A program made the translations under genes and the position numbers. A stretch of 64,000 nt of DNA, taken from an uncultured Rikenellaceae bacterium. GTDB taxonomy: Bacteria > Bacteroidota > Bacteroidia > Bacteroidales > VadinHA17. Below, one piece after another: positions 1-64,000 of the stretch. How positions within the stretch are numbered: the first letter of the stretch is position 1; each line of letters starts with the position of its first letter. The notes below the pieces were generated by a model, which had not been told where the DNA came from, did not search any database, and worked only from the letters and a program-made list of their open reading frames with translations. Where the stretch lies: NCBI GenBank assembly GCA_964389685.1, contig CAYMFM010000004.1, positions 1,310 to 65,309 of the forward strand, written 5' to 3'.

Positions 1-214
1 ATAGTCAATTTTTTATGAATTATTTTTTGACGAATTACAAATCTATGCATTTTTTTGTAAACAGTTTGTATGGATTGCTTATTTTGCACTTCGGTCCGGT
101 GAATATTTCCAGCAATCATGACAAACGGTGCACTTATCAAAATAATCGCAACGTAAAAAACGTTTATCAAATTAATTTTCTAAATTTAGCTTTCTTGTAT
201 CTTTATTCCTGTTT

Positions 215-907
215 GTGAACGGTAATCAAGTCCATATCATTGTCACCGTACTACTTTTAATCCTTGTTAGTTCCTGTGGAGACACAAACGACAGAGATTT
301 TCGGGAAGGAGAGATCCATTACAGCATTACTTATCTGGAGAGCAACCTTGGCAAGATTCCGGCCGAATTGTTGCCAAATGAGATGACGATGAAATTCAGG
401 AACGATGCAGTAATGACGGAAATTGATGGCATTTTTGGTTATTTTAACATCAGCAATGTCACCAACAGCAAAAATTCGGATAACATTACCTATTTGAAAG
501 TGATGAACAAGAAGTTTTATTTTGAGGGGAAGCCAGGTGAGATTGCTCCGGGTTTCAGGCTGATGGCTAATATGGATATCGAGATTGTTGATGGAGGAAA
601 AGAGATATGCGGTTTCAATTGTGAGCAGGCAATGATCCGGCTGCCTGAAATCGCAGATGATCCGATTCCGGTATTTTTCACGCGAGAAATTGGTGTAAGA
701 GATCCCAATTCTGCCACACCGTACAAGGAGATTGATGGTGTCCTGCTGGAATTTTATCTTACGTTGAGTAATTTAAAAATGAAGCTCATAGCGGAAAACG
801 TCTATTCAAAGCCAGTATCTGACAAGAAGTTTGATCGCCCGCCGGACTACCTGAGGATCTCAAAACCGATCATGGAAAGCATACTGGACTCTCTTATGGT
901 GAACTGA
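215..907 (+). CDS. putative lipoprotein, unknown function
   Basis: 230-aa ORF with a GTG start. The N-terminus VTVLLLILVSSCGD is a signal peptide plus lipobox Cys. The stop overlaps the ftsK ATG (TGATG at 905-909). No family recognised. Confidence 0.55.
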   Translation: MNGNQVHIIVTVLLLILVSSCGDTNDRDFREGEIHYSITYLESNLGKIPAELLPNEMTMKFRNDAVMTEIDGIFGYFNISNVTNSKNSDNITYLKVMNKKFYFEGKPGEIAPGFRLMANMDIEIVDGGKEICGFNCEQAMIRLPEIADDPIPVFFTREIGVRDPNSATPYKEIDGVLLEFYLTLSNLKMKLIAENVYSKPVSDKKFDRPPDYLRISKPIMESILDSLMVN

Positions 908-3282
908 TGGCAAAGAGGAACAAATCGAAACAGAAATCGCAAAGAAAGAGCAGGTTGATCATGTTTTTCAGAGATGATCGCACAAAGCTTGTTCTTGGCC
1001 TTTCCATCATTGTTTTTGCCCTCTATCTTTCCCTGGCTTTTATATCCTATCTTTTCTCCTGGAAAATTGATCAAAGTTTCGAATGGTCAAGGATTTTTTC
1101 AGGTCCGGAGGTACAGGTCGAGAACTGGTCAGGAAAAACCGGAGCCTGGTTTGCTTATTTGTTCATGGACCGCTGGTTTGGCATTGCTTCTTTTTCCATC
1201 CCTTTTTTACTTCTGATCATAGGATTAAGGTTACTGAACCTGAAATTATTACCCCTCTGGAGAACCATCAAAATTACAGTGGTTGCCACGATTTTACTAT
1301 CGGTAACTTTCGGATATCTTTTTAGCAATTCGGGTGGTTTTCTGGGCAGCGGACTGGGAGGAAATCATGGTTTTGTTGTGAGTAACTGGCTTAACGCATT
1401 TATCGGAAAGATTGGAACAGCATTTCTTTTACTGGTTGCAATCATCGCTTTCTTCCTTTTTTCCTTCAACGTTTATTTTCCATGGATACGTTTTCGAAAG
1501 AAGGAGAAGGATGTAACGGGTGAACAGGAACCGGTGGGTGGTAAGGGTATCGTATCGGTTTTGCCCGGGGATGATGAAGAGGAAGAGGGGGATGAGACCG
1601 ATTATGATCCATTTGATGACAAGCCGGGTAAGGAAGAAACAGCTGCAGTGGATGACAACGCGGGTAATAAGGATGGTGTGAAGATGACCGTAGAAGAAAA
1701 GAGGGAAAATGATCTGTACGATGAAAGTGAGATAGAACGGAGGCCCCTGGAGCCTTATGATCCGACGCTCGATCTTTCTTCCTACACTCCGCCTCCTGTT
1801 TCGCTGCTTGATCAATATGATGGTGAAGATTCCACGGTCAGCAAGGAGGAATTAATCGGCAATAAGAACAGAATCGTTGAGACGCTTGCTAACTACAAGA
1901 TCCAGATTGACCGGATCAAAGCAACCATTGGCCCGGCGGTTACCCTCTATGAAATAGTTCCTGCACCCGGTGTACGAATATCCAAGATCAAGAACCTGGA
2001 AGATGATATTGCCTTAAGCCTATCCGCTCTCGGAATCCGGATCATTGCTCCCATACCCGGGAGGGGAACAATTGGCATTGAGGTTCCGAACCAGAACCCG
2101 GAGATCGTTACGATGCGATCGATGATTACATCACGTAAGTTCCAGGAGTCGGACTTTGACCTGGGTGTTGCGATAGGGAAGACTATTTCAAATGAAACCT
2201 ATGTTGTTGACTTGACCCAAATGCCACACCTTTTAATTGCCGGCGCTACCGGACAGGGGAAATCGGTCGGTTTAAATGCTATCATTGCATCCCTTCTCTA
2301 CAAGAAGCATCCGTCGGAATTGAAATTTGTGCTGATTGATCCGAAAAAGGTGGAACTAACCCTCTATACACGGTTAGAAAGGCATTTTCTTGCGAAGATT
2401 CCGGGGATCGAAGAACCCATCATTACGGATACTCAGAGTGTAATCAATACATTGAACTCACTGACCATTGAAATGGATCAACGCTACGATCTGTTGAAAA
2501 TGGGTCAGGTGCGTAACATCAAAGAATACAATACAAAATTCAAGGAGCGCAAGCTGAATCCTGATAAGGGGCACCGCTATTTGCCCTACATTGTGCTGAT
2601 CGTTGATGAATTTGCAGATCTGATCATGACTGCCGGAAAAGAGATTGAAACGCCTCTGGCAAGGTTAGCTCAGATTGCCAGGGCTGTTGGTATTCATCTG
2701 GTTATAGCAACACAACGACCAACCACCAACATCATCACAGGGGTTATCAAAGCCAACTTTCCCGTTCGGATTGCATTCCGTGTGACTTCCATGATAGACT
2801 CAAGGACGATCCTTGACAGCCCGGGAGCCAATCAACTGGTTGGGCGTGGGGATATGCTCATACTCCCGGGAGGGAGTGACCTTATCAGGCTCCAGTGTGC
2901 ATTTATTGGTAGCAATGAGATCGACCGGATTACTGATTTTATCGGTTCACAGAGAGGTTACCCAACGGCATTCATGCTTCCCGAATATTCAGACGATACG
3001 TCGGATGAACTGGATGAGATTGATCTGCAAAAGCGCGATCCTCTGTTCGATGAAGCGGCCAGAATGGTGGTTTTGCACCAGCAGGGTTCAACTTCACTGA
3101 TCCAGCGAAAATTATCCATTGGTTACAACCGTGCAGGCAGGATAATTGATCAACTCGAAGCAGCAGGGATTGTCGGGCCATTTGAAGGGAGCAAAGCGCG
3201 GCAGGTTCTGCTGACAGATGAATACTCTTTGGAACAGTTTTTGCGAAAACTGGATGAAAGCTCTTCATTGGGAACGGAGTAA
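907..3282 (+). CDS. ftsK: DNA translocase FtsK/SpoIIIE
   Basis: 791 aa. N-terminal TM helices, an acidic/Pro-rich linker, a motor domain with Walker A GATGQGKS and Walker B LIVDEFADL, and a C-terminal gamma winged-helix (LIQRKLSIGYNRAGRIIDQLE). Confidence 0.95.
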   Translation: MAKRNKSKQKSQRKSRLIMFFRDDRTKLVLGLSIIVFALYLSLAFISYLFSWKIDQSFEWSRIFSGPEVQVENWSGKTGAWFAYLFMDRWFGIASFSIPFLLLIIGLRLLNLKLLPLWRTIKITVVATILLSVTFGYLFSNSGGFLGSGLGGNHGFVVSNWLNAFIGKIGTAFLLLVAIIAFFLFSFNVYFPWIRFRKKEKDVTGEQEPVGGKGIVSVLPGDDEEEEGDETDYDPFDDKPGKEETAAVDDNAGNKDGVKMTVEEKRENDLYDESEIERRPLEPYDPTLDLSSYTPPPVSLLDQYDGEDSTVSKEELIGNKNRIVETLANYKIQIDRIKATIGPAVTLYEIVPAPGVRISKIKNLEDDIALSLSALGIRIIAPIPGRGTIGIEVPNQNPEIVTMRSMITSRKFQESDFDLGVAIGKTISNETYVVDLTQMPHLLIAGATGQGKSVGLNAIIASLLYKKHPSELKFVLIDPKKVELTLYTRLERHFLAKIPGIEEPIITDTQSVINTLNSLTIEMDQRYDLLKMGQVRNIKEYNTKFKERKLNPDKGHRYLPYIVLIVDEFADLIMTAGKEIETPLARLAQIARAVGIHLVIATQRPTTNIITGVIKANFPVRIAFRVTSMIDSRTILDSPGANQLVGRGDMLILPGGSDLIRLQCAFIGSNEIDRITDFIGSQRGYPTAFMLPEYSDDTSDELDEIDLQKRDPLFDEAARMVVLHQQGSTSLIQRKLSIGYNRAGRIIDQLEAAGIVGPFEGSKARQVLLTDEYSLEQFLRKLDESSSLGTE

Positions 3283-3295
3283 ATATCAAAATTAC

Positions 3296-3943
3296 ATGAT
3301 ACGACTTTTTTATATCATCATTCTGACATTGCTTGCTTCCACCGCTATTGCCCAGGATGAGGAAACAGCAAAAAGAATCCTGGATGAGTTCTCTGATAAA
3401 CTGAACACTTACAAGTCGGTGAAAGCAACATTTACCTTTACGGATATTAACCTGAGGGAAGATACCCAAGACAGTTATGAAGGCGACATAACCTTCAAAG
3501 GGGAGATGTTCCGTCTCAATATCCTTGAAACAGAAAACTGGTTCAACGGCAAAATATTGTGGAACTACCTACCGGATGTAAATGAAGTCAATGTTTCCGA
3601 GCCCGATCAGGAAGATGATGTGATTCTGAATAATCCCTTTCGTCTGTTCGAGTCCTATGAAACCAGGTTTAAGTGTGGTTTTCTTGGAGAAACGAGCGAA
3701 GGGAACCACGCCGTGTACGAAATTGACCTGATTCCCCTGGATCTTGGTGTTGAGTATTCAAGGATCAGGATCAGGATTTTGAAAAACAGCATGGAACTTC
3801 TCTCTGCACAGTACTTTAAGAAAGATGGCAATCATTATTTGATCGAGGTATCATCCCTTTCCACCAATCTTGACCTTCCCGATTCGTACTTTTCCTTTAA
3901 CGTTAATGAACATCCCGGAGTAGAGGTGATTGATTTACGATAA
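3296..3943 (+). CDS. lolA: LolA-like outer-membrane lipoprotein carrier protein
   Basis: The track ORF starts at 3218 inside ftsK. The ATG at 3296 gives the signal peptide MIRLFYIIILTLLASTAIAQ. Size is about 215 aa and ftsK-lolA synteny is conserved. Confidence 0.7.
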   Translation: MIRLFYIIILTLLASTAIAQDEETAKRILDEFSDKLNTYKSVKATFTFTDINLREDTQDSYEGDITFKGEMFRLNILETENWFNGKILWNYLPDVNEVNVSEPDQEDDVILNNPFRLFESYETRFKCGFLGETSEGNHAVYEIDLIPLDLGVEYSRIRIRILKNSMELLSAQYFKKDGNHYLIEVSSLSTNLDLPDSYFSFNVNEHPGVEVIDLR

Positions 3944-4981
3944 TATTGGCTGCTTATTAGTTGGATTCATGCATAAGACAGATTACGGAGAAGGAGTTCA
4001 TGAAGGTGGAGGATTGATGTAATTTACTCGCCCTGATAAATCATTCCTCGTGTAATTCACTTTCCGCCGGCGGATAACGTAATTCGTTCGTTCGCCACCT
4101 GACTGCCGTGTATTTCTTCAATATTTAGGTAACAGATTTTTGATTCATATTTTATGATCTATTTAGCTATCCAATAGACGAATTTTTCATGCGTATTCTG
4201 GAGTATATAAAGAAGAGAATCCCGGAGGGATTAAAGTATGAATAGCCCGGTACAAGCCCCGACAATCTCGTCGGAGCGCAGTGCCGGGTATTGAGATGAG
4301 ACTTAACCCGAAAAATTCTTTGAATTTTTCGCCATTTATGGCTGACGAAAAGTCAAATTCAAGTATGTTAACTGTTTCACTCAACAGTTATCTTCAAAAC
4401 TGATGAAAATTTCATACCCAAACTTGAGGGTATTGAATTTGACTTTTATCAGGGTTAACCCTGACATATATAATTGATAATCAATAGATTTCAATTATGT
4501 GTCGTCATTATTCATGCTGAATGCATGAATAATTCGGGTTAAGACCAACCCCGGATGCCTGCCTGCCGGCAGGCAGGGGGTTGAATATTATTACGTTAAA
4601 AAGAAACATTCAACCCCTTTAGGGTTGTAAATCATCTGTTACAAAGCACCACCGGTGACAACCGGTGGTTATTCAATGTTCTACCCCTGTCGGGGTATGA
4701 TAATGATTTTAAATCAAAATTAAGTTGAACAAGACAGAATATCACGTAAGAATAAATAAGAAGAACAACATTGTTACCGAAATTGTGAAGTATTACACTG
4801 CTGGCGGACTCACTGTTATTTATACGCTGACGCGAATGTTATTCATTGTTATTACACATTATTTAGCACTTACCGGGAATCACTTAATAACGGTCGCATA
4901 GCGACCAAATAACCATAAATAACGCTCCCGAAGGGAGCAAATAACCACTTAATTATTACCACTTTCCCATTACTGATTAAC
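3944..4981. repeat. 1038-bp ORF-free region densely packed with short perfect stem-loops
   Basis: Hand-mapped hairpins (5-10 bp stems, 3-8 nt loops) at 4309-4331, 4369-4390, 4414-4433, 4508-4532, 4558-4577 (20-nt perfect palindrome), 4648-4669, 4682-4697, 4892-4906 and 4924-4938. Only one short implausible ORF (4187-4384) is present. Confidence 0.7.
4300..4546. mobile_element. possible MITE-like or inverton-like unit bounded by an imperfect 19-bp inverted repeat
   Basis: Left arm gacttaacccgaaaaattc (4300-4318) versus the reverse complement of the right arm gaataattcgggttaagac(c) (4527-4546). 16 of 19 positions match and the interior is about 208 bp. The left arm recurs at 9843-9883. Confidence 0.3.
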
Positions 4982-7135
4982 TTATCCCTCTACTTTAGGA
5001 TATTCAATCCGGGTGTGGTAGATATTTGCCAACCGCTTTTTAAATACCTGTTTGATAGCATCAATGTTTTTAAAGGTAATGGGTGAATCGTAGAACTGGC
5101 TCTCTTTGACCTGATAATCGATAATTGCATCGACCAGTTCATCGATTGTTTCCTGAGAATAGGACTTAAGGCTTCTGGAAGAAGCTTCGACGGAATCAGC
5201 CATCATCAGAACAGCCGTTTCATTGGAGAAGGGTTTCGGTCCAGGATAGGAGAAACGTTTTGGATCGACCTCTCCTTCGGGGAATTTTTTGATGTAGGAC
5301 CGGTAAAAATACTGGACCTTTGTTGTTCCATGGTGGGTTTGTATAAAATCTATGATCTGTGAAGGGAGTTTGTGCTTTTTTGCCATTTCAACCCCTTTTT
5401 GTACATGACCGATGATGATTTCTGCACTTGCATCGAATTCAAGAGCATCGTGGGGGTTATATCCGTCTCTCTGATTTTCGATAAAATAAATGGGATTCTC
5501 CATTTTACCAATATCGTGATACAGGGCACCTGTACGGACAAGAAGCGGATTGCCTCCAATAACCCGTATGGCTTCCTCAGCGAGGTTACTGACCTGCAGG
5601 GAGTGCTGGAAAGATCCGGGGGCTTTTTCAGCAAGCTTTCGCAATAAGGGTTGATTGGTATCGGAAAGCTCCATCAAAGTTGCATCGGATAGAAATCCAA
5701 ATGTTTTTTCAAATACAAAAATGAGTGGATAAGATAACAATATCAATCCACTGTTTCCTGCAAACCAGGCATAATCGATCCATTCGATGCTACTGAAATT
5801 ACCTTCCTGGATGATAGCCATTCCGAAATAGACAAAGCCGTAACTGACAAAAATGAGGACAGCGGTCAGGAATAATTTTCCGCGGCGATAAATGTTCGTG
5901 AGGCTAAAAAGTGCAACGATACCGGCTATGATATTCAGGAATACAAATTCGAAAGCATTGGGCACCAGGAACCCGATAATCATGAGTGTGATCATATGGA
6001 TGAACAGGGCAAGTCGTGCATCATAAAATGTCCTGATAATAATGGGGACGATGGCAAATGGTACGAGAAAGATACTGACTGCACGGGTTTTCAGGATCAT
6101 ACTGGCAATGAAAACAAAAAGCACTAGCAGGAACAGGATAAAAACGGATTTGAGGTTATCCTGGTAAATCTCGTTACGGAAGTGGTATAGGAAAAGAAAA
6201 AGTACCAGGATAGAAATAAAGAGAAGAATGATCTGCCCGGCAATGATCAGCAAATAGTTGGAAGAGTAACCCATCCGGGTTTCGTATTCCTGACGCAGCG
6301 ATTCCAGGATCCGGAATTTCTGATGTGAGACCACTTCACCACGTGAAATGATCCGTTCACCCATCTGGACCATACCCTGTGTCAGTGAAATTTCACCGAT
6401 CAGACTCTCTTTTACTGTATTTGATGTTTCCTCATCATAGGTAAGGTTGGGTTCGATAAACTCATTCAGATTCAATTTTCTGAAAAATTCAAGGGTCCGT
6501 TCCTCACCTTCCCTCATGTCTTCAAGTTTCATTGAATTCACAGCATTCACCATGTATTCATAGGCTGATTTTTGAGTAAAAACCTCAGAATAATCATACT
6601 CTTCTGCTATTTTACCCTTCATCAGCACGATCGATAATTGTTGGTTATCAACACGTTCAAGTACATCTTGTACGCCGACTATCCCTTTTGAATAGACAAA
6701 CTCGAGCAATTTGGAGGCAAAACTTTTATATCTTTCTTCTGTTTCTAATAGTTGTCTATCTCTCCACCTCGCTTCGTTCAGCTCTTCTGTAATGCCATAC
6801 TCCTCTTCCAGATGAGTTTTCCATACCTCGTTGAATATCTCATAAAACCGGTTCAGTTGATTTATTACCAGAACACTATCATATCGAAAATAGGGCTTGA
6901 ATTCCCGGAGGATACTATCCCGCTCACTAGTAATTTCATTTTCCAATTTGTGAATGGGGAAATCATGCGGAGCAATAAGATCTTCGTGCATCCATGGCCT
7001 TCCTCTCTGGTATTCATACTTGAATTTACCCTCCCTCGGAAAGAGGTAGACAAGAAAAGTAACTGAGCACAGGATGATCATAATCCTCAGGATGACTTTT
7101 TTATTTTCCCTGATAAACTGTAGTGCCTTTTTCAT
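4982..7135 (-). CDS. pgpH: 7TM receptor with intracellular HD hydrolase domain (PgpH/YqfF family, cyclic-di-AMP phosphodiesterase-like)
   Basis: 717 aa. N-terminal signal/TM and extracytoplasmic domain, seven TM helices in the middle, and a C-terminal HD domain (HSLQVS..., ALYHDIGK, QTHHGT). Confidence 0.85.
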   Translation of the reverse strand: MKKALQFIRENKKVILRIMIILCSVTFLVYLFPREGKFKYEYQRGRPWMHEDLIAPHDFPIHKLENEITSERDSILREFKPYFRYDSVLVINQLNRFYEIFNEVWKTHLEEEYGITEELNEARWRDRQLLETEERYKSFASKLLEFVYSKGIVGVQDVLERVDNQQLSIVLMKGKIAEEYDYSEVFTQKSAYEYMVNAVNSMKLEDMREGEERTLEFFRKLNLNEFIEPNLTYDEETSNTVKESLIGEISLTQGMVQMGERIISRGEVVSHQKFRILESLRQEYETRMGYSSNYLLIIAGQIILLFISILVLFLFLYHFRNEIYQDNLKSVFILFLLVLFVFIASMILKTRAVSIFLVPFAIVPIIIRTFYDARLALFIHMITLMIIGFLVPNAFEFVFLNIIAGIVALFSLTNIYRRGKLFLTAVLIFVSYGFVYFGMAIIQEGNFSSIEWIDYAWFAGNSGLILLSYPLIFVFEKTFGFLSDATLMELSDTNQPLLRKLAEKAPGSFQHSLQVSNLAEEAIRVIGGNPLLVRTGALYHDIGKMENPIYFIENQRDGYNPHDALEFDASAEIIIGHVQKGVEMAKKHKLPSQIIDFIQTHHGTTKVQYFYRSYIKKFPEGEVDPKRFSYPGPKPFSNETAVLMMADSVEASSRSLKSYSQETIDELVDAIIDYQVKESQFYDSPITFKNIDAIKQVFKKRLANIYHTRIEYPKVEG

Positions 7136-7189
7136 TCGTTCAGGTATCTATAAATCACATACATGCAATTCCTCAGAATGGAATCGTCA

Positions 7190-7197
7190 CAAAGGTA
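7190..7197 (-). promoter_or_regulatory. Bacteroidota sigma-A -7 box (TAccTTTG on the minus strand) upstream of pgpH
   Basis: Plus strand caaaggta equals minus strand TACCTTTG, matching the TAnnTTTG consensus, 55-62 nt upstream of the ATG at 7135. The 8-mer is individually weak, since many chance matches are expected. Confidence 0.35.
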
Positions 7198-7668
7198 AAA
7201 CATTATTTTGAAATGCAGTATCGCATTTCGTTGGTCGGTTACGAATCCCGTTTCGAAATCCGGTTACGAAATTTGGGACAATGGAATCACTCAGGAATGC
7301 TAATCACCTTCGGGATAAAATCATCCTGGTACTTTGGTTCGTTTCTTTTGATCGTTCAACCCCGAAGGGCTCATGAACACCTTTGAAAATAAACAATTAA
7401 GTGAGTAAAAGAGATGAACTGGGATTTCCTCGAAGGGGTCCCTATGAAATAATCCCATGGTATTGGATATTCGTCATGGTACGTTGCTATTTCACAGGGC
7501 CTGTAGCAAATCGATCCATTTGGGATTCTCTCATTAATAAGGGTTCCTGCATTCCGCCGGATGAAACGTATGGTTTTTCAAACAACCAAGCAGTTCCGGC
7601 AATTTATGTTGCGTTACCTTTACCCCGGCTTAAAAGCCGGGGCTATTGACTTTTAACCACTCTGTGGT

Positions 7669-7706
7669 TAATATCCCCAATCGCCCGAAGGGCGAATAAC
7701 CGCCTT
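7669..7706. repeat. hairpin repeat copy: ATCCCCAA-tcgccc-gaa-gggcga-ATAACCGCCTT
   Basis: Near-identical to 8214-8252. The hairpin lies at 7681-7695. It is preceded by two further hairpins: ccccggc/gccgggg at 7623-7642 and ttaaccac/gtggttaa at 7652-7670. Confidence 0.7.
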
Positions 7707-8123
7707 ATAAGAATTGCGTATGAAAACCGGGACGTAGGGTAAATGCCAGAAAGATAAAATGCTGTCTGATCCCGCCTTTGCCTGCCCTACCTGCATTGCA
7801 AGTAAACAAGATTCTCAATAAGCCACAACCTCTACCAGCCGATTCATAAAGCAGCCCATTACGGAGAACCACTGTGGATAAATCCTACCAGTCCCTAATA
7901 ATTTGATCAATTTCTCAACCAGCGAAGAAAACGTAGCAGATTTGCAGCAGGAAGAGGCGGGAGAGTTCATTTTATCTGTGCCTGCTGGGTCCCCTGGTTT
8001 TCAAGCAATTCTTATGCAGCGGGAGCTTTCTTTGCTACCTTTCTTTTGCGGAAAAAGAAAGGTAGGCAAGCCGACCGGGCACGGCGCGCAGAAAAATGGC
8101 TTGTGTGTAAGACTTCATAAAAA

Positions 8124-8148
8124 AGAGGCTGCTTTTTGAGCAGCCTCT
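8124..8148. terminator. orphan bidirectional intrinsic terminator-like hairpin
   Basis: agaggctgc (8124-8132), loop tttttga, gcagcctct (8140-8148). An A6 run lies upstream, which is a T6 tail on the minus strand. The plus-strand tail is actattttta. It is not downstream of any credible CDS. Confidence 0.5.
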
Positions 8149-8213
8149 ACTATTTTTATGTATTATAACGATTTAATGAAGTAGCGTGATATTTCCTGCT
8201 TTCTTGAATCGTT

Positions 8214-8283
8214 TACGATCCCCAATCGCCCGCCAGGGCGAGTAACCGCCTTCTGCCGAAGGCCCGCCTGCCGGCAGGTATGA
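8214..8283. repeat. hairpin repeat copy plus GC palindrome cluster
   Basis: ATCCCCAA-tcgccc-gcca-gggcga-GTAACCGCCTT (hairpin 8226-8241). Then gccttc-tgcc-gaaggc (8248-8263). Then the 12-nt palindrome cctgccggcagg (8267-8278). Confidence 0.7.
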
Positions 8284-8382
8284 CAATTGTATCGACCCTG
8301 TGAAATAGAGGCAACACCGCTCCTTCTAAGCAGAATTACACATGGTGAATAAATGCATGGCTCTCGCATGACAAAAAATTTA

Positions 8383-8390
8383 TACCTTTG
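8383..8390 (+). promoter_or_regulatory. Bacteroidota -7 box TAccTTTG upstream of the C40 peptidase gene
   Basis: Exact TAnnTTTG match 21 nt upstream of the ATG at 8411. Confidence 0.45.
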
Positions 8391-8410
8391 GATACTTTTT
8401 TTATTCCATA

Positions 8411-9202
8411 ATGAAGTATGGTGTAATTCATTGTTCATTAGCAGCCATTCGCAAGGCACCAAGCGAGAAAAGTGAAATGGTTAACCAGATGATTTTTGGA
8501 GAGCATGTAACCATTCACAAGGTGCTCCGTCGCTGGATGTATGTTGAATCTGCGTATGACGGGTATTCCGGGTGGATAAACAGTCTCTCACTCATTCCAC
8601 TTGCGAATGATCAGCTTATTCATTTTAATGATAAGAACTCAGTCGTTCTTCCACGGTTGAGCAGGGCGGTTGTCCATGAGCAGCGGGAATTATACATCCA
8701 TCTGGTTCCTGGTTCCCTGTTGCCATCCTATGATGGGGGAAATGGAGATTTCCGTCTTGGAGATCAGCGCTATAAGCTTGACAATCCGGTTGAGCAGGAG
8801 ATCATGAAGCTGGACCGGACTGGTGTTGTAAATACCGGTTTTGCATTTTTGAATTCGCCCTACCTGTGGGGTGGAAGGAGTCCTTTTGGCATTGACAGTC
8901 CGGGATTAATCCAGGTTGTAGGGAAGATTCACGGAGTCTGCCTTCCAAGGGAAGTGGATCAGCAGGTTACTTACGGATCAATTGTAAACTTTATTGAAGA
9001 GGCAGAACCGGGTGATTTGGCCTTTTTTGACGATGAAGAGGGGAAAATTGCACATGCAGGGATTATAGTTGATAAGAGCAGTATCCTACACGCATCTGGA
9101 AGTGTCAGAATCGATGCAGTCGATCATCAGGGAATATTCAGGGAAGATACCGGTGAATATACGTACAGGCTCCGCGTAGTAAAAAATATCATAGATCCTT
9201 AA
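8411..9202 (+). CDS. SH3b + NlpC/P60 (C40) family peptidoglycan peptidase-like protein, nucleophile Cys replaced by Ser
   Basis: 263 aa. YLWGGRSPFGID-S-PGL where the family has DCSGL. Downstream are AHAGIIV and ILHAS (the His residues). Confidence 0.8.
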   Translation: MKYGVIHCSLAAIRKAPSEKSEMVNQMIFGEHVTIHKVLRRWMYVESAYDGYSGWINSLSLIPLANDQLIHFNDKNSVVLPRLSRAVVHEQRELYIHLVPGSLLPSYDGGNGDFRLGDQRYKLDNPVEQEIMKLDRTGVVNTGFAFLNSPYLWGGRSPFGIDSPGLIQVVGKIHGVCLPREVDQQVTYGSIVNFIEEAEPGDLAFFDDEEGKIAHAGIIVDKSSILHASGSVRIDAVDHQGIFREDTGEYTYRLRVVKNIIDP

Positions 9203-9263
9203 AAATCTGTTGGAAAAAACAACCTTATTCATTCAGCCAGAGCGCGGTGAATGGCCTTATCCG

Positions 9264-9749
9264 TTATTTGGAGAATAGCTCCTGGAAGAAGTACCAGGTC
9301 ATTACACCGGAGGTGGCAAGTTTCAATCCTATTCCCAGTGCAAATCCGACGAGTGAACCGAAACCGGCTTTCAGTGATTTATTAAAATCCTTACCTTTTA
9401 ATGATTCAGCGATAATTGCTCCTACCAACGGACCGATAATAATTCCAATGGGTGGCAAGACGAATATTCCAATCAACAAACCTATTGTAGCACCCCAGAT
9501 TCCTGCTTTGGATCCTCCAAATCTTTTTGTTCCCCAAAGGGGTACGATGTAATCCAGGATGGTCACTATGATTGCCACACATGCCATTAACACAAGGAAT
9601 GTTACACCAAATTCAGCAAATCGTGTAAAATGCAGGACAAGCAATCCGATGTAACTCAGCGGAGGACCGGGAATGACAGGCAAGATGCAACCGATTAAAC
9701 CGATCAGCATAAAAATGATGGATAAAATCAATAGAAACCAGTCGAGCAT
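9264..9749 (-). CDS. DUF456-family small membrane protein
   Basis: 161 aa with four TM helices. The N-terminus MLDWFLLILSIIFMLIGLIGCILPVIPGPPLSY is typical of DUF456. Confidence 0.65.
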   Translation of the reverse strand: MLDWFLLILSIIFMLIGLIGCILPVIPGPPLSYIGLLVLHFTRFAEFGVTFLVLMACVAIIVTILDYIVPLWGTKRFGGSKAGIWGATIGLLIGIFVLPPIGIIIGPLVGAIIAESLKGKDFNKSLKAGFGSLVGFALGIGLKLATSGVMTWYFFQELFSK

Positions 9750-9842
9750 AAGTCAAGGGAAAAGTTATAAGTTATTAGTTATAAGTATCTGAGACTATAA
9801 TTTCAGGAGTAAATATACGAACTGAAATTAAAAGGTCTAAAG

Positions 9843-9883
9843 TTAACCCGAAAAATTCAAAGAATTTTTCGCCATTTATGGCT
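9843..9883. repeat. 41-nt double-hairpin repeat (second copy of 4303-4343)
   Basis: ttaacccgaaaaattc-aaa-gaatttttcgccatttatggct. It is identical to 4303-4343 except that the 3-nt loop is aaa instead of ttt. Confidence 0.8.
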
Positions 9884-9892
9884 ATCTTGATC

Positions 9893-10450
9893 TTAGAGTA
9901 ACAGGATTAAGGCGGCTACAGGGATGGTAAGACCCAGGGCGGTCATCCACCATCCCCTGCCGGCAATTCCGTTTTTCCCACGGATTATCAACAGACCGGT
10001 GATAGTAATAAGGATAAGAGCCACACAGAAGATATCAGAGAACCAGGTCCACCATCGAATCGGGTTATAATGCAGGAAATTGACCTGGTGAAAAAGTGGT
10101 CTTCTTCTGATCTTTTCGATCAATCCGTTGCCCGATTTCAGGTTTATATAAACCGATCCGCCTGCAATGAAGACCTTCAGCTGGTCGTCAGCAGGGAAAT
10201 AGTGTTTTTTGTATGTTTCTTTCTCCCCAAGTTGTTCCAGAAGCTTAATGACGGCGGCTTCAGTCAATTCCTCTCTGGTGTAGGATTTATCAAGCTGGAT
10301 TTCTTTTGTCTGGATGATGTAGTTTGGATTCCAATCCTTGATATGATTAAGGGCGATGCCTGACAAGGCATATATGATGGTCATTCCCGTAAAAAAATAA
10401 CTCAGATCCCGGTGTAAAACCCGGTTCCATTTTCTCCACCTGATCTTCAC
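9893..10450 (-). CDS. PepSY-associated TM helix domain protein
   Basis: 185 aa. The N-terminal WRKWNRVLHRDLSYFFTGMTIIYALSGIALNH motif and the C-terminal TM helices are typical of PepSY-TM proteins. Confidence 0.6.
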   Translation of the reverse strand: MKIRWRKWNRVLHRDLSYFFTGMTIIYALSGIALNHIKDWNPNYIIQTKEIQLDKSYTREELTEAAVIKLLEQLGEKETYKKHYFPADDQLKVFIAGGSVYINLKSGNGLIEKIRRRPLFHQVNFLHYNPIRWWTWFSDIFCVALILITITGLLIIRGKNGIAGRGWWMTALGLTIPVAALILLL

Positions 10451-10523
10451 CTGTTGGTCCCTCTATATAATACAGCCCCAAAGCTTTAGTTGTTATTGGA
10501 AGCTCTGAGTACTGGACTATTTT

Positions 10524-11078
10524 TTACTTTTTTGTAAATTCAATGCATTCAATAGAGTAGAAAGCAATATGGTCTTTCCCGCTCTCTTCCAGTTGTTTTC
10601 TATAGCTATTGATCTGTTGCATATCGCCCACATGAAGTCCCTGATCGGCCATTTCGCCGTATTCGGTTTGCGCGTGTCCTTCTTCCGAGGCATCATGCTT
10701 TGAAGACAGCTCCTCTTCCCATTTTGCGAGATAATCTTCATCGATTACCAGTTCCTGGAAAAGACCTGTTACCTGGAGTTCGCTTCCTTCCAGTTCAACA
10801 TCAAAAGTAGGAATGTTTTTTCCGACCGTTATTTTGATTCTCTCTTCACCTTCCGGATCAACCATAAACATTTTTTTTCCGGTTTCCCTGCAAACGTGAT
10901 CGATAATTCCGGTAACCAATACAGATTTGTCAACATATTTCTCCCTGTTCTCCATCAGGTCTGACAGTGTTACTTCAAGGACCGGGTCTTTGTTTTCATC
11001 CTGACCTGTTTTATTGCTGGTATTGCAGGCAAACAGGATAGTCAGAGTAATAAATCCGAATGCAAATTTTTTATTCAT
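10524..11078 (-). CDS. putative lipoprotein downstream of feoB, unknown function
   Basis: The track ORF extends to 11171 and overlaps feoB. The ATG at 11078 gives MNKKFAFGFITLTILFACNTS (lipobox). It lies 61 nt after the feoB stop on the same strand. Confidence 0.55.
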   Translation of the reverse strand: MNKKFAFGFITLTILFACNTSNKTGQDENKDPVLEVTLSDLMENREKYVDKSVLVTGIIDHVCRETGKKMFMVDPEGEERIKITVGKNIPTFDVELEGSELQVTGLFQELVIDEDYLAKWEEELSSKHDASEEGHAQTEYGEMADQGLHVGDMQQINSYRKQLEESGKDHIAFYSIECIEFTKK

Positions 11079-11139
11079 TTCGTCTGTAGGTTTTGGTTCG
11101 TAAATGGATTGAAACCGCAAAGATAAGATAATAATCAAA

Positions 11140-13425
11140 TTAAACCAGCAGATTACCAACCTGGTAAACAATGAAAGCCAATAGCCATGCCAGACCGGTA
11201 GTATAGGCTATGGTGAACAGGGCCCATTTCCAACTCCCGGTTTCATTTCGTATTGCGGCAATCACTGCAATACAGGGGAAATAGGTAAGGATAAAGATCA
11301 TAAAACCGAGTGCCACCACCGGGGTAAAGGTAGTTTCATCGTGATTTTTATTTTGTTGAACGGATGAATTTCGTAAAACATTCATCAGTGATTCATGTTT
11401 GGAATCATTTTGAGAATTAGCCTGGTAGAGTATTCCCATGGTGCTTACCACAATCTCCTTGGCAGCGATTCCGGACAGGAGGCTTACACCCATTTTCCAG
11501 TCGAATCCGATTGGTTTCAGGGCAGGTTCAATGAATTTACCAATTTGTCCTATGTATGAGTTTTCATGCCGTTCGGCTTCTTTTTTCAAAATAATTTGCT
11601 GTATTTGCATCTCCCTCTCCTCGTCCAGGGTCTTTTTTTCTGATCCATTTTCCGGTGAAAGAAGGGATGATCTTTCGGTAAACCGGTTATTGATTTCCGA
11701 CAGTTCCTGTTCATAATTAACGGAATAATCCACATCTCTCGGGTAATAGCCCAGTGCCCAGATTATGACAGATGCAACGAGTATTATCCCGCCCATTTTT
11801 TTCAGGTATTGAGCCCCCTTTTGCCACATGTGTACCACTATTGTGCGAAATGATGGTGCGCGATAGGGAGGGAGTTCCATGACAAATGGGATCTCCTCGC
11901 TTCTGAAAATTGTTTTTTTAAATGTAATAGCCACCAGGGTTGCCAGAACAATACCAATAAAATAGATAAGGAAGAGCATTAATCCCGGATGGCCGGGGAA
12001 AAAAGCCCCGATAAGCAGAATGTATACCGGTAATCGGGCACTGCATGACATGAAGGGGTTGATCAGGATGGTAAGGATCCTGTTGTTGCGGTTCTCAATA
12101 GAACGGGTTGCCATGATTGCAGGGACATTGCAACCAAATCCCATCAAGAGAGGGATAAACGATTTTCCATGGAGGCCGATTTTATGCATGACTTTATCCA
12201 TGATGAACGCTGCCCTTGACATGTACCCGGTATCTTCCATCAGGGATATGAAAAAGAAGAGGATCAGGATATTGGGAAGGAATATAATGACACTTCCTAC
12301 CCCTTCAATAATCCCATGTATGATCAGGTTTTTAAATGATCCTTCCATCATGGATGCTTCGAGCCATCCGGAAAGCAAATTGATTCCGGAATCCAGCCAG
12401 TCCATAGGATATTGTCCCAATTCAAAGGTTGAGAAGAACATGACAAACATAAAAAAGAGAAAAATCGGGTATCCGAAAAGACGGTGTGTCATGAACGAAT
12501 CAATTGCCTCGGTTTTGTCCATACGGGATTCACCACCAACAAAGGTTTCTTTGAGTGCACCGGAGATAAACCCATACCGGGCATCCCTGATCAATGTATC
12601 GCTTTCTTCATTATACATCTGTTCAAGCCTGCTCATTTCCAATTGAGTACACGTCTTTATTTTTTCATGGTTGCTCAATACGGAAAGGGTGAAATTGATG
12701 GATTCATCTTTTTCAAGAAGCCTGACAGCATAGAACCGGGAAGATATAGCGATAAATCGTTCCTGATTCTGCCGGATCTCTTCTTCTATTTTCCGGATCG
12801 ATGTTTCAACGGTTTTTCCATAGTTGATATGAATCCGTCTATATGGTTTATTCTCTTCATATACGTCAATCACACTCTGAAACAACTCCTTAATACCATA
12901 TCCATTGGTGCTGATGGTAGGTATGATTGGAATTCCGATCATTTTCGCCAGCGAATGGTAATCGAATTTATCCCCCTTTTTAATCATTTTGTCATGCATG
13001 TTCAATGCAATGACCATTTTTACATCCATATCGATCAGCTGGGTGGTGAGGTAAAGATCTCTTTCCAGGTTTTCACTGTTGAGGACATTGATTACCACAT
13101 CTGGCATTTCCCCTAAAATGTATTTTCTTACATTGAACTCTTCAGGTGTATGGGCGGAAAGGGAATAGATACCAGGGAGTTCCACGATATTGAATTCATA
13201 CCCATCCTGTTCGATAATGACAGATCCAGATTCAAGGGTCACATCCGTATTGTTGGTGACCTGCTGATTCGTATGGGATGCATGCTGCAAAAGAGTCGTT
13301 TTTCCTGACTGGGGGTTTCCAACAAGTGCTATAGTCAGTGATTTACTCTTCGCTTGTTCTGCTTCCTGCAAGTTTTTCCCTGGCATGGGAACTGCTTCAT
13401 TATTTTGAAATTTTGAGCGATCCAT
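11140..13425 (-). CDS. feoB: ferrous iron transporter FeoB
   Basis: 761 aa. N-terminal G domain (ALVGNPQSGKTTL) followed by a polytopic membrane domain with gate motifs. No FeoA domain or adjacent feoA ORF was seen. Confidence 0.92.
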   Translation of the reverse strand: MDRSKFQNNEAVPMPGKNLQEAEQAKSKSLTIALVGNPQSGKTTLLQHASHTNQQVTNNTDVTLESGSVIIEQDGYEFNIVELPGIYSLSAHTPEEFNVRKYILGEMPDVVINVLNSENLERDLYLTTQLIDMDVKMVIALNMHDKMIKKGDKFDYHSLAKMIGIPIIPTISTNGYGIKELFQSVIDVYEENKPYRRIHINYGKTVETSIRKIEEEIRQNQERFIAISSRFYAVRLLEKDESINFTLSVLSNHEKIKTCTQLEMSRLEQMYNEESDTLIRDARYGFISGALKETFVGGESRMDKTEAIDSFMTHRLFGYPIFLFFMFVMFFSTFELGQYPMDWLDSGINLLSGWLEASMMEGSFKNLIIHGIIEGVGSVIIFLPNILILFFFISLMEDTGYMSRAAFIMDKVMHKIGLHGKSFIPLLMGFGCNVPAIMATRSIENRNNRILTILINPFMSCSARLPVYILLIGAFFPGHPGLMLFLIYFIGIVLATLVAITFKKTIFRSEEIPFVMELPPYRAPSFRTIVVHMWQKGAQYLKKMGGIILVASVIIWALGYYPRDVDYSVNYEQELSEINNRFTERSSLLSPENGSEKKTLDEEREMQIQQIILKKEAERHENSYIGQIGKFIEPALKPIGFDWKMGVSLLSGIAAKEIVVSTMGILYQANSQNDSKHESLMNVLRNSSVQQNKNHDETTFTPVVALGFMIFILTYFPCIAVIAAIRNETGSWKWALFTIAYTTGLAWLLAFIVYQVGNLLV

Positions 13426-13751
13426 GGAATGATTTTTATGATTCCCTGCCTTTCCGGTAACGGGCAGTAAACCTACTAATCATTCCTTTTCCCGACAATA
13501 CCATTATGTGGGTATTTTTATGGGTTAATTTTGTACTGTTGAAAAGATGGAGAAGTACAGGTAGAATCTCGTAAGGTGTAGATGTAGATTCCTCTCACGG
13601 GAGCATGAGGCAATGATAAGAAGAGAGTTATGATAATTATACCATCCGCATTGAAGGGTATTTATTCAATGGATCACGTTTCGCCGGGTATAGCTGAATT
13701 CAACGATTCAGCTTTTAAGAGGAAAGGGTGTTATCAGAAGCCTGTATTGGA

Positions 13752-14198
13752 TTAGCTTTTATCTTCCAGGTCTTCAAAATCAACATCGGTATAGGTCTCA
13801 GCCAATTCTTCATCAACTTTGGTTTCAACCTTTGTTTCATCCCCTTTCTCCTGGGGTGTAATTTCCTCCTTCTCGATGAGCTCTGGCCTGTTTTCCTGTA
13901 TGTATTCAATTACTTCTGCCAGGCCATCTGAGAATTTATCAAAATCTTCCTTGTAGAGGAAAATTTTATGTTTCTCATAGTAGAATCGGCCATCACGGTT
14001 AAATCTTTTCTTGCTCTCCGTAATGGTCAGGTAGTAATCATTTCGTCTGGTCGCTTTGACATCAAAAAAATAGGTTCTTTTTCCTGCACGAACAACTTTC
14101 GAAAAAATTTCTTCCCTATCATTATTGTTGGGGGCATCATTCTTGTCTTTCTCCTCTTTTTTCTCCAGTTGTTCTTTTTTTTCAGATCCTTCTTCCAT
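13752..14198 (-). CDS. PUR-alpha-like nucleic-acid-binding protein (DUF3276 family)
   Basis: Core KVVRAGKRTYFFDVKATRRNDYYLTITESKK...FYYEKHKIFLYKEDF with Lys/Glu-rich and acidic tails. I prefer the ATG at 14198 because the TTG at 14234 lies inside a -7 box. Confidence 0.7.
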   Translation of the reverse strand: MEEGSEKKEQLEKKEEKDKNDAPNNNDREEIFSKVVRAGKRTYFFDVKATRRNDYYLTITESKKRFNRDGRFYYEKHKIFLYKEDFDKFSDGLAEVIEYIQENRPELIEKEEITPQEKGDETKVETKVDEELAETYTDVDFEDLEDKS

Positions 14199-14231
14199 CT
14201 TTCTAGGTTTTGTTAGAGATGATTTTACGTT

Positions 14232-14239
14232 CAAATGTA
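14232..14239 (-). promoter_or_regulatory. Bacteroidota -7 box (TAcaTTTG on the minus strand) upstream of the DUF3276 gene
   Basis: Plus strand caaatgta, 34 nt upstream of the ATG at 14198. Confidence 0.4.
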
Positions 14240-14346
14240 TAAAATAATTTTAAAACGCACATAGATATAGTAAATTAATAGCTAATGGATGCCGATGAAT
14301 CCTGAGATTGTTGAAGTGAGCGCTTTGATCGGGTGGAAAAATAGCT

Positions 14347-14354
14347 TACATTTG
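14347..14354 (+). promoter_or_regulatory. Bacteroidota -7 box TAcaTTTG upstream of nusB
   Basis: Exact TAnnTTTG match, 132 nt upstream of the nusB ATG. This implies a leader of about 125 nt. Confidence 0.35.
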
Positions 14355-14485
14355 TGCAAAAGAGGTTATTACCGGTTCTTTATCCGCCAAAGGGCGGATG
14401 CGGGTCAAATTTCTTGCCCCCTGGGTGGGGAGACAACAAGTTCCATTTGATACCCCATCTGCTTCCGGCGGGATTGTTCATTATC

Positions 14486-15457
14486 ATGCTTAGCAGGAGA
14501 ATACTACGCATAAAAATTTTACAGTCGCTTTATGCATATTATAAGGCAGGGGAAGAGTCTTTAAACAATGCTGAAAAACAACTTTTTTTCAGTATCCGGA
14601 AGACTTATGATCTTTATCATTACCTGCTTTTATTGATCGTAGAGATCGTCCGTTTTCTTGAATCACGCATAGAGCTTGCCAGGAATAAGCAGATACTTAC
14701 TTTTGATGATCTTCATCCGAATACACGCTTCATTGATAACAGACTTGTAAAGCAGATCAGTGATAATAATCATTTTAAATTCTATCTTAAGGAGACCAAA
14801 CTCAGCTGGGTTAACTACCCCGAATTGATCAGGGGGCTTAGCAAAAAGATCGATGAATCGGAGGATTACGTTGCGTACATGTCACAGGAAAATGTTGATT
14901 ATGAAGACGATAAGAAAGTAATCTCAAAAATATTCTCGACGATGATCATTTTTTCCGAGGAGTTGTACCAAAACCTTGAGGAGCAGAGTATTTTTTGGAA
15001 CGATGATGTTGAATTTGCGGTAAGCATGATCATTAAAACGGTAAAAAAGTTTACTAAAGATTCAGGACCTGATACTCCGTTGATGCTCATGTATCGAAAT
15101 GACGACGATAAACAGTTTGTAAAAAGGTTATTTCGAATGGCTATTGCAAACGGGGATGACTATATTGCATTGATAGGGAAATATACAAAAAACTGGGAGA
15201 TCGAACGAATCGCATTTATGGATATCCTGGTTATGCAACTCTGTATTGCTGAGATAGTTGAGTTCGAAGACATCCCGACTAAAGTCAGCTTCAACGAGTA
15301 CCTTGAAATTTCAAAAAATTACAGTACACCCAAAAGCAGTTATTTTATCAATGGAATTCTTGATAAGATCATTCATGAACTGAAGGCGGAGAAGATAATC
15401 GTTAAAAAAGGCAGAGGGTTAGTTGGAGAGGAGAATGAAAACAAGGATCCGGTTTGA
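14486..15457 (+). CDS. nusB: transcription antitermination factor NusB (long Bacteroidota form)
   Basis: The ATG at 14486 gives MLSRRILRIKILQSLYAYY, a NusB-type N-terminus. The upstream part of the track ORF (14354-14485) is hairpin-rich leader. The nusB-DUF1573-yajC synteny is conserved. Confidence 0.8.
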   Translation: MLSRRILRIKILQSLYAYYKAGEESLNNAEKQLFFSIRKTYDLYHYLLLLIVEIVRFLESRIELARNKQILTFDDLHPNTRFIDNRLVKQISDNNHFKFYLKETKLSWVNYPELIRGLSKKIDESEDYVAYMSQENVDYEDDKKVISKIFSTMIIFSEELYQNLEEQSIFWNDDVEFAVSMIIKTVKKFTKDSGPDTPLMLMYRNDDDKQFVKRLFRMAIANGDDYIALIGKYTKNWEIERIAFMDILVMQLCIAEIVEFEDIPTKVSFNEYLEISKNYSTPKSSYFINGILDKIIHELKAEKIIVKKGRGLVGEENENKDPV

Positions 15458-15503
15458 TCAAATGGTAAAATTGTTCTTAATTTGCATGAAAATTATTCGG
15501 GCT

Positions 15504-15953
15504 ATGAAAATAGAAGCTTTTATTATCCTGGTGATCTTTGTTATCACGGTTGGGCTTGTATCCTGCCAACGAACTTCCGGTTCCGGTAAAACGAACAGTC
15601 AGGTATTAAACGAGCAACGTAATGATGAAGGAACACCCGTTATCAAATTTACAGTTGAATCGCATGACTTCGGTGACATTGCCTCGGGGGAAAAGGTTTC
15701 TTATACATTCACCTATGCCAATGAGGGGGATGCAAATCTTGTAATTCTTTCGGCCACAGCCAGTTGTGGTTGTACTGTGCCCAAATGGAACAAAGACCCT
15801 TTGCCGCCCGGAAAAGAGGGATACGTTGAAGTTGTATTTGACAGTTCTGGCAGAAGTGGAAAACAGATCAAAAACGTTGCCATCCGATCCAACAGTGATC
15901 CAGCAGTAAAGGTGCTTCAGATACAGGCAAACATTGTAGAATCAAATAATTAA
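15504..15953 (+). CDS. DUF1573 domain-containing secreted/lipoprotein
   Basis: MKIEAFIILVIFVITVGLVSCQ signal/lipobox. The DUF1573 core is SATASCGCTVPKWNKDPLPPGKEGYVEVVFD. The start could be 15486 or 15504. Confidence 0.75.
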   Translation: MKIEAFIILVIFVITVGLVSCQRTSGSGKTNSQVLNEQRNDEGTPVIKFTVESHDFGDIASGEKVSYTFTYANEGDANLVILSATASCGCTVPKWNKDPLPPGKEGYVEVVFDSSGRSGKQIKNVAIRSNSDPAVKVLQIQANIVESNN

Positions 15954-15970
15954 TTTAATACATACAGCTA

Positions 15971-16294
15971 ATGAACATGTCATTGTCAGTAATTTTAATG
16001 GCTCCGGCCGGTGAAGGACAAAGTCCTTATATGTCCTTTATATTTCTCCTGTTAATTATCCTTGTTTTTTATTTTTTTATGATTCGCCCGCAGGTTAGAA
16101 AGCAGAAAGAGCTTCGTACCTACAGAGAAGGGCTGCAAAAGGGTGATAAGATTATAACAACCGGTGGAATATATGGAAAGATCGTAGATGTTAAAGATAG
16201 TGTTGTTTTAATCGAAGTGGCTGATAATGTGAGACTAAGGGTAGACAAGAGTGCCATTGTAAAGGATTCAACAGATTTATCAGCACAGAAATAG
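15971..16294 (+). CDS. yajC: preprotein translocase subunit YajC
   Basis: 107 aa with a single TM, then MIRPQVRKQKELRTYREGLQKGDKIITTGGIYGKIVDV. Confidence 0.9.
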   Translation: MNMSLSVILMAPAGEGQSPYMSFIFLLLIILVFYFFMIRPQVRKQKELRTYREGLQKGDKIITTGGIYGKIVDVKDSVVLIEVADNVRLRVDKSAIVKDSTDLSAQK

Positions 16295-16364
16295 CCCTGG
16301 TCTGCACATTTGATTTAACTGCTCAATATACCTATGTAAAACAATCTTTTTTAATCGATGGATC

Positions 16365-17363
16365 GTGGAAAGTGATTCCGAAAATAGTAAAAACTCATTC
16401 TTCAAAAACGTAAGAATTAAGTTAGATCGGAAATTACTTATCTTTCTGTTTTTTCTTCTTCTTTCCACGATCTTCTGGTTACTGAATGAATTGAGTAAAA
16501 ATTCAAGCACAACCATAACCTGCCCGGTTAAGTATATTAACCTGCCAAAGGATAAAGTGCTGGTAAAGGAGTTGCCGTCCAGGTTTGAATTGACGATTGA
16601 AGCTCCGGGTTATACCCTGTTGAAATATAAGCTTAGTAACCGTTTGTTGCCCCTGATATTTGATCTCAATCAGTATGGTTTTACCATCATGGGGAATTCC
16701 AGTGCTCAGAAATTCTTTATTCTGACTTCAAGAGTCAGGTCAGGAATAGCAAGGCAGCTGAGGTCAGATGTACAGTTACTTAACATTTCTCCGGATAGTA
16801 TTATTTTTGAATTTGGGGAAATTGTTCAGAAGAGGGTGCCTGTGGTTCCGGATTTGTCGATTCAATATGCCAAGCAATTCATGCTGACCGGTGAGATCAC
16901 CATTGATCCCGACACGATTATGATATCGGGACCGGATCTGATAATTGATACTATACAGCAGGTTTATACACGAAAGGAATTGATCTCCGGTGTAAACCAG
17001 TTGACTACGCATAGTATCAACCTGGAGGAGATAAAAAATGTCACCTATTCCACAAAGAAGGTCACCATTACTATTCCCGTTGAGCAATATACAGAAGCGC
17101 TCCTTGACATTCCGATTGAGAAGGTTCATGTCCCTGATAGTTTGATACTGAAGACCTTTCCCGGGTCTGTAACATTAACCTGTAATGTTAGTTTATCCAA
17201 CTACGAAAAGCTCACTCCTCATCAATTCAGGGCAGTTGTTGATTATGAGGCGATTGAAAAGAAACTCGGTAACAAACTCAAAGTAAGCATTGTAAAAGCT
17301 CCTGAATATGTGCGATCGATCCGTTTTCATCCGGTCAATGTCGAATTTATTATTGAGAAATAA
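16365..17363 (+). CDS. YbbR-like domain-containing protein
   Basis: 332 aa with a GTG start and an N-terminal TM helix. It has a repeated beta-rich architecture and the conserved position between yajC and coaE. Confidence 0.55.
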   Translation: MESDSENSKNSFFKNVRIKLDRKLLIFLFFLLLSTIFWLLNELSKNSSTTITCPVKYINLPKDKVLVKELPSRFELTIEAPGYTLLKYKLSNRLLPLIFDLNQYGFTIMGNSSAQKFFILTSRVRSGIARQLRSDVQLLNISPDSIIFEFGEIVQKRVPVVPDLSIQYAKQFMLTGEITIDPDTIMISGPDLIIDTIQQVYTRKELISGVNQLTTHSINLEEIKNVTYSTKKVTITIPVEQYTEALLDIPIEKVHVPDSLILKTFPGSVTLTCNVSLSNYEKLTPHQFRAVVDYEAIEKKLGNKLKVSIVKAPEYVRSIRFHPVNVEFIIEK

Positions 17364-17953
17364 TGCTTAAGATCGGTTTGACAGGAGGGATCGGTAGTGG
17401 GAAATCCCTTGTTTGTAAAATCTTTTCCACTCTTGGCGTACCTGTGTTTCATTCAGATGAGGTTTCCAGGGATCTTATGGATCATGATCCGGAAATTATC
17501 AGAAAGGTTACCGGGATTTTTGGAAAGGGGATCTACCGGAATGGGATCCCGGACAGAAAAAAACTTTCAGAAGCTGTTTTTACGGATAGAAAAGCCCTGG
17601 AAAAACTGAATGCGATAATACATCCTGCTGTTTTGGAGGCTTTTAATAGGTGGCTGACGGGATGTAGTAGTCCACCTTATATCATTAAAGAATCTGCCAT
17701 TATTTTTGAAAGCGGTACTGACAAAGGACTTGATTTTGTGATTATGGTTTCCGCCCCTGAAGCCTTGCGAATCTCACGTGTGATGGAACGAGCCGGTACA
17801 TCGAGGGCAGAGGCTCTACGCAGAATGAGAAACCAGATGAATGATGCGGAACGTTCAGCCCGATCGGATGAAATAGTTTACAATGACGGTCATCAGCTGG
17901 TTATTCCGCAGGTACTTGAATTGCATAAAAAATTCACGAAACTCTCCGGTTAA
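17363..17953 (+). CDS. coaE: dephospho-CoA kinase
   Basis: LKIGLTGGIGSGKS P-loop and IIHPAV motif. The start overlaps the upstream stop (TAATG). Confidence 0.9.
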   Translation: MLKIGLTGGIGSGKSLVCKIFSTLGVPVFHSDEVSRDLMDHDPEIIRKVTGIFGKGIYRNGIPDRKKLSEAVFTDRKALEKLNAIIHPAVLEAFNRWLTGCSSPPYIIKESAIIFESGTDKGLDFVIMVSAPEALRISRVMERAGTSRAEALRRMRNQMNDAERSARSDEIVYNDGHQLVIPQVLELHKKFTKLSG

Positions 17954-17965
17954 CCTGACTTTTTT

Positions 17966-17973
17966 ATAGATTT
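17966..17973 (+). promoter_or_regulatory. Bacteroidota -7 box TAgaTTTG upstream of the DjlA-like gene
   Basis: Exact TAnnTTTG match 89 nt upstream of the ATG at 18062. Confidence 0.35.
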
Positions 17974-18061
17974 GAAGCGTGAAAAGAATATTGGATTGAG
18001 AAAGGATGAAGTACTGTGAAGCTGGAGTACTTGGAAAAACATTAAATAATAAACAGATAGC

Positions 18062-18784
18062 ATGGGTAAATTCGCAAAATGGATTGGAGGAGGATTGGGA
18101 TGGGCTTTCCTTGGGCCAATTGGCGGATTAATTGGTTTTGCCCTGGGTTCACTTTTTGATAATGTTTCCAGTCAGCAAATGGTAGCCGGAGATGGAAGAA
18201 CGACCTCCGGTGCGTTTGCTATGAGTTTGCTGGTTCTGGTTGCAGCAGTCATGAAAGCCGACGGTAAAGTTCTTCGGTCAGAACTGGATTATGTAAAGAA
18301 ATTCTTCCTTCAGAATTTTGGGGCGGATACTTCAGGGGAAGCCATCGTGATGCTGCGGGATCTTTTAAAGCAACAGATCCCGGTTCAGGATGTTTGTCGC
18401 CAGATCCGGCAGAACCTGGATTATTCCGCACGGTTACAGTTGTTGCATTTTCTCTTTGGAGTTGCCAAAGCAGACGGGCAGGTACATGCTTCAGAGCAAC
18501 GAACCATTGAACTGCTTGCCGGTTACCTGGGTATTTCTTTAAAAGATATAGAATCGATAAAATCCATGTTCGTTCCACAAACCGATTCTGCCTATAAGAT
18601 TCTTGAAATTGTTAGAAGTGCTACTGATGAAGAGGTGAAAAAGGCATACCGGAAAATGGCGAACAAATACCATCCGGATAAGGTTAGCCACCTTGGTGAA
18701 GATTTTCAAAAGGCTGCCAACGATAAATTCAAGAAAGTAAATGAAGCATACGAAACGATAAAACGGGAAAGAAAGATTACCTGA
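18062..18784 (+). CDS. djlA: DjlA-like co-chaperone (TM + TerB-like domain + C-terminal J domain)
   Basis: N-terminal Gly-rich TM helix, a TerB-like middle domain, and a J domain AYKILEI...[18 protein letters not shown]. Confidence 0.75.
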
Positions 18785-18814
18785 TCGGATGAGATTTTTT
18801 TAAAATACGAAATT

Positions 18815-19417
18815 ATGGATCTAAAGGATATTTTAGCTATTTCTGGTTATCCGGGACTCTTTAAATTTGTTTCCCAGGGTAGAAATGCCATCATTGTTGA
18901 GAATTTAGAAACCAAGAAGCGCATGAGTGCATTTGGTTCTGAACGGATCAGCTCATTGGAGGAGATCTCGGTCTATACCGATGAAGAAGACCTGCCGCTT
19001 GTTGATGTGGTTAAAAAGATTTTTGAAAAGGAGGGGAATAAACCAGCCATTGATCCCAAATCCCCACCGGAGAAACTGAAAAACTATTTTTCTGAAATTA
19101 TTCCTGGCTATGACAGGGATCGTGTATATACCTCGGATATTAAGAAAATTTTGACATGGTATAACCTGATGCATAAACTGAAGATGGTGAAGTTTGACAA
19201 GGAGAAGGAAAAGGAGGGAAAAGAGCAGGATTCGAAAGAGAAAAAGGCGGGTGATTCGGTCTCTGCTACCGGGAAGAAAACCGCCGGAAGTAAAGCGACA
19301 AGCCAGTCCCAAAAAGCCTCCGGAAGTAAAACGGCAGGCCAGGCAAAAAAAACCTCCGGAAGTAAAGCGCTAAACCAGTCAAAGAAAGCCGTGAAAAAAG
19401 GAACATCCGGAAAGTAA
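18815..19417 (+). CDS. DUF5606 domain protein with Lys/Ser/Ala-rich histone-H1-like tail
   Basis: N-terminus MDLKDILAISGYPGLFKFVSQGRNAIIVENLETKKR. The C-terminal 60 aa contain repeats KTAGSKATSQSQKASGSKTAGQAKKTSGSKA. Confidence 0.65.
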   Translation: MDLKDILAISGYPGLFKFVSQGRNAIIVENLETKKRMSAFGSERISSLEEISVYTDEEDLPLVDVVKKIFEKEGNKPAIDPKSPPEKLKNYFSEIIPGYDRDRVYTSDIKKILTWYNLMHKLKMVKFDKEKEKEGKEQDSKEKKAGDSVSATGKKTAGSKATSQSQKASGSKTAGQAKKTSGSKALNQSKKAVKKGTSGK

Positions 19418-19429
19418 CATTCCCATACC

Positions 19430-21154
19430 ATGAAACCTGACCAAATTAAACCGGCACCAAAACGCATCTTTCTGCCGGACAGTCTCCGTGTTGAGTCGTG
19501 GAAGTCAATAGAGCCATACTTTCTAAAACTAACTGAACGGTCAATACATTCTGCCGAATCGTTAAAAAAATGGCTTCTTGACCGGAGCGAATTGGAAGCA
19601 TTTCTTGAAGAGGAACTGGCATGGCGTTACATTCGAATGAATTGCGATACAATGGATGAGGGACTTGCCGATCGTTTTAACCAATTTGTAACAGAAATTG
19701 AGCCTCATATTTCCACCTATTCCAATATTCTGGACAGGAAGTTTATCGAATCGCCATACCTGAAGGATCTGGATCAGCAGAAATACCTGATCCCAATACG
19801 GGCAGCAAAAAACAGGATAGCGATCTTCCGGGAGGAAAATGTTCCGCTGTTAGCCAGGCTTCAGGTTGAGGAACAGGAATACGGGAGGATTCTTTCTCAG
19901 ATGACAGTAACTTACCGGGGCAAGGAATTGACACTTCAGATGGCAGGGAATTACCTGAAGGAGGTGGATCGTGAGACCAGAATGAGCGTTTACAGGTTGA
20001 TCAGCGAAAGAAGGGGTAAGGATTCCTCAATGCTTCAGGATCTTTTTTCAAGACTGATACAGACAAGGGATCAGGTAGCCAGAAATGCTGGCTTTAAAAA
20101 TTTCAGGGATTATAAATTCACTGAACTTGGCCGTTTCGATTACAGCGTTAAAGATTGTGAGAGGTTTCATGAATCGATATCAGATGAGGTGATCCCACTC
20201 GTAAGAACCATACTCGATAAGAGAAGGGAATGTTTGGGCTTGCCGGAGCTGCGTCCATGGGATCTGGATGTGGACCCGGATCGGAAACCTCCCCTGAAAC
20301 CATTCAATACTGTTGGTGAATTGATTCATCGTTCGGTCCAGTGCCTCAGCCGGGTAAAACCTGCTTATGGTGATTACCTTCATTCCATGGAACAAATTGG
20401 ATTTCTTGATCTGAGTTCCAGAAAAGGAAAAGCACCCGGAGGATTCAACTATCCGTTATATGAAAGCAATATCCCGTTTATATTTATGAATGCCACGGGT
20501 AATCTCCGGGATCTTGAGACCATAATGCATAAGAGTGGGCATGCCATTCATTCCTTTTTATCTAAAGAGTTGGAGATCATTGATTTTAAGAACCTCCCTG
20601 CAGAAGTGGCTGAATTGGCTTCCATGACCATAGAGTTATTAAGCATGGATTACTGGGATGCTTTTTTTAGCAGTGAAGGGGAATGTATACGGGCTAAGAG
20701 GAGCCAGCTTGAGGGAATTATCATGATCCTGCCATGGATAGCATCCGTTGATAAATTTCAACACTGGATATACCTTAATCCAAACCATTCGGATGATGAA
20801 CGAAACAGCAAATGGATTGAAATACTGGATCAGTTTGAAACAGGCCAGGTGAACTGGTCGGGATTTGAGAAACCGAGAGCGTTTTCATGGCAGAAACAGC
20901 TTCATCTGTTTGAAAGTCCCTTTTATTACATTGAATATGGAATAGCACAGCTTGGGGCAATAGCGATCTGGAAGCAATACAGACAAAACGCGAAAAAGGC
21001 TCTTGACCGGTACGAAAAAGCCCTTCAACTCGGCTATTCTGTTACCATTCCGGAGATTTATCGGAATGCAGGGATTGATTTTAATTTCTCGAGTGAGTAC
21101 GTCCGGGAGTTGATGAAATTCATATCGGATGAACTGGACGAACTCTATCGCTAA
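19430..21154 (+). CDS. M3-family oligoendopeptidase (PepF-like) with HEXXH changed to HKSGH
   Basis: 574 aa with PepF-like length and architecture. The zinc motif position reads MHKSGHAIHS (codons 20528-20542, Lys codon AAG at 20531-20533). Confidence 0.8.
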   Translation: MKPDQIKPAPKRIFLPDSLRVESWKSIEPYFLKLTERSIHSAESLKKWLLDRSELEAFLEEELAWRYIRMNCDTMDEGLADRFNQFVTEIEPHISTYSNILDRKFIESPYLKDLDQQKYLIPIRAAKNRIAIFREENVPLLARLQVEEQEYGRILSQMTVTYRGKELTLQMAGNYLKEVDRETRMSVYRLISERRGKDSSMLQDLFSRLIQTRDQVARNAGFKNFRDYKFTELGRFDYSVKDCERFHESISDEVIPLVRTILDKRRECLGLPELRPWDLDVDPDRKPPLKPFNTVGELIHRSVQCLSRVKPAYGDYLHSMEQIGFLDLSSRKGKAPGGFNYPLYESNIPFIFMNATGNLRDLETIMHKSGHAIHSFLSKELEIIDFKNLPAEVAELASMTIELLSMDYWDAFFSSEGECIRAKRSQLEGIIMILPWIASVDKFQHWIYLNPNHSDDERNSKWIEILDQFETGQVNWSGFEKPRAFSWQKQLHLFESPFYYIEYGIAQLGAIAIWKQYRQNAKKALDRYEKALQLGYSVTIPEIYRNAGIDFNFSSEYVRELMKFISDELDELYR

Positions 21155-21163
21155 CGTTCGCGG

Positions 21164-21961
21164 TTAATTCAACGCTTTCTTTGCTTCTTCCCATAATGTA
21201 TCCATCTCATCGGCACTGAGTTCCCTGAGTGTTTTGCCGTTTTGTTGAGCTGCGTTTTCCAGGTAATTAAAGCGTTGAATGAATTTGATGTTTGTTCTTT
21301 CCAGCGCATTTTCCGGATCAATCCCATAAAGCCGTGCAGCATTGATGATTGTAAAAAACAGATCGCCGAATTCCTCCTCAATTTTCTGGAAGTTTTCCGG
21401 ATTGTTATCCCGAGTCCCTTTTGTTTTTCTCAATTCTTTTTGTAGCTCACTGACCTCTTCATCCAGTTTTTCCCAGATCTGTTCTTTCACTTCCCAATCA
21501 AATCCCACTCCCCTGACTTTTTCCTGGATACGGTTGGCTTTGATTAATGCGGGCAATGATTTGGGAACACCTCCCAGAACCGTCCGGTTCCCCTGTCGAA
21601 GTTTTAACTCTTCCCAATTCTGCTTTACCTCATCTGCATTACTAACCTTCACATCACCAAAAATATGAGGATGTCTGTAAACCAGTTTCTGGTTAATTGT
21701 TTCAATTACATCAAGGATATTAAAATCTCCCGTTTCAGAACCTATTTTCGAATAGAATACAATGTGCAGAAGAAGGTCACCCAGCTCATCTTTCATATCC
21801 TCGGGCTCTTCTTTTAAAATGGCATCAGCCAATTCGTAGGTTTCTTCGATGGTCAGTTTACGTAATGATTCAAAGGTTTGTTCTTTATCCCAGGGACACT
21901 CTGCTCTTAACCGGTCCATGATTGTCAACAGTTCTCCAAATGCCTCTAATGTTTTTTTCAT
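21164..21961 (-). CDS. mazG: nucleoside triphosphate pyrophosphohydrolase MazG
   Basis: 265 aa with two MazG repeats (EETYELADAI..., EEFGDLFFTIIN). CPWDKEQTFESL lies at the N-terminus. Confidence 0.9.
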   Translation of the reverse strand: MKKTLEAFGELLTIMDRLRAECPWDKEQTFESLRKLTIEETYELADAILKEEPEDMKDELGDLLLHIVFYSKIGSETGDFNILDVIETINQKLVYRHPHIFGDVKVSNADEVKQNWEELKLRQGNRTVLGGVPKSLPALIKANRIQEKVRGVGFDWEVKEQIWEKLDEEVSELQKELRKTKGTRDNNPENFQKIEEEFGDLFFTIINAARLYGIDPENALERTNIKFIQRFNYLENAAQQNGKTLRELSADEMDTLWEEAKKALN

Positions 21962-22770
21962 TTCCTGGACTTATTGCTTTTTTGAGATGTTTGTTTATCC
22001 TTGAAAGATATTCTGATGGAAGAACCCGGGCTCAGGTTCAGGAGGCTTGCTGCATTGCCGTTATTAATAGCAATTTCAAGCAGGTTAAGGGAATTGAACA
22101 GAGCCAGGATCTCGCCGGTGGAGGTTTCACCATATTTTTTATTCAGCTTGTTGATCATGTAGTGATTGCTTGTCACCAGGATTTCGAATGGTCGTCTTTT
22201 GCCCACGCGATCGAACAGATCGCTGGTGATGTTGGTAATGGCATTCTGATAGGAATCGATGTAGATGACACTGCCGGTTATAACCGAATCGTCAATAGCT
22301 GCCCGTAAGGGGACACGTTTAGAAAGCTGGCCAAGCGGTTTCCCGAGTTCTGATATTTTTTTTCCTGCAGCGAGATGGCAAGCTGCTTTCGCAAATACAA
22401 AAAGGGATGGGAAGCTGGAGCCTTCATTTTCCGTTTTGATTTGTACGATTGCTTCCGGTTCCTTGTTGATGATCAGTCCGAATATTCCATTGTCGCAACT
22501 GATAAAGTAATGACCATCTGCTTTTACAGCAACGTAATGATTTTCTGATGAAGAAACCGTGTTTACTGCAATCACATGGACACTTCCATTTGGATAATGG
22601 TGATAACAGTTTTTCAGGATGAATGCAGCATGCGCTATATTGAAATTGGGTATCTGATGTGAAATATCAATCAAAGTAATGCCGGGATCGAGACTAATAA
22701 TTTTACCTTTTAGGGCCCCGAGGTAAAAATCATTCAAATTCCAATCGGATGTGAGGGTAACAACTGGCAT
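21958..22770 (-). CDS. SAM hydroxide adenosyltransferase family protein (DUF62)
   Basis: The N-terminus MPVVTLTSDWNLNDFYLGALKGKI and the length of about 270 aa are typical. The stop overlaps the mazG start (4-nt overlap). Confidence 0.75.
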   Translation of the reverse strand: MPVVTLTSDWNLNDFYLGALKGKIISLDPGITLIDISHQIPNFNIAHAAFILKNCYHHYPNGSVHVIAVNTVSSSENHYVAVKADGHYFISCDNGIFGLIINKEPEAIVQIKTENEGSSFPSLFVFAKAACHLAAGKKISELGKPLGQLSKRVPLRAAIDDSVITGSVIYIDSYQNAITNITSDLFDRVGKRRPFEILVTSNHYMINKLNKKYGETSTGEILALFNSLNLLEIAINNGNAASLLNLSPGSSIRISFKDKQTSQKSNKSRK

Positions 22771-22862
22771 TGTTGCAAAAAACTTCAGTCAAAAGTTATT
22801 AATTCAGCGAAAAATCAGCTTACTTTGTACAGCTCAAAAGTAATCATTATTATGGATTTATC

Positions 22863-23828
22863 GTGAATGAGAAGATCATATATTTGGAGTCAATTGACCC
22901 GGTAGAGCTATTCGGAGTAAACAACGTGAACCTTGACAGGATCAGGGGTTTCTTTCCAAAATTAAAATTTATTGCCAGGGGGAATGAACTCAAGGTGATT
23001 GGTGCTGAAGAAGAGATTGTTGATTTCGAAAAGAGCTTCGGTGTGATTATGGATTTCTATCTTAATTATAACCGGCTTGAGAAAGAGGATCTTGAACAGC
23101 TTCTGTTTGATCCGTCCCATCGGTTGCTGGCATCAAATGGTGATTTTAAGGAGCCCCTTGTATATGGAAGTACCGGTAAGCCGATATTTGCCAGGACGGT
23201 AAACCAGGTGCGACTGGTGAAAGAGTATACAAACAATGACCTTCTGATGGCAGTTGGACCGGCAGGAACCGGGAAAACCTATACGGCGATTGCGCTTGCA
23301 GTAAGGGCATTACGAAACAAACAGGTAAAACGGATCGTCTTAACCAGACCTGCTGTTGAAGCGGGAGAACACCTTGGTTTCTTACCGGGCGATCTGAAAG
23401 AAAAACTGGACCCTTACCTGCAGCCCCTGTACGATGCACTGAATGACATGATTCCATCCAGGAAACTGGCAAGCAACATCGAAGATGGTACTATTCACAT
23501 TGCTCCATTGGCATTTATGAGGGGCCGTACACTGGAAAATGCTTTTGTAATCCTGGATGAAGGACAGAATACAACCGTAAATCAAATAAAAATGTTCCTC
23601 ACGAGGATGGGACAGGGCTCAAAATTCATTGTAACCGGTGATATTACACAGATTGACCTGCCCTTTCGGAGAGACTCAGGATTGTTGCAGGCTATGCGGA
23701 TACTGAAGAACATCGAGGGCATTTCACTGGTTGAATTCGATGAGCGGGATATTGTCAGGCACCGTCTTGTGAAACAGATTGTCAAGGCCTATAACATTTC
23801 GGAAAATGATGAAAAGGAAAAAACATAA
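22863..23828 (+). CDS. phoH: PhoH-family ATPase
   Basis: Walker [17 protein letters not shown], and PhoH C-terminal motifs. GTG start. Confidence 0.9.
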
Positions 23829-23839
23829 AAGCGGATTTT

Positions 23840-24790
23840 ATGGAAAAAGCAATTGTGACAACCCATTTTAGTTTCCCGGGACAGCAACGTATATACCATG
23901 GAAAAGTGAGGGATGTATATAACATTCAGGATACCTATTTACTGATGGTTGTTTCTGACCGGATTTCTGCATTTGATGTCGTCCTGCCAAAAGGCATTCC
24001 GTTTAAGGGGCAGGTATTGAATCAGATCGCCTCTAAATTTCTTGACTCAACAAGCGACATTGTCCCAAACTGGAAAATTGCCAGTCCGGATCCCATGGTA
24101 ACGGTTGGTCACTATGTTGAACCCTATGAAGTTGAAATGGTGATCAGAGGATACCTGACCGGTCATGCATGGAGAGAATACAGGTCTGGTAAACGGGAAC
24201 TTTGTGGCATTCCGCTACCGGAAGGCATGAAGGAAAATGAGCAATTTCCGGAGCCAATCATAACCCCTACAACAAAAGCGAAAGAAGGACACGATGAGGA
24301 TATTTCAAGGGAGCAGATCATTTCCCGGGGCTTGGTTCCGGAAGCAGAATACCGGTTGCTGGAGGAGTATACCCGAAAATTGTTTCAACGGGGAAATGAA
24401 ATGGCTACCGATAAGGGTCTGATCCTGGTTGATACAAAATATGAGTTCGGAAGGAAAGATGGTCAAATTTACCTGATCGATGAAATACACACACCCGATT
24501 CGTCCCGCTATTTTTATCTGGAAGGATATGCCGAACGCCTGGCCAAGGGAGAACCCCAGAGACAGCTTTCGAAAGAATTTGTCCGCCAATGGCTGATTGA
24601 TCACGGATTCCAGGGGAAAGAGGGACAGAAAATACCGGAAATGACCGAAGAATTCGTGAACCTGGTATCGGAACGGTACATTGAACTGTATGAGAACATT
24701 ACCGGTGAACCGTTTGAACGGGCAGAATCGGCTTCCGTCCATGAACGCATCGAAAGAAATACCCGGGAGTTTTTGAAAACGTTGATATGA
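23840..24790 (+). CDS. purC: phosphoribosylaminoimidazole-succinocarboxamide (SAICAR) synthase
   Basis: 316 aa long-form PurC: [29 protein letters not shown]. Confidence 0.9.
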
Positions 24791-24923
24791 AATAAATAAA
24801 TAGGGACAGCTACCGATTTTTTTATTTTTTAGAGATTTTCGCAAAATAGAATGACTTGAAGTGGTGAGAAGATTGTGGAACGCCCTTTGAGGTTTTCCCA
24901 ATAGTTACGAACATACCTAAAAA

Positions 24924-25994
24924 TTAACCTTTCTCAACAAACCGCTTGACAAATTTCCGGATGTATTCTTCGATAATGGGTAGTTCCCTGAACGGTTTTC
25001 TGCAGTACACCTTTTTTTCTCTCAACTCTTCAATGGTCTCTTCCTGGCCGGATTTAAAATTCAATTGTTTCTCTGTTACATGAAGGATCAATGGCAATTC
25101 TTCAAATGCAAAACCATAAAGTCGTTTCAACATGGTTTCCTTGTCTCCCATGATTCCAAGCTCCTGCAGTGCGGAATTGAATTGTTCTGATTCTTCGAAA
25201 CCTCTTTCTTTCCTGTAATACAGATCTTTTCGCTGGTGAAACAGCTCGATCTGGATTGGGTTTAATGTCCTTGCCATATCCAGGATAAACTCAACAAAAC
25301 GGTGATAGAGGTATTCAATTTTCCCGGTTTCACCGGGTAGTAGGAAATGAAAATTTGCGGAACTTCTGAACCACATTCGTTCTTTCTTGATGTATTCATA
25401 CCGTTCCATATTCGGGTCAAGCAATTCCTTGGCTTTGGGCAGAAGGTTGCGCGGTTCTGTTATATCTTGTTTTTCAATATAGAGATCGATCAGTTTAATC
25501 AGGATGTCGTAATGGTCGTAATTAACATTTACTGTTTCGAGGTATTTCTCCAGATAATCAATAGCATTGTCGATGCTTTGAGACTTAATAAGTTCAGCCA
25601 TGGTGATGTGCAGGGCAAGGAAATATGGATCACCCTCCGGTTTTTTTTGAATGATTCCTTCCAGGTATTGGTAGGCTTCGTCAAAAGGGATTGATTCATC
25701 CCTTTTCATGTAAGGGATAAGCTTATTCATGCATGTTACCAGAGCGGTATTTCCCTCTCTAAGGTACGCTTCAGCAATCTTTTTCAGGAAAGTCACGGCT
25801 TCTGAATAACCTTTTTCCTTTCTGATGCTGGTGGCTTTTATCATCAGTTTGTGTACATCTTCTTCCGGATGTTTATAGGTGGTGTGTGGAACGTCAGGTG
25901 AGTCTTCAAACTGGATTCTTACATCCTGATGAGTTTTAACAGCATCTTTATTTCCGGAACTCCATCGAAAAAGCTTTTTTAGAAACGAGATCAT
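24924..25994 (-). CDS. hypothetical cytoplasmic alpha-helical (TPR-like) protein
   Basis: 356-aa ORF with normal composition. It has no signal peptide and no recognisable motif. It is monocistronic between plus-strand genes. Confidence 0.6.
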   Translation of the reverse strand: MISFLKKLFRWSSGNKDAVKTHQDVRIQFEDSPDVPHTTYKHPEEDVHKLMIKATSIRKEKGYSEAVTFLKKIAEAYLREGNTALVTCMNKLIPYMKRDESIPFDEAYQYLEGIIQKKPEGDPYFLALHITMAELIKSQSIDNAIDYLEKYLETVNVNYDHYDILIKLIDLYIEKQDITEPRNLLPKAKELLDPNMERYEYIKKERMWFRSSANFHFLLPGETGKIEYLYHRFVEFILDMARTLNPIQIELFHQRKDLYYRKERGFEESEQFNSALQELGIMGDKETMLKRLYGFAFEELPLILHVTEKQLNFKSGQEETIEELREKKVYCRKPFRELPIIEEYIRKFVKRFVEKG

Positions 25995-26110
25995 GTCGGG
26001 TCACGTTAAGTAAATGAAGGACAAATTTGTAAATTACTTCTGAACAGAAAGATACAAATTAATCCGGGTATAATCAAATAGTACCTATTGGATTTGGATT
26101 GATACTTTAT

Positions 26111-26118
26111 TACCTTTG
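26111..26118 (+). promoter_or_regulatory. Bacteroidota -7 box TAccTTTG upstream of the LysM gene
   Basis: Exact TAnnTTTG match ending 3 nt before the track start TTG at 26121. If this box is functional, the real start is further downstream, for example TTG at 26145. Confidence 0.35.
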
Positions 26119-26120
26119 CT

Positions 26121-28118
26121 TTGCAACCATTATTCATTAAGGCATTGATAGAAAGCAGTTTATATCATAAAGTACAGTCTGTATTGTTTTTGTTGTTGTT
26201 ATTACTTGCAGTTGAGCACCCGGTTTGTACCCAGGACATCCCGGTCGAGATTAAAAAATCTACAGACAAAGTGATGATTGATGGCAAGGTCTATTACATT
26301 CACGTTGTCAGGGAGGGACATACACTATACTCGATCAGTAAGGTTTATGGAATTTCACAGAAAGAGATATCCAGGGAAAACCCCACGGTAGTATTTGGGT
26401 TACGGGTTGGACAGGCACTTAAAATTCCGGCTGAACCAGTGCTTGAAGACGAGGAAGAACAGGTTGAACCGGAGAATTTTACCTATCATCCGATTCAGGA
26501 GAATGAAACCATTTACGCGCTGTCAAAGCGATACGGAGTGACTGAGGAGGAGATCCTTGATCATAATCCCGACCTGGTCATTGATGACATTGATATTGGA
26601 ACCGTAATTAAGATCCCAAAGAAGATTTTCACACAGGAAAAAGAATCGTTCGGTGCTGAAAGGGAACCCTTTGTTTATCACCGCGTAGAGAAGGGTGAAA
26701 CCTTGTATTCCTTATCCAGAGAATACAATGTATCTATTCGCCAGATCCGGAAAGCGAATGTCCAGATGAAAGGAAACCCGAAAGAGGGTGAATATCTTCG
26801 AATACCGGCCACCGAGGGGGATGGGGACGTCGTTAATCCTGTGCTGGAAGATGATCCCGATATTTTTTTAGTGGAGGATACAGCGCAATTTACAGACGAG
26901 ACGCCACCCTCTTTCTATGGAAAATCAATAAATGTAGCTTTGATGCTTCCATTCTATTTGGATGAGAATGAGGAGCGGGTAGTGATAGATACATCCGAGG
27001 TGGATGATTTCGGTAATGTAATTGAAAACGTAACAGAGCGGGACGAGAATTGGATCTACCCGAGAAGCTTTAGCTACCTTGAGTTTTACGAGGGCGCCCT
27101 CCTGGCTGTTGAGTCACTTCAAAAAAGCGGGTTGTCAATAAATTTTTCGGTATTTGACACGGAAAGGGATTCTGCCACGGTCCAGGGAATTATCGACAAT
27201 GGTGATTTGCGTCAGATGGACCTTATCATTGGTCCGGCATATACACATAACCTGCGCCTGGTGGCAGAATATGGAGAGGAAAGGAGGATTCCGGTGATTT
27301 CTCCTCTGGCTTCCAGGAACATTCTACTTGACGAATGCCCATACCTCTTTCAGGTGAGGCCAACCTTTGAAACAGAGATTGAAAAGCTTTCCGCTTTTAT
27401 TTCGGGATTCTACGATAGAAATATTGTCATGATCCATCCGGGGGATAGTCTCGAAGCGCCGCATGTTGATTTGCTAAAAAGAAGGCTCTTTTATAGGTTA
27501 TCCTTTTATACTTTTTTTAGTGAGGTGGTTTTCAAAGAAGTTGTATATAACGACGAGATTACAAAAAACGATTCGATAAACAGCATCGAACATGCACTGT
27601 CCGGTGATGTGAAGAACATTGTCATTATACCGAGTGATAAAGAACCCTTTGTCAGCAACATGGTGTCCACATTGAATACTCTGTCGACTGATTATGAGAT
27701 ATTGTTGGTAGGATACCAGTCATGGCAAAGATTCCGGAACATTGAGCTACAGCATTTCTACAATCTCAACCTTCATATATGCACGCCGTTCATACTGGAT
27801 TATACCAGAGATGAGGTGAAGGAGTTTATCCGGTCTTTCAGGGAGTCTTTTCATAGTGAACCGGAACCGTTTAGTTTTGCATGGCAGGGACACGATATCA
27901 CCTATTATTTTGTGACGGGTGTTGCACGGTATGGAAGGCGATTCAGAAACTATACCACCAGGCACCAGGTTGATTTGCTCGAATCGGAATACATGTTCCG
28001 AAGAGGAAACAATCGTGGAGGTTTCGAAAACAAACAGATCCATTTGATCCAGTACAATCCGGATCTGGAAATAACAAAAGTAACTGCTGAGGATCAGAGT
28101 GCATGGGGTAATTGGTAA
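26121..28118 (+). CDS. LysM-repeat protein with periplasmic-binding-protein (type 1)-like C-terminal domain
   Basis: Three LysM repeats (HTLYSISKVYGIS..., ETIYALSKRYGVT..., ETLYSLSREYNVS...) followed by a PBP1-like domain of about 400 aa. The start codon is uncertain (non-ATG). Confidence 0.75.
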   Translation: MQPLFIKALIESSLYHKVQSVLFLLLLLLAVEHPVCTQDIPVEIKKSTDKVMIDGKVYYIHVVREGHTLYSISKVYGISQKEISRENPTVVFGLRVGQALKIPAEPVLEDEEEQVEPENFTYHPIQENETIYALSKRYGVTEEEILDHNPDLVIDDIDIGTVIKIPKKIFTQEKESFGAEREPFVYHRVEKGETLYSLSREYNVSIRQIRKANVQMKGNPKEGEYLRIPATEGDGDVVNPVLEDDPDIFLVEDTAQFTDETPPSFYGKSINVALMLPFYLDENEERVVIDTSEVDDFGNVIENVTERDENWIYPRSFSYLEFYEGALLAVESLQKSGLSINFSVFDTERDSATVQGIIDNGDLRQMDLIIGPAYTHNLRLVAEYGEERRIPVISPLASRNILLDECPYLFQVRPTFETEIEKLSAFISGFYDRNIVMIHPGDSLEAPHVDLLKRRLFYRLSFYTFFSEVVFKEVVYNDEITKNDSINSIEHALSGDVKNIVIIPSDKEPFVSNMVSTLNTLSTDYEILLVGYQSWQRFRNIELQHFYNLNLHICTPFILDYTRDEVKEFIRSFRESFHSEPEPFSFAWQGHDITYYFVTGVARYGRRFRNYTTRHQVDLLESEYMFRRGNNRGGFENKQIHLIQYNPDLEITKVTAEDQSAWGNW

Positions 28119-28190
28119 CTTTCAAGAGGGTGGAAACGTTTTCAAGTGCCCCGTCCACCTTTGCCGGCACCAAATCCAGGATCTCAGCAA

Positions 28191-30422
28191 TCAGTTGATG
28201 ATTACTTCTTTTCTGGCATTTACAAAGAGCATATGTCCCGTCTGATCATACCCTTTGAAGAGATTATGTTTATCATGTTTCAGTTGATCTCCAAGAAAAC
28301 CAACGAGCGTAAGCGCGGCATCAGCTGATCGTTCATTGATCAGGTTTTTCATGCTGACTGTTTGGTCCTTTTTAATGATTTCAATGTTCTTTTTTGAGAT
28401 GGGTAACCTTCCGGTATTCACCAGTTCGTATAGCTTGTCCTTTGTTTCCTCCAGATCTTCCTCTTTGCATACATCAAAGATCTTGATCACCCCCTTTCTC
28501 CAGTCTGGATGTCCCAGGATGATGTAGCTCAGGAGGATCATCAGGTTGGTATTTTCAATATCGTACCGGCTGATCCAGATGTGAATACCATTTTTTACAT
28601 TGATTGTCTTTCGGGATGAGCCCAATACACAGATATCATAATCTCCGGATCGGCAAAGCGAATAGTTATCGATGATGTGGTCCAGGTTTTCAGGATTTTC
28701 CTTGTCAAATTCAAAGAGGATCATGTTATTATCCATCCCCGATATACTGGGAAGCTGAATTACCTGTGCAATGGCTGATGTATAGGATGGTGAGATCAGT
28801 GTGTCGAGGTATATATTTGAATGTTCCTTTTCAGATTTGCTAATGAGTTGTTTCAGGTACTCCTGTGCTTCAAGGTGGCTGGTTTTTGAGTAGTACCCTT
28901 CGATCAGATGGATATAGGTTCCAAAACCATATTTGTGCGATATCCAGCTGAGCAATTTAAATGCCTCATCCCGTTCAAATGTGTTTTGTGAGACACACAC
29001 AACAGCGGGTCTCCATTTCTGGGATGATCCGATTTTTTTGGATTTCTGGAGGAATACCTGAAGTTTCCGGCTGAGCTGGGAAATGGCTCCCTGGAAGATG
29101 GCTTCAATACCCTGCCGGTCTTTATGATGAAAATGGATGAATGTATAGATTGCTGTCATAATGACCAGTGCAGCAGCAGCATATCCGGCATTTATCTTAA
29201 ACATCAGCCATCCGCACATGACAAATCCAATGAGTGAAATATACCAGCGTGAGCGGAATGATGGCCTGTAGGATGGATCGGCACCAAAATGGTAAAGAAA
29301 TGAGATCAGGCATATTGATCCGTAGGTTACCATAAAGAACATGGATATGATCTCTGCAACCATATTGACATTTCCGATCGCCACAAAAAAGAAGGCAATA
29401 ATACAGGTAATGACTGATCCGTTAAACGGTTCATTGGTTTCACCCTTCCCTTTGGCAACCAGATAATTCAGTTTTCTGGAAGGGAAGGACCGGTCTACAC
29501 CAAGCGCCTGCAATGTTCGTGGTGCAACCATAACCGATCCGAGGGCAGATGAGATGGTGGAAGCGGCCAGCCCTATCGGTATCATAATTCCGCCGTAAAG
29601 AGCTATTTTGCTCATGATCAATTGATCATTCAGTAAATCTTCCGGTGGAGCTGAGATTTTTAATTTCCACGAAACAAAAACATAGGTGATCATCCCGATT
29701 ACTGTAGCTGTAGTTGTTCCCAATGGGATTGATCGGGCAGGATTCCGGAGATCTCCTGAAAGTCCAACGCCGGCGGTCATCCCGGTAAAAGCAGGAAAAC
29801 AGATAGCAAAAACAATAAAGAAATCATTCATATTACGGAATGATCCGGTGAAAAAACCGGATTCATGGCTGTATGAATAATCCGTTTTGCCAATGAAAAA
29901 CAGGGTTAATGAGATGAAAAGGATGGCGACGACGAAATAGAGGGTTTTGACTCCCAGGTTGGCTCCCTTTTTCAGGATCAGCAATGACAAACAAGCCATT
30001 GCCGGAAGACTGATTACCTGACGGGGCAGGGTAATGTTAAATCTTTCATGGACAAAATTAAAAAACGGTTCAAAGGCTTCGGTGAATGCAATGACATAAA
30101 ATGCCACACTGATGGCTTGTGAGCAAAAAAGAGCAACGCCAATGGTGGCTCCTATATTCAATCCGAAAGAGCGCGATATGATGAAATATTCACCCCCTCC
30201 TTTCACCTTTTCGTTGGTTGCAATCTCCGAAAGCGCAAGGGCGGTTGGGATGGTTACCATGTGCCCGATCAGAATCATCAGCAGAACACCGAACATTCCG
30301 AGCGTTCCGACAGCGTATCCAAAGCGCAGGAATAAAATGGCACCCAGTATGGTTGATATTGCCGTAAAAAAGACAGGTGCTGTTCCAAACCCTCTTTTTT
30401 TCTTGCCGTTTGGGGTTGACAT
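28191..30422 (-). CDS. APC-superfamily permease with SLC12-type C-terminal domain (cation:chloride cotransporter-like)
   Basis: 743 aa. About 12 TM helices of the amino-acid-permease fold plus a cytoplasmic C-terminal domain of about 270 aa. Confidence 0.7.
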   Translation of the reverse strand: MSTPNGKKKRGFGTAPVFFTAISTILGAILFLRFGYAVGTLGMFGVLLMILIGHMVTIPTALALSEIATNEKVKGGGEYFIISRSFGLNIGATIGVALFCSQAISVAFYVIAFTEAFEPFFNFVHERFNITLPRQVISLPAMACLSLLILKKGANLGVKTLYFVVAILFISLTLFFIGKTDYSYSHESGFFTGSFRNMNDFFIVFAICFPAFTGMTAGVGLSGDLRNPARSIPLGTTTATVIGMITYVFVSWKLKISAPPEDLLNDQLIMSKIALYGGIMIPIGLAASTISSALGSVMVAPRTLQALGVDRSFPSRKLNYLVAKGKGETNEPFNGSVITCIIAFFFVAIGNVNMVAEIISMFFMVTYGSICLISFLYHFGADPSYRPSFRSRWYISLIGFVMCGWLMFKINAGYAAAALVIMTAIYTFIHFHHKDRQGIEAIFQGAISQLSRKLQVFLQKSKKIGSSQKWRPAVVCVSQNTFERDEAFKLLSWISHKYGFGTYIHLIEGYYSKTSHLEAQEYLKQLISKSEKEHSNIYLDTLISPSYTSAIAQVIQLPSISGMDNNMILFEFDKENPENLDHIIDNYSLCRSGDYDICVLGSSRKTINVKNGIHIWISRYDIENTNLMILLSYIILGHPDWRKGVIKIFDVCKEEDLEETKDKLYELVNTGRLPISKKNIEIIKKDQTVSMKNLINERSADAALTLVGFLGDQLKHDKHNLFKGYDQTGHMLFVNARKEVIIN

Positions 30423-30522
30423 ACAAATCCGGTTTTTATGTATATGTACGAATGATTATGAAGGATCGTTTTCCGGGATCTGCAAACGGATCAGCCTGAA
30501 GCGAAGTTGGAATGAGAAAAGG

Positions 30523-31434
30523 TTATTCTGCAATATCCCAGCCAAAATCAATGTATTCAGATGAAAATTGATCCCCTTCGACCCTGACGACCAGGAATCC
30601 TTCTTCCATATCTCCACGCGGACCTCTCCACCAGTTGGCACATACTGCACCACCGGTGATGAAATGGGTTCCTTTTGCAAAGATATCCTCAAAGAAATGG
30701 AGGTGCCCCTGCAATACCAGCTTCAGGTTATGATTTACGAACAGGTCCAATATTTCTTTTGAATTTGTGATCACGAGCCCACGGCTGTTTGGTGATGTTG
30801 CCCCCTGAACCAATTGTGTCTGAACGGTTACAAAAGGAATGTGAACAGAGATGCAAATGGGTGTTTCAGGATCAACAGCACCCAGATCATCCTTCAACCA
30901 TGTTATCTGTTCCTGATCGACGTACCCGTAATAGCCACCCTCTTCCCACTCATCAATGGAATCAAGGATATAAAATCTCCATCCTTTGTGATCGAAGGCA
31001 TAGTAGCGTTTTCCAATCCGCTCCATAAAGAAGCGATCACCATACAGGGAGTGTGTTGAATCAATACCGCTGCTTTCATAATATCCGAATACTTCATGAT
31101 TGCCCATGGTATTATAAACAGGCATGTTGAACTCTTTAACAGTTTCGTTATAGAGGTTGTATAAAGAATCCGCCCTGCCATATGTCTGCCCCAATGCATC
31201 CATGATGAGGTCTCCGCCCGTGATAACAAAGTCGGGTTTTAATTCGTTTACTGTTGCAATTGCTTTTTTAAAACCTTCGGTGGCATTAAGTTCCGGTTGA
31301 ATATGAATGTCGGTCAGAAATGCAAAGGAGAATGCCTCTTCTTCAGACACCTTTTGCTTGCAGCCAAAGAATAACAGTGTACTTATCAGAAAAACCAGGT
31401 ACCGGTTCATGTTTGATGTGATCCTCTTTTTCAT
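30523..31434 (-). CDS. secreted metallophosphoesterase (calcineurin-like)
   Basis: Signal/lipobox LLFFGCK. Motifs TDIH, GGDL, GNHE and GHLH are present. Confidence 0.8.
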   Translation of the reverse strand: MKKRITSNMNRYLVFLISTLLFFGCKQKVSEEEAFSFAFLTDIHIQPELNATEGFKKAIATVNELKPDFVITGGDLIMDALGQTYGRADSLYNLYNETVKEFNMPVYNTMGNHEVFGYYESSGIDSTHSLYGDRFFMERIGKRYYAFDHKGWRFYILDSIDEWEEGGYYGYVDQEQITWLKDDLGAVDPETPICISVHIPFVTVQTQLVQGATSPNSRGLVITNSKEILDLFVNHNLKLVLQGHLHFFEDIFAKGTHFITGGAVCANWWRGPRGDMEEGFLVVRVEGDQFSSEYIDFGWDIAE

Positions 31435-31461
31435 CTTAGTATATCTTTGTTAAAGAACAAA

Positions 31462-31469
31462 CAAACTTA
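31462..31469 (-). promoter_or_regulatory. Bacteroidota -7 box (TAagTTTG on the minus strand) upstream of the metallophosphoesterase gene
   Basis: Plus strand caaactta, 28-35 nt upstream of the ATG at 31434. Confidence 0.4.
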
Positions 31470-31631
31470 AAAAATTTGATTAACCTTTAATGCAGGAAAA
31501 CCGGTTTTTATGAAAAATATTTCAACATGCAAAACTGGACCATATCATACCCAAGTTAAGTGCGCTGTTTAATATATATGGATATTATTTACTATTTTCA
31601 CATACGGATCTTATATAACAAGGTTAATAAA

Positions 31632-32366
31632 ATGGTTCGGTTCTGTATAAACACTGGTTTATCGATCCTGGTTTTTGGTGTGCTCTATCTTTTCACAGTT
31701 CTACTTATGATTATTACCCTCATACTGATCCTTTTTTCTTTTAAACGCACGGTTCCACATATCATTTATTTCTGGGCAAATTCCCTGTTTTTTATCATGG
31801 GGAAAAAAATCCACGTGACAGGAATTGAGAACATCGAGAAGGGTAAGAACTATATTGTTGTTGCAAATCATGCCAGTCTTTTTGATATTCTAGCCATTGT
31901 GTCATTTTTCCCAACAGTTACCTGGTTTGGGCACGAACGGTTACTCAGGATACCGTTCTTCAGACGGATATTGAAAATTACTGACTATATTCCCTTCAAA
32001 GAACGGAATATCCGAAATACCAGAGAGATGCTTGAACAATTGGTTCAAAAATCAAAGGAGCATTCTGTTGCTATTTTCCCGGAAGGAACCAGAACACTTG
32101 ATGGTAAAATAAACAGGTTTTATAAAGGATTCATCTATTTGTTAAGAGCAACTGAGATTGGCATTTTACCGGTTACATTAAACGGATTCTTTACCCTTAA
32201 ACCTAAGAACAGGGCATGGATCGATTTCACACCTAAACTGGAGGTCTTTATTCATAAACCAATTGAGAATAAACAACTGGTTGAAAAAGAGGACCATGAA
32301 ATTCTTGAAATTGTGAGGGAAACAGTTGAATCTGAATACCATCCCAAATTTTACAGTCATCCATGA
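31632..32366 (+). CDS. plsC: 1-acyl-sn-glycerol-3-phosphate acyltransferase
   Basis: NHASLFD (HX4D) and FPEGTR motifs. The ATG at 31632 is preferred over the track start at 31560. Confidence 0.8.
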   Translation: MVRFCINTGLSILVFGVLYLFTVLLMIITLILILFSFKRTVPHIIYFWANSLFFIMGKKIHVTGIENIEKGKNYIVVANHASLFDILAIVSFFPTVTWFGHERLLRIPFFRRILKITDYIPFKERNIRNTREMLEQLVQKSKEHSVAIFPEGTRTLDGKINRFYKGFIYLLRATEIGILPVTLNGFFTLKPKNRAWIDFTPKLEVFIHKPIENKQLVEKEDHEILEIVRETVESEYHPKFYSHP

Positions 32367-33343
32367 ACCAACGATCATCGAACAAGCATACAATGAATGA
32401 AATAAACCATACTATGAATTTAAAAGATGATAAAAAATGGGTTTTCATCGTTAATCCAATTGCCGGAAATGGTTTTGCAAAAACCATTATTCCGCAGTTG
32501 AACGATCTGATTCATCACTATAAGATTGATGCAGAGTTGGTTATGACTGAATACAGAGGGCATGCCACCGAGCTGGCAAGGGCATTTCTGGAAAGAGGAT
32601 TTCAGAATTTTGTGGGAGTTGGTGGTGACGGCACGATGAATGAGATGGTTCACCCACTTATAAACAAGGAGAATATCGTTATTGGGACAATCCCGGCCGG
32701 TACAGGAAATGATTTTATCCAGATCCTGGGATTCCCGGATAGATTTAAAGAGATGGACTGGGACATTTTTTTCGAGCAACATGTGATCAGCATGGATGCC
32801 GGTATATGCAATGGAATACCGTTTATCAACGGTATGGGGCTGGGTTTTGATGCACAGGTAGCGGCTGAAAATTACACGGAACCGGGAGAGGTTAAAAAAG
32901 GAGGGAAAAGCAAATACCTCTGGCAGATTGTCAAAACCATTCTTTTTTTTAAGGAGAAGAAAGCGGTTATCCTTACCAATGGAGAGCGGCAGGAAAGAAG
33001 TTGTTTCATCAATACCATTGCAAACGGAAGAAGATTTGCCGGAGGATTTTTCCTGACCCCAAAAGCAGTGGCAAACGATGGCTTGCTGGATGTATGTAAC
33101 ATCGAGGAACTCACCCTGTTCAGACGGTTAAAAATGCTTCCATCAGTACCTAAAGGAAACCATTTGAGTGATCCCAAAGTGAAGTATTACAATACGGATA
33201 GAATCCGTATCGAATTTCAACATGAAGTCCCGTTTCACCTCGATGGTGAGCTGTACTTCTCTTCCCGTTTTGATGTGCACATCATGCCCTCCGCTTTGCA
33301 TGTTATTTTCAATCCGAAGGGGAATCATTTCTTCAATCTGTGA
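32363..33343 (+). CDS. diacylglycerol/lipid kinase family protein (YegS/BmrU-like)
   Basis: GGDGT motif and the DAGK catalytic domain. The ATGA start/stop overlap with plsC suggests translational coupling. Confidence 0.8.
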   Translation: MNQRSSNKHTMNEINHTMNLKDDKKWVFIVNPIAGNGFAKTIIPQLNDLIHHYKIDAELVMTEYRGHATELARAFLERGFQNFVGVGGDGTMNEMVHPLINKENIVIGTIPAGTGNDFIQILGFPDRFKEMDWDIFFEQHVISMDAGICNGIPFINGMGLGFDAQVAAENYTEPGEVKKGGKSKYLWQIVKTILFFKEKKAVILTNGERQERSCFINTIANGRRFAGGFFLTPKAVANDGLLDVCNIEELTLFRRLKMLPSVPKGNHLSDPKVKYYNTDRIRIEFQHEVPFHLDGELYFSSRFDVHIMPSALHVIFNPKGNHFFNL

Positions 33344-33365
33344 GCAGGTAGACCATCATGCATCC

Positions 33366-34031
33366 ATGAAGACGAGGGAACGGTATATTGCTTTTTTTGA
33401 CCTGGATGGTACCATACTGAAACAGAACAGTGGAAAAATACTGGTTTACCAGGCTTACAAATCAGGCATGATGGCCCGCAGGGAGTTATTCTTTGGAATG
33501 TATCTTTCGTTGTTGCATAAACTTGATCTGATGAGCCCTTTGAAGATAATAGAAAAGATGGCGGTGTGGGTGACTGGCTTCCCGGAAAAGGTTCTGCAGG
33601 AGTTTGCAGAAGAGGTGTTTAACAGTACCTTACAGGTTTTGATTCGATCTGAAATCCCATCTGAACTTCACTTTCATAAAGCCCGGAATGCTGAGCTGGT
33701 CATCCTTTCATCAGCGATCGGTGAAATCTGTTCCCCAGTCGCCAGGTTCCTGGGTATGGATGCTGTAATCAGCTCCAGACTTGAAGTTCATGAGGGACAT
33801 TATACGAGCTATCCGGAAGGCAACTTTTGTGTCGGGACCGAAAAATTCCTGAGACTTCAGGAATATTGCAGCATGAAAGGATATTTACCCGGTGAAGCAT
33901 ATTTCTACGGTGATACAATTTCCGATCTTCAGGCATTATCGGCGGTAGGGCATCCGGTTTGCGTCAATCCGGACCGAAAATTGAATAGGGTGGCCAATGC
34001 TAACGGATGGGATGTTCGACAGTGGACCTGA
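33366..34031 (+). CDS. HAD-IB family hydrolase
   Basis: The ATG at 33366 gives MKTRERYIAFFDLDGT (DxDGT motif I). GDTISD is motif IV. The track ORF from 33222 overlaps the upstream gene. Confidence 0.75.
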   Translation: MKTRERYIAFFDLDGTILKQNSGKILVYQAYKSGMMARRELFFGMYLSLLHKLDLMSPLKIIEKMAVWVTGFPEKVLQEFAEEVFNSTLQVLIRSEIPSELHFHKARNAELVILSSAIGEICSPVARFLGMDAVISSRLEVHEGHYTSYPEGNFCVGTEKFLRLQEYCSMKGYLPGEAYFYGDTISDLQALSAVGHPVCVNPDRKLNRVANANGWDVRQWT

Positions 34032-34086
34032 AGGTAGGAGAAACCGGGTATACGGCCAGTGAATTAGGCAGGGGTCATCTCTTTGC

Positions 34087-34674
34087 TTAGTCGTTCAGGA
34101 CATCATCCATAACCGCACGTAAACGGTCATAATTCTTTTCCATCAGATCCCTTTTTTCGGTATTGAAGAGCAGGGCTGTGGGATGGCGAAGAGGATAAAT
34201 GAGTTGATCATCCAACTCGATCAATTTACCAAATAAGGTGTGGTAATCTTTGCTTGCCGGCCTATCCAGATCAAACCGCATCAGGATGTAACGCGTGGCA
34301 TGAAATCCAAGTGGGACAATCAGTTTTGGATTTACAAGCGATATCTCCTGTTCCAGGTGTTTTGAGCACTCTGCAATTTCACGATTTGAAGGCCTGCGGC
34401 ATTTTGGGATATAACATTTAATCAGGTTGGTCATATAGATCTCATCGGTACCGATCCGGGACTTTGTGAGTAATTGGCGGAATATCTTACCGGAGGGTCC
34501 AACAAACATCTGCCCTGCTTTGTTTTCGAGCTCTCCCGGAGCCTGGGCAATCACCATGACCTTTGACCGGAAGTTGCCTTCTCCACATACAGCCTGTTGA
34601 CGGGTTGCTGCCAGCCCGCATGCCGTGCATCCCCGAACCTGTTGTTGCAGTAATGAGAAATCCGGATCCTTCAC
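34087..34674 (-). CDS. uracil-DNA glycosylase superfamily protein (family 4-like)
   Basis: N-terminal Cys cluster CTACGLA...CGEG, motif A region VIAQAPGELENKAGQMFVGPSG, and motif B-like RHPTALL. Confidence 0.7.
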   Translation of the reverse strand: MKDPDFSLLQQQVRGCTACGLAATRQQAVCGEGNFRSKVMVIAQAPGELENKAGQMFVGPSGKIFRQLLTKSRIGTDEIYMTNLIKCYIPKCRRPSNREIAECSKHLEQEISLVNPKLIVPLGFHATRYILMRFDLDRPASKDYHTLFGKLIELDDQLIYPLRHPTALLFNTEKRDLMEKNYDRLRAVMDDVLND

Positions 34675-34689
34675 CTCTGATTTTTATCA

Positions 34690-34697
34690 CAAAAGTA
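34690..34697 (-). promoter_or_regulatory. Bacteroidota -7 box (TActTTTG on the minus strand) upstream of the UDG gene
   Basis: Plus strand caaaagta, 16-23 nt upstream of the ATG at 34674. Confidence 0.4.
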
Positions 34698-34703
34698 AGA
34701 AAA

Positions 34704-34733
34704 GGAAATATTTTAGCGCGTTTTATTGTCTAA
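34704..34733 (+). promoter_or_regulatory. candidate ECF-type promoter P0: GGAAA-N18-TGTCTAA
   Basis: Tandem upstream copy of the motif. It shares the exact 12-mer TTGTCTAATGTA with P1. Confidence 0.45.
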
Positions 34734-34782
34734 TGTATGGAAAATGCTGTAATTTAACTGATCCCATTCAATAGGGCCGCAG

Positions 34783-34811
34783 GGAATAAAATGTACTTTT
34801 CATTTGTCTAA
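34783..34811 (+). promoter_or_regulatory. candidate ECF-type promoter P1: GGAAT-N17-TGTCTAA
   Basis: Same architecture as 36261-36289 and 39459-39487. It lies directly in front of the ECF sigma gene. Confidence 0.55.
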
Positions 34812-35388
34812 TGTAAAAAATAAGACTTTCGTGAAGGACTATTCTGGTTTTAGTGATCTGGATCTGATCTCTCAAACACGGAAGGGTGATAACGAAGCCT
34901 TCTCTGTTCTTATTTCCAGGTACAAGGATCAGGTAGCGAAAACCGTAATTAGCATGATGGGTAATTGCATGGAAGCAGATGACGTGGGTCAGGAGACCTT
35001 TATCCGGTTTTATCGTTCCATCGATAAATTTCGTGGAGACTCAACCCTGGGAACCTATTTGACCAAAATAGCCATGAATCTTTCCCTGAATGAATTGAAA
35101 AAACGAAAAAGAAACCGTTCGTTGTTCTCAGATAACCAGGAAAACAATGTTGAGATTCATCGTTCAGAGATAAAGGATCATCAGGATACGGATGATATTC
35201 AGGAGGAGGTACAGCTGGCAATACAGGAGCTTCCGTTCAAGTTCAGATCGGTCGTTGTTCTTCGCATGATCGAAGGGTATAGCACAAAAGAGACGGCTGA
35301 AATCCTGGACCTGCCAATGGGTACAGTGTTATCAAGATTAGCACGGGCACAGCAGAATTTGAAAGATAAATTAAAACATCTAATATAA
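34804..35388 (+). CDS. RNA polymerase ECF-type sigma-70 factor
   Basis: Region 2 (GDNEAFSVLISRYKDQV...ADDVGQETFIRFY) and region 4 (YSTKETAEILDLPMGTVLSRLARA). The start is uncertain: TTG at 34804 is the maximal ORF, and GTG at 34831 fits better with promoter P1. Confidence 0.88.
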   Translation: MSNVKNKTFVKDYSGFSDLDLISQTRKGDNEAFSVLISRYKDQVAKTVISMMGNCMEADDVGQETFIRFYRSIDKFRGDSTLGTYLTKIAMNLSLNELKKRKRNRSLFSDNQENNVEIHRSEIKDHQDTDDIQEEVQLAIQELPFKFRSVVVLRMIEGYSTKETAEILDLPMGTVLSRLARAQQNLKDKLKHLI

Positions 35389-35394
35389 ACGGCC

Positions 35395-35814
35395 ATGTTA
35401 GACCAACATCTATTAGATTTACTCATGCGATCACTGGATGGTGATCTGGATGATACGGATCGGACGATGCTTGAAAAAGCACTATCTGAATCGGAAGAGC
35501 TTAGAAAAGAAAAAAATAAGCTGATTCGCCTCAGAGAACTTGTTGGTTCCGGGGATTATCAGTTTAAACATGGATTTACGGATCGGGTGATGAACCGCCT
35601 GACAAAATCAAAGAACGGGAAAAGCATTGAATTTAATTTTGCCAGAGACCTGAACCGAATTTTCATGAGAGTTGCCATTACCGGAGTTGCTGCAATTATC
35701 CTGCTGCTCCTTAGCATTTATCTGACAACAGGTTCCGTTTCCCTCGATTCGTTAAGCGGAGCGGAATACTATTCAGAAGATAATGTGATCAGTTATTTGT
35801 TAATCGAAGAATAA
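35395..35814 (+). CDS. putative anti-sigma factor (single-pass membrane protein)
   Basis: 139 aa starting 7 nt after the sigma gene. N-terminal helical cytoplasmic part and one TM helix (VAITGVAAIILLLLSIYL). Confidence 0.55.
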   Translation: MLDQHLLDLLMRSLDGDLDDTDRTMLEKALSESEELRKEKNKLIRLRELVGSGDYQFKHGFTDRVMNRLTKSKNGKSIEFNFARDLNRIFMRVAITGVAAIILLLLSIYLTTGSVSLDSLSGAEYYSEDNVISYLLIEE

Positions 35815-35824
35815 ACAGACCGAC

Positions 35825-36244
35825 ATGAAAATTAAACCTGTTCTTGTTATTTCCGCCACACTTATCATTGGATTTGCTATTGGTTTTCTTACCAGCGGCA
35901 TGATAAACCATCAGCGGATGAAAAAATTCCGGTCGTTCAATTCTATGGAATCCTTTAAGCAGAGAACCATCCATATTCTTGAACCAACAGAAGAACAACT
36001 GAAGGAGATCCTGCCCCTGATCGATGAGTATGCAAAAAAAATGGATGGGATTCGGAAGGATTTCGGTAAAGAATTTTTTACCCTGATCAATGATTTCCAT
36101 AATGAACTTAAACCACTCCTTACCGAGGAGCAAATAGAGAGGCTGGAATCGCTGCTAAGACCTCCATCAAGGAATTCCCGTCATAGGGGTGATCCGAACG
36201 AGAGGGATCGGGGGCATGAGGGCCGACCTCCTGAAAGGCGGTGA
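35825..36244 (+). CDS. Spy/CpxP-family periplasmic protein (LTXXQ motif)
   Basis: N-terminal TM/signal, LTEEQIERL motif, and a basic Arg/Pro-rich tail. Confidence 0.6.
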   Translation: MKIKPVLVISATLIIGFAIGFLTSGMINHQRMKKFRSFNSMESFKQRTIHILEPTEEQLKEILPLIDEYAKKMDGIRKDFGKEFFTLINDFHNELKPLLTEEQIERLESLLRPPSRNSRHRGDPNERDRGHEGRPPERR

Positions 36245-36260
36245 TAATCCTCATCCGGAT

Positions 36261-36289
36261 GGAATAATCGAACCGGTTCCGTTGTCTAA
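36261..36289 (+). promoter_or_regulatory. candidate ECF-type promoter P2: GGAAT-N17-TGTCTAA
   Basis: Lies in the 86-nt gap before the second Spy/CpxP-like gene. The -10-like box ends 42 nt before the ATG at 36331. Confidence 0.55.
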
Positions 36290-36330
36290 CGGTTGAAAAC
36301 AAGTAAATATGAACATAAAAACAGATCAAA

Positions 36331-36900
36331 ATGAAAAAGATGGTTGTAACACAAATCATGATTTTTTTACTGGCAGTAACCCCTGGTTCGAATATTTTCT
36401 CCCAGCAGGGCAGGGGATTGGGTCCATGTGGATTGGGACTCGGACCGGGAAATTTTCCAAACTACCGGATATTGGACCTGACGGAGGAGCAGAAGACACA
36501 AATGAGGGAATTATGGCTTGAGCAATCGGAGGTTCTAAGCCCTCTGAATACAGAATTGCAGAAGCTCAGATTAGCCTATTGGGATCTTATTGCTGAATCA
36601 GATGAAGACCTGGATGCGATCAACAAGAACATAGACCAGCAAACTGATCTGCAGAAAAAAATCATGAAAGAAAATGCTCGTTTCAGAAAAAAAATGGAAG
36701 GGGTATTAACAGAAGAACAAAAGGAGTTGCTTGATTCGGAATTTCCTTTTGGCAGAGGCATGTATGGAAGATGGAATCCACCCGGACGCGGATACGGTCA
36801 GGGATACAGGGATGGATTTGGTAGAGGTTATGGCAGAGACTATGGACGAGGCTATGGCAGAGGCTATGGCAGAGGATTTGGACCGGGTGGAATCTGGTAG
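36331..36900 (+). CDS. Spy/CpxP-family periplasmic protein with C-terminal GYGRG repeat tail
   Basis: Signal peptide and two LTEEQ motifs (LTEEQKTQMREL, LTEEQKELL). The last 40 aa read GRGYGQGYRDGFGRGYGRDYGRGYGRGYGRGFGPGG. Confidence 0.65.
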   Translation: MKKMVVTQIMIFLLAVTPGSNIFSQQGRGLGPCGLGLGPGNFPNYRILDLTEEQKTQMRELWLEQSEVLSPLNTELQKLRLAYWDLIAESDEDLDAINKNIDQQTDLQKKIMKENARFRKKMEGVLTEEQKELLDSEFPFGRGMYGRWNPPGRGYGQGYRDGFGRGYGRDYGRGYGRGYGRGFGPGGIW

Positions 36901-36940
36901 AACCCGGGAAGGCAAATTTTCATGGTTAGTTTTAGGTACG

Positions 36941-36984
36941 GGAAGGGTGTCTGAACATATGGTTGGGCACCCTCCTCTTTTTTT
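36941..36984. terminator. intrinsic terminator-like hairpin between convergent genes
   Basis: ggaagggtg (36941-36949) pairs with caccctcc (36968-36975) with one bulge. It is followed by a T7 run that overlaps the stop of the minus-strand TPR gene. Confidence 0.45.
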
Positions 36985-39226
36985 ATGTCCCCTGGTTCAG
37001 GGAATACTGGAGATAGTCCAGTACTATGGGAATATCATCCTGATTTACCCCGTTTTGCAGTAGAAACTTTCTGTCATCATTAAAGGTCATCAGAAAGTTC
37101 TCAAGATTATTCTCTTCATGAATGATGCTCTTTTTATACATGTTTATTGCTTCCAGGGGATTGCCCAGGCACCATTCTACGTGTCCGAAGTTTATGTAAT
37201 CATAAATCGATACTTCCTCCTTGAATAATTTACTGTAATATTTCTGCGACTGATCCAGTTTTCCCAGGACGAAATAGCACCAGGCAATTGGGCGTAAAAC
37301 TTTTTTATTGGAAGGATCAAGATATTCTACTTTAAAGTAATATTTGAGTGCTGTTTCATACTCTTCCAGGTCCAGGTAGCAGTGACCGATTGATGCCTGT
37401 GTAAACAGGTTGTCAGGCTCCAGTTTTTCTGATTCAAGATAATATTCCAGTGCTTTTTCCGGTTGTTTCAGTTTTCTGTAACAATAGCCGATCTTTTTCA
37501 CGTTCCAGGCACGGTTTTTATCATACAATTCACCCTGCAGGTAATAATCGAGTGCCTCTTCGATTCTTCCGAGCTTCTGATAACAAAAAGCGATCTTTTC
37601 CAGGATTTCGTAGCTTTTCTCTTCTGTTTTGTTCAGGTATTGATATATATCCAGTGCCTCTTCATAATATTCTTTTTCAAAAAGGTATTCAGCAATATTC
37701 CGGAGGGTACTTTTATCGGTTAACAACAGGTTAAAAAAGGCAGAATTATAGATATCGAGTTTCCCGGCAAAAACATCTTCAAATTCATTTTTATAGGGAT
37801 ATAGCTTATAAAACCGGTAGAGGTCCTGGAGGTACTGTTGATAGACCGCTTTTGTTTTTTTAAACTGGTCAAGGATTTCATCCTGTTCTGCAAGTTCATT
37901 CATTCCTTTCAATTCCGCATTGAACAGTTCAAGCATCATGGTTTTTTGAACTTTGGGCATGTGTTTTACGTTCAGAATAAAGGAGTATTTATCAGAATTA
38001 CAAAGGAATGATGTTTGAAAAAGGCCTTCGATAAAGAGCTCTTTGTCAAAACTGGTTTCTTCCCCCATCAGGGAATGATCAATAACTTCATTCTCAGGAT
38101 AAAAAGGTATAAACCAGTTGGTTATTTCCCTGAAAAAGTCAAATTGCTTCAACTGCGAGAAGGCTGTCAAAAAAACATCCGCTCCTTCCATTTGAAGCTG
38201 CGTAAATTCTTCCACCTTTTTGTATAGGTCATTTGAATCTTCAAAGACAATTTCCCAGTCAGGGTTCTTTTCCTCTCCAGGATCTTCGGGGACCAGTTTA
38301 TCGAGGTCAAGCTTATCTTCCAGTTTTGGCCGAAGTTTTACCATTTCGGGAATGATCTCTTCACGTAGTTTACGGGATATCTTCTCTGTCTCCCTCGAGC
38401 GGATAATCTGAATGATGATCGCTTCAATCTCCTTCTGGATCCCTTTTTTATCCTGCAGGATCTTTAATTTCGCAGAGATCTCAGGATAAAGGTAAAGTCT
38501 TTTGTCATACCGGTACATGGAGAGGATCAGCCCGATCATAGCCCGTTGTGAAACCTCCTGCTGGTTGTCTTCATAAAAATTAAACAGGGCAAAAACTTTT
38601 CGTTCGTCAAAATGACGAAATAAGCTCAATGTTATAGCACTAACGAACAAGCATTTCTCATACCATCGAAACGGTTTTCTTCTCCTGATCAGATCAATCA
38701 GCTCCAGGTCAACATCGGTCAGTTTATTTGTCAGCCAGAAATGATTAAACAGGGTTATTACCAGGCTTTTAAATCGTTTTGACTGAGGGGATGTGGGATC
38801 TGAGCCTAATTCGAAGTTTTCATCCATGATTTCATCCAGCTCCCGTTTAAAGCTAAGGTCATCCAGTCGTTCAATAATGCTTTTGCCGGTCAGTTTCTGC
38901 TGCTGTTCCAACTCAGCCTGAATGGTGAACGTGTGCCAGCCTGAATCCTGGTAAAGGATGTTATACTGTACACGATCAGCTAATTCCAGGATAGAAGCCA
39001 GAAGGTGATAGTATATTTTTTGCCGCTCCGGATCAGCTACTCCTTCAATGGTATATTTCAACATGGATTCGTAGGTTGATTCCAGGTTATCGAATTGAAC
39101 CCGCAAATCTCCCATTTTTGATACCACGATCAGATCCGATAATGCCTCCAACGCCTCTTTCACTCTTTTCTGGTAAATCAGGTAACAGATCCTCTCGTAC
39201 TTCTTCTTTAATTCAGTTGTTTTCAT
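36983..39226 (-). CDS. large tetratricopeptide-repeat protein with uncharacterised N-terminal 480-aa helical region
   Basis: 747 aa. The C-terminal ~270 aa contain clear TPR units (AFCYQKLGRIEEALDYY, GYCYRKLKQPEKALEYY, GHCYLDLEEYETALKYY). No signal peptide. Confidence 0.7.
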   Translation of the reverse strand: MKTTELKKKYERICYLIYQKRVKEALEALSDLIVVSKMGDLRVQFDNLESTYESMLKYTIEGVADPERQKIYYHLLASILELADRVQYNILYQDSGWHTFTIQAELEQQQKLTGKSIIERLDDLSFKRELDEIMDENFELGSDPTSPQSKRFKSLVITLFNHFWLTNKLTDVDLELIDLIRRRKPFRWYEKCLFVSAITLSLFRHFDERKVFALFNFYEDNQQEVSQRAMIGLILSMYRYDKRLYLYPEISAKLKILQDKKGIQKEIEAIIIQIIRSRETEKISRKLREEIIPEMVKLRPKLEDKLDLDKLVPEDPGEEKNPDWEIVFEDSNDLYKKVEEFTQLQMEGADVFLTAFSQLKQFDFFREITNWFIPFYPENEVIDHSLMGEETSFDKELFIEGLFQTSFLCNSDKYSFILNVKHMPKVQKTMMLELFNAELKGMNELAEQDEILDQFKKTKAVYQQYLQDLYRFYKLYPYKNEFEDVFAGKLDIYNSAFFNLLLTDKSTLRNIAEYLFEKEYYEEALDIYQYLNKTEEKSYEILEKIAFCYQKLGRIEEALDYYLQGELYDKNRAWNVKKIGYCYRKLKQPEKALEYYLESEKLEPDNLFTQASIGHCYLDLEEYETALKYYFKVEYLDPSNKKVLRPIAWCYFVLGKLDQSQKYYSKLFKEEVSIYDYINFGHVEWCLGNPLEAINMYKKSIIHEENNLENFLMTFNDDRKFLLQNGVNQDDIPIVLDYLQYSLNQGT

Positions 39227-39458
39227 ACTCTTTTTTTGGCAAACGATCGCTTTATCATGAAGTACAGATCGATCTGCCTTAATTTTGTTGGGAACAAATC
39301 CTGAAGAGATCTACCAAATATTATTCCATAAACCGGAAAATTGACTTTTTGGCAGTTAAGAATAGCATAAAACCCACTTTCATGGAATAAATGTATCACA
39401 ATTATCCGTCACATCAGTGCGGCATTTTTTTAAAAATTAAAATTTACTGAAAAGAATG

Positions 39459-39487
39459 GGAATAAATCGTTACAGTAAGTGGTCTAA
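39459..39487 (+). promoter_or_regulatory. candidate ECF-type promoter P3: GGAAT-N17-GGTCTAA
   Basis: Ends 29 nt upstream of the ATG at 39516, the first gene of the lipoprotein-TolC-MacA-MacB cluster. Confidence 0.5.
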
Positions 39488-39515
39488 CAAGCGAATTGAA
39501 ATTTACATTAAAACA

Positions 39516-40349
39516 ATGCAAATAGCAGTGCGTTATTACAGTTATCTGATTTTGCCGTTCCTTCTCTCGGGTTGCAGTAATAAACCCATACATAACAGCA
39601 CATGGAACAGCAATGAAATAATAATAGATGGCATTTTTTCAGATTGGGAAAAAGACCTGACATACGATAAAAAATCAAAACTGTTGTATAATGTAACCAA
39701 TGATCACACCAATCTTTTGCTATGTTTAAAGGTTACAGAGCCGTCTGTAACAAACAAGATCATGATGAGAGGTCTTACGGTATGGGTAGATACAACGGGG
39801 AAACAGAAAAAAAATCTGGGCATTAAATACCCGATGGGTCGAAGTGGAAGTATGAGACCTGCGGACCAGAGGACACCTCGTCAGCCGATGCCGGAGCAGC
39901 AGAGAGAACGGCCTGTCAGACCCCAAATTCAGAACCGAATGGAATTGATCGGATTCAAAGAAAGGGGGAAATCTGAGGTGGTTCCTGTTGGAGATACAAC
40001 AGGTATTGAAATAGCCGTAAAGGAAGATCCGTACGGTGGCATGCAATATGAAGCAAAGATACCTTTGCAGGTTATTTTGAAAGATCCGGACGAATTTTTA
40101 TCGGCTACTGAGACGTTGATCAGCGTTGGATTTGAAACAGGGTATATTAAAATGGATAGCAATACCGGAGGTGGTCAGACCGGTGGGCGAGTGGGAGGTG
40201 GAGGAGGGGGGAGGCCCTCCGGAGGTGGAGGAAGACCAACTGGTGGCGGTCAGCCTGGAGGAATGACACCCCAACAAGGGGATATGGCAAACATGACTCA
40301 GGCAACCCGGTTGTGGATAAAACAAATAAAACTTGTAATTTCAGAATAA
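39516..40349 (+). CDS. lipoprotein of unknown function with Gly/Arg/Pro-rich C-terminal segment
   Basis: The ATG at 39516 gives MQIAVRYYSYLILPFLLSGCSNK (lipobox). The segment TGGGQTGGRVGGGGGGRPSGGGGRPTGGGQPGG is encoded at 40164-40280. Confidence 0.65.
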   Translation: MQIAVRYYSYLILPFLLSGCSNKPIHNSTWNSNEIIIDGIFSDWEKDLTYDKKSKLLYNVTNDHTNLLLCLKVTEPSVTNKIMMRGLTVWVDTTGKQKKNLGIKYPMGRSGSMRPADQRTPRQPMPEQQRERPVRPQIQNRMELIGFKERGKSEVVPVGDTTGIEIAVKEDPYGGMQYEAKIPLQVILKDPDEFLSATETLISVGFETGYIKMDSNTGGGQTGGRVGGGGGGRPSGGGGRPTGGGQPGGMTPQQGDMANMTQATRLWIKQIKLVISE

Positions 40350-40445
40350 CCTTTAGAAAGCTTTATACCCTCCTGCACTGAACAGAGCATTGGAGACAGG
40401 ATTACTCCTGGATAGCGGATTTATGCAATCAAAAAACATGTTGTT

Positions 40446-41879
40446 ATGAAAAAAATAATTATCGGCATATTGGCCATCTGTAACATCGGCTGGTCTTTCA
40501 CTCAGGAAAACAAATGGACCCTGGCAGAATGCATTCAGCATGCCCTGGACCGGAATATTACGATAAACCAGAGGAAGCTAAACAATGAGTTATCTGAAAT
40601 AACCCTGGAACAATCCAAAGCCGATTTGCTGCCTAACCTTACGGCTTCAGGAAGTCAGAGCTGGAACTTCGGACGGTCCGTTGATCCCTATACCAATGAT
40701 TATGTTAGTACAAATGTCGGGAGCAATAATTTTGGATTAAGCACCAGCGTAACCCTGTTTGACGGATTGCAGAGTATTAATACCATTAAAAAGAACCAGA
40801 TTGATGTGGAATCGGGGACACTGGATCTTGAGCAAACAAAGAACGATATCATTCTCAGTGTCACACAGGCTTACCTGCAGGTCCTTTTTGCCTATGAACA
40901 GGTCGAAAATACCTCCATCAGCCTGGAATCTACCGCTGCCCAGGTGGAGAGAACGCAAAAACTGGTGAATGCAGGAAGCTCTCCTGAAGGGGATCTTTTC
41001 AAGATCAATTCGCAGCTTGCGTCCGATCAGTACAGCCTGGTAAATGCAGAAAACCAATTATCCATGGCCAAAGTGAACCTGATGCAGATCATGGAATTGC
41101 CGGTCGAAGAGGAATTTGATGTTGTCATCCCAGAATTTGATGTTACAACAATCGGAATTGCCTATTCCGGAGCGTCTGATGAAATCTATGCAAAAGCACT
41201 GGAGGTTCAACCGGAAATAGAAAGCTCGCAACTTAAGGTTGCCAGTGCCGAGCAGAGCCTGAAAATTGCCAGGGGTGCCCTCTATCCGCGACTTTCACTA
41301 TCTGGAAGCCTGGGTTCTGGATATTCCAATGCACGAACCCTGAGGCAATATGGAGAGCCAACTACAGTGATTCAGGAGGTTGGATATTTGCAAAGTGACC
41401 CTTCAGAAATTGTTGTAGCTGAACGGGAGTTTACTTCATCTTCAATCGCTGACTATAATTTTGGTAATCAGATCAGGGATAATTTGAACGAATCGGTGAG
41501 ACTGAGCCTTAGCATTCCCATCTTTAACCGGTTCCAGGTGAGAAACAACATCAGCCGTTCAAAAATCAATGTCGAAACGGCTGAACTGAACAAACAGAAT
41601 ACAGAAAACCAGTTGAGAAAAACAATCGAACAGGCGTATAACGATCTTGTATCTTCCGCTAAAAATTATGACGCTGCAGTGGAGCAACTGAAATCCCTGG
41701 AGCGTTCCTATAATGACACGGAACGAAAATATGAACTGGGTATGGTCAATGCGACCGATTATCTCATTGAAAAAAATAACTTTGAGAATTCAAAGTATAG
41801 CCTCACGAGGGCAAAATATGAATACATTTTTACCTTTAAGATCCTTGATTTTTACCAGGGGAATCCGATTACCTTTTGA
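40446..41879 (+). CDS. tolC: TolC-family outer-membrane efflux protein
   Basis: 477 aa. Signal peptide and two tandem OEP repeats (LTLEQSKADLLPNL..., ALYPRLSLSGSLG...). Confidence 0.88.
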   Translation: MKKIIIGILAICNIGWSFTQENKWTLAECIQHALDRNITINQRKLNNELSEITLEQSKADLLPNLTASGSQSWNFGRSVDPYTNDYVSTNVGSNNFGLSTSVTLFDGLQSINTIKKNQIDVESGTLDLEQTKNDIILSVTQAYLQVLFAYEQVENTSISLESTAAQVERTQKLVNAGSSPEGDLFKINSQLASDQYSLVNAENQLSMAKVNLMQIMELPVEEEFDVVIPEFDVTTIGIAYSGASDEIYAKALEVQPEIESSQLKVASAEQSLKIARGALYPRLSLSGSLGSGYSNARTLRQYGEPTTVIQEVGYLQSDPSEIVVAEREFTSSSIADYNFGNQIRDNLNESVRLSLSIPIFNRFQVRNNISRSKINVETAELNKQNTENQLRKTIEQAYNDLVSSAKNYDAAVEQLKSLERSYNDTERKYELGMVNATDYLIEKNNFENSKYSLTRAKYEYIFTFKILDFYQGNPITF

Positions 41880-41907
41880 TGTGGAAATAATGTTAATTTA
41901 GAAAACA

Positions 41908-43320
41908 ATGAAAAAGAAACTTATAATTACAGCCGTTGTCCTGATACCGGTAGTTATTGCAGGATTTTTTATTCTCAGAAAGGATAAAACATTTGATATA
42001 GAATGGGAACCCAAAGAGGTTGAGAAAGGAGACATAAACATTGAGGTGACTGCAACCGGAACCCTGGAAGCAGTAACCGAAGTTGAGGTTGGAACTCAGG
42101 TTTCCGGTATCCTCTCCGAATTATATGTGGATTTTAATTCAAAAGTCAGGAAAGGACAGGTGATCGCAAGACTGGATACTACCACGCTTGCAGCCCAGGT
42201 ATTCGATTCCAGAGCAAACCTTGAACGGGTAATGATCCGTTTGAACCAGGCTGAACGGGATTGGAAAAGAACCCAGCAACTTTTTGAAGAGAAAGTGGTA
42301 GCCCAGGTGGAGTATGACCAGGCACTCGATGACTATGAAACCGCCAAATCAAATGTACTATCGGCTGAGGCACAGCTAAACAGAAATATTATTAACCTGA
42401 ATTACGCAACCATCACAGCTCCCATCGATGGAATTGTGATTTCAAAAAATGTCGAAATGGGACAAACCGTTGCTGCCAGTTTTAACTCACCCACGCTTTT
42501 CAATATCGTGAATGATCTGACAAAGATGCAGGTGGAAGCCAGTGTGGATGAAGCAGATATCGGTCAGATCAAGGAGGGGCAGAGTGTTACTTTTACGGTA
42601 GATGCTTTTCAGGATGAACAGTTTGAAGGAGTGGTCCGGCAGGTTCGCTATCAGCCGGTCATTGTTTCCAATGTGGTAAACTATACGGTCATTGTAGATG
42701 TAGCCAACCCGGATATGAAGCTGCTTCCCGGAATGACAGCCAATATAACCGTGAATATTGATAAGCGGGAAGATGTATTGAAGGTTCCCTCCCGGGCACT
42801 TAGCTTTACTCCTCCTACAGTATACCTTGCGCTTCTATATGCAGAACTGCCGGATTCAGTCAAACAGCAGCAGGAAGAGAGAATCGCTGAAATGACAGAA
42901 CGGATGGAGTCTATGGGATTGTCACAGCAGCAAATCGACCAGATGGTCGAACGGGTGAGATTGATGGGAATATTTGGGGGTGGACAGCAACAACGCCCTG
43001 AAGGAATGGCCAGGAGGTTGGGTGGCGGTACGACTGGAGGTCAGAGAACTTCGGGAGAGATGCCTCAAACGGGCAATAGATCGCAACGTTTTGGCAATTT
43101 TGGGCAGGTGTGGATAAAAGATGGAGAAGGAGTGCGACCTGTACGGGTGCGAACAGGGATCACCGACGGCAGTAATGTGGAAATCATTAGTGAAGAACTG
43201 GAAGAAGGTACATTGGTTGTGATATCAGCATTGTATGATGAAGAGCAGGAAGAACAGGTAACCCAGACAAACAACCCATTTGCACCTGCCGGTCCGGGTA
43301 GAGGAAGAAGGATGAGGTAG
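41908..43320 (+). CDS. macA: MacA/HlyD-family periplasmic adaptor subunit with Gln/Gly/Arg-rich insertion
   Basis: TGTLEAVTEVEVGTQVSGIL lipoyl motif, a coiled-coil hairpin, and a beta-barrel. A low-complexity insert of about 90 aa includes GGGQQQRPEG...GGGTTGGQRTSG (42976-43104). Confidence 0.85.
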   Translation: MKKKLIITAVVLIPVVIAGFFILRKDKTFDIEWEPKEVEKGDINIEVTATGTLEAVTEVEVGTQVSGILSELYVDFNSKVRKGQVIARLDTTTLAAQVFDSRANLERVMIRLNQAERDWKRTQQLFEEKVVAQVEYDQALDDYETAKSNVLSAEAQLNRNIINLNYATITAPIDGIVISKNVEMGQTVAASFNSPTLFNIVNDLTKMQVEASVDEADIGQIKEGQSVTFTVDAFQDEQFEGVVRQVRYQPVIVSNVVNYTVIVDVANPDMKLLPGMTANITVNIDKREDVLKVPSRALSFTPPTVYLALLYAELPDSVKQQQEERIAEMTERMESMGLSQQQIDQMVERVRLMGIFGGGQQQRPEGMARRLGGGTTGGQRTSGEMPQTGNRSQRFGNFGQVWIKDGEGVRPVRVRTGITDGSNVEIISEELEEGTLVVISALYDEEQEEQVTQTNNPFAPAGPGRGRRMR

Positions 43321-43682
43321 GTTTGAGTTATGCCATAGGCCCGCCTGCTGCGGGCAGGCATCCCTTCGGGATAAGTTAATGGTTGAAAGTTAGTGGTGAG
43401 TAATGAGTCCCGCCTACTCCGTCAGCTGACGGATACGGCAGGCGAGGGGTGAGAGGTGAGATGGAGTGACTAAGAGACGAGGAGACTGTGTGACGGGTAA
43501 CGGAGGATAGGAAGAATAAAGAAGCAAAGGGAAGGATGAAGGATGAAGGATGAAGGATTAAGGATGAAGGATGAAGTAGCAAAGAGCAAAGAGTATAGAG
43601 TAAGGGGAAAAAACCGGGAGCAGTGACGAGTGACGAGTGACGAGAAAAAATAGTTAACATCTATTCAAGGGAGTTAAAATTT
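43321..43682. repeat. intra-operon spacer A: GC hairpin cores plus an array of about 28 degenerate heptanucleotide repeat units
   Basis: One continuous 7-nt register from 43447 to 43644. GAAGGAT x6 at 43531-43572 and GTGACGA x3 at 43623-43643. Hairpins at 43339-43359 and 43360-43372, and a 16-nt palindrome at 43418-43433. Confidence 0.85.
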
Positions 43683-44426
43683 ATGGATAAAATCATTTCA
43701 GTACGAAACCTGACCAAGGTGTACGATATGGGGTTGGTGAAGGTGCATGCTTTACGTGGTATAGATCTGGATATTTATACGGGAGAATTCACCGCCATTA
43801 TGGGTTCCAGCGGATCCGGGAAGTCAACCTTTATGAATATTGTTGGTTGCCTCGATCTTCCAACCGAAGGTGAATATTTCCTGGATGGCAAAGATGTGAG
43901 TAAATTGAACAAAGACCAGCTGGCCAAAACGAGAAACCTGAAAATAGGATTTGTGTTTCAAACATATAACCTGTTGTCCAGGACTTCAGCACTGGAGAAT
44001 GTCGAGTTACCTTTATTATATAATCCTTCAATTCGAGCAAAAGAGCGTAAGGAGAGGGCCATGCAATCCCTTGAAATGGTGGGACTGGCCGATTGGCACC
44101 ACCATTATCCAAACCAGTTATCTGGTGGACAACAACAGCGGGTGGCTATAGCAAGGGCTTTGGTTAACAACCCGGTAATAATTCTTGCCGATGAACCAAC
44201 CGGTAACCTCGATACCCGTACCAGTTATGAAGTAATGGAGATTTTCCAGGATCTGAATAGCAGGGGAATGACCATAACCCTGGTTACACACGAATATGAT
44301 ATTTCCCAGCTGGCCGGAAGAGTTGTGAGTTTCCGTGACGGGAGGGTTAGTAAGGAGATGGTTGTTGAGAAGATAAGGAATGCGCGTGATGAGCTGGCAA
44401 AACTTCCTGTAGAAGATGAATATTAA
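43683..44426 (+). CDS. macB: MacB/LolD-type ABC transporter ATP-binding protein
   Basis: Walker [10 protein letters not shown], signature LSGGQQQR, Walker [12 protein letters not shown]. Confidence 0.92.
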
Positions 44427-44444
44427 TAGTAAAATCATGAAAGC

Positions 44445-45671
44445 ATGAAAATACTCAACTTATTTGTTGTCGCATACCGGTCGCTGAACAAGAACAAAGT
44501 CCGGTCATTACTTACCATGCTTGGGATAATTATTGGGGTGGCATCGGTGATCGCTATGATTGCTATAGGACAGGGTTCAAGGGATAGTATTGAAGAACAG
44601 ATCTCCAGCATGGGAACGAATGTAATCATGCTTTTCCCGGGTGCATCGTTCCGGGGAGGTGTTGCAACTGCAGCCGGTGAGGCACAAAGCATAAATATGG
44701 AAGATGTTAATGCTATCCGGGATAATTGTCCATCGATTAAATACATCAGCCCGGTTTCCAGGGCAAGCGGACAGGTGATCGCTGGCAATAGTAACTGGAA
44801 CACACAGGTGTACGGAGTATATCCGGAATATATGGGTATTCGCAATCTCGAGATCTCCTCCGGTGAGATGTTTACCGATGTTGATGAGCGAAGATCAGCT
44901 AAAGTTTGCATCATTGGGACTACAGTGGCTGAAAACCTCTTTGACGAGTATACAGATCCTGTCGGACAAAAGATACGGATCCGGAATATTCCCTTTACCA
45001 TAATCGGAGTGCAAAAGAAAAAGGGTGGAAGCAGCATGGGATCCGATCAGGATGATATCATTTATGCTCCCTATTCAACCGTCCAGAAACGGATGAGGGG
45101 CGGAACCTCAACCAACGTGCAGCAAGTTTACCTTTCCTCTATATCGGAAAAGCATATTGAAAAAGCAAGTGAGGAAATTGACCAGCTGTTGCGGGATCGA
45201 AAGAAACTGAGCCGGTATGAAGATCCTCCCTATATGATCCGGACTCAAAGTGAAATTACAGAAATGTTTACATCCACTTCCGATACGATGATCATCCTGC
45301 TTGCCAGCATAGCCAGCATTTCACTGATCGTAGGAGGAATCGGGATCATGAATATCATGCTTGTTTCCGTAACGGAAAGAACAAGGGAAATTGGACTGCG
45401 TATGGCCGTAGGGGCAAGGGGAAGAGATATCCTGCGCCAGTTTCTCCTGGAAGCAGTATTGCTTAGCCTTATTGGCGGATTAATTGGTGTGGGAGGAGGA
45501 ATAGGCGCATCCAAACTGCTCGTCTCTGTTATGAACTGGCCGGTTTCTGTAACATCCTATTCCATTATTCTTGCCTTTGCATTTGCTTTCGTTATCGGTG
45601 TATTCTTTGGGTGGTACCCGGCACGAAAAGCTGCCTTACTTGTACCAATGGATGCGTTGAGGTATGAATAA
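44445..45671 (+). CDS. MacB-type ABC transporter permease (MacB periplasmic domain + FtsX domain)
   Basis: 408 aa. TM1, a periplasmic domain of about 220 aa, then three C-terminal TM helices with the FtsX-type motif TREIGLRMAVGARGRDI. Confidence 0.9.
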   Translation: MKILNLFVVAYRSLNKNKVRSLLTMLGIIIGVASVIAMIAIGQGSRDSIEEQISSMGTNVIMLFPGASFRGGVATAAGEAQSINMEDVNAIRDNCPSIKYISPVSRASGQVIAGNSNWNTQVYGVYPEYMGIRNLEISSGEMFTDVDERRSAKVCIIGTTVAENLFDEYTDPVGQKIRIRNIPFTIIGVQKKKGGSSMGSDQDDIIYAPYSTVQKRMRGGTSTNVQQVYLSSISEKHIEKASEEIDQLLRDRKKLSRYEDPPYMIRTQSEITEMFTSTSDTMIILLASIASISLIVGGIGIMNIMLVSVTERTREIGLRMAVGARGRDILRQFLLEAVLLSLIGGLIGVGGGIGASKLLVSVMNWPVSVTSYSIILAFAFAFVIGVFFGWYPARKAALLVPMDALRYE

Positions 45672-46044
45672 AGTGACGGGTGACGAGTGACGAGTGACGA
45701 GTTCCGCCTACGTCAAGACTGCAGCGGACAAGAGATGAGAAATGAGAGGTGAGTTTTGAGTTGTGAGAAATGAGTAGTGAGTTGACTTTGTAAAAGTGAG
45801 ACTTTGTGACGATGAGAGGTGAGATAGAGCGACGAAGCGACTGAGAGACGGAGAGATGAAAGCTGTCACCAGTCCGAAAAAACAAGAACTAAAAACTGAA
45901 ACCAAATTGTTGAACCACAAATATTCATAATAAAAACATCTATTAACATTCTTGTCACGCGTCACGCGTTACTCGTCACTTTTACACAATGTTAACCGAA
46001 AACTATTAACAATATCAATACTAATCCTTTAAAACTAAACAATC
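45672..46044. repeat. spacer B: heptanucleotide repeat array bounded by inverted GTGACGR arrays
   Basis: GTGACGR x4 at 45673-45700. NNNTGAG units in one register from 45733 to 45823. The reverse-complement array gtcacgc gtcacgc gttactc gtcac lies at 45954-45979. Confidence 0.85.
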
Positions 46045-46782
46045 ATGAAAAGAATCAGTACAATTATCCTGCTTATTGCATTTATTGCAGTAGGAAACGG
46101 ATTTGCTCAGAGTCTTGAGGAGATCCTGAAAAGTCATGCAGAAATAATGGGATTTAACAAGCTTGCCGGCGCCAAGACCATCATCATAACCGGTAAAAGC
46201 CAGAGAGGGGAAAATGACAGCCCGTTCACCATTTACATCAAAGGTGAAAAATCCCGGTATGAGTCCGATTTTATGGGTAATAAAATGGTCAGGGCCCACG
46301 ACGGTAAAACGGGTTGGATGAGGAATCCCCGCGATGGCAGTATCATGGAACTTGAAGGCAGACAGCTGGAACAAATGAGCCAGGCAACCCAGTTGGGTGG
46401 GATCCTGTACCAGTGGAAGGAGAAAAATTTCAAGATCGGATTGGAAGGAAAAGAAAAATTTGAAGGTACTGATGTATTTAAACTAAAGGTTACCAGGGAG
46501 GATGATGTGGTGACCTATGCCTATCTTGATTGCGAGAGCTATGTCCTCCTTAAGCAGACTTCAGTACGGGTTTTCCAGGGCAATGAATTTGAATCCACAA
46601 CAGTATTCAGTAATTATCAGATGGTTGAGGGTGTAGCAGTGGCTTTTAATTCAGAGACAGCATCTGCCGGAGGTGGTGGCCAGGGCAGAGGTGGCAGAGG
46701 TATGGGTGGAACGCAGGTCATTGAGAAGGTCGAATTCAACAAACCCATTGATGATGCATTGTTTAAAAGACCGGAAAAATAA
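46045..46782 (+). CDS. LolA-fold outer-membrane lipoprotein-sorting-like protein with Gly/Arg-rich segment
   Basis: Signal peptide MKRISTIILLIAFIAVGNGFAQ and a LolA-like beta-rich sequence. The segment AGGGGQGRGGRGMGG is encoded at 46666-46710. Confidence 0.55.
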   Translation: MKRISTIILLIAFIAVGNGFAQSLEEILKSHAEIMGFNKLAGAKTIIITGKSQRGENDSPFTIYIKGEKSRYESDFMGNKMVRAHDGKTGWMRNPRDGSIMELEGRQLEQMSQATQLGGILYQWKEKNFKIGLEGKEKFEGTDVFKLKVTREDDVVTYAYLDCESYVLLKQTSVRVFQGNEFESTTVFSNYQMVEGVAVAFNSETASAGGGGQGRGGRGMGGTQVIEKVEFNKPIDDALFKRPEK

Positions 46783-46828
46783 GCTATCTTTCGGTTCCAG
46801 TTGCAAATCCAACCATACATACTTACCC

Positions 46829-49800
46829 ATGAAAAGAATTACTCATTTCATCAGCCGGTCAGGAGTTCTCCTCGTACCGGTTGTTTTTTTGTTCGTGTAC
46901 CCACTGAAAGGACAGGAGGGTGTAACTATTGACAGCTATACTTTTGGGGCAATCGAAGCCAGGCACATTGGCCCGGCACGAATGAGCGGTAGAATTACCT
47001 CACTCGATGCCCTGTTTGATGACTACCGCCTTGTTTATGTTGGAACAGCCGGTGGTGGCATATGGAAGAGCACGAATGCAGGTGTGACCTTTAAACCGGT
47101 ATTTGATGATTACAATCAGTGTATCGGAGCCATCGCAATTGATCAGCATCATCCCGACATAGTCTGGGCAGGTACAGGCGAACCATGGACCCGGAATTCC
47201 ATTTCTGTTGGCGATGGGATCTACAAAACAACCGATGGCGGGGAATCCTGGAGTAAGATGGGCCTGGAAAATACCGAGCGGATCGGGAGGATTGAAATTC
47301 ACCCGGAGAATCCGGACATTGTTTATGTTGCCGCTCTCGGACATCTGTGGAATGAAAACGAGGAGAGAGGTGTATATAAAACTACCAACGGTGGAGAAAC
47401 CTGGGAAAAAATATTGTACGTTGATGAAAATACAGGGTGCTCGGATATCTCAATGGATCCCGAAAATCCGGATATTTTGCATGCAGCCATGTGGGATTTC
47501 AGGAGGCAACCGTATACCTTCCGTTCAGGTGGCCCGGGAAGTGGATTGTATAAAACTGCGAATGGCGGGAAATCATGGGAGAAGCTTACAAATGACCTGC
47601 CGGCAGATACCCTGGGAAGGATCTCTGTTGACGTTTCACCCGCTTATCCGAATATTGTTTATGCAGTGATTGAATGTGATTCAACAGGATTGTACCGTAC
47701 AAATGATAAAGGAGAAACCTGGGAACGGATGACAACCGCTTCAACAATTGGTGAAAGACCCTTTTATTTTAATCTAATACTGGCAGATCCAAATAATCCG
47801 AATAAACTTTTTAAACCTGGCCTTAATCTGAACATTACCACTGATGGTGGAAAGAATTTCGAACGGTCAGGTGGATTCCATTCCGATGTTCATGCGATCT
47901 GGGTTAGTAAACGGGATACCAATTTTATTTACCTCGGAACGGATGGCGGAGTGTATGTTTCTCATGACCTGGGTGGAACCTGGAGGATCATGCGAAACCT
48001 TCCAGTATCTCAATTTTACCATGTCAGCGCTGACATGAAAATTCCGTATAATGTATACGGTGGTCTGCAGGATAATGGAAGCTGGATGGGGCCTTCTGCA
48101 GGTCCGGGCGGTATAAAGAACGGGGACTGGGATAACGTGGGAGGAGGAGATGGATTTTATGTCTTCCCGGATAGACTGGATGAGAATATCGTATACTACC
48201 AATCCCAGGGAGGGAATATACAACGCCTCTACCTTAATTCACGGGAAACGAAAAACATCAAACCTGAAAAAGATGAAAATACCGAAGATCTGAGGTTTAA
48301 CTGGAATACTCCGGTAAGCTTCAGTAAAGATGGTAAAACCATGTATGTAGGATCTCAATATCTTTTCAGATCTAAAGACAGGGGTGATACCTGGGAGAGA
48401 ATTTCTCCGGATCTGACGACAGACGATCCGGAAAAACAGAAGCAAAAGGAATCCGGTGGTGTAACCATTGATAATACAGGTGCAGAGAATCATTGTACCA
48501 TCATGACCATTCATGAATCCCCGGTCGATCCAAAAATCATCTGGGTTGGTACTGATGATGGAAACATCCAGGTTACCACGGATGGTGGAAAGAAATGGAA
48601 AAATGTGGTTTCCAAATTACCCGGACTGCCGTCCAGTACATGGTGTTCATACGTTTATGCAGATCCGTTTGATAAGAATACCGCTTATGCAACATTTGAC
48701 GGTCACCGGAATGGCGATATGAAACCATACGTTTTTATGACCCGGGATATGGGTAAATCATGGCAATCACTTGTAGATGGGAATATTACCGGGTATTGTC
48801 ATGTAATAATGTCAGACCCGGTGAATACGAAACTTCTTTTCCTGGGTACGGAAACGGGACTTTTCATCTCTATTGACCAGGGTAAAGCATGGTCGAAATT
48901 TACCGGGAATATGCCGGATGTGGCAATCCGGGATATGTATATACACCCCAGGGACCATGATCTGATACTCGCATCACATGGAAGGGGTATTATCATCATT
49001 GACGATATCACCCCCCTGAGAAACCTGAAACATGAGATGGTGGATCAGGATATCGTATTTCTGCTGTCCAGACCTTTCACGGTTAGAAATTTTGGTTATC
49101 AGCAGGAATATGGTGGGAGTGATGAATTTGTGGGACCGAATCCCGGACAATCCGGTATCATTTCCTATTACCTGAAAAAACGGCATATTTTTGGAGACAT
49201 GTATCTTGAAGTCTATGATGACCATGAAGAACTGATAAACACACTGGTAGCCGGTAAGCGAAGAGGAATTAACCGGGTTCCGCTGAGTATCAGAAAAAAA
49301 GCACCTCCTATCGGAGAAATGAGAAGCAGGTCATTCAGATCCTTCGGAGCCATGCAGGGACCTGCAATGCCGGCAGGTGAATACACCATTGTTATTGTGA
49401 AAGAGGATACCCGTGTCAGGGGAACTTTTACCCTGCTGGATGATCCCCAATCACCCCATTCACCGGAGGACAGGCAATTGCAGCGACAAACCGCCAATAA
49501 AGCCTATGATATGCTTATAAATCTTGATTTCCTCGATAAACGAATTAAAAAGCTGGTCGATGACGGAAAGGCTATTTCAGGAGAATTGAAAGATACCGTG
49601 CTGGTATCCCAAATAAAACGGTTCAACGAAACATTGGGTGCAATGCGGGACTCTCTCTATGTCTCTTCATCAGGGGAATCCTTTACCGGGGAAAAGAGAT
49701 TGAGGGAGAAGTTAGTTGAGATCTACTCCGATGTCAACTCCTATATGGGAAAACCCACCTCATTCCAGGTTAGTGGGTTAGACAAACTCAATGTTGAGCT

Positions 49801-49933
49801 CAGGAAATGCGAAAAGGAACTGACAGATATCTCAGAGATCGAGCTGGTGAGGTTAAACCAGTTGCTTGAGGTAGCAGGAGCAAGGCCCCTGAAAATCATG
49901 ACCCGTGAGGAGTACGAAAAGGAAAACAAATAG
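46829..49933 (+). CDS. sortilin/VPS10-type BNR-repeat beta-propeller protein (often annotated as a glycosyl hydrolase)
   Basis: The ATG at 46829 gives a signal peptide. There are many SxDxGxTW-type BNR/Asp-box repeats (TTDGGESWSK, TTNGGETWEK, TANGGKSWEK, TNDKGETWER, SHDLGGTWR, SKDRGDTWER, TTDGGKKWKN, TRDMGKSWQS, SIDQGKAWSK). Confidence 0.8.
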   Translation: MKRITHFISRSGVLLVPVVFLFVYPLKGQEGVTIDSYTFGAIEARHIGPARMSGRITSLDALFDDYRLVYVGTAGGGIWKSTNAGVTFKPVFDDYNQCIGAIAIDQHHPDIVWAGTGEPWTRNSISVGDGIYKTTDGGESWSKMGLENTERIGRIEIHPENPDIVYVAALGHLWNENEERGVYKTTNGGETWEKILYVDENTGCSDISMDPENPDILHAAMWDFRRQPYTFRSGGPGSGLYKTANGGKSWEKLTNDLPADTLGRISVDVSPAYPNIVYAVIECDSTGLYRTNDKGETWERMTTASTIGERPFYFNLILADPNNPNKLFKPGLNLNITTDGGKNFERSGGFHSDVHAIWVSKRDTNFIYLGTDGGVYVSHDLGGTWRIMRNLPVSQFYHVSADMKIPYNVYGGLQDNGSWMGPSAGPGGIKNGDWDNVGGGDGFYVFPDRLDENIVYYQSQGGNIQRLYLNSRETKNIKPEKDENTEDLRFNWNTPVSFSKDGKTMYVGSQYLFRSKDRGDTWERISPDLTTDDPEKQKQKESGGVTIDNTGAENHCTIMTIHESPVDPKIIWVGTDDGNIQVTTDGGKKWKNVVSKLPGLPSSTWCSYVYADPFDKNTAYATFDGHRNGDMKPYVFMTRDMGKSWQSLVDGNITGYCHVIMSDPVNTKLLFLGTETGLFISIDQGKAWSKFTGNMPDVAIRDMYIHPRDHDLILASHGRGIIIIDDITPLRNLKHEMVDQDIVFLLSRPFTVRNFGYQQEYGGSDEFVGPNPGQSGIISYYLKKRHIFGDMYLEVYDDHEELINTLVAGKRRGINRVPLSIRKKAPPIGEMRSRSFRSFGAMQGPAMPAGEYTIVIVKEDTRVRGTFTLLDDPQSPHSPEDRQLQRQTANKAYDMLINLDFLDKRIKKLVDDGKAISGELKDTVLVSQIKRFNETLGAMRDSLYVSSSGESFTGEKRLREKLVEIYSDVNSYMGKPTSFQVSGLDKLNVELRKCEKELTDISEIELVRLNQLLEVAGARPLKIMTREEYEKENK

Positions 49934-50651
49934 TAGATAAATTCCGGTAGATAATTGATCCAATACAGAGTAAAATCAGTATTTCGCCAATAATAAACAT
50001 TCCCCATGCAAAACGGGCAGGAACGTATGTGGTGATGACACGCTGGAATTCAAGATTTTTAGCTAAATGGAGTATATCCGAAAGAAAACCTCCCCGGATC
50101 AGTATAAGGCTGTAATCTCTGATGAATGAAAGGGAAATGATAAAAGCTCCTGAAAGAAGAAAGATCCATTCACCGGTTTTAAGCTTCAGAGAAGCTATTT
50201 TTTCTGAGGGATAACTGGTTACGAGGGCAAAACAGATCATGGTCAGGGAACAGATGAGCGGGGCAAGAACCGGTCCGACCCAGGTTACTGGAATGAGAAA
50301 CAGGAGATCCCAGGTTAACAGGGATGTCGGCCAATTCAGGAAGAGCTTCAGTGCGACATAATAAAAGATATCCCATACCCCAAAAAGGTAAAGGGAAAAT
50401 CCGAATTTCTGCAGGGGAGTTCTTCCGGCAAGCAGTCCGACAGTTACCAGCATGACCAGTGTTGAGAATTCCCTCACCAGCTCAATGACAAGTAGCTTTA
50501 CATCAAAGGTTTGGAGGGGGAACTCAAAACCAGCGGGATAGTACAATTCACGGAGGTAAACCACTACGATTGCTTCCAGGAATCCCATAAAGAGGGCGAA
50601 GATCCCGGTGATCAGGAGCCGGCGGGAGAAGTCAGATAATGTATGTTGCAT
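49896..50651 (-). CDS. polytopic membrane protein, unknown function
   Basis: 251 aa with about 7 predicted TM helices. The 3-prime end overlaps the convergent gene by 38 nt. Confidence 0.55.
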   Translation of the reverse strand: MQHTLSDFSRRLLITGIFALFMGFLEAIVVVYLRELYYPAGFEFPLQTFDVKLLVIELVREFSTLVMLVTVGLLAGRTPLQKFGFSLYLFGVWDIFYYVALKLFLNWPTSLLTWDLLFLIPVTWVGPVLAPLICSLTMICFALVTSYPSEKIASLKLKTGEWIFLLSGAFIISLSFIRDYSLILIRGGFLSDILHLAKNLEFQRVITTYVPARFAWGMFIIGEILILLCIGSIIYRNLSTICFPFRTPHGS

Positions 50652-50695
50652 TTAGTAAGTGTGTTATACCAGTTTAAAACAGCCGTAAAATCGGT

Positions 50696-51493
50696 TCACT
50701 TTTTATCCTTTTTTGCTTTTCCTGTCATTGGAACGAACCGGACAGGGTACTGGGACTGCTTTTTCAGATTTCCATTTTCATCTTTTGCCACCACGATCAG
50801 GTTCTGAACCCGGTCTTCTGCACCAAGCGGGATAACAATTTTGCCCCCGGGTTTTAACTGCCTGATCAGCGGGGGAGGTATTTCTTCCGGTGCACAGGTT
50901 ACAATGATCCCATCGAACGGAGCATACTCTTCCCATCCTTCATAGCCATCACCGATCTTTACCCGGATGGTGTGATATCCAAGCTCTTTAAATCGTTCAA
51001 TCGCTTGTTCGCCCAACTTTTCAATGATCTCAATACTAAACACATACGGGGTTAGTTCTGACAGGACAGCTGCCTGATATCCGCTTCCGGTGCCAATTTC
51101 CAGGATCTTATCACCCGCTTCGATTTCAAGCAACTCTGTCATGTGAGCAACAATAATGGGTTGTGAGATCGTTTGCCCCATACCAATGGATAGGGGATAA
51201 TTCCCATAAGCACTGGATTGGTATTCCCGCGGAACAAACCGGTGTCTTGGAACAGCTTTCATCGCCTCCAGGACACGAACATCCTTTACCGGATTATAAT
51301 AAGAATGTTGGATGTCCCGGACAACCATTTTTTCCCTCTCCGCTTTTCGTTCAGAAAATCTCGGCCGGTTCCATTTCAGGGTGTCGGCAAGGGAATCTGT
51401 GACGAATGTTCTCTCTTTCAGGGAGGTTTTTTCCCTGGAACTATGGCATGCACACGTTATCAACAAAGAGAGCATAAACAGGATCTTCAGCAT
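50696..51493 (-). CDS. pcm: protein-L-isoaspartate O-methyltransferase with N-terminal signal-peptide-like extension
   Basis: Core motifs VPRHRFVP, QTISQP and LEIGTGSGYQAAVL. The 55-aa N-terminal extension starts MLKILFMLSLLITCAC. An alternative internal start at 51328 would give a canonical 210-aa protein. Confidence 0.85.
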   Translation of the reverse strand: MLKILFMLSLLITCACHSSREKTSLKERTFVTDSLADTLKWNRPRFSERKAEREKMVVRDIQHSYYNPVKDVRVLEAMKAVPRHRFVPREYQSSAYGNYPLSIGMGQTISQPIIVAHMTELLEIEAGDKILEIGTGSGYQAAVLSELTPYVFSIEIIEKLGEQAIERFKELGYHTIRVKIGDGYEGWEEYAPFDGIIVTCAPEEIPPPLIRQLKPGGKIVIPLGAEDRVQNLIVVAKDENGNLKKQSQYPVRFVPMTGKAKKDKK

Positions 51494-51684
51494 GGGTAAA
51501 GGTTTTAATGAAACGTTGGTGCTCAGTCAATTCTTCTGTCCGAGGAAGTTATAAAAAAGATAGCAATTTGTCAATTTTTTTCATCGTCAGAATGATAGTG
51601 AGAATAGTCGGGTTTTTATTGGTGGTTTATTCATTTCATCCTATTTTTACTGAATAGGAAACATTGATAGTAAGTTCCGGTTAT

Positions 51685-53169
51685 ATGCAGTTTCTTGGTT
51701 ATGATATTGGCAGTTCATCGATAAAAGCTTCCCTGTTTGATCTGGAATCAGGTACCATCTCTTCAACTGTTTATGCTCCTGAAACCGAAATGGAGATTAT
51801 GGCAAAAAAGCCCGGATGGGCAGAACAGGATCCCGACCTCTGGTGGAATTATCTGGTTGAAGCAACCCGGAAACTGACATCAAACGGTAATGTTAACACA
51901 GATCAGATCAAGGCAATAGGGATCTCCTATCAGATGCATGGTCTTGTTGCAGTTGACCGGGATCTCAATCTGATCCGGCCCTCCATTATTTGGTGTGACA
52001 GTCGGGCGGTAGGCATAGGAGACCGTGCTTTTCAGGAGATTGGTGCTGAGAATTGCCTCTCAACGTTATTGAATTCTCCCGGTAATTTCACCGCATCGAA
52101 ACTCAAATGGGTTCAGATGAATGAGCCCGATCATTACAAAAGAATATACAAAATCATGCTCCCGGGGGACTATATTGCCATGCGTCTCACCCGAGAGGTA
52201 AAGAGTACCGTTTCCGGTTTATCAGAAGGGATATTCTGGGATTTTCACCGGAACAGGCTTGCCGGAATGGTAATGGACCATTTTGGGTTTGACGGTGAGA
52301 TGATCCCGGAAATTGTACCCACCTTTTCATCACAGGGTGCATTGCTGCAGTCTGTTGCCCGTGAATTGGGTTTGCCGCCGGGAATTCCGGTTACTTACAG
52401 GGCAGGAGATCAGCCAAATAATGCATTTTCCCTGCATGTACTCAACCCGGGAGAAGTTGCTGCGACAGCCGGAACTTCGGGTGTTGTATATGGTATAAGT
52501 GATGCGTTGAAGTATGATGAACAATCAAGAGTAAACAGTTTTGCCCATGTCAATCATTCTGAGAAGAACCGTCGCATTGGCGTACTGCTCTGTATCAATG
52601 GGGCAGGCATTCTCAATTCCTGGATGAAACGGCTGATTGGACCGGGAGAATTTTCGTATGATAGAATGAATCAACTGGCAGCAGAAATCCCGATTGGCTC
52701 AGGAGGAGTTACCATCCTGCCATTTGGAAACGGTGCCGAACGCATGCTTGGTAACCGGGAACCCGGAAGCATCATCAGTCACCTGAATTTCAATATCCAC
52801 GATCGAAGGCACCTTCTGCGAGCGGTCCAGGAAGGAGTTGTCTTTTCTTTCCGCTATGGAATGGAAATAATGGAACGCGTGGGTATTCGGGTGAACGTGA
52901 TCCGTGCCGGAATGGCAAACATGTTCCTAAGTCCGGTTTTCCAGGAAGCACTGGTAGCTACAATTAATTCAAAAATCGAACTGTTCAATACAGATGGATC
53001 TGCCGGAGCTGCCAGAGGAGCCGCTGTGGGAGCCGGTTTGGCAACACTGGATGAGGCGTTTGCCGGTCTTGAGAAAATCCGTGAGGTGTCTGTTGATAAA
53101 ACGAAAAAACAGCAATATGAAGAGTCTTATCATTGTTGGAGAAACGATCTGCTCATGCATTTAAAATAA
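51685..53169 (+). CDS. xylB: xylulokinase (FGGY family)
   Basis: The ATG at 51685 gives MQFLGYDIGSSSIKASL. FGGY N- and C-terminal domains are present, and the gene is adjacent to xylA. Confidence 0.85.
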   Translation: MQFLGYDIGSSSIKASLFDLESGTISSTVYAPETEMEIMAKKPGWAEQDPDLWWNYLVEATRKLTSNGNVNTDQIKAIGISYQMHGLVAVDRDLNLIRPSIIWCDSRAVGIGDRAFQEIGAENCLSTLLNSPGNFTASKLKWVQMNEPDHYKRIYKIMLPGDYIAMRLTREVKSTVSGLSEGIFWDFHRNRLAGMVMDHFGFDGEMIPEIVPTFSSQGALLQSVARELGLPPGIPVTYRAGDQPNNAFSLHVLNPGEVAATAGTSGVVYGISDALKYDEQSRVNSFAHVNHSEKNRRIGVLLCINGAGILNSWMKRLIGPGEFSYDRMNQLAAEIPIGSGGVTILPFGNGAERMLGNREPGSIISHLNFNIHDRRHLLRAVQEGVVFSFRYGMEIMERVGIRVNVIRAGMANMFLSPVFQEALVATINSKIELFNTDGSAGAARGAAVGAGLATLDEAFAGLEKIREVSVDKTKKQQYEESYHCWRNDLLMHLK

Positions 53170-53175
53170 ATAATC

Positions 53176-54507
53176 ATGAAGAACTACCTAATTGGAAACC
53201 GGGAATTTTTCCCGGAAATAGGAAAAATTGAATTTGAAGGAAAGGAATCGAAAAATCCCCTTGCCTTCAAATGGTACAACGAGAGCCAGGTGGTAAATGG
53301 AAAATCGATGAAGGACCATCTGCGATTTGCCGTTGCCTACTGGCATTCGTTCTGTGGAACAGGCAATGACCCCTTCGGACCGGGAACAAAGAATTATCCA
53401 TGGGATGAAGGAAACGATCCGCTGGTAAAAGCAGAACAGAAGATGGATGCCGCTTTTGAACTGATAACGAAACTTGGTGTTCCCTACTATTGTTTCCACG
53501 ATTTTGACCTGGTGGAGGAGGGAGATTCCATCCAGGAGTCAGAAAAAAGACTTGAAAAAATGGTGGCTTATGCGAAAGAGAAACAGGATGCTTCCGGTGT
53601 GAAGCTGTTGTGGGGAACAGCCAATGTTTTTTCTCATCCGAGATACATGAACGGGGCTTCCACCAATCCCGATTTTAACGTTGTTGCCTGGGCAGGAACA
53701 CAGGTGAAGAATGCCCTGGATGCAACCATTGCACTGGGGGGAGAAAACTATGTCTTCTGGGGAGGCCGGGAAGGGTATATGTCATTGCTGAACACCAATA
53801 CCAAACGGGAAAAGGAACACATGGCAATGTTCCTGCATATGGCAAGGGATTATGCACGAATGCAGGGATTTAAAGGAACCTTCCTGATTGAACCCAAACC
53901 GATGGAACCGACGAAACACCAGTACGATTACGATGCAGAAACGGTCATTGGATTTCTGAGGTATTTCGGGCTGGATCAGGATTTTAAGCTGAATATTGAG
54001 GTAAACCATGCTACGCTTGCAGGCCATACCTTTCAACATGACCTCCAGATGGCTGCAGATGCCGGATTGCTCGGAAGTATCGATGCAAACCGGGGTGATT
54101 ACCAGAATGGTTGGGATACCGATCAGTTTCCTTTGAACCTTTATGAAATCGTTGAAGCGATGCTGGTTATCCTCGAATACGGAGGGTTCTCTTCCGGCGG
54201 GATAAATTTCGATGCCAAAACACGGCGTAATTCAACCGATCTGGAAGATCTGTTTATTGCCCACATTTCCGCCATGGATGTTTTTGCCAGATCACTGCTT
54301 ATAGCCGATACAATGCTTCAGGATTCCCCGTATAAGGAGTGGAGAAAAAGAAGGTATGCCTCCTTCGATTCGGGAACGGGAGCTGCTTTTGAGATAGGAG
54401 ACCTTTCGCTGGAAAAACTGAGACAACATGCCCTGGAGACCGGAAAACCCGAACAAATCAGCGGTAAACAAGAGTTATACGAACAGTTGATAAACCTCTA
54501 CCTGTAA
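53176..54507 (+). CDS. xylA: xylose isomerase
   Basis: 443 aa. FCFHD-type motif [15 protein letters not shown], and [14 protein letters not shown]. Confidence 0.95.
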
Positions 54508-54545
54508 GGATAAATTGCAAGATACAGGTAACAATCCAACATTAT

Positions 54546-55913
54546 ATGAAAAGATCAACGATTACCATTCTTATTGTCTTTTTTACCATGCCAATCCTGC
54601 TTCATGCACAGAATGGATGGAGGGACCTGTTTAATGGAAAAGACCTTCAGGGATGGGAACAGCTGAATGGTACAGCCAGGTATTTTGTTGAGAACGGGGA
54701 TCTTGTCGGTGAAACCGTTCTCGGGTCTCCGAACAGTTTTTTGTGTACGATGGATCATTATGGAGATTTTATCCTGGAATTCGAGGTGAAGCTTGAAGCA
54801 CCGATTAACTCCGGTGTGCAGATCAGGAGTCAAGACATTTCATCCTTCATGAATTTTGGTGGCAAAGTGCATGGATGCCAGGTCGAGATTGATCCTTTAG
54901 AGAGAGCATGGTCGGGAGGGATCTATGATGAATCACGCAGGGGATGGCTCTATAATCTGGAGAGGAATCCAGAGGGACGGGAAGCTTTTAAGATGGGGGA
55001 GTGGAACCACTTCCGCGTGGAAGCCATCGGAAATTCCATACGAACCTGGGTGAACGGAGTGCAATGTGCAGACCTGGTCGATGACATGACTCCTTCCGGT
55101 TTGATCGGACTGCAGGTCCACAGTATCGGCAAAAAAGAGGAAGAGGGGATGAAAATACGGTGGCGAAATATCCGGATCATGACTGAAGATCTTGAGTTAC
55201 ACCGTTCAGAAACCAACCCGGAGGTGCCGGAGATCAGTTACCTGAATAATCGTTTGACTAAACGGGAGGTTGAGGAGGGCTGGAAACTGCTATGGGATGG
55301 GAAAACCATGAACGGATGGAAGAATGCTTTGTCGGATCAGCCACCGGAAGAGGACTGGACAATCAGCGATGGCATATTAACGGTACATCCCGCTGGGGAG
55401 GCAGATATCGTGACCGAAGATTCATTCCGTAATTTTGTCCTTGAGCTTGATTTCAGCATTACCCGGGGCGCAAACAGCGGTATAAAATATTTTATCAATC
55501 CCGGATTTTATGGTGGTAATGGACACACCATCGGGTGTGAATTTCAAATACTGGATGACAAAAACCACCCTGATGCCTCTCAGGGAATAGGGGGAAACCG
55601 TACACTTGGCGCCCTGTATGATCTGATCCCGGCTGTACCCGAAAAACGAATAGCCAATACTAAACGGTTTAATGGAATTGGCAGTTGGAACAGGGCAAGG
55701 ATTGTAGTAAAAGAGTGTCATGTTGAACACTGGCTGAATAACGAAAAAGTGGTTGAGTATGACCGCTGTACGGATGAATGGCGGGCACTCGTGGCAAAAA
55801 GTAAATTTAGACCCTGGCAGGGATTCGGAGAGGTTAAGGAAGGCAGGATACTGCTTCAGGAACACGATAGCACCGTATCATTCAGAAACATAAAAATCCT
55901 TGAACTTGATTAA
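54546..55913 (+). CDS. secreted protein with two DUF1080 (3-keto-disaccharide hydrolase-like) domains
   Basis: Signal peptide. The DUF1080 pattern occurs twice (GW..LFNGKDL.GW ... SGLIGLQVH ... IRWRNIRI, and W..LWDGKTMNGW ... GRILLQEHDSTVSFRNIKI). Confidence 0.75.
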   Translation: MKRSTITILIVFFTMPILLHAQNGWRDLFNGKDLQGWEQLNGTARYFVENGDLVGETVLGSPNSFLCTMDHYGDFILEFEVKLEAPINSGVQIRSQDISSFMNFGGKVHGCQVEIDPLERAWSGGIYDESRRGWLYNLERNPEGREAFKMGEWNHFRVEAIGNSIRTWVNGVQCADLVDDMTPSGLIGLQVHSIGKKEEEGMKIRWRNIRIMTEDLELHRSETNPEVPEISYLNNRLTKREVEEGWKLLWDGKTMNGWKNALSDQPPEEDWTISDGILTVHPAGEADIVTEDSFRNFVLELDFSITRGANSGIKYFINPGFYGGNGHTIGCEFQILDDKNHPDASQGIGGNRTLGALYDLIPAVPEKRIANTKRFNGIGSWNRARIVVKECHVEHWLNNEKVVEYDRCTDEWRALVAKSKFRPWQGFGEVKEGRILLQEHDSTVSFRNIKILELD

Positions 55914-55933
55914 TAAACTAACACCCTGTAAAA

Positions 55934-57271
55934 ATGGATAAAACAAGCAGAAGAGATTTTGTTAAGAAAAGTGCGCTCGGGGCAGCGGCACTAACCGTTG
56001 GTGGAGTCGGTTTTTCTGCACAGAGCTACAAGCGGATCATCGGATCCAACGACCGGCTGACCGTTGCACTGGTGGGATGCGGAAGAAGGGTTCGTGCTTA
56101 CTTTGACCCCCTTGTGAAAAATAAGGAGAATATAACGGTTGCTTATGTATGCGATGTAATGAAGGATCGGCGGGATACCGTTACCGAAGAGATTTCTGAA
56201 AAACTGGGGTATTCACCTGTCAGTGAAAATGATTTTCGCAGAGCCCTCGCGGATAAACGGGTGGATGCTATATTCAATGCCACACCCGATCACTGGCATG
56301 CACCGGGAACCTGGATGTCCCTTGAAGCAGGGAAACACGTTTACCTGGAAAAACCGCTGACCCATAATCCCGAAGAAGCTGAATTGCTTATTCGCTATCA
56401 GAAAAAATTCGGCGGCATTATTCAAATGGGGACCCAGCAGCGGTCGGCTCCGGACTCCATACAGATCATCGAGGAGATCCATAACGGGGTGATCGGTGAT
56501 CCCTATCTTGCCGTGGCTTTTTATACAAACCAGAGAGGACGGGTTAAAAATCCAACACCCGCTGCCGTACCGGAAGGTTTGGATTGGGACCTCTTCCAGG
56601 GTCCGGCTCCAAGAGTCCCCTACCATGATAACTACTTTGACTACGACTGGCACTGGTTCTGGAATTGGGGAACCGGTGAAACAGGGAACAATGCAACCCA
56701 TGAAGTGGATGTCGGCCGATGGGCACTACAGGTTGATTTTCCGGAAAAGGTCATCGTGAATGCAGGTAAATACCATTTTGCAGACGATGGGTGGACCATG
56801 TATGATACAATGGACGCAAGTTTCGTTTTTCCCGGTGGAAAAACCATCCGGTGGGATGGGAAAAGCCGGAATAACTATAAAACATATGGAGCAGACCGTG
56901 GAACCATTATTTACGGATCGGAAGGATCAGTATATGTCGACCGGGGTGTCTATAAATTGTATGACCTTTCAGGGAAACTGGTAAAAGACAGCCAGTCAGA
57001 ACTGGCTGAAGCAGGCACTGCTCTCGGTGGTGGCGGCGATATGACTACCCTGCATGTGGAAAACTTCTTTGATGCAATACGGGGTAAAGCCAAACCAAAA
57101 TCACCGGTTGAGGAAGGAGCCATAAGCACCCACATGTGCCACCTGGCTAATATTGCCTACCGAACAGGCAAAGAGCTTATTTGCAATCCGGAAAATGGCC
57201 ATATACTGGATGAAGATGCGATGAAGTTGTGGGGAAGGACCTATGAACCGGGTTGGGAACCAAAGATGTAA
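55934..57271 (+). CDS. Gfo/Idh/MocA-family oxidoreductase with twin-arginine signal
   Basis: TAT motif SRRDFVKKSALGAAALTV, Rossmann VALVGCGRR, and the EKP motif YLEKPL. Confidence 0.85.
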   Translation: MDKTSRRDFVKKSALGAAALTVGGVGFSAQSYKRIIGSNDRLTVALVGCGRRVRAYFDPLVKNKENITVAYVCDVMKDRRDTVTEEISEKLGYSPVSENDFRRALADKRVDAIFNATPDHWHAPGTWMSLEAGKHVYLEKPLTHNPEEAELLIRYQKKFGGIIQMGTQQRSAPDSIQIIEEIHNGVIGDPYLAVAFYTNQRGRVKNPTPAAVPEGLDWDLFQGPAPRVPYHDNYFDYDWHWFWNWGTGETGNNATHEVDVGRWALQVDFPEKVIVNAGKYHFADDGWTMYDTMDASFVFPGGKTIRWDGKSRNNYKTYGADRGTIIYGSEGSVYVDRGVYKLYDLSGKLVKDSQSELAEAGTALGGGGDMTTLHVENFFDAIRGKAKPKSPVEEGAISTHMCHLANIAYRTGKELICNPENGHILDEDAMKLWGRTYEPGWEPKM

Positions 57272-57349
57272 TACGCAGCAAATCATTCAAGTATATTAAG
57301 TGTAATGCAATAACCTGATTTGAGATTGATCATCAAAACCGAAGATTTT

Positions 57350-58732
57350 ATGTTTAAAACTGAAACTTACAAAAACAGAAGAGCACGGCTGAAGCAGGAT
57401 ATGCAGGATGGAATTATTCTGCTTCCCGGAAATGAAGAAAGTCCGATGAACTACACGGATAATCCTTACCGTTTCAGACAGGATAGTTCATTTCTCTATT
57501 TTTTTGGCCTCGATTATCCAGGACTGGTCGGTTATATAAATATTGACAGCGGGAAAGAGATCATTTTTGGAGATGACCTGACCATCGATGACGTTATCTG
57601 GATGGGAATGAAACCCTCGCTGCTGGAAAGAAGCAAACCGATTGGGATTAATACGGTGTTGCCCTTCTGCTGTCTTCAGGATTATGTAGATGAAGCCATT
57701 AAAAAAGACCGTAAAATTCATTTTCTGCCACCCTATAGAGCGGAGAATAAGATCACGCTCTGGAATCTGACCGGGATCCCACCCGGTAAGATCAATGAAG
57801 CGGCATCTGTTGACCTGATAAAAGCTGTTGTAAACCAGCGTAATTATAAGACTCCGGAAGAGATCGATGAGATTGAAAAAGCGGTTAACATTACCGTGGA
57901 TATGCACCTTGCAGCCATGAAAATGGCTCAACCCGGAATGACCGAAGCCCAAATTGCCGCCAGGGTTCACGAAATCGCACTGGCTGGCGGAGGAGATATC
58001 TCCTTCCCGATAATCGCTACGATACATGGGGAAACATTGCACAATCATTATCATGGAAACCGGTTGGAGAGCGGACAACTATTCCTTCTTGATGCAGGAG
58101 CCGAAACAGCCATGCATTATGCCGGGGATATGTCAAGCACATTTCCGGTTGATAAAACGTTTACCGGTAGACAAAAAGAAATCTACCAGATTACACTGGA
58201 TGCCCACCTGGCTGCTGTAAACATGTTGAAACCAGGAGTGAACTTTAAAGATGTTCATCTTTCAGCTTGCCGCACAATTGCCGCCGGAATGAAAGATATG
58301 GGTTTTATGAAGGGTGATGTTGATGAAGCCGTGGAAAAGGGAGCTCATGCACTGTTCTTCCCTTGTGGTACAGGTCATATGATGGGACTGGATGTTCACG
58401 ACATGGAAGACCTTGGAGAGATTTATGTTGGGTACGACGGACAACCCAAAAGCTCACAGTTCGGATTGAAATCATTGCGGTTGGGACGCCCCCTGGAACC
58501 CGGGTTTGTATTGACCATTGAACCGGGAATCTACTTCATCCCCGAATTGATCGGACAATGGAAAGCGGAGGGCAAATTCAAAGAGTTCATAAACTATGAC
58601 AAGGTGGAGCAGTACAAAGATTTCAGCGGTTGCCGGAATGAAGAGGATTTTGTCATTACAGAAACGGGCGCCAGGTGCCTGGGGAAACTGCTTCCAAAAA
58701 CAATCGATGAAGTGGAAAAAGCAAGAGGATAG
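57350..58732 (+). CDS. pepP: Xaa-Pro aminopeptidase (M24B family)
   Basis: Creatinase-like N-domain plus pita-bread domain. Metal ligands sit in LLDAGAE..YAGDMSSTF, GTGHMMGLDVHD, LTIEPGIY and NEEDFVITE. The ATG at 57350 is preferred. Confidence 0.85.
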   Translation: MFKTETYKNRRARLKQDMQDGIILLPGNEESPMNYTDNPYRFRQDSSFLYFFGLDYPGLVGYINIDSGKEIIFGDDLTIDDVIWMGMKPSLLERSKPIGINTVLPFCCLQDYVDEAIKKDRKIHFLPPYRAENKITLWNLTGIPPGKINEAASVDLIKAVVNQRNYKTPEEIDEIEKAVNITVDMHLAAMKMAQPGMTEAQIAARVHEIALAGGGDISFPIIATIHGETLHNHYHGNRLESGQLFLLDAGAETAMHYAGDMSSTFPVDKTFTGRQKEIYQITLDAHLAAVNMLKPGVNFKDVHLSACRTIAAGMKDMGFMKGDVDEAVEKGAHALFFPCGTGHMMGLDVHDMEDLGEIYVGYDGQPKSSQFGLKSLRLGRPLEPGFVLTIEPGIYFIPELIGQWKAEGKFKEFINYDKVEQYKDFSGCRNEEDFVITETGARCLGKLLPKTIDEVEKARG

Positions 58733-58988
58733 GGAGGAATGTAAATAATGAATAATGAATATTGAATACTGAATTTTGAAACAGGACGTAAGGAAGAATG
58801 GAGGAGTTCAAGGTTCAGAGTACAGAGTTGGAGAGGTGAGTTATGAGTTATGAGTGAAAAGAAATTGAATTATTACATAATGATGCCTGCCCGACGGTTT
58901 ACCAGCCTGTGGCTGGCAGGCGGGTCTCTGGCATAACTTATAACGTATCAACTTATAATGTATTAACTTATCAACTTATACCCGTCCC
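58733..58988. repeat. spacer C: heptamer arrays of opposite polarity flanking a GC hairpin core
   Basis: AATAATG-type units at 58744-58785 and GAGTTCA/GAGTTAT-type units at 58804-58858. GC core at 58885-58921. ATAACTT-type (reverse polarity) units at 58933-58980. Confidence 0.85.
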
Positions 58989-59951
58989 ATGCTATGCCTA
59001 AGTGCAGATGATATCCTGAAAGCCGCCTCCTGCCAGGAAGTTGTTATGGCAGTTGAGAAGGCGTTGATCATGTATGAAAAAAAGGAATTTTACATGCCTC
59101 AAAGAGTGCACCTTGACTATCAAGGCAATACGCTCCTGTTGATGCCCTGTTTTACCCGGGAAAGCATGGCTACGAAGCTGCTTTCGGTTTTCCCGGGTAA
59201 CCGGGAAAAGAAGAAAATGGTTATGAATGGTATTGTTGTCCTGAATGATGCTGAAACGGGTGAACCCATTGCAATGTTAAATGGAGCAAAACTAACAGCT
59301 GTTCGCACCGGAGCTGTCGGGAGTGTGGGGGTCCGGTATATTACAGATCCGGGAATAACCACAGCAGGTATTGTCGGTCTTGGAGTCCAGGGCTTTCACC
59401 AGGCAATCTTCGCCTGCGCTGTCAGAAAAATCCAGAAGATCATACTCTATGATATTAATCCGGAAAGCAAGGATGAATTTATTGAACAATTTCATTTTTA
59501 TTACCCTCGGGTTGAAGTTTGCATGGCAGAACGGATTGAGGACATGCTGAGCCAGACCGATCTGATCATAAGCGCTACTCCATCAAAAGTCCCGGTAATA
59601 CCGGACGATGAGAAAATGATTTTGGGTAAAAAGTTTATTGGCATCGGATCGTTTAAACCCGATATGCGTGAGTTTCCCGAAGCACTATTCCGGAAGTTGG
59701 AATACTTATTTGTTGATACCGATCATGCATTGACCGAAACGGGTGATTTGATCGATCCTTTGAACCACCGTTGGATAGCTGAAGATCAGATCATCTCTGC
59801 CGGGAAACTTGTCCTGGGGGAGGTAAAGGTAGATCAGGATCAAACCTGCCTTTTTAAGTCCGTTGGAATGGCACTGTTTGACCTGGTGGTTTCTGATTAT
59901 ATTTTCCAGAAAGCCAGGGAAGAGGGAATTGGCAAAGAGGTGGACGTATAG
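58989..59951 (+). CDS. ornithine cyclodeaminase/mu-crystallin family protein (candidate delta1-pyrroline-2-carboxylate reductase)
   Basis: 320 aa. OCD-family Rossmann motif GIVGLGVQG and the TAVRTGA motif. Confidence 0.8.
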   Translation: MLCLSADDILKAASCQEVVMAVEKALIMYEKKEFYMPQRVHLDYQGNTLLLMPCFTRESMATKLLSVFPGNREKKKMVMNGIVVLNDAETGEPIAMLNGAKLTAVRTGAVGSVGVRYITDPGITTAGIVGLGVQGFHQAIFACAVRKIQKIILYDINPESKDEFIEQFHFYYPRVEVCMAERIEDMLSQTDLIISATPSKVPVIPDDEKMILGKKFIGIGSFKPDMREFPEALFRKLEYLFVDTDHALTETGDLIDPLNHRWIAEDQIISAGKLVLGEVKVDQDQTCLFKSVGMALFDLVVSDYIFQKAREEGIGKEVDV

Positions 59952-59988
59952 TAGTACAATTTTCATTCAAATTAAACATGCGGATCAA

Positions 59989-61023
59989 ATGCTTAAAAAC
60001 TGGAAATGGAAACCGCCCGAGGGGTGGATGGTACTTAAGACCCTCGATATGCATACGGGAGGTGAACCCCTGAGGATCTTTGTTAACGGAGTTCCGGAAA
60101 TCAAGGGCAACACCATCCTTGAAAAACGAAAATATTTCAGTGAACACTTCGATTACATCCGAAAGGGAACCATGCTGGAACCCAGGGGACATGCTGATAT
60201 GTATGGTGCTATTATTACCGAACCGGTTACCGGGGATGGTGATTTTGGCGTATTTTTCATGCATAACGAGGGGTACAGCACCATGTGCGGACATGGGATC
60301 ATTGCCGTGACAAAGTTGGTATTGGATACCGATATTATCATCAAAAAGGGTACTGATCCGGTTCTGAAGATTGATGGTCCGTCCGGAAGAATTACTGCAA
60401 CCGGACACCGGAAAAATGGAATCGTAGAGAAAGCATCGTTCCGGAATGTTCCTTCCTTTGTATTGCTGGCGGATCAAATGATAGAAATTCCTGGGATCGG
60501 ACGGGTTGCTTTTGACGTTGCCTTCGGTGGTGCCTTTTATGCTTTTTGTGAAGCGAAGTCGTTGGCATTGAACCTGGATGGTTCCGATTACAATAAACTG
60601 ATTGATTACGGCAAGCGGATAAAAAAAGCGGTTGCAGGGAATTTTGTTATCCGCCATCCTTTTGAAGAGGATCTCAGTTTCCTGTATGGCACCATCTTCA
60701 CCGGTGATCCTTATGATTACAGGCACCATAGCCGCAATGTGTGCATTTTTGCCGAAGGCGAGGTGGACCGCTCGGCAACCGGTTCGGGAATCAGCGCAAG
60801 AGCTGCCCTGCATTTTGCAAAAAAAGAATTAAACCTGAATGAGAAGATAACCATTGAGAGTATCCTTGGTTCCACGATGGACGTCAGGGTAGTGGAAAAA
60901 ACCACCTTTGGGGATTATGATGCAATTGTTCCTGAAGTTACGGGGACGGCTTACATTACGGGACAGAATGAATTCTGTTTTGATCCCGACGATCCATTGA
61001 AGGGGGGATTCATTTTCCGGTAA
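59989..61023 (+). CDS. proline racemase-family enzyme, Cys/Thr type (candidate trans-3-hydroxy-L-proline dehydratase)
   Basis: The ATG at 59989 gives MLKNWKW...LDMHTGGEPLRIF. The first catalytic position is Cys in STMCGHG (60286-60288). The second position is Thr in DRSATGSG (60778-60780). Confidence 0.8.
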   Translation: MLKNWKWKPPEGWMVLKTLDMHTGGEPLRIFVNGVPEIKGNTILEKRKYFSEHFDYIRKGTMLEPRGHADMYGAIITEPVTGDGDFGVFFMHNEGYSTMCGHGIIAVTKLVLDTDIIIKKGTDPVLKIDGPSGRITATGHRKNGIVEKASFRNVPSFVLLADQMIEIPGIGRVAFDVAFGGAFYAFCEAKSLALNLDGSDYNKLIDYGKRIKKAVAGNFVIRHPFEEDLSFLYGTIFTGDPYDYRHHSRNVCIFAEGEVDRSATGSGISARAALHFAKKELNLNEKITIESILGSTMDVRVVEKTTFGDYDAIVPEVTGTAYITGQNEFCFDPDDPLKGGFIFR

Positions 61024-61051
61024 TAATTGTTAAGTAATCAGAGATAATAAT

Positions 61052-63676
61052 TTGCTAATTTCAAGAAAAATATTTCCAATCTCTTTCATTCTATGCTGTA
61101 TGCTTGCCCGAATTGCATGCCCACAGCAACCGGAATCACCGTTGGTATCCTCATTTGCCGAATACAAACAAATGAAAGAAAGTACACCTTTTGGGCTGGA
61201 GTGGATCAGCCTGGGCCCTGTGGTTAATTCCGCAAGGGTAGAAGCTGTGCAACTCGATCCCTCTCATCCCGGGACCATGTATGTTGCTTTCGGATCAGGT
61301 AATCTATGGAAAACGGTAAATAACGGTTTGACGTGGGAAGCGATTTTTGAAGATCAACCAGCACTGGGAATTGGAGATATTGCGCTTGCTCCCTCCAATC
61401 CTGAAATTATCTACCTGGGGACTGGAGAAAGCTTAAAGAAACCCCGGAACTTTACAATGCCGGGCACGGGTATCTATAAATCGGAAGATGGAGGAGCAAA
61501 CTGGTTACACTGTGGGCTGAATGATTCCTGGCATATTGGGGAGATAGCCATTCATCCAACTAATCCAGACATAGTGTTCGTAGCAGTGCTGGGGCATTTT
61601 TGGTCTCCCAATCCAAACCGGGGATTATATCGAACTACTAATGGCGGTTTAAATTGGGAACATGTTTTATATATTGATGAAAAAACAGGTGTTAATGATG
61701 TAGTGATCTCACCCGGTAATACGGATGTTTTATATGTTTCTGCCTGGGAAAACTTTCCGGGAACCACTGGTGGTAATAGCGGTGTGTATACCAGCAAAGA
61801 CGGTGGGGAAACATGGAAAAAAGTAACACGTGGATTCCCCCGGGGTAACCGGATTGGCAGAATCGGCATCGCTGTTTCCCGGGAAGATCCGGAAAAAGTG
61901 TATGCACTTGTTGATAACCTTGGGAACAGGAATCAGGGAGCAGCTGAAGTGTATAAAAGTGTTAACGGCGGAGAAGAATGGACCAGAACCCATGCCGAAG
62001 GATTACTCATTTTTTCCCGGATCGGATGGTATTTTGCAGATATATATGTTAACCCTCAAAATGACGACGAGATTTTTGCACTCGGTATACGGATGGCACA
62101 CAGCACTGATGGAGGAACTACTTTTAATCTGGTAGGTGGGGATGTATTTCATATTTTCCCAAGTGATGCTGATCCACTCCATCTTGACCACTGCGAATTA
62201 TTCATTAACCCCCTGAATCCTGCTCACCTGATGCTGGGAAATGATGGTGGGCTTTATTGCAGTTATGATAAAGGTGAAACCTGGATTCACTACAACAATA
62301 TTCCTGCCGGTGAATTTTATGATATTACCGTTGATAACCAGGATCCTTACATGATTTATGGAGGGACACAGGATGATGCAACAGTTTTTGGCCCGGCAAA
62401 TGAGTGGGATCCACGATATGCTGATGGATGGAGATACCTGTGGGTTGATGCCTGGAGTGGGGGTGATGGTTGTGTAACCCAGGTCGATCCGGAGGACCCG
62501 AATACCGTCTATTTTAGCTCTCAGAATGGCGGAATAATGAGAAAAAATTTGAAAACCGGACTATCTAAACTCATCCGGCCACGCATATCCCGAAATCAAT
62601 CGGGGAACCTTCAGTTCAACTTCGTTACACCATACATAATCTCGCCGCATGACTCAAAAACTCTCTTTCTTGCAGGTAATTATGTATTCAAAAGCATGAA
62701 CAGAGGCGATAGTTGGGATATTATCAGTGAAGATTTATCTGTCTCAAAGTATCCGGATAAAAAATCTGTTGCTGCGGGTGCACTGGCAGAGTCTCCTCTG
62801 GATACCGGACTTATTTATATGGGAACTGACAGGGGGGCATTCTGGGTCTCACGGAATGATGGGGAGACATGGGAGGAACGGTCAAAAGGACTGGCAAACA
62901 ATTATATACGCAGTATCGTTGCATCCAGGTATTCTCCCTCCCGGGTGTACCTGGCGATGACGGGTATAAACTACGATGATCTCCATCACTACCTGTACGT
63001 GTCTGAAGATTATGGCGATAACTGGAAGAAAGTCAAAGGAAATATGCCCGATGAAATCGTTTATGTCATATGTGAGGATCCCCTCTTTGAAAAAATCCTG
63101 TATGCAGGATCATACCGTGGTGTTTATGTCTCAATGGACAGGGGAGAATCCTGGTCATTGCTGGGCAGGAATATGGCTGCAGTGGCTGTTTCAGACCTGT
63201 TAGTACAGGAGCAAACCATGGATCTTGTGATTGGAACACATGGCCGTGGGATCTTTAAAATCAACCTTAAACCTCTTCACGAAGTATTCAAAATGGGCTA
63301 TCCACTGGATGAGAATTATCTGTGTGAAATTGAAGTGGCCAAAAGACCCTGGATCAATGACACACATCGTGATCCGGATTTCAGTACTGTTCGGAAAGTT
63401 CCCATTGCCTTTTGGGTACCCGATCCAAAACTGGTTAAACTGAAAGTCATTAACAATAAGGAAGAAATTTTCTGGTCGAAAGAAATTGAATCTAAACGTG
63501 GATTAAACCAGTATCGATGGGACCTGGTGATCAAAGAAGAGGAAAGTATGGACCCGTATTTTATTCATTACAAACGGTTCCTGGATAAAGGGACCTACAG
63601 GCTTCTGCTGGAAACTGATGATCAGCTATTGGAAAAGGAATTCATTGTTTCGGAAGGAGAAAAACCGGGGGAATAA
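61052..63676 (+). CDS. sortilin/VPS10-type BNR-repeat beta-propeller protein (paralogue of 46829-49933)
   Basis: 874 aa with a TTG start. Signal peptide and Asp-box repeats (SEDGGANW, TTNGGLNWEH, SKDGGETWKK, SVNGGEEWTR, STDGGTTF, SYDKGETWIH, SMNRGDSWD, SRNDGETWEE, SEDYGDNWKK, SMDRGESWS). Confidence 0.8.
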   Translation: MLISRKIFPISFILCCMLARIACPQQPESPLVSSFAEYKQMKESTPFGLEWISLGPVVNSARVEAVQLDPSHPGTMYVAFGSGNLWKTVNNGLTWEAIFEDQPALGIGDIALAPSNPEIIYLGTGESLKKPRNFTMPGTGIYKSEDGGANWLHCGLNDSWHIGEIAIHPTNPDIVFVAVLGHFWSPNPNRGLYRTTNGGLNWEHVLYIDEKTGVNDVVISPGNTDVLYVSAWENFPGTTGGNSGVYTSKDGGETWKKVTRGFPRGNRIGRIGIAVSREDPEKVYALVDNLGNRNQGAAEVYKSVNGGEEWTRTHAEGLLIFSRIGWYFADIYVNPQNDDEIFALGIRMAHSTDGGTTFNLVGGDVFHIFPSDADPLHLDHCELFINPLNPAHLMLGNDGGLYCSYDKGETWIHYNNIPAGEFYDITVDNQDPYMIYGGTQDDATVFGPANEWDPRYADGWRYLWVDAWSGGDGCVTQVDPEDPNTVYFSSQNGGIMRKNLKTGLSKLIRPRISRNQSGNLQFNFVTPYIISPHDSKTLFLAGNYVFKSMNRGDSWDIISEDLSVSKYPDKKSVAAGALAESPLDTGLIYMGTDRGAFWVSRNDGETWEERSKGLANNYIRSIVASRYSPSRVYLAMTGINYDDLHHYLYVSEDYGDNWKKVKGNMPDEIVYVICEDPLFEKILYAGSYRGVYVSMDRGESWSLLGRNMAAVAVSDLLVQEQTMDLVIGTHGRGIFKINLKPLHEVFKMGYPLDENYLCEIEVAKRPWINDTHRDPDFSTVRKVPIAFWVPDPKLVKLKVINNKEEIFWSKEIESKRGLNQYRWDLVIKEEESMDPYFIHYKRFLDKGTYRLLLETDDQLLEKEFIVSEGEKPGE

Positions 63677-63729
63677 GTAGGTAGTATAGTGTTCAGGTTT
63701 TAATAAGAAATGAGAATACCGAACACCAG

Positions 63730-64000
63730 TTAATATTCACCTATAGCGCGAACTCTCATCCCAAATGCCTTTTCAGGATTTTTAACCAACAGTAAATGAA
63801 TTTCTTTTTCAGAAAAACCTGATTCCTTCATCTTTGGCAGCAAGATCGTTTCAATGGATGTAAAAGACCGGAATGTCCCGCCATTTTCCTGTCCAGGTTT
63901 ATACCACCCGGCATCATGAGAAAGCAATACTTTATGCAGCAGGTTGGCTTCCTTCATCTCAAGCAAATGATCCATGAACAGATCCAGTGTATGGGGCTGA
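63730..64000 (-). CDS. phosphotriesterase-family (PTE/PHP-like) hydrolase, C-terminal part; gene continues beyond the window
   Basis: The minus-strand frame stays open to position 64000. The C-terminal sequence LLSHDAGWY...EKEIHLLLVKNPEKAF resembles the PTE-family end. Confidence 0.55.
   Translation of the reverse strand, partial: QPHTLDLFMDHLLEMKEANLLHKVLLSHDAGWYKPGQENGGTFRSFTSIETILLPKMKESGFSEKEIHLLLVKNPEKAFGMRVRAIGEY

Follow-up and report, generated by a model that had tools for sequence, protein, structure and literature searches.

Three sites on the plus strand of the 64,000-nt stretch of DNA analysed here (the window), at 34783-34811, 36261-36289 and 39459-39487, are very probably (about 85% by our estimate) promoters read by the ECF sigma factor encoded at 34831-35388. 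An initial annotation of the window had proposed a cognate, autoregulated promoter linking a sigma/anti-sigma pair, a Spy-like gene and a TolC-MFP-MacB operon. Comparative genomics supports this proposal, since the motif is conserved, these three copies in the window rank first to third genome-wide and its abundance tracks the sigma ortholog. Judging from the sequence, the three sites are almost certainly real ECF-type promoters, and their assignment to this sigma factor rests on position, on the logic of autoregulation and on phyletic co-variation. That transcription starts at these sites is an inference, as are the kind of signal involved and what the anti-sigma factor and the third gene do. 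The predicted regulon is a conventional and well-supported one, in an uncultured Bacteroidales bacterium.

Promoter Sites in the Window and in the Genome

A pattern search on both strands of the window gave exactly four matches to GGAAW-N17/18-KGTCTAA, all on the plus strand, at 34704-34733 (site 1), 34783-34811 (site 2), 36261-36289 (site 3) and 39459-39487 (site 4). None of 100 dinucleotide shuffles gave four matches, and the shuffle mean was 0.08. The four copies are present exactly as the initial annotation had them, and its other observations on the window were also borne out: all copies are intergenic and upstream of plus-strand genes, three of the four carry the box GGAATAA, the 12-mer TTGTCTAATGTA stands at both 34726-34737 and 34804-34815, and neither strand holds a further full match, even with a looser pattern. 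The 12-mer is the whole extent of the likeness between the regions of sites 1 and 2, and its score was reached in 3 of 500 shuffles. A count over the whole genome (4.45 Mb; 8.9 Mb with both strands) gave four copies of GGAATAA-N16-GTCTAA: three fall within a 4.7 kb part of the window and one is on the minus strand of contig C5 (94510-94538).

The consensus of the motif is gGGAATAAA (-35), a 13-nt spacer and tTGTC(T/A)AA (-10). Site 2, the predicted autoregulatory promoter P(sigma), has the -35 box GGAATAAA and the -10 box TTGTCTAA and ends 19 nt before the GTG at 34831; site 3, the predicted internal promoter P(spy2), reads GGAATAAT-N13-TTGTCTAA and ends 41 nt before the ATG at 36331; site 4, P(pump), reads GGAATAAA-N13-GTGGTCTAA and ends 28 nt before the ATG at 39516. 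A genome scan with a weight matrix had been suggested in the initial annotation. We ran a matrix of 35 sites, all from other genera, over the genome, and it placed P(sigma) (30.5 bits), P(spy2) (24.5 bits) and P(pump) (23.6 bits) first, second and third. GGAAT-N18-GTC was invariant in the training sites (35/35), where the GGAATA and TGTC columns held 1.8-2.2 bits versus 0.0-0.3 bits in most columns of the spacer and flanks. This arrangement, GGAAT and GTC 18 nt apart, is that of a Sigma-E/RpoE-type promoter, with T instead of C as the fifth base. The next intergenic matches were found on contigs C60 (23.5 bits) and C5 (17.8 bits); the remaining matches of at least 16 bits all lay within ORFs, and GTC was lacking in several, among them the two best-scoring, on C32 and C2. 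Considering that the reversed genome, used as a null, gave seven matches of at least 16 bits, one of them of 25.2 bits, a lone high score is no proof, and the case is made by clustering and conservation.

The Sigma Factor Operon

The protein encoded at 34831-35388 (plus strand, GTG start) is an ECF (group IV) sigma factor, with regions 2 and 4 only and a length of 185 aa, within the ~180-200 aa of that group (Pfam Sigma70_r2 2.7e-15, Sigma70_r4_2 5.9e-12, and Sigma70_ECF). The superfamily model TIGR02937 was the only one in NCBIfam above its cutoff (98.3 versus 42.9 bits); scores with the SigW and RpoE equivalog models stayed below theirs (134.3 versus 209 and 121.7 versus 236 bits, respectively). 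The closest solved structures were SigW (5wuq_A, 7e-27) and RpoE (1or7, 1e-25), with AlgU also among them. The gene had been annotated from TTG 34804. Taking into account that this codon lies inside the -10 box and that the orthologs align from GTG 34831, the latter is the likelier start, and the gene most likely begins there.

The putative anti-sigma factor (35395-35814, plus strand, 139 aa) is a single-pass protein, its gene beginning 7 nt after the stop codon of the sigma gene. The protein has an N-terminal anti-sigma domain without Cys and about 20 aa beyond the membrane helix. Its match to zf-HC2 was weak and below cutoff (0.0042), and the best match in the PDB, also weak, was RsiW (5wuq_C, E = 0.09). 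Of the 20 relatives mapped, 18 have this gene directly behind the sigma gene, and no match was listed in the other two (L048 and L049).

The gene labelled spy1 (35825-36244, plus strand), which keeps the third position of the operon in every relative mapped, encodes a membrane-anchored helical protein (139 aa); it carries PTEEQ and LTEEQ motifs, and its tail is rich in Arg. In its AF2 model the mean pLDDT was 60.7 and the helical core spanned residues 41-111. The initial annotation had described two Spy/CpxP-like genes; the second of them, spy2, does belong to the LTXXQ/Spy/CpxP family, but spy1 matched nothing in Pfam, NCBIfam, the PDB sequence search or the Foldseek fold search, and showed no detectable similarity to Spy, CpxP or CnrX.

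The gene spy2 (36331-36900, plus strand) encodes a secreted Spy/CpxP-like LTXXQ protein of 189 aa with a Gly/Arg/Tyr-rich tail. It matched Metal_resist (2e-07; 31.7 bits versus a cutoff of 29.2) and LTXXQ (4.5e-06; 27.7 versus 24.3) in Pfam, Spy in NCBIfam (8e-09), and Spy (3o39, 0.0058) and CpxP (3qzc, 0.0093) in the PDB. No terminator-like hairpin was found between spy1 and spy2; one with an 11-pair stem and the CCTCTTTTTT T-run, at 36944-36973 (plus strand), would close the sigma-spy2 unit.

The Pump Operon

The operon behind site 4 is headed by a lipoprotein gene (39516-40349, plus strand, 277 aa) with an LLSGC lipobox and a Gly-rich tail, and without a match in Pfam or NCBIfam. Its maximal ORF, from ATG 39456, overlaps site 4; the likely start is ATG 39516, from which the protein has a lipoprotein signal peptide. 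Among the mapped relatives its orthologs are restricted to the same genus and G031, and in G020 a 76-aa Gly/Arg-rich remnant with its own copy of the motif takes its place. It is followed on the plus strand by genes for a TolC-like outer membrane factor (40446-41879; Pfam OEP 7.5e-61), an HlyD-type adaptor (41908-43320; HlyD_D23 5e-23), an ABC ATPase (43683-44426; ABC_tran 2.6e-33), and a MacB-type permease (44445-45671; MacB_PCD 1.4e-55, FtsX 1.3e-22), which together have the domains of a MacAB-TolC-type tripartite ABC pump. The synteny of the genes at 40446-45671 is kept in relatives at 51-83% identity.

Conservation across Relatives

Conservation upstream of orthologous operons had been put forward as a test of the promoter proposal, and it was seen at the sigma, spy2 and TolC units. 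The sigma orthologs, with 44-64% identity, were clearly separate from the paralogs, at 37% or less. The motif was upstream of the sigma ortholog in 30/30 relatives first examined (GGAAT-N18-GTC lying within 120 nt in 29 loci and at about 175 nt in the 30th) and in all 12 additional scorable genomes, and these 30 + 12 loci point, at the sequence level, to autoregulation. Among the 20 loci mapped, it preceded the spy2 ortholog in all 12 that have spy2 and the TolC operon in the 8 where this operon is adjacent, and it was missing where spy2 or the TolC operon is missing. Before the same three transcription units the spacing is invariant across about 20 genera, and the flanks and spacers diverge.

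In 19 genomes that have the sigma ortholog the string GGAATA-N15-TTGTCWA was found 70 times (3.7 per genome), and in 13 genomes of the same family that lack this ortholog it was found twice (0.15 per genome), the chance level being about 0.35 per genome by our own estimate from base composition. The extra matches in the relatives were all intergenic (14/14) and 22-230 nt ahead of a gene start. Many of the genes behind them have exported or envelope products, an HtrA/DegP-like protease in one relative among them, and the periphery of the regulon varies from genus to genus. As a separate observation, the gene set recurs in a Rhodothermales MAG, again preceded by a GGAAT-N18-GTC site.

The regulon had been considered compact. 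The motif probably does link the sigma/anti-sigma pair, spy2 and the pump, but the predicted regulon reaches beyond the window, with two conserved sites on other contigs. One of them (C60:5923-5952, minus strand) precedes a second MFP(adaptor)-FtsX-TolC pump, and 31 of the 34 orthologous loci examined carry one in this register (8-29 bits, and at least 15.7 in 26 loci). The three loci without it are two with too little upstream sequence and G030; a 35th locus, G036, is also without it. In this set of genomes, only G030 and G036 lack the sigma ortholog. The other site (C5:94510-94539, minus strand), kept only in some lineages, precedes an operon for a secreted O-methyltransferase and a protein of 439-476 aa. 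Considering that the genome is a MAG of 175 contigs, further sites may be missing.

Alternative Explanations

We consider it very improbable that a conventional transcription factor, be it an activator or a repressor, binds the two blocks, or that they are some other kind of DNA signal and no promoter: they are neither palindromic nor direct repeats of one another, their -35/-10 distance is as strict as the 35 training sites indicate, the motif always points to the gene, at 19-155 nt from the start codon, the sequence fits the known sigma-E type and no Rfam family matched. It could also be argued that the sites are genuine ECF-type promoters read by another RpoE-like ECF sigma factor, the gene at 34831-35388 being merely a target, considering that each genome has 14-33 first-look ECF candidates, with paralogs at 29-37% identity, and that GGAAY/GTC-type motifs are common to several ECF groups (PMC6648896). 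We judge this improbable as well. Wherever the ortholog is present, the motif lies upstream of it, the 13 same-family genomes without the ortholog keep other ECF paralogs and have the motif only at chance level, and the ortholog of the C60 pump is kept without the motif in the genomes that have no sigma ortholog.

Site 1 (34704-34733, GGAAA-N18-TGTCTAA) deserves its own consideration. The initial annotation took it, with site 2, for tandem copies before the sigma gene; both copies are there, but site 1 is a weak match, limited to its genus and off both invariant features. Its -35 box would be either GGAAA with one more base of spacing or GAAAT at the canonical distance, and both break features that are invariant in 35/35 sites. 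Its score, 15.3 bits, falls inside the range of the reversed-genome null. It is known from four genomes of the same genus only, whose members are too alike to inform, and no counterpart was found in any other genus among the relatives compared. In its favour, the -10 box is a perfect TTGTCTAA followed by the same three bases as in site 2, a same-strand match of at least 15 bits within 100 nt of a real site is expected by chance only about 1e-4 times (our own estimate from the null counts), and in G029, from another genus, a second copy, GGAATAAA-N-GGTCTGA, lies 64 nt ahead of the main one. Weighing both sides, we think it rather unlikely that site 1 works as a second promoter of the sigma operon, in tandem with site 2. 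It may be a remnant or, at best, a secondary promoter of little strength.

Proposed Mechanism

In the resting state, the co-transcribed single-pass anti-sigma factor (35395-35814) would keep the sigma factor at the membrane. As the anti-sigma factor is nearly devoid of a periplasmic part, the membrane-anchored helical protein encoded at 35825-36244 may serve as a co-sensor. An envelope signal would free the sigma factor, which would then boost its own operon, in a positive feedback, together with the secreted Spy/CpxP-like protein (36331-36900), the lipoprotein-TolC-adaptor-MacB ABC pump, the second adaptor-FtsX-TolC pump on C60, and the secreted O-methyltransferase with its 439-476 aa neighbour on C5. 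The module combines a sigma-E/SigW-like regulator with Cpx-like and pump outputs, and its layout parallels CnrYXH-CnrCBA. We tentatively propose that it could be the envelope-stress response of this Bacteroidales family, possibly of the wider FCB group, with a sigma-E/SigW-type switch, a Spy-like chaperone as Cpx-type output, two MacB-type tripartite exporters and a CnrX-like co-sensor. If so, this membrane-anchored co-sensor would serve an anti-sigma factor almost without a periplasmic domain, in a three-part sensing unit not described before.

Comparison with Known Systems

The promoter of E. coli sigma-E has GGAACTT at -35 and GTC at -10 (PMC6648896). The likeness to this system includes an autoregulated ECF sigma factor in one transcription unit with a single-pass anti-sigma factor (here as predicted from sequence), a -35 GGAAY and a -10 GTC at similar spacing, and envelope-protein targets, among them the protease in one relative. 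It differs in that the -35 box here is GGAATAAA, the anti-sigma factor is almost without a periplasmic domain in comparison with RseA, no RseB-like gene is present, and the outputs are a Spy-like protein and MacB-type pumps instead of the Bam/Lpt/sRNA core. Like SigW-RsiW of Bacillus subtilis, our predicted pair couples an ECF sigma factor to a single-pass anti-sigma factor of class-I type, and the best structure matches of the two proteins (weak for the anti-sigma factor) come from one entry, 5wuq. The SigW promoter consensus is TGAAAC...CGTA. The two systems thus differ in promoter consensus; they also differ in regulon, and the organism here is Gram-negative.

In CnrYXH-CnrCBA of Cupriavidus metallidurans (ECF291), two sigma-dependent promoters serve the regulatory operon and a tripartite efflux pump (PMC6851896), as is predicted here. 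Both systems join an ECF sigma factor to a short membrane anti-sigma factor (putative here) and a membrane-anchored helical partner. Nevertheless, CnrH is a remoter relative of our sigma factor (4cxf, 3e-10), the gene order here has the sigma gene first, the anti-sigma factor is not CnrY-like and best matches RsiW (class I), the third gene is without a CnrX/PF13801 match, and the pumps are of the ABC (MacB) type and not RND, so that we did not assign the module to CnrYXH. No evidence of metal sensing was found for the sigma module. In ECF281, as described by Casas-Pastor et al. 2021, the +1 gene encodes a zinc-finger anti-sigma factor and the +2 gene a heavy-metal-resistance protein with PF13801 (PMC7826278); here the +1 gene has the weak, below-cutoff zf-HC2 match and no Cys, and PF13801 falls on the +3 gene (above cutoff) and not on the +2 gene.

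Among the outputs, spy2 belongs with E. coli Spy/CpxP in the LTXXQ family, with weak direct similarity. It differs from these Cpx outputs by its extra tail and by its predicted dependence on an ECF sigma factor and not on the CpxAR two-component system. MacB of E. coli is a fused protein, whereas here ATPase and permease come as two polypeptides.

Results

The initial annotation had reported four copies of a candidate ECF promoter motif, and GGAAW-N17/18-KGTCTAA is indeed matched exactly four times in the 64 kb window, each time on the plus strand (34704-34733, 34783-34811, 36261-36289, and 39459-39487). Even with a looser pattern no additional site of this kind was detected in the window. Dinucleotide-preserving shuffles had a mean of 0.08 matches to the same pattern, and none of 100 reached four. 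The extended GGAATAA box in three of the sites and the duplication of the 12-mer TTGTCTAATGTA were both confirmed by sequence read-out.

The whole genome (4.45 Mb in 175 contigs, with the window on contig C4) was then the scope of the scan. GGAATAA-N16-GTCTAA occurs only four times on both strands: three are the window sites and the fourth is C5:94510-94538(-). When a weight matrix trained solely on 35 foreign sites, from other genera, was run over this genome, the three window sites other than 34704-34733 ranked first, second, and third (30.5, 24.5, and 23.6 bits), followed by the intergenic site C60:5923-5952(-) with 23.5 bits; the C5 site scored 17.8 bits. High-scoring hits on C32, C2, C13, C34, C10, and C64 were rejected as chance matches, all lying within long ORFs, and the two highest of them (C32 and C2) also lacked the invariant GTC. 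The reversed genome, used as a null, yielded 7 hits of at least 16 bits, including a single one of 25.2 bits; therefore no single score is decisive, and clustering and conservation are.

Gene calls were ORF-based and made in this analysis. The assembly is a MAG. The ECF sigma factor is encoded at 34831-35388 (+) and has Sigma70_r2 and r4_2 domains. Its nearest solved relatives are SigW (5wuq, 7e-27), AlgU, and RpoE (1or7, 1e-25), and its score was under every NCBIfam equivalog cutoff. The start previously assigned, TTG 34804, opens the maximal ORF and falls inside the -10 box; orthologs all align from GTG 34831. Two gene starts were corrected by the analysis. The gene is followed by that of a likely anti-sigma factor (35395-35814, +), a 139-aa single-pass protein with weak similarity to zf-HC2 (0.0042) and RsiW (E=0.09), with no Cys and with about 20 residues past the membrane helix. 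The third gene (35825-36244, +) encodes a 139-aa membrane-anchored helical protein without detectable family, and the next one (36331-36900, +) a secreted LTXXQ/Metal_resist protein which exceeds the Pfam cutoffs and matches Spy (3o39) at 0.0058. There is no terminator-like hairpin between the LTXXQ gene and the operon upstream; one is located 3′ of the gene, at 36944-36973. A 747-aa protein matching Pfam TPR families is encoded at 36983-39226 (-). Finally, a lipoprotein without family match (39516-40349, +) precedes a cluster at 40446-45671 (+) for a TolC-like OEP, an HlyD adaptor, an ABC ATPase, and a MacB_PCD/FtsX permease, all strong Pfam matches.

Two Spy-like proteins had been claimed for this locus. 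The assignment stands for 36331-36900; for 35825-36244, Spy/CpxP/CnrX homology was unsupported: sequence searches against Pfam, NCBIfam, and PDB gave nothing, BLASTP between the two proteins gave E=0.12 only, and a homolog search returned 15 close relatives and nothing else. For this third gene product, AF2 gave a model of mean pLDDT 60.7, for which a Foldseek search of PDB returned no match at E<=0.001.

Conservation was followed through the sigma ortholog, the counterpart of the sigma gene in relatives, which is present in most same-family genomes (109 of 151 sampled) and is cleanly separated by identity (44-64% versus at most 37% for paralogs). GGAAT-N18-GTC lies within 120 nt upstream of it in 29 of 30 loci, and about 175 nt upstream in the thirtieth (G015). 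Maps of 7-17 kb around the sigma gene in 20 relatives presented a kept order: uracil-DNA glycosylase (-); motif, sigma, anti-sigma, and third gene; motif and LTXXQ gene; TPR gene (-); and motif, lipoprotein (not always present), TolC, adaptor, ATPase, and permease. The motif was found ahead of the LTXXQ gene wherever that gene was present (12 of 12 loci) and ahead of the TolC operon wherever this was adjacent (8 of 8 loci); mapped loci without the LTXXQ gene or the TolC operon lack these extra motifs. The consensus of the 35 sites of other genera was gGGAATAAA-N13-tTGTC(T/A)AA, with 1.8-2.2 bits per column in GGAATA and TGTC and 0.0-0.3 in most spacer and flank columns. This pattern is the phylogenetic footprint of an oriented, bipartite signal of fixed spacing.

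Occurrences of GGAATA-N15-TTGTCWA, counted by hand from printed pattern-search rows, amounted to 70 in 19 genomes with the sigma ortholog (3.7 per genome) versus 2 in 13 genomes of the same family without it (0.15 per genome), the chance level estimated from base composition being about 0.35 per genome. Genus g13 mixes both kinds of species, with 11 sites in the 4 sigma-bearing genomes searched versus 2 in the 11 sigma-less ones. Since the paralogs persist in sigma-less genomes, the motif appears to be tied to the sigma factor 34831-35388 and not to another ECF paralog. In g13 (G030, G065, G075, and others) the sigma ortholog was lost in many species and kept in sister species, a natural loss series whose sigma-less members are usable as controls.

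The site at 34704-34733 has to be weighed separately. With the canonical spacing the -35 box would read GAAAT, whereas a GGAAA reading lengthens the spacing by one base; either way, a feature shared by 35 of 35 sites is broken. The score of 15.3 bits is inside the null range, similarity to the site at 34783-34811 is confined to the 12-mer, and the only loci with this site are four from the same genus that are nearly identical to each other. By our own estimate, the chance of a match as good as this one so near a true site is about 1e-4, and an upstream second site was seen in one other genus. We regard a functional secondary promoter here as rather doubtful; otherwise, the site is a local remnant. 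As for other kinds of signal, a sigma-70-type promoter scan, which has little value in Bacteroidota, gave 29 matches against 25.5 in shuffles, not above them, and the structured-RNA reading was dropped because Rfam gives no family in 34000-40000.

Outside the window, the C60 site is located 144 nt ahead of an operon for an HlyD adaptor (516 aa), a MacB_PCD/FtsX permease (455 aa), and a TolC (497 aa). Orthologs of this pump carried a same-register site 100-302 nt upstream in 31 of 34 loci examined (8-29 bits; at least 15.7 bits in 26 loci). Among the three loci without it, two have too short an upstream sequence and the third is that of G030, which still has the pump but not the motif; G036, a 35th locus, also lacks the site. 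Within this set, the sigma ortholog is missing from just these two genomes, G030 and G036. No ABC ATPase gene adjoins the operon (C60:1-6400), so the ATPase has to be shared or come from a gene elsewhere; the neighboring gene resembles malate/lactate dehydrogenase. The C5 site is intergenic and lies 23 nt ahead of a gene for a secreted O-methyltransferase; the next gene encodes a 439-476 aa protein without family. The site is kept in 4 of 4 same-genus genomes despite diverged spacers and also in some other genera, and in G032 and G020 the motif lies immediately ahead of the ortholog of the second gene.

In sigma-bearing relatives, all 14 additional exact-pattern hits examined were intergenic, 22-230 nt ahead of a gene. 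These genes, labelled from reading the sequences and not from family models, encode an HtrA/DegP-like protease, an SPFH-like protein, an ABC ATPase, a methyltransferase, small secreted helical proteins, and 866-870 aa proteins whose orthologs here are on contigs C16 and C12. HtrA, sortilin/BNR, SPFH, ABC ATPase, and methyltransferase were left out of the regulon of this genome, their orthologs here all being without the motif; the periphery therefore differs between lineages, with the sigma operon and the pump or pumps as the common core.

Discussion

ECF sigma factors recognize a -35 box similar to GGAAC and a -10 box that contains GTC; autoregulation is common among them, as is sequestration by a membrane anti-sigma factor encoded on the same transcript. 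For sigma-E of E. coli these boxes are GGAACTT and GTC (PMC6648896). Taking the motif as observed, with its statistics, orientation, fixed spacing, conservation, and linkage to the sigma gene, we propose that an envelope signal would set the sigma factor free, which would then amplify its own operon and induce the Spy-like protein and the lipoprotein-TolC-adaptor-MacB pump, as well as the second pump and the methyltransferase operon. In this scheme, the 36261 site would serve as an internal promoter supplementing read-through from the one at 34783-34811. Considering that the anti-sigma factor is nearly without a periplasmic part and that the third gene is invariably linked, a role of the latter as candidate co-sensor is plausible, with no support from homology. 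It can be likened to CnrX with CnrY (PMC6851896), by analogy and not by homology.

In its proposed mode of working the system is like the sigma-E/SigW-type envelope-stress regulons, and its layout, in which a regulatory operon and an efflux-pump operon each have a predicted sigma-dependent promoter, parallels CnrYXH-CnrCBA. The module also resembles the description of ECF281 (PMC7826278). By the membership tests, the system belongs neither with the RpoE or SigW equivalogs nor with CnrYXH, and its link to ECF281 is one of resemblance. Our literature searches turned up no account of this Bacteroidales regulon, nor did a text search of Todor et al. (PMC7776599) give any passage matching the motif.

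The predicted promoters and the module represent a known kind of ECF regulon and reveal no new regulatory principle. Proteobacteria and Firmicutes have well-charted envelope-stress signalling; for Bacteroidales, to our knowledge, the map is still poor. The result is a sequence-defined, testable regulon that comprises a single sigma factor, an exact promoter consensus, and five target units in this genome and whose conserved core, the sigma operon and a MacB-type pump, extends over about 20 genera of the family labelled Rikenellaceae. It predicts that envelope damage induces MacB-type tripartite pumps and the Spy-like protein together.

A homologous module was also seen in another phylum-level lineage, in the Rhodothermales MAG JABDKO010000250.1 (1538-4433). 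There, genes for a Spy-like protein and a lipoprotein are followed in one run by those for sigma (43% identity), anti-sigma, and a membrane-anchored homolog of the third gene product, with a GGAATGAAA-N-CGTCAAA site (GGAAT-N18-GTC) 36 nt ahead of the first gene; as a single case it is a lead only.

Some minor features of the locus can be described. The perfect 10-bp palindrome GAACCGGTTC (36268-36281), located inside the spacer of the predicted 36261 promoter and kept with one change in same-genus genomes, could be a promoter-overlapping operator or chance. The TPR protein has its repeats at the C-terminus, besides an N-terminal region of about 480 aa without assignment. Its gene, without a motif of its own, lies between both predicted sigma-dependent units in 20 of 20 mapped relatives (44-99% identity), even in those that have neither a Spy-like gene nor an adjacent pump operon. 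Gaps of 362 nt (43321-43682) inside the pump operon and of 373 nt after it (45672-46044), with no sigma motif inside, correspond to 110-275 nt in relatives. Three predicted regulon products have Gly/Arg-rich low-complexity tails, namely, the Spy-like protein (36778-36900), the lipoprotein (40150-40349), and the third gene product (36180-36244). In G020 a gene for a 76-aa Gly/Arg-rich peptide, which has a promoter motif of its own, takes the place of the lipoprotein gene.

Follow-up and report, generated by a model that had tools for sequence, protein, structure and literature searches.

A slippage-prone heptanucleotide repeat cluster in the macA-macB operon spacer of an uncultured Bacteroidota bacterium

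Dispersed tandem heptanucleotides between genes reportedly make up the STRR sequences of heterocystous cyanobacteria, whose canonical units STRR1-3 are CCCCAGT, TTGGTCA and CAACAGT. Three heptanucleotides of this kind are attributed to Calothrix PCC 7601 (Mazel et al. 1990, as related in PMC4692102). Later accounts of the survey literature rank heptanucleotides first in abundance among the long SSRs of most prokaryotic genomes (Mrazek 2007, as summarized in PMC4679880), mostly non-coding and ascribed to polymerase slippage (Mrazek, Guo and Shah 2007, as summarized in PMC4679880 and PMC4692102). Heptameric repeats in general are over-represented among bacteria (PMC4692102, PMC4679880). In the Bacteroidetes Flexibacter litoralis, Gramella forsetii, Aequorivita sublithincola, Elizabethkingia anophelis and Paludibacter, TAACTGA and ‘other heptamer direct repeats’ build larger intergenic assemblages, which also occur in Beggiatoaceae and Cyanobacteria; protein binding and translational regulation were proposed for these repeats (MacGregor 2015, PMC4679880). 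The G-rich heptameric SSRs GGGAATC of Xanthomonas and GGGGAYT of Nostoc lie between aligned ORFs, also inside operons (pecE-pecF), on the coding strand and 0–50 bp from or overlapping the stop codon (Rehm 2015, PMC4692102). Perfect and heterogeneous units occur together in them, inverted arrangements are seen, and their length varies among close relatives. A search for literature on bacterial heptamer repeats newer than these two 2015 papers found nothing.

Here we describe a repeat cluster of this general kind between a macA-like and a macB-like gene, within a 64-kb window that comprises the whole stretch of DNA analysed. The features discussed below, including two further repeat-bearing spacers, are collected in Table 1. 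An earlier note, made from the sequence alone, had likened the cluster to cyanobacterial STRR-type heptanucleotide repeats, and the likeness is apt. Its statement that no equivalent had been described for Bacteroidota is contradicted by the heptamer assemblages published for five Bacteroidetes (MacGregor 2015, PMC4679880).

Table 1. Coordinates of repeat features and flanking genes in the window
Feature	Position	Strand	Remarks
AAGTTAT ×3.6 small array	9762-9786	+	between two minus-strand genes
HlyD/MacA-type membrane-fusion gene	41908-43320		directly 5′ of spacer 1; Pfam-supported
Heptamer-like units GAAGGAT GAGGTAG GTTTGAG TTATGCC	43307-43338	+	overlap macA stop codon; by reading of the sequence
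Spacer 1, macA-macB gap	43321-43682	+	362 nt, between HlyD/MacA-type and ABC ATPase genes
GC-rich palindromic (REP-like) element AGTTATGCCAnAGnCCCGCCTGC...CGGGCAGGCATC	43326-43362	+	blastn against window
Small hairpin atccc-ttc-gggat	43360-43372	+	CCTTCGGGATAA found again at 7307-7318
Short heptamer run AAGTTAA TGGTTGA AAGTTAG TGGTGAG TAATGAG	43376-43408	+	lag-7 match 0.62, z 3.4
Second GC hairpin: CCGCCTAC foot and perfect 16-nt palindrome tccgtcagctgacgga	43409-43446	+	
Degenerate purine-rich tract	43447-43530	+	lag-7 match 0.38, z 0.9
Core array GAAGGAT ×6, one unit a TAAGGAT variant	43531-43607	+	TRF score 85, 94% matches
AGTGACG ×3.3 array	43622-43644	+	unit also opens spacer 2 right after permease stop
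Ordinary A/T-rich leader, non-repetitive	43645-43682	+	adjoins ATPase ATG; invariant across all strain contigs
ABC ATPase gene	43683-44426		directly 3′ of spacer 1; Pfam-supported
MacB_PCD/FtsX permease gene	44445-45671		next after ATPase gene; Pfam-supported
Spacer 2	45672-45979		lag-7 z 8.2
Spacer 2, G-rich/C-poor arm	45672-45860	+	AGTGACG ×4.4, CCGCCTAC hairpin, GAGATGA/GGTGAGT/GTGAGAA-type heptamers; C/G 0.32
Spacer 2, inverted arm GTCACGC ×3.7	45954-45979	+	
Spacer 3	58744-58985		lag-7 z 7.0 (C-poor arm)
Spacer 3, C-poor arm	58744-58860	+	AATAATG-type, degenerate units, then TGAGTTA ×2.7; C/G 0.15
Spacer 3, copy of GC palindromic element	58882-58938	-	inner hairpin longer; rearranged in strain variant L217
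Spacer 3, G-poor arm	58933-58985	+	ATAACTT-type units; ends a few nt before ATG at 58989

Spacer 1 carries a strong seven-nucleotide periodicity. Over 43447-43644 the match fraction at lag 7 is 0.586 (z 7.5), whereas 1000 dinucleotide-shuffled sequences give 0.339 ± 0.033, so that the period-7 excess anticipated in the earlier note is present; the same segment is periodic at lag 14 (z 5.4) and lag 21 (z 3.9). The whole spacer reaches a lag-7 z of 9.2, and no period other than 7 is enriched in the 64-kb window. Tandem Repeats Finder (TRF) arrays within the spacer are GAAGGAT ×6.6, AGCAAAG ×2.3, AGTGACG ×3.3 and AGGTGAG ×3.1, at 80–100% matches. The tract at 43447-43644 is purine-rich and C-poor, as had been described, with 80% purine and 7% C, although the C residues number 14 of 198 rather than about 11; its C/G ratio is 0.17. 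The antisense strand of the tract has a C/G of 5.7, with about 40% C and 7% G. Stop codons across the whole spacer number 9–13 per frame on the sense strand versus 3–4 on the antisense.

The proposal that this tract forms a lattice of 28 units in a single register holds in part. All of the heptamers listed for it lie at the positions given, but divisibility into 7-mers alone is no evidence, because any sequence can be so divided. Head-to-tail tandem units occur beyond chance in 43531-43607 and 43622-43644 but not in 43447-43530, where lag 8 outscores lag 7 (z 3.0 vs 0.9) and repetition is limited to two adjacent pairs, GGGTGAG/AGGTGAG and TGTGACG/GGTAACG. About 40% of the claimed lattice is consequently not demonstrably periodic, since its first 12 ‘units’ show no period 7. 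The signal stems from blocks, namely GAAGGAT ×6 and its derivatives, CAAAGAG ×2 and AGTGACG ×3. Derived units (GAAGTAG, CAAAGAG ×2, TATAGAG and TAAGGGG) occupy the 3′ end of the core array, and the segment 43573-43621 has a lag-7 z of 3.5. The short run upstream, at 43376-43408, is offset from the register of the main tract by 4 nt. The only support for one common register comes from GTGAG/GTGACG-type units at 43447-43460, 43489-43502 and 43622-43642, which are mutually in phase (chance ∼1/49).

Heptamer-like units also reach back over the macA stop codon. The GAAGGAT at 43307 is identical to a unit of the ×6 array and the TGAGTTA at 43324 to a spacer 3 unit, and the MacA C-terminus reads ...GRGRRMR* in the window versus ...PRGRR* in the relative L014. 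The second GC hairpin breaks up the heptamer runs. The hairpins placed by the earlier note, comprising alternative pairings at 43339-43359, a small stem-loop at 43360-43372 and a palindrome at 43418-43433, are all confirmed. Both mutually exclusive pairings of 43339-43359 fall inside a larger element at 43326-43362, which by blastn within the window matches the opposite strand at 58882-58938 (21/23 and 12/12) and has a further 12/12 match at 8260-8271. The window holds two clear copies in opposite orientation and one partial copy. Predicted folding energies are −20.7 kcal/mol for this element (z only −1.3) and −19.4 kcal/mol for the second hairpin at 43409-43446 (z −1.4).

The 64 kb contain three strong repeat spacers and the one small array at 9762. 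Of the 27 intergenic gaps in the window that measure 50 nt or more, three reach a lag-7 z of 7 or higher, and each of the three separates co-directional genes. Units (AGTGACG, TGAGTTA and GAAGGAT) and a GC element are shared among the spacers. All three lie between aligned ORFs and follow a stop codon directly, with the G-rich strand as the coding strand. In spacer 2 the AGTGACG array is predicted to form a long-range helix of ∼30 bp with the GTCACGC array (RNA fold z −2.58). The ATAACTT-type units of spacer 3 are one mismatch from the published TAACTGA, with TAACTTA near the start codon; the 9762-9786 array, read in the sense of its genes, likewise places ATAACTT just 5′ of a start codon. Within the window, the repeat cluster is one of several and not peculiar to the efflux operon.

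Spacer 1 differs among strains and between relatives. Its full 362 nt are identical in five independent metagenome assemblies and a sixth has its 3′ part, which disposes of the suggestion that the region might be an assembly artefact. In a seventh assembly, strain contig L007, the spacer is shorter by 20 nt. Relative to the window, exactly two GAAGGAT units (14 nt) and a further 6 nt are missing from L007, which also carries two SNPs; all four differences fall within the array, and the flanking coding sequence, over 1,100 nt long, is unchanged. The 6-nt deletion lies in 43447-43530, and the two-unit loss and both SNPs lie in 43531-43607. The slippage-prone length variation foreseen for this spacer is thus supported, by a single short Logan contig whose 6-nt deletion does not amount to a full unit. 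Because strain contigs other than L007 are identical over the spacer, its rate of mutation cannot be extreme. A strain look-up by the permease and OCD proteins returned solely identical spacers and one rearranged GC element: in variant L217 the spacer 3 copy is swapped for a short version resembling the spacer 1 copy, and an apparent footprint remains.

The nearest relatives are Bacteroidales MAGs, and a contig scan found none above 72% amino-acid identity. In the nearest Bacteroidota, 17 of 24 loci have a junction of only 4–37 nt upstream of the ATPase gene, a count in which the upstream membrane-fusion-type genes are not annotated. No conserved orthologous spacer was found, most scanned relatives having none at this junction. 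Spacer 1 is lineage-specific and not ancestral, because the same operon junction in the nearest relatives is mostly 4–37 nt. Other Bacteroidota MAGs (L014, L048 and L032) have heptamer arrays at operon junctions, and L014 and L021 contain three heptamer-array junctions each.

Several kinds of conventional signal were searched for. The interval 43200-46100 contains no terminator-like site, versus 2.2 expected in shuffles; an intrinsic terminator or attenuator is excluded there by the lack of any GC hairpin followed by a T run. Sigma-70-like matches are at chance level. The Bacteroidetes-type promoter motif TAnnTTTG is not enriched in the window, and the one example in or next to spacer 1 (43318-43325) coincides in part with the macA stop codon and lies 365 nt ahead of the ATPase gene. 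Solely from this lack of terminator and promoter motifs, we infer that the spacer is most probably co-transcribed in a tolC-macA-macB mRNA. Rfam gave no match at gathering score anywhere in the window and, on 43000-46300, two chance-level matches (E 0.4–0.7), neither within spacer 1. The tract is structure-poor, as had been predicted (−8.5 kcal/mol over 144 nt). A structured RNA or riboswitch is ruled out by Rfam together with a whole-spacer fold no better than shuffles (z +0.13). No tRNA or tmRNA was found in the window, and neither strand of spacer 1 contains a (G3+N1-7)x3 G3+ motif, which eliminates a G-quadruplex. The arrays are non-coding: they are flanked by Pfam-supported genes, and the overlapping ORFs are of low complexity and lack Pfam matches. 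An ORF at 43065-43361 and an S/L/P-rich antisense ORF of 94 aa have no Pfam match at E≤1, and a 27-aa ORF in the JGI gene calls consists of repeat sequence.

We consider it probable that spacer 1 is a lineage-specific, slippage-grown cluster of the STRR-like or ‘long SSR’ type, interleaved with GC palindromes, probably co-transcribed and with no required function. Starting from a tight macA-macB junction, slipped-strand mispairing would have gained and lost whole 7-nt units; units would then have mutated, and variants re-expanded locally. Such gain and loss, mutation and local re-expansion would account for blocks of 2–6 identical units beside decayed ones. In its present orientation the spacer may well be harmless. 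Its sense strand has stops in all three frames and almost no structure, it lacks a hairpin-plus-T terminator, and with its very low C content it would load Rho poorly. Directly ahead of the ATPase start codon lie 38 nt of normal A/T-rich leader. The spacer would be tolerated because it is C-poor, stop-rich and structure-poor on the sense strand.

A functional intercistronic element is an unlikely alternative. Here the GC hairpins would shield the upstream tolC-macA mRNA from 3′–5′ decay and the purine tract would uncouple translation of the ATPase, so that more MacA than MacB would be made, matching the subunit ratio of the pump. REP elements give differential mRNA stability in malE-malF, and MacA and MacB assemble at 6:2. 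Hairpins and a structure-poor tract do lie between cistrons lacking a terminator, and heptamer arrays recur at comparable junctions in the Bacteroidota MAGs L014, L021, L032 and L048. Against this, most of the closest relatives manage with a 4–37-nt junction, the hairpin energies are unexceptional, the spacer sequence differs between strains and the units have no binding motif in common. Nor is the position specific, arrays occurring at many junctions in carrier genomes (three each in L014 and L021). Alternatively, a protein of the S1 or Csp type that recognizes single-stranded RNA might bind the tract, an idea already put forward for TAACTGA repeats; the proposals of protein binding and translational regulation (MacGregor 2015, PMC4679880) speak for a function of this kind. 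The RNA roles put forward in the earlier note, a protein-binding platform or a re-initiation spacer, are not favoured, because the nearest relatives lack the spacer and its sequence is not conserved. Bacteroidota rely little on Shine-Dalgarno pairing, which weakens the argument from reiterated AGGA/GGAUG motifs.

Slippage alone does leave several patterns unaccounted for. At least 120 metagenome contigs, whose GC content ranges over 41–75%, contain the trimer (AGTGACG)3, often in mixed-unit clusters. Where heptamer arrays form inverted pairs, the G-rich arm comes first in 42 of 50 and the order is reversed in six; none of 22 such pairs lies between divergent genes, and all adjoin a stop codon. 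For arrays beside stop codons, the sense strand is the G-rich one in 38 cases versus 16 for units other than AGTGACG, and also 44 versus 16, so that among the fetched loci the trend extends beyond the three window spacers. Lone AGTGACG arrays between co-directional genes are weakly oriented, at 10 sense versus 6 antisense. The counts that relate arrays to genes or stop codons rest on crude ORF calls and the lone-AGTGACG figures are approximate; for AGTGACG, ORF-based orientation is confounded because the antisense of the array never has stops and an in-unit GTG mimics a start. Neutral slippage alone does not explain the preference for 7 nt, the recurrence of AGTGACG across GC contents, the polarity of inverted arrays or the G-rich sense strand beside stops. 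All four regularities suggest selection or a dedicated mechanism. That heptamer arrays form a widespread, polar class of 3′-end or intercistronic elements, instead of passive slippage debris, is nevertheless unlikely. In such a class the arm beside a stop codon would, across many phyla, be the G-rich version that carries stops and its inverted partner the C-rich one. It would imply a shared constraint or mechanism, e.g. a dedicated binding protein, or a sense RNA to which Rho is blind paired with an antisense RNA on which Rho acts, and the macA-macB spacer would then be a ‘half element’ insulating a long untranslated gap within the operon.

A variant of the functional explanation, which we rate as quite improbable, makes the spacer a direction-selective transcription insulator. 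Its sense RNA would be invisible to Rho and its antisense RNA an ideal Rho loading site, so that the long untranslated gap would cause no polarity and antisense transcription would be shut down; selection against an exposed C-rich arm would place the G-rich arm first. The reciprocal C/G ratios of the two strands, the order and stop-codon placement of the inverted pairs and the G-rich sense strand after stops all fit, and the identical strand rule is seen in the Xanthomonas and Nostoc repeats (Rehm 2015, PMC4692102). On the other side, the gene calls behind the stop-codon counts are crude and lone AGTGACG arrays show little orientation. The polarity could also arise simply since only units containing a stop can abut or overlap a gene end.

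Equally hard to credit is a composite mobile element or its scars, with the GC palindrome as a REP/MITE-like unit and the heptamers as by-products of insertion, excision or repair rather than independent SSRs. The palindromic element is in this connection also written AGTTATGCCA...GGCAGGCATC. The element and an adjacent GAGTTAT/ATAACTY heptamer accompany each other in spacer 1 and again, in reverse orientation, in spacer 3; the L217 replacement left an apparent footprint; and the CCGCCTRC feet number 6 in the window versus 1.3 expected, 4 of the 6 lying within the three repeat spacers. However, most arrays in relatives and metagenome contigs have no GC element, slippage typically yields runs of at least six identical units and indels of 14 nt, and the element spans only ∼10% of spacer 1. 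Finally, an assembly or sequencing artefact, or a small-protein or phase-variable coding sequence, is extremely improbable: repeats are a classic source of mis-assembly and two ORFs (27 and 94 aa) can be called, yet the spacer recurs intact in independent assemblies with perfect blocks of at most 46 nt, below read length, and both ORFs are made of repeats, the antisense one being frameshifted by the 20-nt difference in L007 and the 27-aa one partly removed by its 14-nt deletion.

These observations correct the record in that heptanucleotide repeat clusters extend beyond heterocystous cyanobacteria; uncultured Bacteroidota and many other environmental bacteria commonly carry them. Through such clusters a compact operon junction of about 10 nt can grow to 362 nt with no obvious harm. 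This bears on operon prediction, metagenome assembly and strain typing, where the arrays are natural VNTR markers, and it counsels caution against assigning function to purine-rich, AGGA-like tracts. The arm-polarity statistics could seed a genome-wide test of transcription, Rho or stop-codon constraints as shapers of repeats.

Among known repeat classes, the closest counterparts are found in the 2015 papers. Like spacer 1, the TAACTGA assemblages consist of mixed tandem heptamers in long intergenic regions of Bacteroidetes, are missing from the orthologous region of close relatives and differ between strains in 7-nt steps (MacGregor 2015, PMC4679880). Spacer 1 differs from them in being purine-rich, in having GC palindromes and in lacking TAACTGA, which is absent from all three window spacers; the forward TAACTGA repeats a few nucleotides 5′ of a start codon that mark the TAACTGA network are accordingly not present. 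It also starts at a stop codon and leaves 38 nt to the following start codon, whereas TAACTGA assemblages abut the start. The placement on the coding strand after a stop, between aligned ORFs, is the same as that of the G-rich heptameric SSRs (Rehm 2015, PMC4692102), but spacer 1 has no regular G3+ tracts, its units are unrelated and it contains many unit types instead of one consensus. The LSSR class, as it is summarized from Mrazek 2007, is general and statistical in nature; it offers no functional model and does not extend to mixed-unit clusters or arm polarity. With STRR sequences the likeness is one of class, not family: the phylum is different, and the units are GAAGGAT, CAAAGAG, AGTGACG and GGTGAG instead of the canonical ones. 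The GC hairpins resemble REP/BIME-type palindromes in being short, GC-rich, imperfect, dispersed and intergenic or intercistronic, in occurring in either orientation and in having variable inner loops; this likeness is one of form, and only 3–4 copies were seen in 64 kb. Slippage-driven change in unit number is a property that spacer 1 shares with the tetra- and heptanucleotide contingency-locus SSRs of Haemophilus and Neisseria. Unlike those, it lies neither in a reading frame nor between promoter hexamers, and a change by 7 nt within 362 untranslated nucleotides is not obviously an on/off switch; a phase-variable contingency locus is rejected, the array being untranslated, ending 38 nt before the ATG and having no sigma-70-type or TAnnTTTG promoter beside it. 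Spacer 1 adds a Bacteroidota example to a class of bacterial intergenic repeats that earlier work has described but that is poorly understood; it does not represent a new type of element.

Spacer 1, the gap between the MacA-type and ATPase genes of an efflux operon of four plus-strand genes (see table), is a real heptanucleotide repeat cluster of a known, poorly understood class and not a new type of element. Its sequence was transcribed exactly in the earlier note, which also placed three upstream hairpin features correctly and proposed that a tract at 43447-43644 is a lattice of about 28 heptamers in a single register. A period-7 excess over shuffled controls is indeed present in this tract: the lag-7 match (the share of positions whose base recurs 7 nt further on) is 0.586, and 1000 shuffles that preserve dinucleotides give 0.339 ± 0.033 (z 7.5). 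Harmonics are seen at lags 14 and 21; other lags show no enrichment. Over the whole spacer z rises to 9.2, and Tandem Repeats Finder reports GAAGGAT x6.6, AGCAAAG x2.3, AGTGACG x3.3, and AGGTGAG x3.1. The single-register lattice survives in part. Its periodic stretches are real, but its first twelve ‘units’ (43447-43530) lack a period-7 signal (at lag 7 the match is 0.38 and z is 0.9, with lag 8 higher); because an unbroken division into 7-mers is possible for every sequence, we regard the observation as partly confirmed and restrict demonstrable periodicity to four stretches. GTGAG/GTGACG-type units are mutually in phase at three separate places (chance ∼1 in 49), which hints that the units may derive from a common ancestral lattice. 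A shift of 4 nt separates the register of the main tract from that of the heptamers lying upstream of the second GC hairpin. Purines make up 80% of the main tract and C 7%, with 14 C residues where a hand count had given about 11. The heptamer lattice also apparently overlaps the macA stop codon (43300-43325): the final codons read GAAGGAT GAGGTAG, GAAGGAT being also the repeat of the x6 array that lies 220 nt downstream, and the MacA C-terminus is GRGRRMR, compared with PRGRR in a relative (L014:9940-9962).

Features of the efflux operon, spacer 1 and associated repeats
Feature	Position	Strand	Remark
AAGTTAT x3.6 array, small	9762		
OEP/TolC-like outer-membrane gene	40446-41879	+	
HlyD/MacA-type membrane-fusion gene	41908-43320	+	
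Spacer 1	43321-43682		362 nt, gap between MacA-type and ATPase genes
ABC ATPase gene	43683-44426	+	
MacB_PCD/FtsX permease gene	44445-45671	+	
Periodic stretch	43376-43408		lag-7 z 3.4
Periodic stretch			two adjacent unit pairs within the degenerate stretch
Periodic stretch (core)	43531-43607		z 3.5 for 43573-43621
Periodic stretch	43622-43644		
GC palindromic element	43326-43362	+	
GC palindromic element	58882-58938	-	
GC palindromic element	8260-8282		
GC palindromic element	L217:85-175		metagenome contig

Such a repeat cluster is not peculiar to the efflux operon. In a sliding scan at lag 7, the window gives signal solely in spacer 1, 45653-45809, and 58696-58883, and among periods 2 to 15 none but 7 comes close. 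Three of the 27 intergenic gaps that are 50 nt or longer have a lag-7 z ≥7, all three between co-directional genes. Immediately behind the permease stop codon, spacer 2 (45672-45979) opens with AGTGACG x4.4, the unit that also closes spacer 1, followed by GGTGAGT/GAGAAAT-type units; an inverted GTCACGC x3.7 arm lies near its far end, and a long-range helix of ∼30 bp between the two arms is predicted (fold z -2.58). Spacer 3 (58744-58985) runs from C-poor AATAATG and TGAGTTA units through a GC hairpin to G-poor ATAACTT units, which stop a few nt short of the next start codon. Direct AGTGACG arrays at 43622-43644 and 45672-45702, ∼2 kb apart, bracket the ATPase and permease genes, and could mediate deletion or duplication of this module; elsewhere in the 64-kb window AGTGACG occurs as one inverted copy at 45974. 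Two in-ORF tandem repeats, 36 nt x3.1 at 19277-19387 (ORF 18815-19417) and 12 nt x4.8 at 36819-36875 (ORF 36331-36900), have periods that are multiples of three; they presumably encode protein repeats and are presumably unrelated to the heptamer arrays.

Strain comparison indicates that the array varies by whole units. The window's ATPase is encoded without change in seven metagenome contigs, each from a different sample; five carry the full spacer 1 of the window unaltered, one its 3′ end, and one (L007, SRR8556772) a spacer shorter by 20 nt. Here, 14 nt are missing as exactly two GAAGGAT units and 6 nt from the degenerate part; beyond these and two SNPs there are no differences over 1515 aligned positions, including none in >1,100 nt of flanking coding sequence. 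The unit-number polymorphism anticipated in the earlier note is thus shown, in this single variant, and the independent contigs together with the L007 differences rule out an assembly artefact. Spacers 2 and 3 are identical across other samples except in contig L217, where the GC element of spacer 3 differs.

Within the GTDB species set, the nearest genomes are MAGs of Bacteroidales and other Bacteroidota, with at most 72% ATPase identity. The gap between the membrane-fusion-type gene (upstream genes being assigned without annotation) and the ATPase gene is 4–37 nt in 17 of 24 Bacteroidota loci, and spacer 1 is not ancestral to the operon. Longer gaps or arrays at relatives’ junctions are also SSR-like and unrelated in sequence: (ACAGTGA)3(ATAGTGA)2 runs into the ATPase start in L014, AATAACG/AATAGTG arrays with inverted CACTATT arms lie on both sides of the ATPase gene in L048, ATAAAAG-type units occupy the L032 junction, and a 203-nt gap in a Bacteroidales MAG (L021:9798-10000) opens with period-8 units (GCGACCTG x2, ATGGAGAN x4). 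The L021 locus also carries a palindromic GAAGACG/CTTCCGA heptamer pair at 8333-8458. Array-bearing genomes have arrays at several junctions, so that arrays are a property of the genome and not of the macA-macB junction. More broadly, (AGTGACG)3 occurs in at least 120 metagenome contigs; the 80 analysed span 41 to 75% GC, and many of them show mixed-unit clusters like those of the window as well as the forward-then-inverted arrangement. Long, perfect hairpin-forming heptamer arrays occur in metagenome contigs L098 (oriented 2900-3090), L143 (1686-1869), and L117 (9288-9342); one example passes from (AGTGACG)4 through TTGGATT units to ∼14 ATCCAAC units, and another sets (AGTGACG)3 and (CGTCACT)3 13 nt apart. 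A ∼50-nt tandem repeat lies just downstream of the L098 array.

We favour, with moderate confidence, the view that spacer 1 is a tolerated repeat cluster, probably functionless. Slipped-strand mispairing would grow an array, its units would mutate, and variants would re-expand locally; blocks beside decayed units, loci sharing units, absence in relatives, and the whole-unit strain difference all fit such growth. The spacer is probably co-transcribed with the operon, since 43200-46100 contains no hairpin-plus-T terminator, the vicinity of the ATPase start lacks a TAnnTTTG box (such boxes are present just upstream of other genes of the organism), and the junction is tight in relatives. Spacer 1 folds no better than shuffles (z +0.13) and matches no Rfam family. 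It is untranslated, with 9–13 sense-strand stop codons per frame across its whole length. Rho favours unstructured RNA that is rich in C and poor in G, and with a sense-strand C/G ratio of 0.17 the tract would be expected to cause no polarity.

Several functional readings compete with a tolerated cluster. It is unlikely that spacer 1 acts as a REP-like determinant of differential mRNA stability or a protein-binding platform. The related proposal of a polar, functional class of 3′-end or intercistronic elements made up of heptamer arrays, which we likewise hold to be doubtful, draws on the arrangement of inverted arrays. An inverted CGTCACT-like array lies up to 400 nt downstream in 18 of the 80 AGTGACG-ascertained loci, and no locus has one upstream (control strings, 0–3). 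A unit-agnostic scan of all fetched loci (L008-L207) and the window (pair at 45669-45981) gave 50 inverted pairs, with the G-rich arm first in 42 and the reverse in 6, a polarity that is identical read from either strand. Where both neighbours of G-first pairs were callable, 9 were convergent, 13 co-directional, and 0 of 22 divergent. The stop-codon-side arm is ∼35 nt or less from the stop codon in nearly all G-first pairs. For non-AGTGACG units, arrays within 40 nt after a stop codon are G-rich on the sense strand in 38 cases versus C-rich in 16; arrays before start codons show the opposite trend (12 versus 18). These gene-based counts are approximate because the genes come from crude ORF calls. 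Neutral slippage does not account for these regularities. Spacer 1 itself has a G-rich arm only.

A Rho-based directional insulator is less likely still.

Equally improbable is that spacer 1 consists of scars left by a small, mobile GC element. The palindromic element AGTTATGCCAnAGnCCCGCCTGC...CGGGCAGGCATC is present in both spacers 1 and 3, oppositely oriented, and in L217 the spacer-3 copy is rearranged to a shorter form much like that of spacer 1, next to what looks like a footprint; together these suggest a mobile REP/MITE-like unit. CCGCCTRC occurs in six copies in the window against 1.3 expected, four of them within the three spacers. The GC element adjoins a GAGTTAT/ATAACTY heptamer in both of these spacers. 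Other short repeats include a ∼41-nt dispersed repeat, TTAACCCGAAAAATTC(TTT/AAA)GAATTTTTCGCCATTTATGGCT, whose two intergenic copies (4303-4345 and 9843-9885) differ solely in that the 3-nt hairpin loop is inverted; CCCCAATCGCCCG..GGGCGA.TAACCGCC, present twice (at 7675-7705 and at 8220-8250); and the 13-nt unit CGGTTACGAAATC, in tandem x2.9 at 7236-7272. Two unusually long non-coding regions, 7136-8410 (1.3 kb), which includes the last two of these repeats, and 3944-4981 (1.0 kb), contain dense short GC hairpins and no Rfam or tRNA matches.

That spacer 1 is an artefact or coding sequence is barely credible: the ORFs crossing it are exclusively repeat-derived, a 94-aa antisense ORF being of low complexity, without a Pfam match, and one that the 20-nt difference in L007 would shift out of frame, and a 27-aa ORF called by JGI in the array losing part of its length in the 14-nt deletion of L007.

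The repeat class has been described before. Heptanucleotides are the commonest long-SSR class in most prokaryotic genomes, and polymerase slippage was proposed as the origin of long SSRs (Mrazek et al. 2007, as summarised in MacGregor 2015, PMC4679880). We found no later systematic work on bacterial heptamer repeats in the post-2015 literature. In Xanthomonas and Nostoc, Rehm et al. 2015 (PMC4692102) described G-rich heptamers located between aligned ORFs, in some cases within the pec operon. They are found on the coding strand and either overlap the stop codon or lie at most 50 bp from it, whereas between divergent ORFs they are under-represented. Some are arranged in inverted fashion, most are transcribed, and their length differs among close relatives. 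Our arm-polarity counts agree with their strand rule. The earlier note had held that nothing equivalent was described for Bacteroidota; this is incorrect, since MacGregor 2015 reported heptamer repeats, TAACTGA among them, in Beggiatoaceae, Cyanobacteria, and five Bacteroidetes, along with Cyanothece indels in 7-nt increments.

Follow-up and report, generated by a model that had tools for sequence, protein, structure and literature searches.

A fast-evolving patchwork of 7-base repeats and hairpins, closed by a 32-base inverted repeat, behind a macB permease gene

Heptanucleotide repeats between bacterial genes

Heptanucleotide repeats in intergenic DNA have been on record since 1990, and the STRR repeats of cyanobacteria are known from Calothrix and Nostoc. 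In the work of Mrazek (2007), as cited by two later papers (PMC4679880, PMC4692102), heptamers fall into a class of "long SSR" and are attributed to polymerase slippage. Heptamer assemblages occur in intergenic regions of Bacteroidetes (PMC4679880), and TAACTGA repeats were described by MacGregor in 2015 from Beggiatoaceae, Cyanobacteria and Bacteroidetes (PMC4679880); according to work cited in the same paper, CspB of Bacillus subtilis is able to bind direct repeats of heptamers, each heptamer taking up one protein. The GGGAATC repeats of Xanthomonas are, by the account of Rehm 2015, mostly transcribed (PMC4692102). For the hmw1A/hmw2A hairpin of Haemophilus influenzae both RNase III processing and unit-number-dependent expression have been shown (PMC12721329), and REP/BIME/REPIN elements have been proposed to act as mRNA stabilisers or attenuators (PMC3733652, PMC3116915).

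The locus described here is a gap behind a macB-type permease gene, called spacer B, which was compared with two further gaps, spacers A and C, of the same window, by which we mean the whole 64-kb stretch of DNA that was analysed. Spacer B is a fast-evolving patchwork of 7-base repeats and hairpins that a 32-base inverted repeat closes, and as such it is of a kind already known.

Layout, periodicity and predicted folding of the spacer

The spacers, their parts and the genes beside them are as follows.

44445..45671, plus strand: macB-type ABC permease gene (MacB_PCD and FtsX; Pfam matches, ORF list)
45669-45671, plus strand: stop codon TAA of the macB permease
45672..46044, plus strand: spacer B, the whole non-coding gap, 373 nt
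45670..45701, plus strand: 5' arm of the long inverted repeat, including (GTGACGR)x4 at 45673-45700
45703..45728, plus strand: 26-nt GC-rich hairpin module TCCGCCTACGTCAAGACTGCAGCGGA with stem TCCGC/GCGGA (RNA and ssDNA folds)
45733..45823, plus strand: NNNTGAG lattice of period 7, 9 of 13 units in register
45813..45849, plus strand: stretch common to spacers B and A (43450-43486 in A), GGTGAGA units followed by a GAC..AAG.GAC..GAGAC motif
45872..45950, plus strand: A-rich, G-poor tract with AACATCTATT (45935-45944)
45951..45982, plus strand: 3' arm of the inverted repeat, GTCACGC GTCACGC GTTACTC GTCAC (45954-45979), then TTTT
45983..46044, plus strand: A/T-rich, TTAAC-rich leader of the downstream gene
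46045..46782, plus strand: downstream gene, 245 aa, weak LolA-like match
43321..43682, plus strand: spacer A, between the membrane-fusion protein (MFP) gene and the macB ATPase gene; also holds GGTGAGA units and (AGCAAAG)x2
43332-43372: spacer A, 41-nt hairpin module
43409-43444: spacer A, second hairpin
43531-43576: spacer A, (AAGGATG)x6.6
43623-43643: spacer A, (GTGACGA)x3
58733..58988, plus strand: spacer C, which contains (AATAATG)n
58837-58855: spacer C, (GAGTTAT)x2.7
58883-58932, minus strand: spacer C, 50-nt hairpin module
58933-58980: spacer C, inverted (ATAACTT/ATCAACTT)n

The coordinates given in the initial annotation all proved correct. The array GTGACGG GTGACGA GTGACGA GTGACGA occupies 45673-45700 and sets in 2 nt past the macB permease stop; the left half of the spacer is G/A-rich and C-poor, the right half A-rich, and the 245-aa downstream gene keeps its synteny in all close relatives.

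Autocorrelation across the 64-kb window found 64 windows of 42 nt with at least 30 matches at period 7, and zero such windows at periods 4-6 and 8-11. This signal is confined to spacers A, B and C, all of them intergenic. Distant macB loci, totalling 503 kb, served as a control and held only 4 short period-7 arrays, compared with 6 in the 64-kb window, and a relative at 83% permease identity had no such arrays in 21 kb. The TGAG lattice, proposed from the outset as 9 of 13 units in one register, goes well beyond shuffled sequence: 9 of the 11 TGAG in spacer B share one 7-nt phase, against a mean of 1.6 and a maximum of 4 for the best phase in 1000 dinucleotide shuffles. Within it the TGAG core is constant and the 3-nt NNN variable, and the lattice is kept across the genus. 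Head-to-tail 7-nt copies beyond chance (tandem-repeat rows, autocorrelation and shuffles), a non-coding site, a lineage-specific excess over other periods and a unit number that varies between related genomes (the window and the relative L211) place the locus among the intergenic heptanucleotide SSR. The array type would have been in doubt had there been neither further copies nor an enrichment of period 7; both are present, and other loci with the array type were found in spacer A and in at least 120 other genomes.

The arms 45670-45701 and 45951-45982 are 32 nt each, complementary at 27 of 32 positions (84%), with 249 nt between them, in agreement with the early proposal of possible pairing between the two arrays around some 250 nt. 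A hand count on the two arm sequences gives 27 Watson-Crick pairs, 3 G.U pairs and 2 mismatches for the 32-nt stem. Inside the spacer proper the arms match at 25 of 32 positions, outside the range of the shuffles (18.4 +/- 0.95, maximum 22), into which chance complementarity would have fallen. Folding as RNA and as ssDNA, suggested as a check, put the long-range stem into the minimum-energy folds of both (z = -3.7 for plus-strand RNA, -2.8 for minus-strand RNA and -2.0 for ssDNA), and the small hairpin of tccgc (45703-45707) with gcgga (45724-45728), already noted at these coordinates, likewise appears in the RNA and ssDNA minimum-energy folds. As in an hmw1A-type hairpin, the repeat tract is, in the predicted fold, an arm of an RNA duplex of at least about 20 bp. 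In every spacer tested, folding favours the sense over the antisense strand, and the sense strand is C-poor in every spacer. Excess structure was lacking in spacer A and in two orthologous spacers (z = +0.4, -0.6 and +0.85), so the closing stem is not a general requirement. The GTGACGR arms themselves are present only in the three closest genomes, where they are nearly identical.

An Rfam search of the whole 64-kb window returned no match at the gathering threshold. Scanning 43200-46200 for promoter and terminator consensus sequences gave nothing above shuffles and no intrinsic terminator, and none of the 17 spacers examined contained the Bacteroidetes -7 motif TAnnTTTG. The 3' arm is indeed followed by TTTT; the stem encloses 249 nt and not a 3-8-nt loop, and an intrinsic (Rho-independent) terminator was rejected. 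Antisense coding was rejected as well: three antisense ORFs of 85-97 aa belong to no Pfam family and owe their existence solely to the scarcity of stop codons on that strand. Rho-avoidance fits the left half of spacer B and fails as a full explanation, the right half having C>G and being unstructured. A literature search for GTGACGA arrays found no paper.

Turnover among relatives and the building blocks of three spacers

The relatives compared were Bacteroidales MAGs with permease identities of 99-83%, obtained by protein search and contig look-ups; a permease-based metagenome scan returned only relatives of at most 60% identity, which were used as a control and not for orthologous spacers. 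The spacers are lineage-specific within an otherwise compact tolC-MFP-macB operon. The MFP-to-ATPase gap measures 362 nt here; across 48 distant macAB loci it ranges from -7 to 151 nt, and in the relatives it is 356, 271, 113, about 66-100, about 49-70 and 65 nt.

Compared with L211 (99% permease identity), spacer A of the window has 6.6 versus 4.6 copies of AAGGATG and 3 versus 5 copies of GTGACGA, and the two also differ by one 7-nt indel. Comparing unit number in relatives had been put forward as a check on spacer B, where strains turned out to differ by base substitutions only, one of them in the 5' arm in L211; the expected difference was found in spacer A. Contigs from three samples with an identical permease showed no unit-number change. 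These alignments establish that arrays of spacer B's kind change by whole units between strains, as seen in spacer A.

L204, with a nucleotide identity of about 95-96%, has an altogether different sequence in place of spacer A. Spacer B differs from its L204 counterpart at 2 positions in 373 nt, and over the whole region divergence is mosaic, with 2-36 differences per 200 nt. Purifying selection was considered for the low divergence of spacer B and rejected, since divergence is mosaic and may reflect recombination or strain-mosaic assembly. Across the genus the spacer measures 373, 338, 236 or 610 nt, and two parts alone are kept, the TGAG lattice and the leader next to the downstream gene: in L206, L208 and L209 a homologous lattice comes after the permease stop, and the TTAAC-rich leaders of these three genomes are likewise homologous, partly as (TTTAACC)n arrays. 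The spacers orthologous to spacer C (L212-L215) differ in content and length in every species. At the level of sequence, these comparisons show that spacer B is built in place from 7-nt arrays of GTGACGR, TGAG-type and TTAAC-type units.

Spacers A and B have pieces in common, as had been reported for a 13-mer and a 10-mer. The first, GAGTYCCGCCTAC, occurs at exactly two sites, 43405 and 45699 (0.05 expected), and the second, AACATCTATT, at 43656 and 45935 with a third copy at 35405 (0.29 expected). A further homologous stretch of 37-38 nt (43450-43486 versus 45813-45849) reaches a local alignment score of 40, compared with 20 +/- 2.5 in shuffles, the GTGACGR arrays being removed; a related piece also lies in spacer C of L214, and the TGAG lattice of spacer B and the GAGTTAT array of spacer C are homologous. 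The initial annotation took A and B for two copies of one composite element, and here it has to be revised. Spacer A has neither an inverted partner nor excess structure (z = +0.4) and is a completely different sequence in a genome whose nucleotide identity is about 95%, B's arms are missing in sister species that retain the TGAG lattice, and orthologous spacers show assembly in place from independently turning-over arrays and hairpin modules. Judged by their content, the two spacers are more aptly seen as separate mosaics that draw on a common pool of building blocks.

At sites that are otherwise conserved, some genomes have a GC-rich, REP-like hairpin module and others lack it, and the same modules turn up again, in either orientation, in spacers that are not orthologous. 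The 26-nt module of spacer B lies on the opposite strand within an AACTTAT array in spacer C of L214 (27 nt, 92.6% identical), the 23-mer AGTTATGCCAnAGnCCCGCCTGC is found on the plus strand in spacer A and on the minus strand in spacer C (0 expected), a 41-nt insert relative to L204 sits at gagttat^aagttaa, and a hairpin of roughly 66 nt within a GGTTGCT array is present in L206 and absent in L208. GCCTGC..GCAGGC palindromes gave 4 matches at 3 distinct sites (0.02 expected), and CCGCCTRC occurs 6 times in the 64-kb window versus 1.3 expected, 4 of the 6 in heptamer spacers. No GTAG or CGTC tag was found beside the modules, whose flanks are GAGT, TAGG, AGAGA or TTGA, and no RAYT transposase gene was in view within the 64-kb window.

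Readings of the locus and its described counterparts

On balance we lean towards reading spacer B as a lineage-specific, non-coding heptanucleotide-repeat spacer, likely transcribed and forming a structured intercistronic domain, and neither a gene nor a single transposon. Its arrays would lengthen and shorten through replication slippage, its hairpin modules may represent a small dispersed or mobile repeat family, and its inverted arm could have been copied from a GTGACGR array via template switching or conversion. The spacer, with no promoter or terminator consensus inside, would share a transcript with the tolC-MFP-macB-lolA-like genes. On that RNA, the GUGACGR arm 2 nt past the stop would pair with the YCGUCAC arm, and the resulting stem of about 30 bp would close the 249-nt domain. 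Such a duplex could plausibly serve RNase III as a substrate or hold up 3' exonucleases and could thereby uncouple or tune the expression of the flanking genes, and spacer B may be an RNase III or stability element. In this it would be similar to REP/BIME elements and to the heptamer-repeat hairpin of hmw1A in Haemophilus influenzae. Co-transcription, folding in vivo and cleavage are all steps that we infer.

It is possible, though not probable, that the spacer is instead a neutral by-product, the debris of a lineage prone to 7-nt slippage, tolerated between genes, with arrays and stem that have no role. The extreme turnover, with spacer A replaced at about 95% nucleotide identity and spacer content and length different in every species, is what such an origin would give, as are the spacers that lack excess structure and the lack of promoter, terminator or Rfam signals; heptamers are, moreover, the commonest long simple repeats in many bacteria and attributed to polymerase slippage in Mrazek 2007 as cited in PMC4679880 and PMC4692102. 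Neutral decay should, however, lose phase evenly, whereas the TGAG core stays constant beside a variable NNN across species. The C-poor sense strand of every spacer and the near-invariance of spacer B in three strains also speak against it, as do the strict polarity of the arms (43:1) and the position of the pairs directly after stops, away from divergent gaps.

These last two features come from GTGACGA/TCGTCAC pairs in many phyla, with examples in Chloroflexota, Acidobacteriota, Verrucomicrobiota, Planctomycetota, Bacteroidota, other phyla and viral contigs. In 43 of 44 such pairs the G-rich arm is 5' on both strands, and for other heptamers the G-rich array is 5' in a ratio of 11:2. Their stems span 12-98 bp, most of them 16-37; 28 pairs lie between co-directional and 11 between convergent genes, divergent promoter gaps being avoided, and they begin 0-5 nt past the upstream stop codon. 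G.T versus A.C mismatches in 43 stems did not reverse with gene orientation and gave no sign that one RNA strand is under selection, in a comparison that the orienting of the loci biases. That heptamer-armed palindromes form a distinct cross-phylum class of fixed-polarity gene-end element is a doubtful proposition. Slippage alone would not be expected to give such polarity, which would point to a dedicated generating mechanism or a shared selective rule. The mechanism might be fold-back or template-switch synthesis, or repeat addition at facing 3' ends; the rule might be that the C-rich arm is never single-stranded in the transcript, or that the ORF-adjacent arm must hold stops in all frames. 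On this view spacer B would represent an expanded form, with a loop that further arrays have colonised.

It is unlikely that the unit 45670-45982 moved in as a MITE-like non-autonomous transposon with the arrays as transposase-bound terminal inverted repeats. Inverted arms do surround a 249-nt core, this species alone has GTGACGA arrays at three sites within 2.7 kb, and spacer A of L204 and spacer C of L212, non-orthologous and from different species, have in common a 58-nt core (89.7% identical, E = 4e-15) with GAGTTAT-type and AACTTAT-type arrays on its flanks. Yet no target-site duplication is evident at the arm boundaries, neither the window nor about 150 kb from relatives contains a second full-length copy, and arm unit numbers vary freely. 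The interior of spacer B, with its TGAG lattice and hairpin, is orthologous to the arm-less spacers of sister species, so the arms were added around resident sequence and did not bring it with them.

Somewhat less credible still is a phased protein-binding lattice, in which a single-strand RNA or DNA binder on the TGAG repeats, conceivably of cold-shock or S1 type or a ring protein like HutP (triplets, 7-nt spacing), would regulate the flanking genes. The idea draws on 9 TGAG in phase, an invariant 4-nt core with a free 3-nt spacer genus-wide, the C-poor left half of spacer B, which leaves the lattice weakly structured, and MacGregor's proposal of S1, Csp or CsrA for TAACTGA repeats (PMC4679880). 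Against it, no candidate protein was found, the many different heptamers that coexist in the spacers argue against one specific reader, and the lattice is homologous to an ordinary GAGTTAT array. Least likely of all is a contingency (phase-variation) locus, whose unit number would alter spacing or 5'-UTR structure and so switch the downstream gene: strains do differ in unit number, arrays precede start codons by 38 nt (spacer A) to 65 nt (3' arm of spacer B) and hmw1A is a proven heptamer-tract precedent (PMC12721329), but contigs of three samples with identical permease have the same unit number, no promoter motif lies in or beside the arrays, and the flanking genes are housekeeping efflux and metabolic genes and not surface antigens.

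The locus offers graded natural variants in a conserved efflux operon, with the same genes and spacers of 65 to 610 nt, and this series of unit gains and losses and of modules present or absent is material with which to ask how spacers affect operon expression. The fixed arm polarity and stop-adjacent placement across phyla give concrete hypotheses. For annotation, the repeats explain the spurious antisense ORF calls here, and such repeats may break assemblies, as MacGregor suspected for Elizabethkingia contigs (PMC4679880).

Among described systems, the hmw1A/hmw2A 5'-UTR with its (ATCTTTC)n tract resembles spacer B in having a heptamer tract as an arm of a long RNA hairpin, predicted in our case; there, however, the partner arm is a G-rich non-repeat region, and the tract lies between promoter and adhesin gene and switches rapidly (PMC12721329). 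Its mechanism was shown experimentally, whereas the counterpart in spacer B is known from sequence and predicted folds. The REP/BIME/REPIN elements, which the modules here resemble, are small GC-rich imperfect palindromes dispersed in extragenic DNA, mainly after coding regions and between co-directional or convergent genes, and are often inverted pairs that fold into larger hairpins (PMC3733652, PMC3116915). The present modules differ in having no evident GTAG/CGTC tag and a copy number known for 64 kb only, and the long arms are tandem heptamers and not single palindromes.

The Xanthomonas GGGAATC repeats, as described in PMC4692102, share with our locus two convergent nearby arrays with the G-rich one first, a mostly intergenic position nearest the end of the upstream ORF, and a length that varies between related species with the repeat type kept. 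The GGGAATC unit forms G-quadruplexes, which GTGACGR cannot, and those pairs are described as "in close proximity" (PMC4692102). The arms of spacer B lie 249 nt apart with other arrays between them. STRR, long-SSR and TAACTGA repeats are, like spacer B, tandem 7-nt units in intergenic regions, often between co-directional genes, with several heptamers per region and with shorter, repeat-free gaps in close relatives. The present case differs in its heptamers, which are GTGACGR, NNNTGAG, AAGGATG and GAGTTAT, and in its host, an uncultured Bacteroidales lineage related to Marinifilaceae; here, GC-rich hairpin modules are interleaved with the arrays, and one array has a distant inverted partner.

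Repeat architecture of spacer B

All period-7 positions detected in the window (64, with at least 30 of 42 matches in 42-nt windows; none at periods 4-6 or 8-11) lie within three intergenic spacers, A (43321-43682), B (45672-46044) and C (58733-58988), each located between co-directional + strand genes. This agrees with the period-7 enrichment expected from the initial annotation. Spacers A and B lie among the following genes.

Genes around spacers A and B
40446-41879, + strand: tolC-like gene
41908-43320, + strand: membrane-fusion protein (MFP/HlyD) gene, flanking spacer A on the left
43683-44426, + strand: ABC ATPase gene, between spacer A and the permease gene
44445-45671, + strand: permease gene with MacB_PCD and FtsX, followed by spacer B (stop codon TAA, + strand, 45669-45671)
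46045-46782, + strand: 245-aa gene with a weak LolA-like match, after spacer B

The window belongs to an uncultured Bacteroidales lineage sampled in JGI metagenomes, and the nearest named proteins, approximately 66-70% identical, are those of Marinifilaceae (Ancylomarina and Labilibaculum, for example). The gap between MFP and ATPase genes in 48 distant macAB loci ranges from -7 to 151 nt (median ~23); spacer A, at 362 nt, is therefore an addition within a normally compact operon. No sigma-70-type promoter above background, Bacteroidetes -7 motif or consensus terminator was found in spacers A, B or C, and no Rfam family matched across the whole 64-kb window.

Re-reading the sequence reproduced the elements first described for spacer B.

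Elements of spacer B
45673-45700: left array, GTGACGG followed by three GTGACGA units
45703-45707 with 45724-45728: small hairpin, TCCGC with GCGGA
45733-45823: NNNTGAG lattice, 9 of 13 heptads ending in TGAG
45954-45979: right array, GTCACGC twice, then GTTACTC and GTCAC

The two arrays had been proposed to pair around about 250 nt, and a repeat finder places the arms at 45670-45701 and 45951-45982 (32 nt, 84% complementary, 249 nt between them); by hand count the 32 positions comprise 27 Watson-Crick pairs, 3 G.U pairs and 2 A.G mismatches. This complementarity exceeds that of shuffled sequence, as the best 32-nt inverted match in spacer B is 25 vs 18.4 +/- 0.95 (maximum 22) in 300 dinucleotide shuffles. 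The long stem also appears in the predicted minimum-energy fold of the + strand RNA (-88.8 kcal/mol, z = -3.7), the - strand RNA (z = -2.8) and the ssDNA (z = -2.0). AAA precedes the 5' arm, which starts 2 nt past the stop codon, and TTTT follows the 3' arm. Nine of the 11 TGAG occurrences in spacer B share one phase (shuffles: mean 1.6, maximum 4), and the pattern GTGACGRGTGACGR has 8 matches vs 0.58 expected.

Turnover among related genomes

Protein searches and contig look-ups provided a series of related macB loci with the same gene order as the window.

Relatives, by identity to the window
L211: permease 99% (amino acid)
L204/L205: permease 93%; nucleotide ~95-96%
L208: permease 91%
L209/L210: permease 91%
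L206: permease 90%; nucleotide ~80-84%
L207: permease 83%; nucleotide ~65-72%

Spacer A lengths across this series are 362, 356, 271, 113, ~66-100, ~49-70 and 65 nt. The expectation that unit number would differ between relatives holds for spacer A, where AAGGATG is present in 6.6 copies in the window vs 4.6 in L211 and GTGACGA in 3 vs 5, with one 7-nt indel besides these copy-number changes; contigs with an identical permease from three other samples display no change in unit number. In L204 the entire interior of spacer A is swapped for other heptamers (AAGTTAT/AAGTTAA on the left, AATAACT on the right), with flanks that align to the window right up to the spacer edges.

Spacer B measures 373 nt in the window and in both L211 and L204, which differ by 2-3 substitutions only, and 338 nt in L208, 236 in L209 and 610 in L206. 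The last three lack the GTGACGR arms but retain a homologous TGAG lattice directly past the stop (for example gtgagaaatgagtagtgag) and the TTAAC-rich leader ahead of the downstream ATG; hence the arms were added recently, around repeats that are older. A small CCGCC..GGCGG hairpin ahead of the lattice is likewise retained in L208 and L209, and the gaps of L207 are short and free of repeats.

Across 45462-46061, divergence from L204 changes abruptly at the stop codon: the permease gene has 10 differences in its final 50 nt, and the 373 nt of spacer B have 2. The wider region is itself a mosaic, with 2-36 differences per 200 nt, so that the low divergence of spacer B cannot be apportioned between selection and recombination or strain-mosaic assembly. 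Such a pattern points to recombination between strains that occur together, or to mosaic assembly; L204 and L205, which are independent assemblies, agree on spacers A and B.

Other differences from relatives were seen too. Two further intergenic indels of ~86-92 nt, neither heptameric, separate the window from L204 (~95% nucleotide identity).

Non-heptameric indels
Indel 1: window 40355-40440 vs L204 6087/6088
Indel 2: L204 15489-15580 vs window 49933-49941

The alignment also breaks at a 12-nt tandem repeat (TGGCAGAGGCTA, 4.8 copies, 36819-36875) within the ORF at 36331-36900, suggesting a copy-number difference inside a coding region. In L215, a relative with 83% aminopeptidase identity, the aminopeptidase gene is followed by an integrase-core (rve) gene at 11894-12682 in place of the window's spacer C and ornithine cyclodeaminase gene, so synteny is lost at the spacer position.

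Hairpin modules and shared pieces

The palindromes in the spacers are small and GC-rich and have CCGCCTRC in common, which occurs 6 times in the window vs 1.3 expected, 4 of the 6 in heptamer spacers. In the window and L211 a 41-nt module (43332-43372) separates gagttat from aagttaa, at a site where L204 has plain heptamers; the same module type (AGTTATGCCAnAGnCCCGCCTGC) recurs in spacer C on the opposite strand, again adjoining AGTTAT. The 26-nt hairpin of spacer B, TCCGCCTACGTCAAGACTGCAGCGGA, has an inverted copy within the AACTTAT array of spacer C in L214, and a ~66-nt hairpin lies within a GGTTGCT array in spacer B of L206 that is unbroken in L208. Such present-vs-absent comparisons identify the modules as inserted units.

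Larger pieces are shared as well: 58 nt at 89.7% identity between spacer A of L204 and spacer C of L212, and 37-38 nt between spacer A (43450-43486) and spacer B (45813-45849), while the spacer B lattice can be aligned to the GAGTTAT array of spacer C. Two short matches first noted between spacers A and B are real, GAGTYCCGCCTAC occurring solely at 43405 and 45699, and AACATCTATT at 43656 and 45935 with a further copy at 35405. The proposal that A and B are two copies of one composite element type is not upheld; since modules and larger pieces are shared among spacers, these are mosaics drawn from a common pool.

Elsewhere in the window, two regions of ~1 kb each without a long ORF (3944-4981 and 7136-8300) are dense in short GC-rich hairpins of the stem-tetraloop kind; AAATAACC comes directly after some of them (for example at 4893-4947, a 32-nt repeat). 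Their hairpins match no Rfam family, and their GCCTGCC..GGCAGGC palindromes (4557-4574, 8258-8280) are related to the hairpin modules.

Cross-phylum polarity and comparison with known repeats

Other loci with such arrays had been anticipated, and a search of one genome per species for exact (GTGACGA)x3, covering this single heptamer, returned at least 120, with roughly a dozen phyla among the matches listed.

Taxa among the matches listed
Chloroflexota; Acidobacteriota, especially Pyrinomonadaceae; Verrucomicrobiota; Planctomycetota
Bacteroidota (Saprospiraceae, Bacteroidales); Nitrospirota; candidate phyla; a few cultured isolates

Among the matches listed, these loci hold 306 period-7 arrays, vs 7-90 for periods 5, 6, 8 and 9 and 1 for period 10. 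At 44 of the listed loci the GTGACGA array has an inverted (TCGTCAC)x2 no more than 600 nt away, downstream in 43 of the 44 pairs, which puts the G-rich arm 5' whichever strand is read; other heptamer pairs at the same listed loci follow this rule 11:2. The listed GTGACGA pairs have stems of 12-98 bp (most 16-37, ~91% Watson-Crick) and loops mostly of 4-140 nt, start 0-5 nt past the upstream stop codon, are flanked in many cases by A and T runs, and lie between co-directional (28), convergent (11) or divergent (1) genes. Spacer B obeys these rules, except for a 249-nt loop filled with other arrays, and spacer C and the L204 spacer A are likewise inverted between left and right, in their case with GAGTTAT and AACTTAT units.

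The arrays are also found in 25 viral contigs (IMG/VR), one of which (L235) carries two pairs, each with a + copy followed by a - copy (convergent). A Pyrinomonadaceae MAG (L021, 791-864) holds an inverted pair (GAAGGAT)n..(TTCATCC)n, whose heptamer is that of the AAGGATG array in spacer A, in an unrelated phylum.

We conclude that spacer B is non-coding and lineage-specific, that it consists of heptamer arrays with inserted hairpin modules, and that arrays of its kind change by whole units between strains, as is directly seen in spacer A. It can, in the predicted folds, be closed by a long stem. The arrays may have arisen through slippage, and the modules may represent a small dispersed or mobile family. 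Spacer B would be co-transcribed with its neighbours, and the ~30-bp predicted stem might serve as an RNA-level processing or stability element, uncoupling the adjacent cistrons, which is the weak step of this scheme. Some sister spacers have no excess structure, and the main rival explanation sees the spacers as mutational debris that is tolerated; readings as a MITE, a protein lattice or a phase-variation device are less well supported. The series of related loci and the polarity rule found across phyla are the most useful by-products of this work.

Spacer B belongs to a kind of bacterial repeat that is already known but functionally unexplained. Intergenic TAACTGA heptamer repeats occur in Beggiatoaceae, Cyanobacteria and five Bacteroidetes (MacGregor 2015, PMC4679880), and Bacteroidetes intergenic regions assemble several heptamers together, with close relatives that lack them (PMC4679880). 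Among long simple repeats, heptamers rank first in abundance according to Mrazek 2007 as cited in PMC4679880, with polymerase slippage as a possible cause. Rehm 2015 (PMC4692102) describes Xanthomonas GGGAATC arrays that form 70-75 pairs in convergent orientation. Most of these lie in intergenic DNA, closest to the upstream ORF, and most are transcribed; their length varies from species to species. REP elements carry GTAG or CGTC tags (PMC3733652), none of which is seen in the present spacers, but share with them placement at gene ends and inverted pairing. Upstream of hmw1A, a transcribed (ATCTTTC)n tract supplies one arm of a long hairpin that RNase III cleaves (Rapun-Araiz 2025, PMC12721329), and this hairpin and RNase III influence both expression and repeat-number change (PMC12721329).
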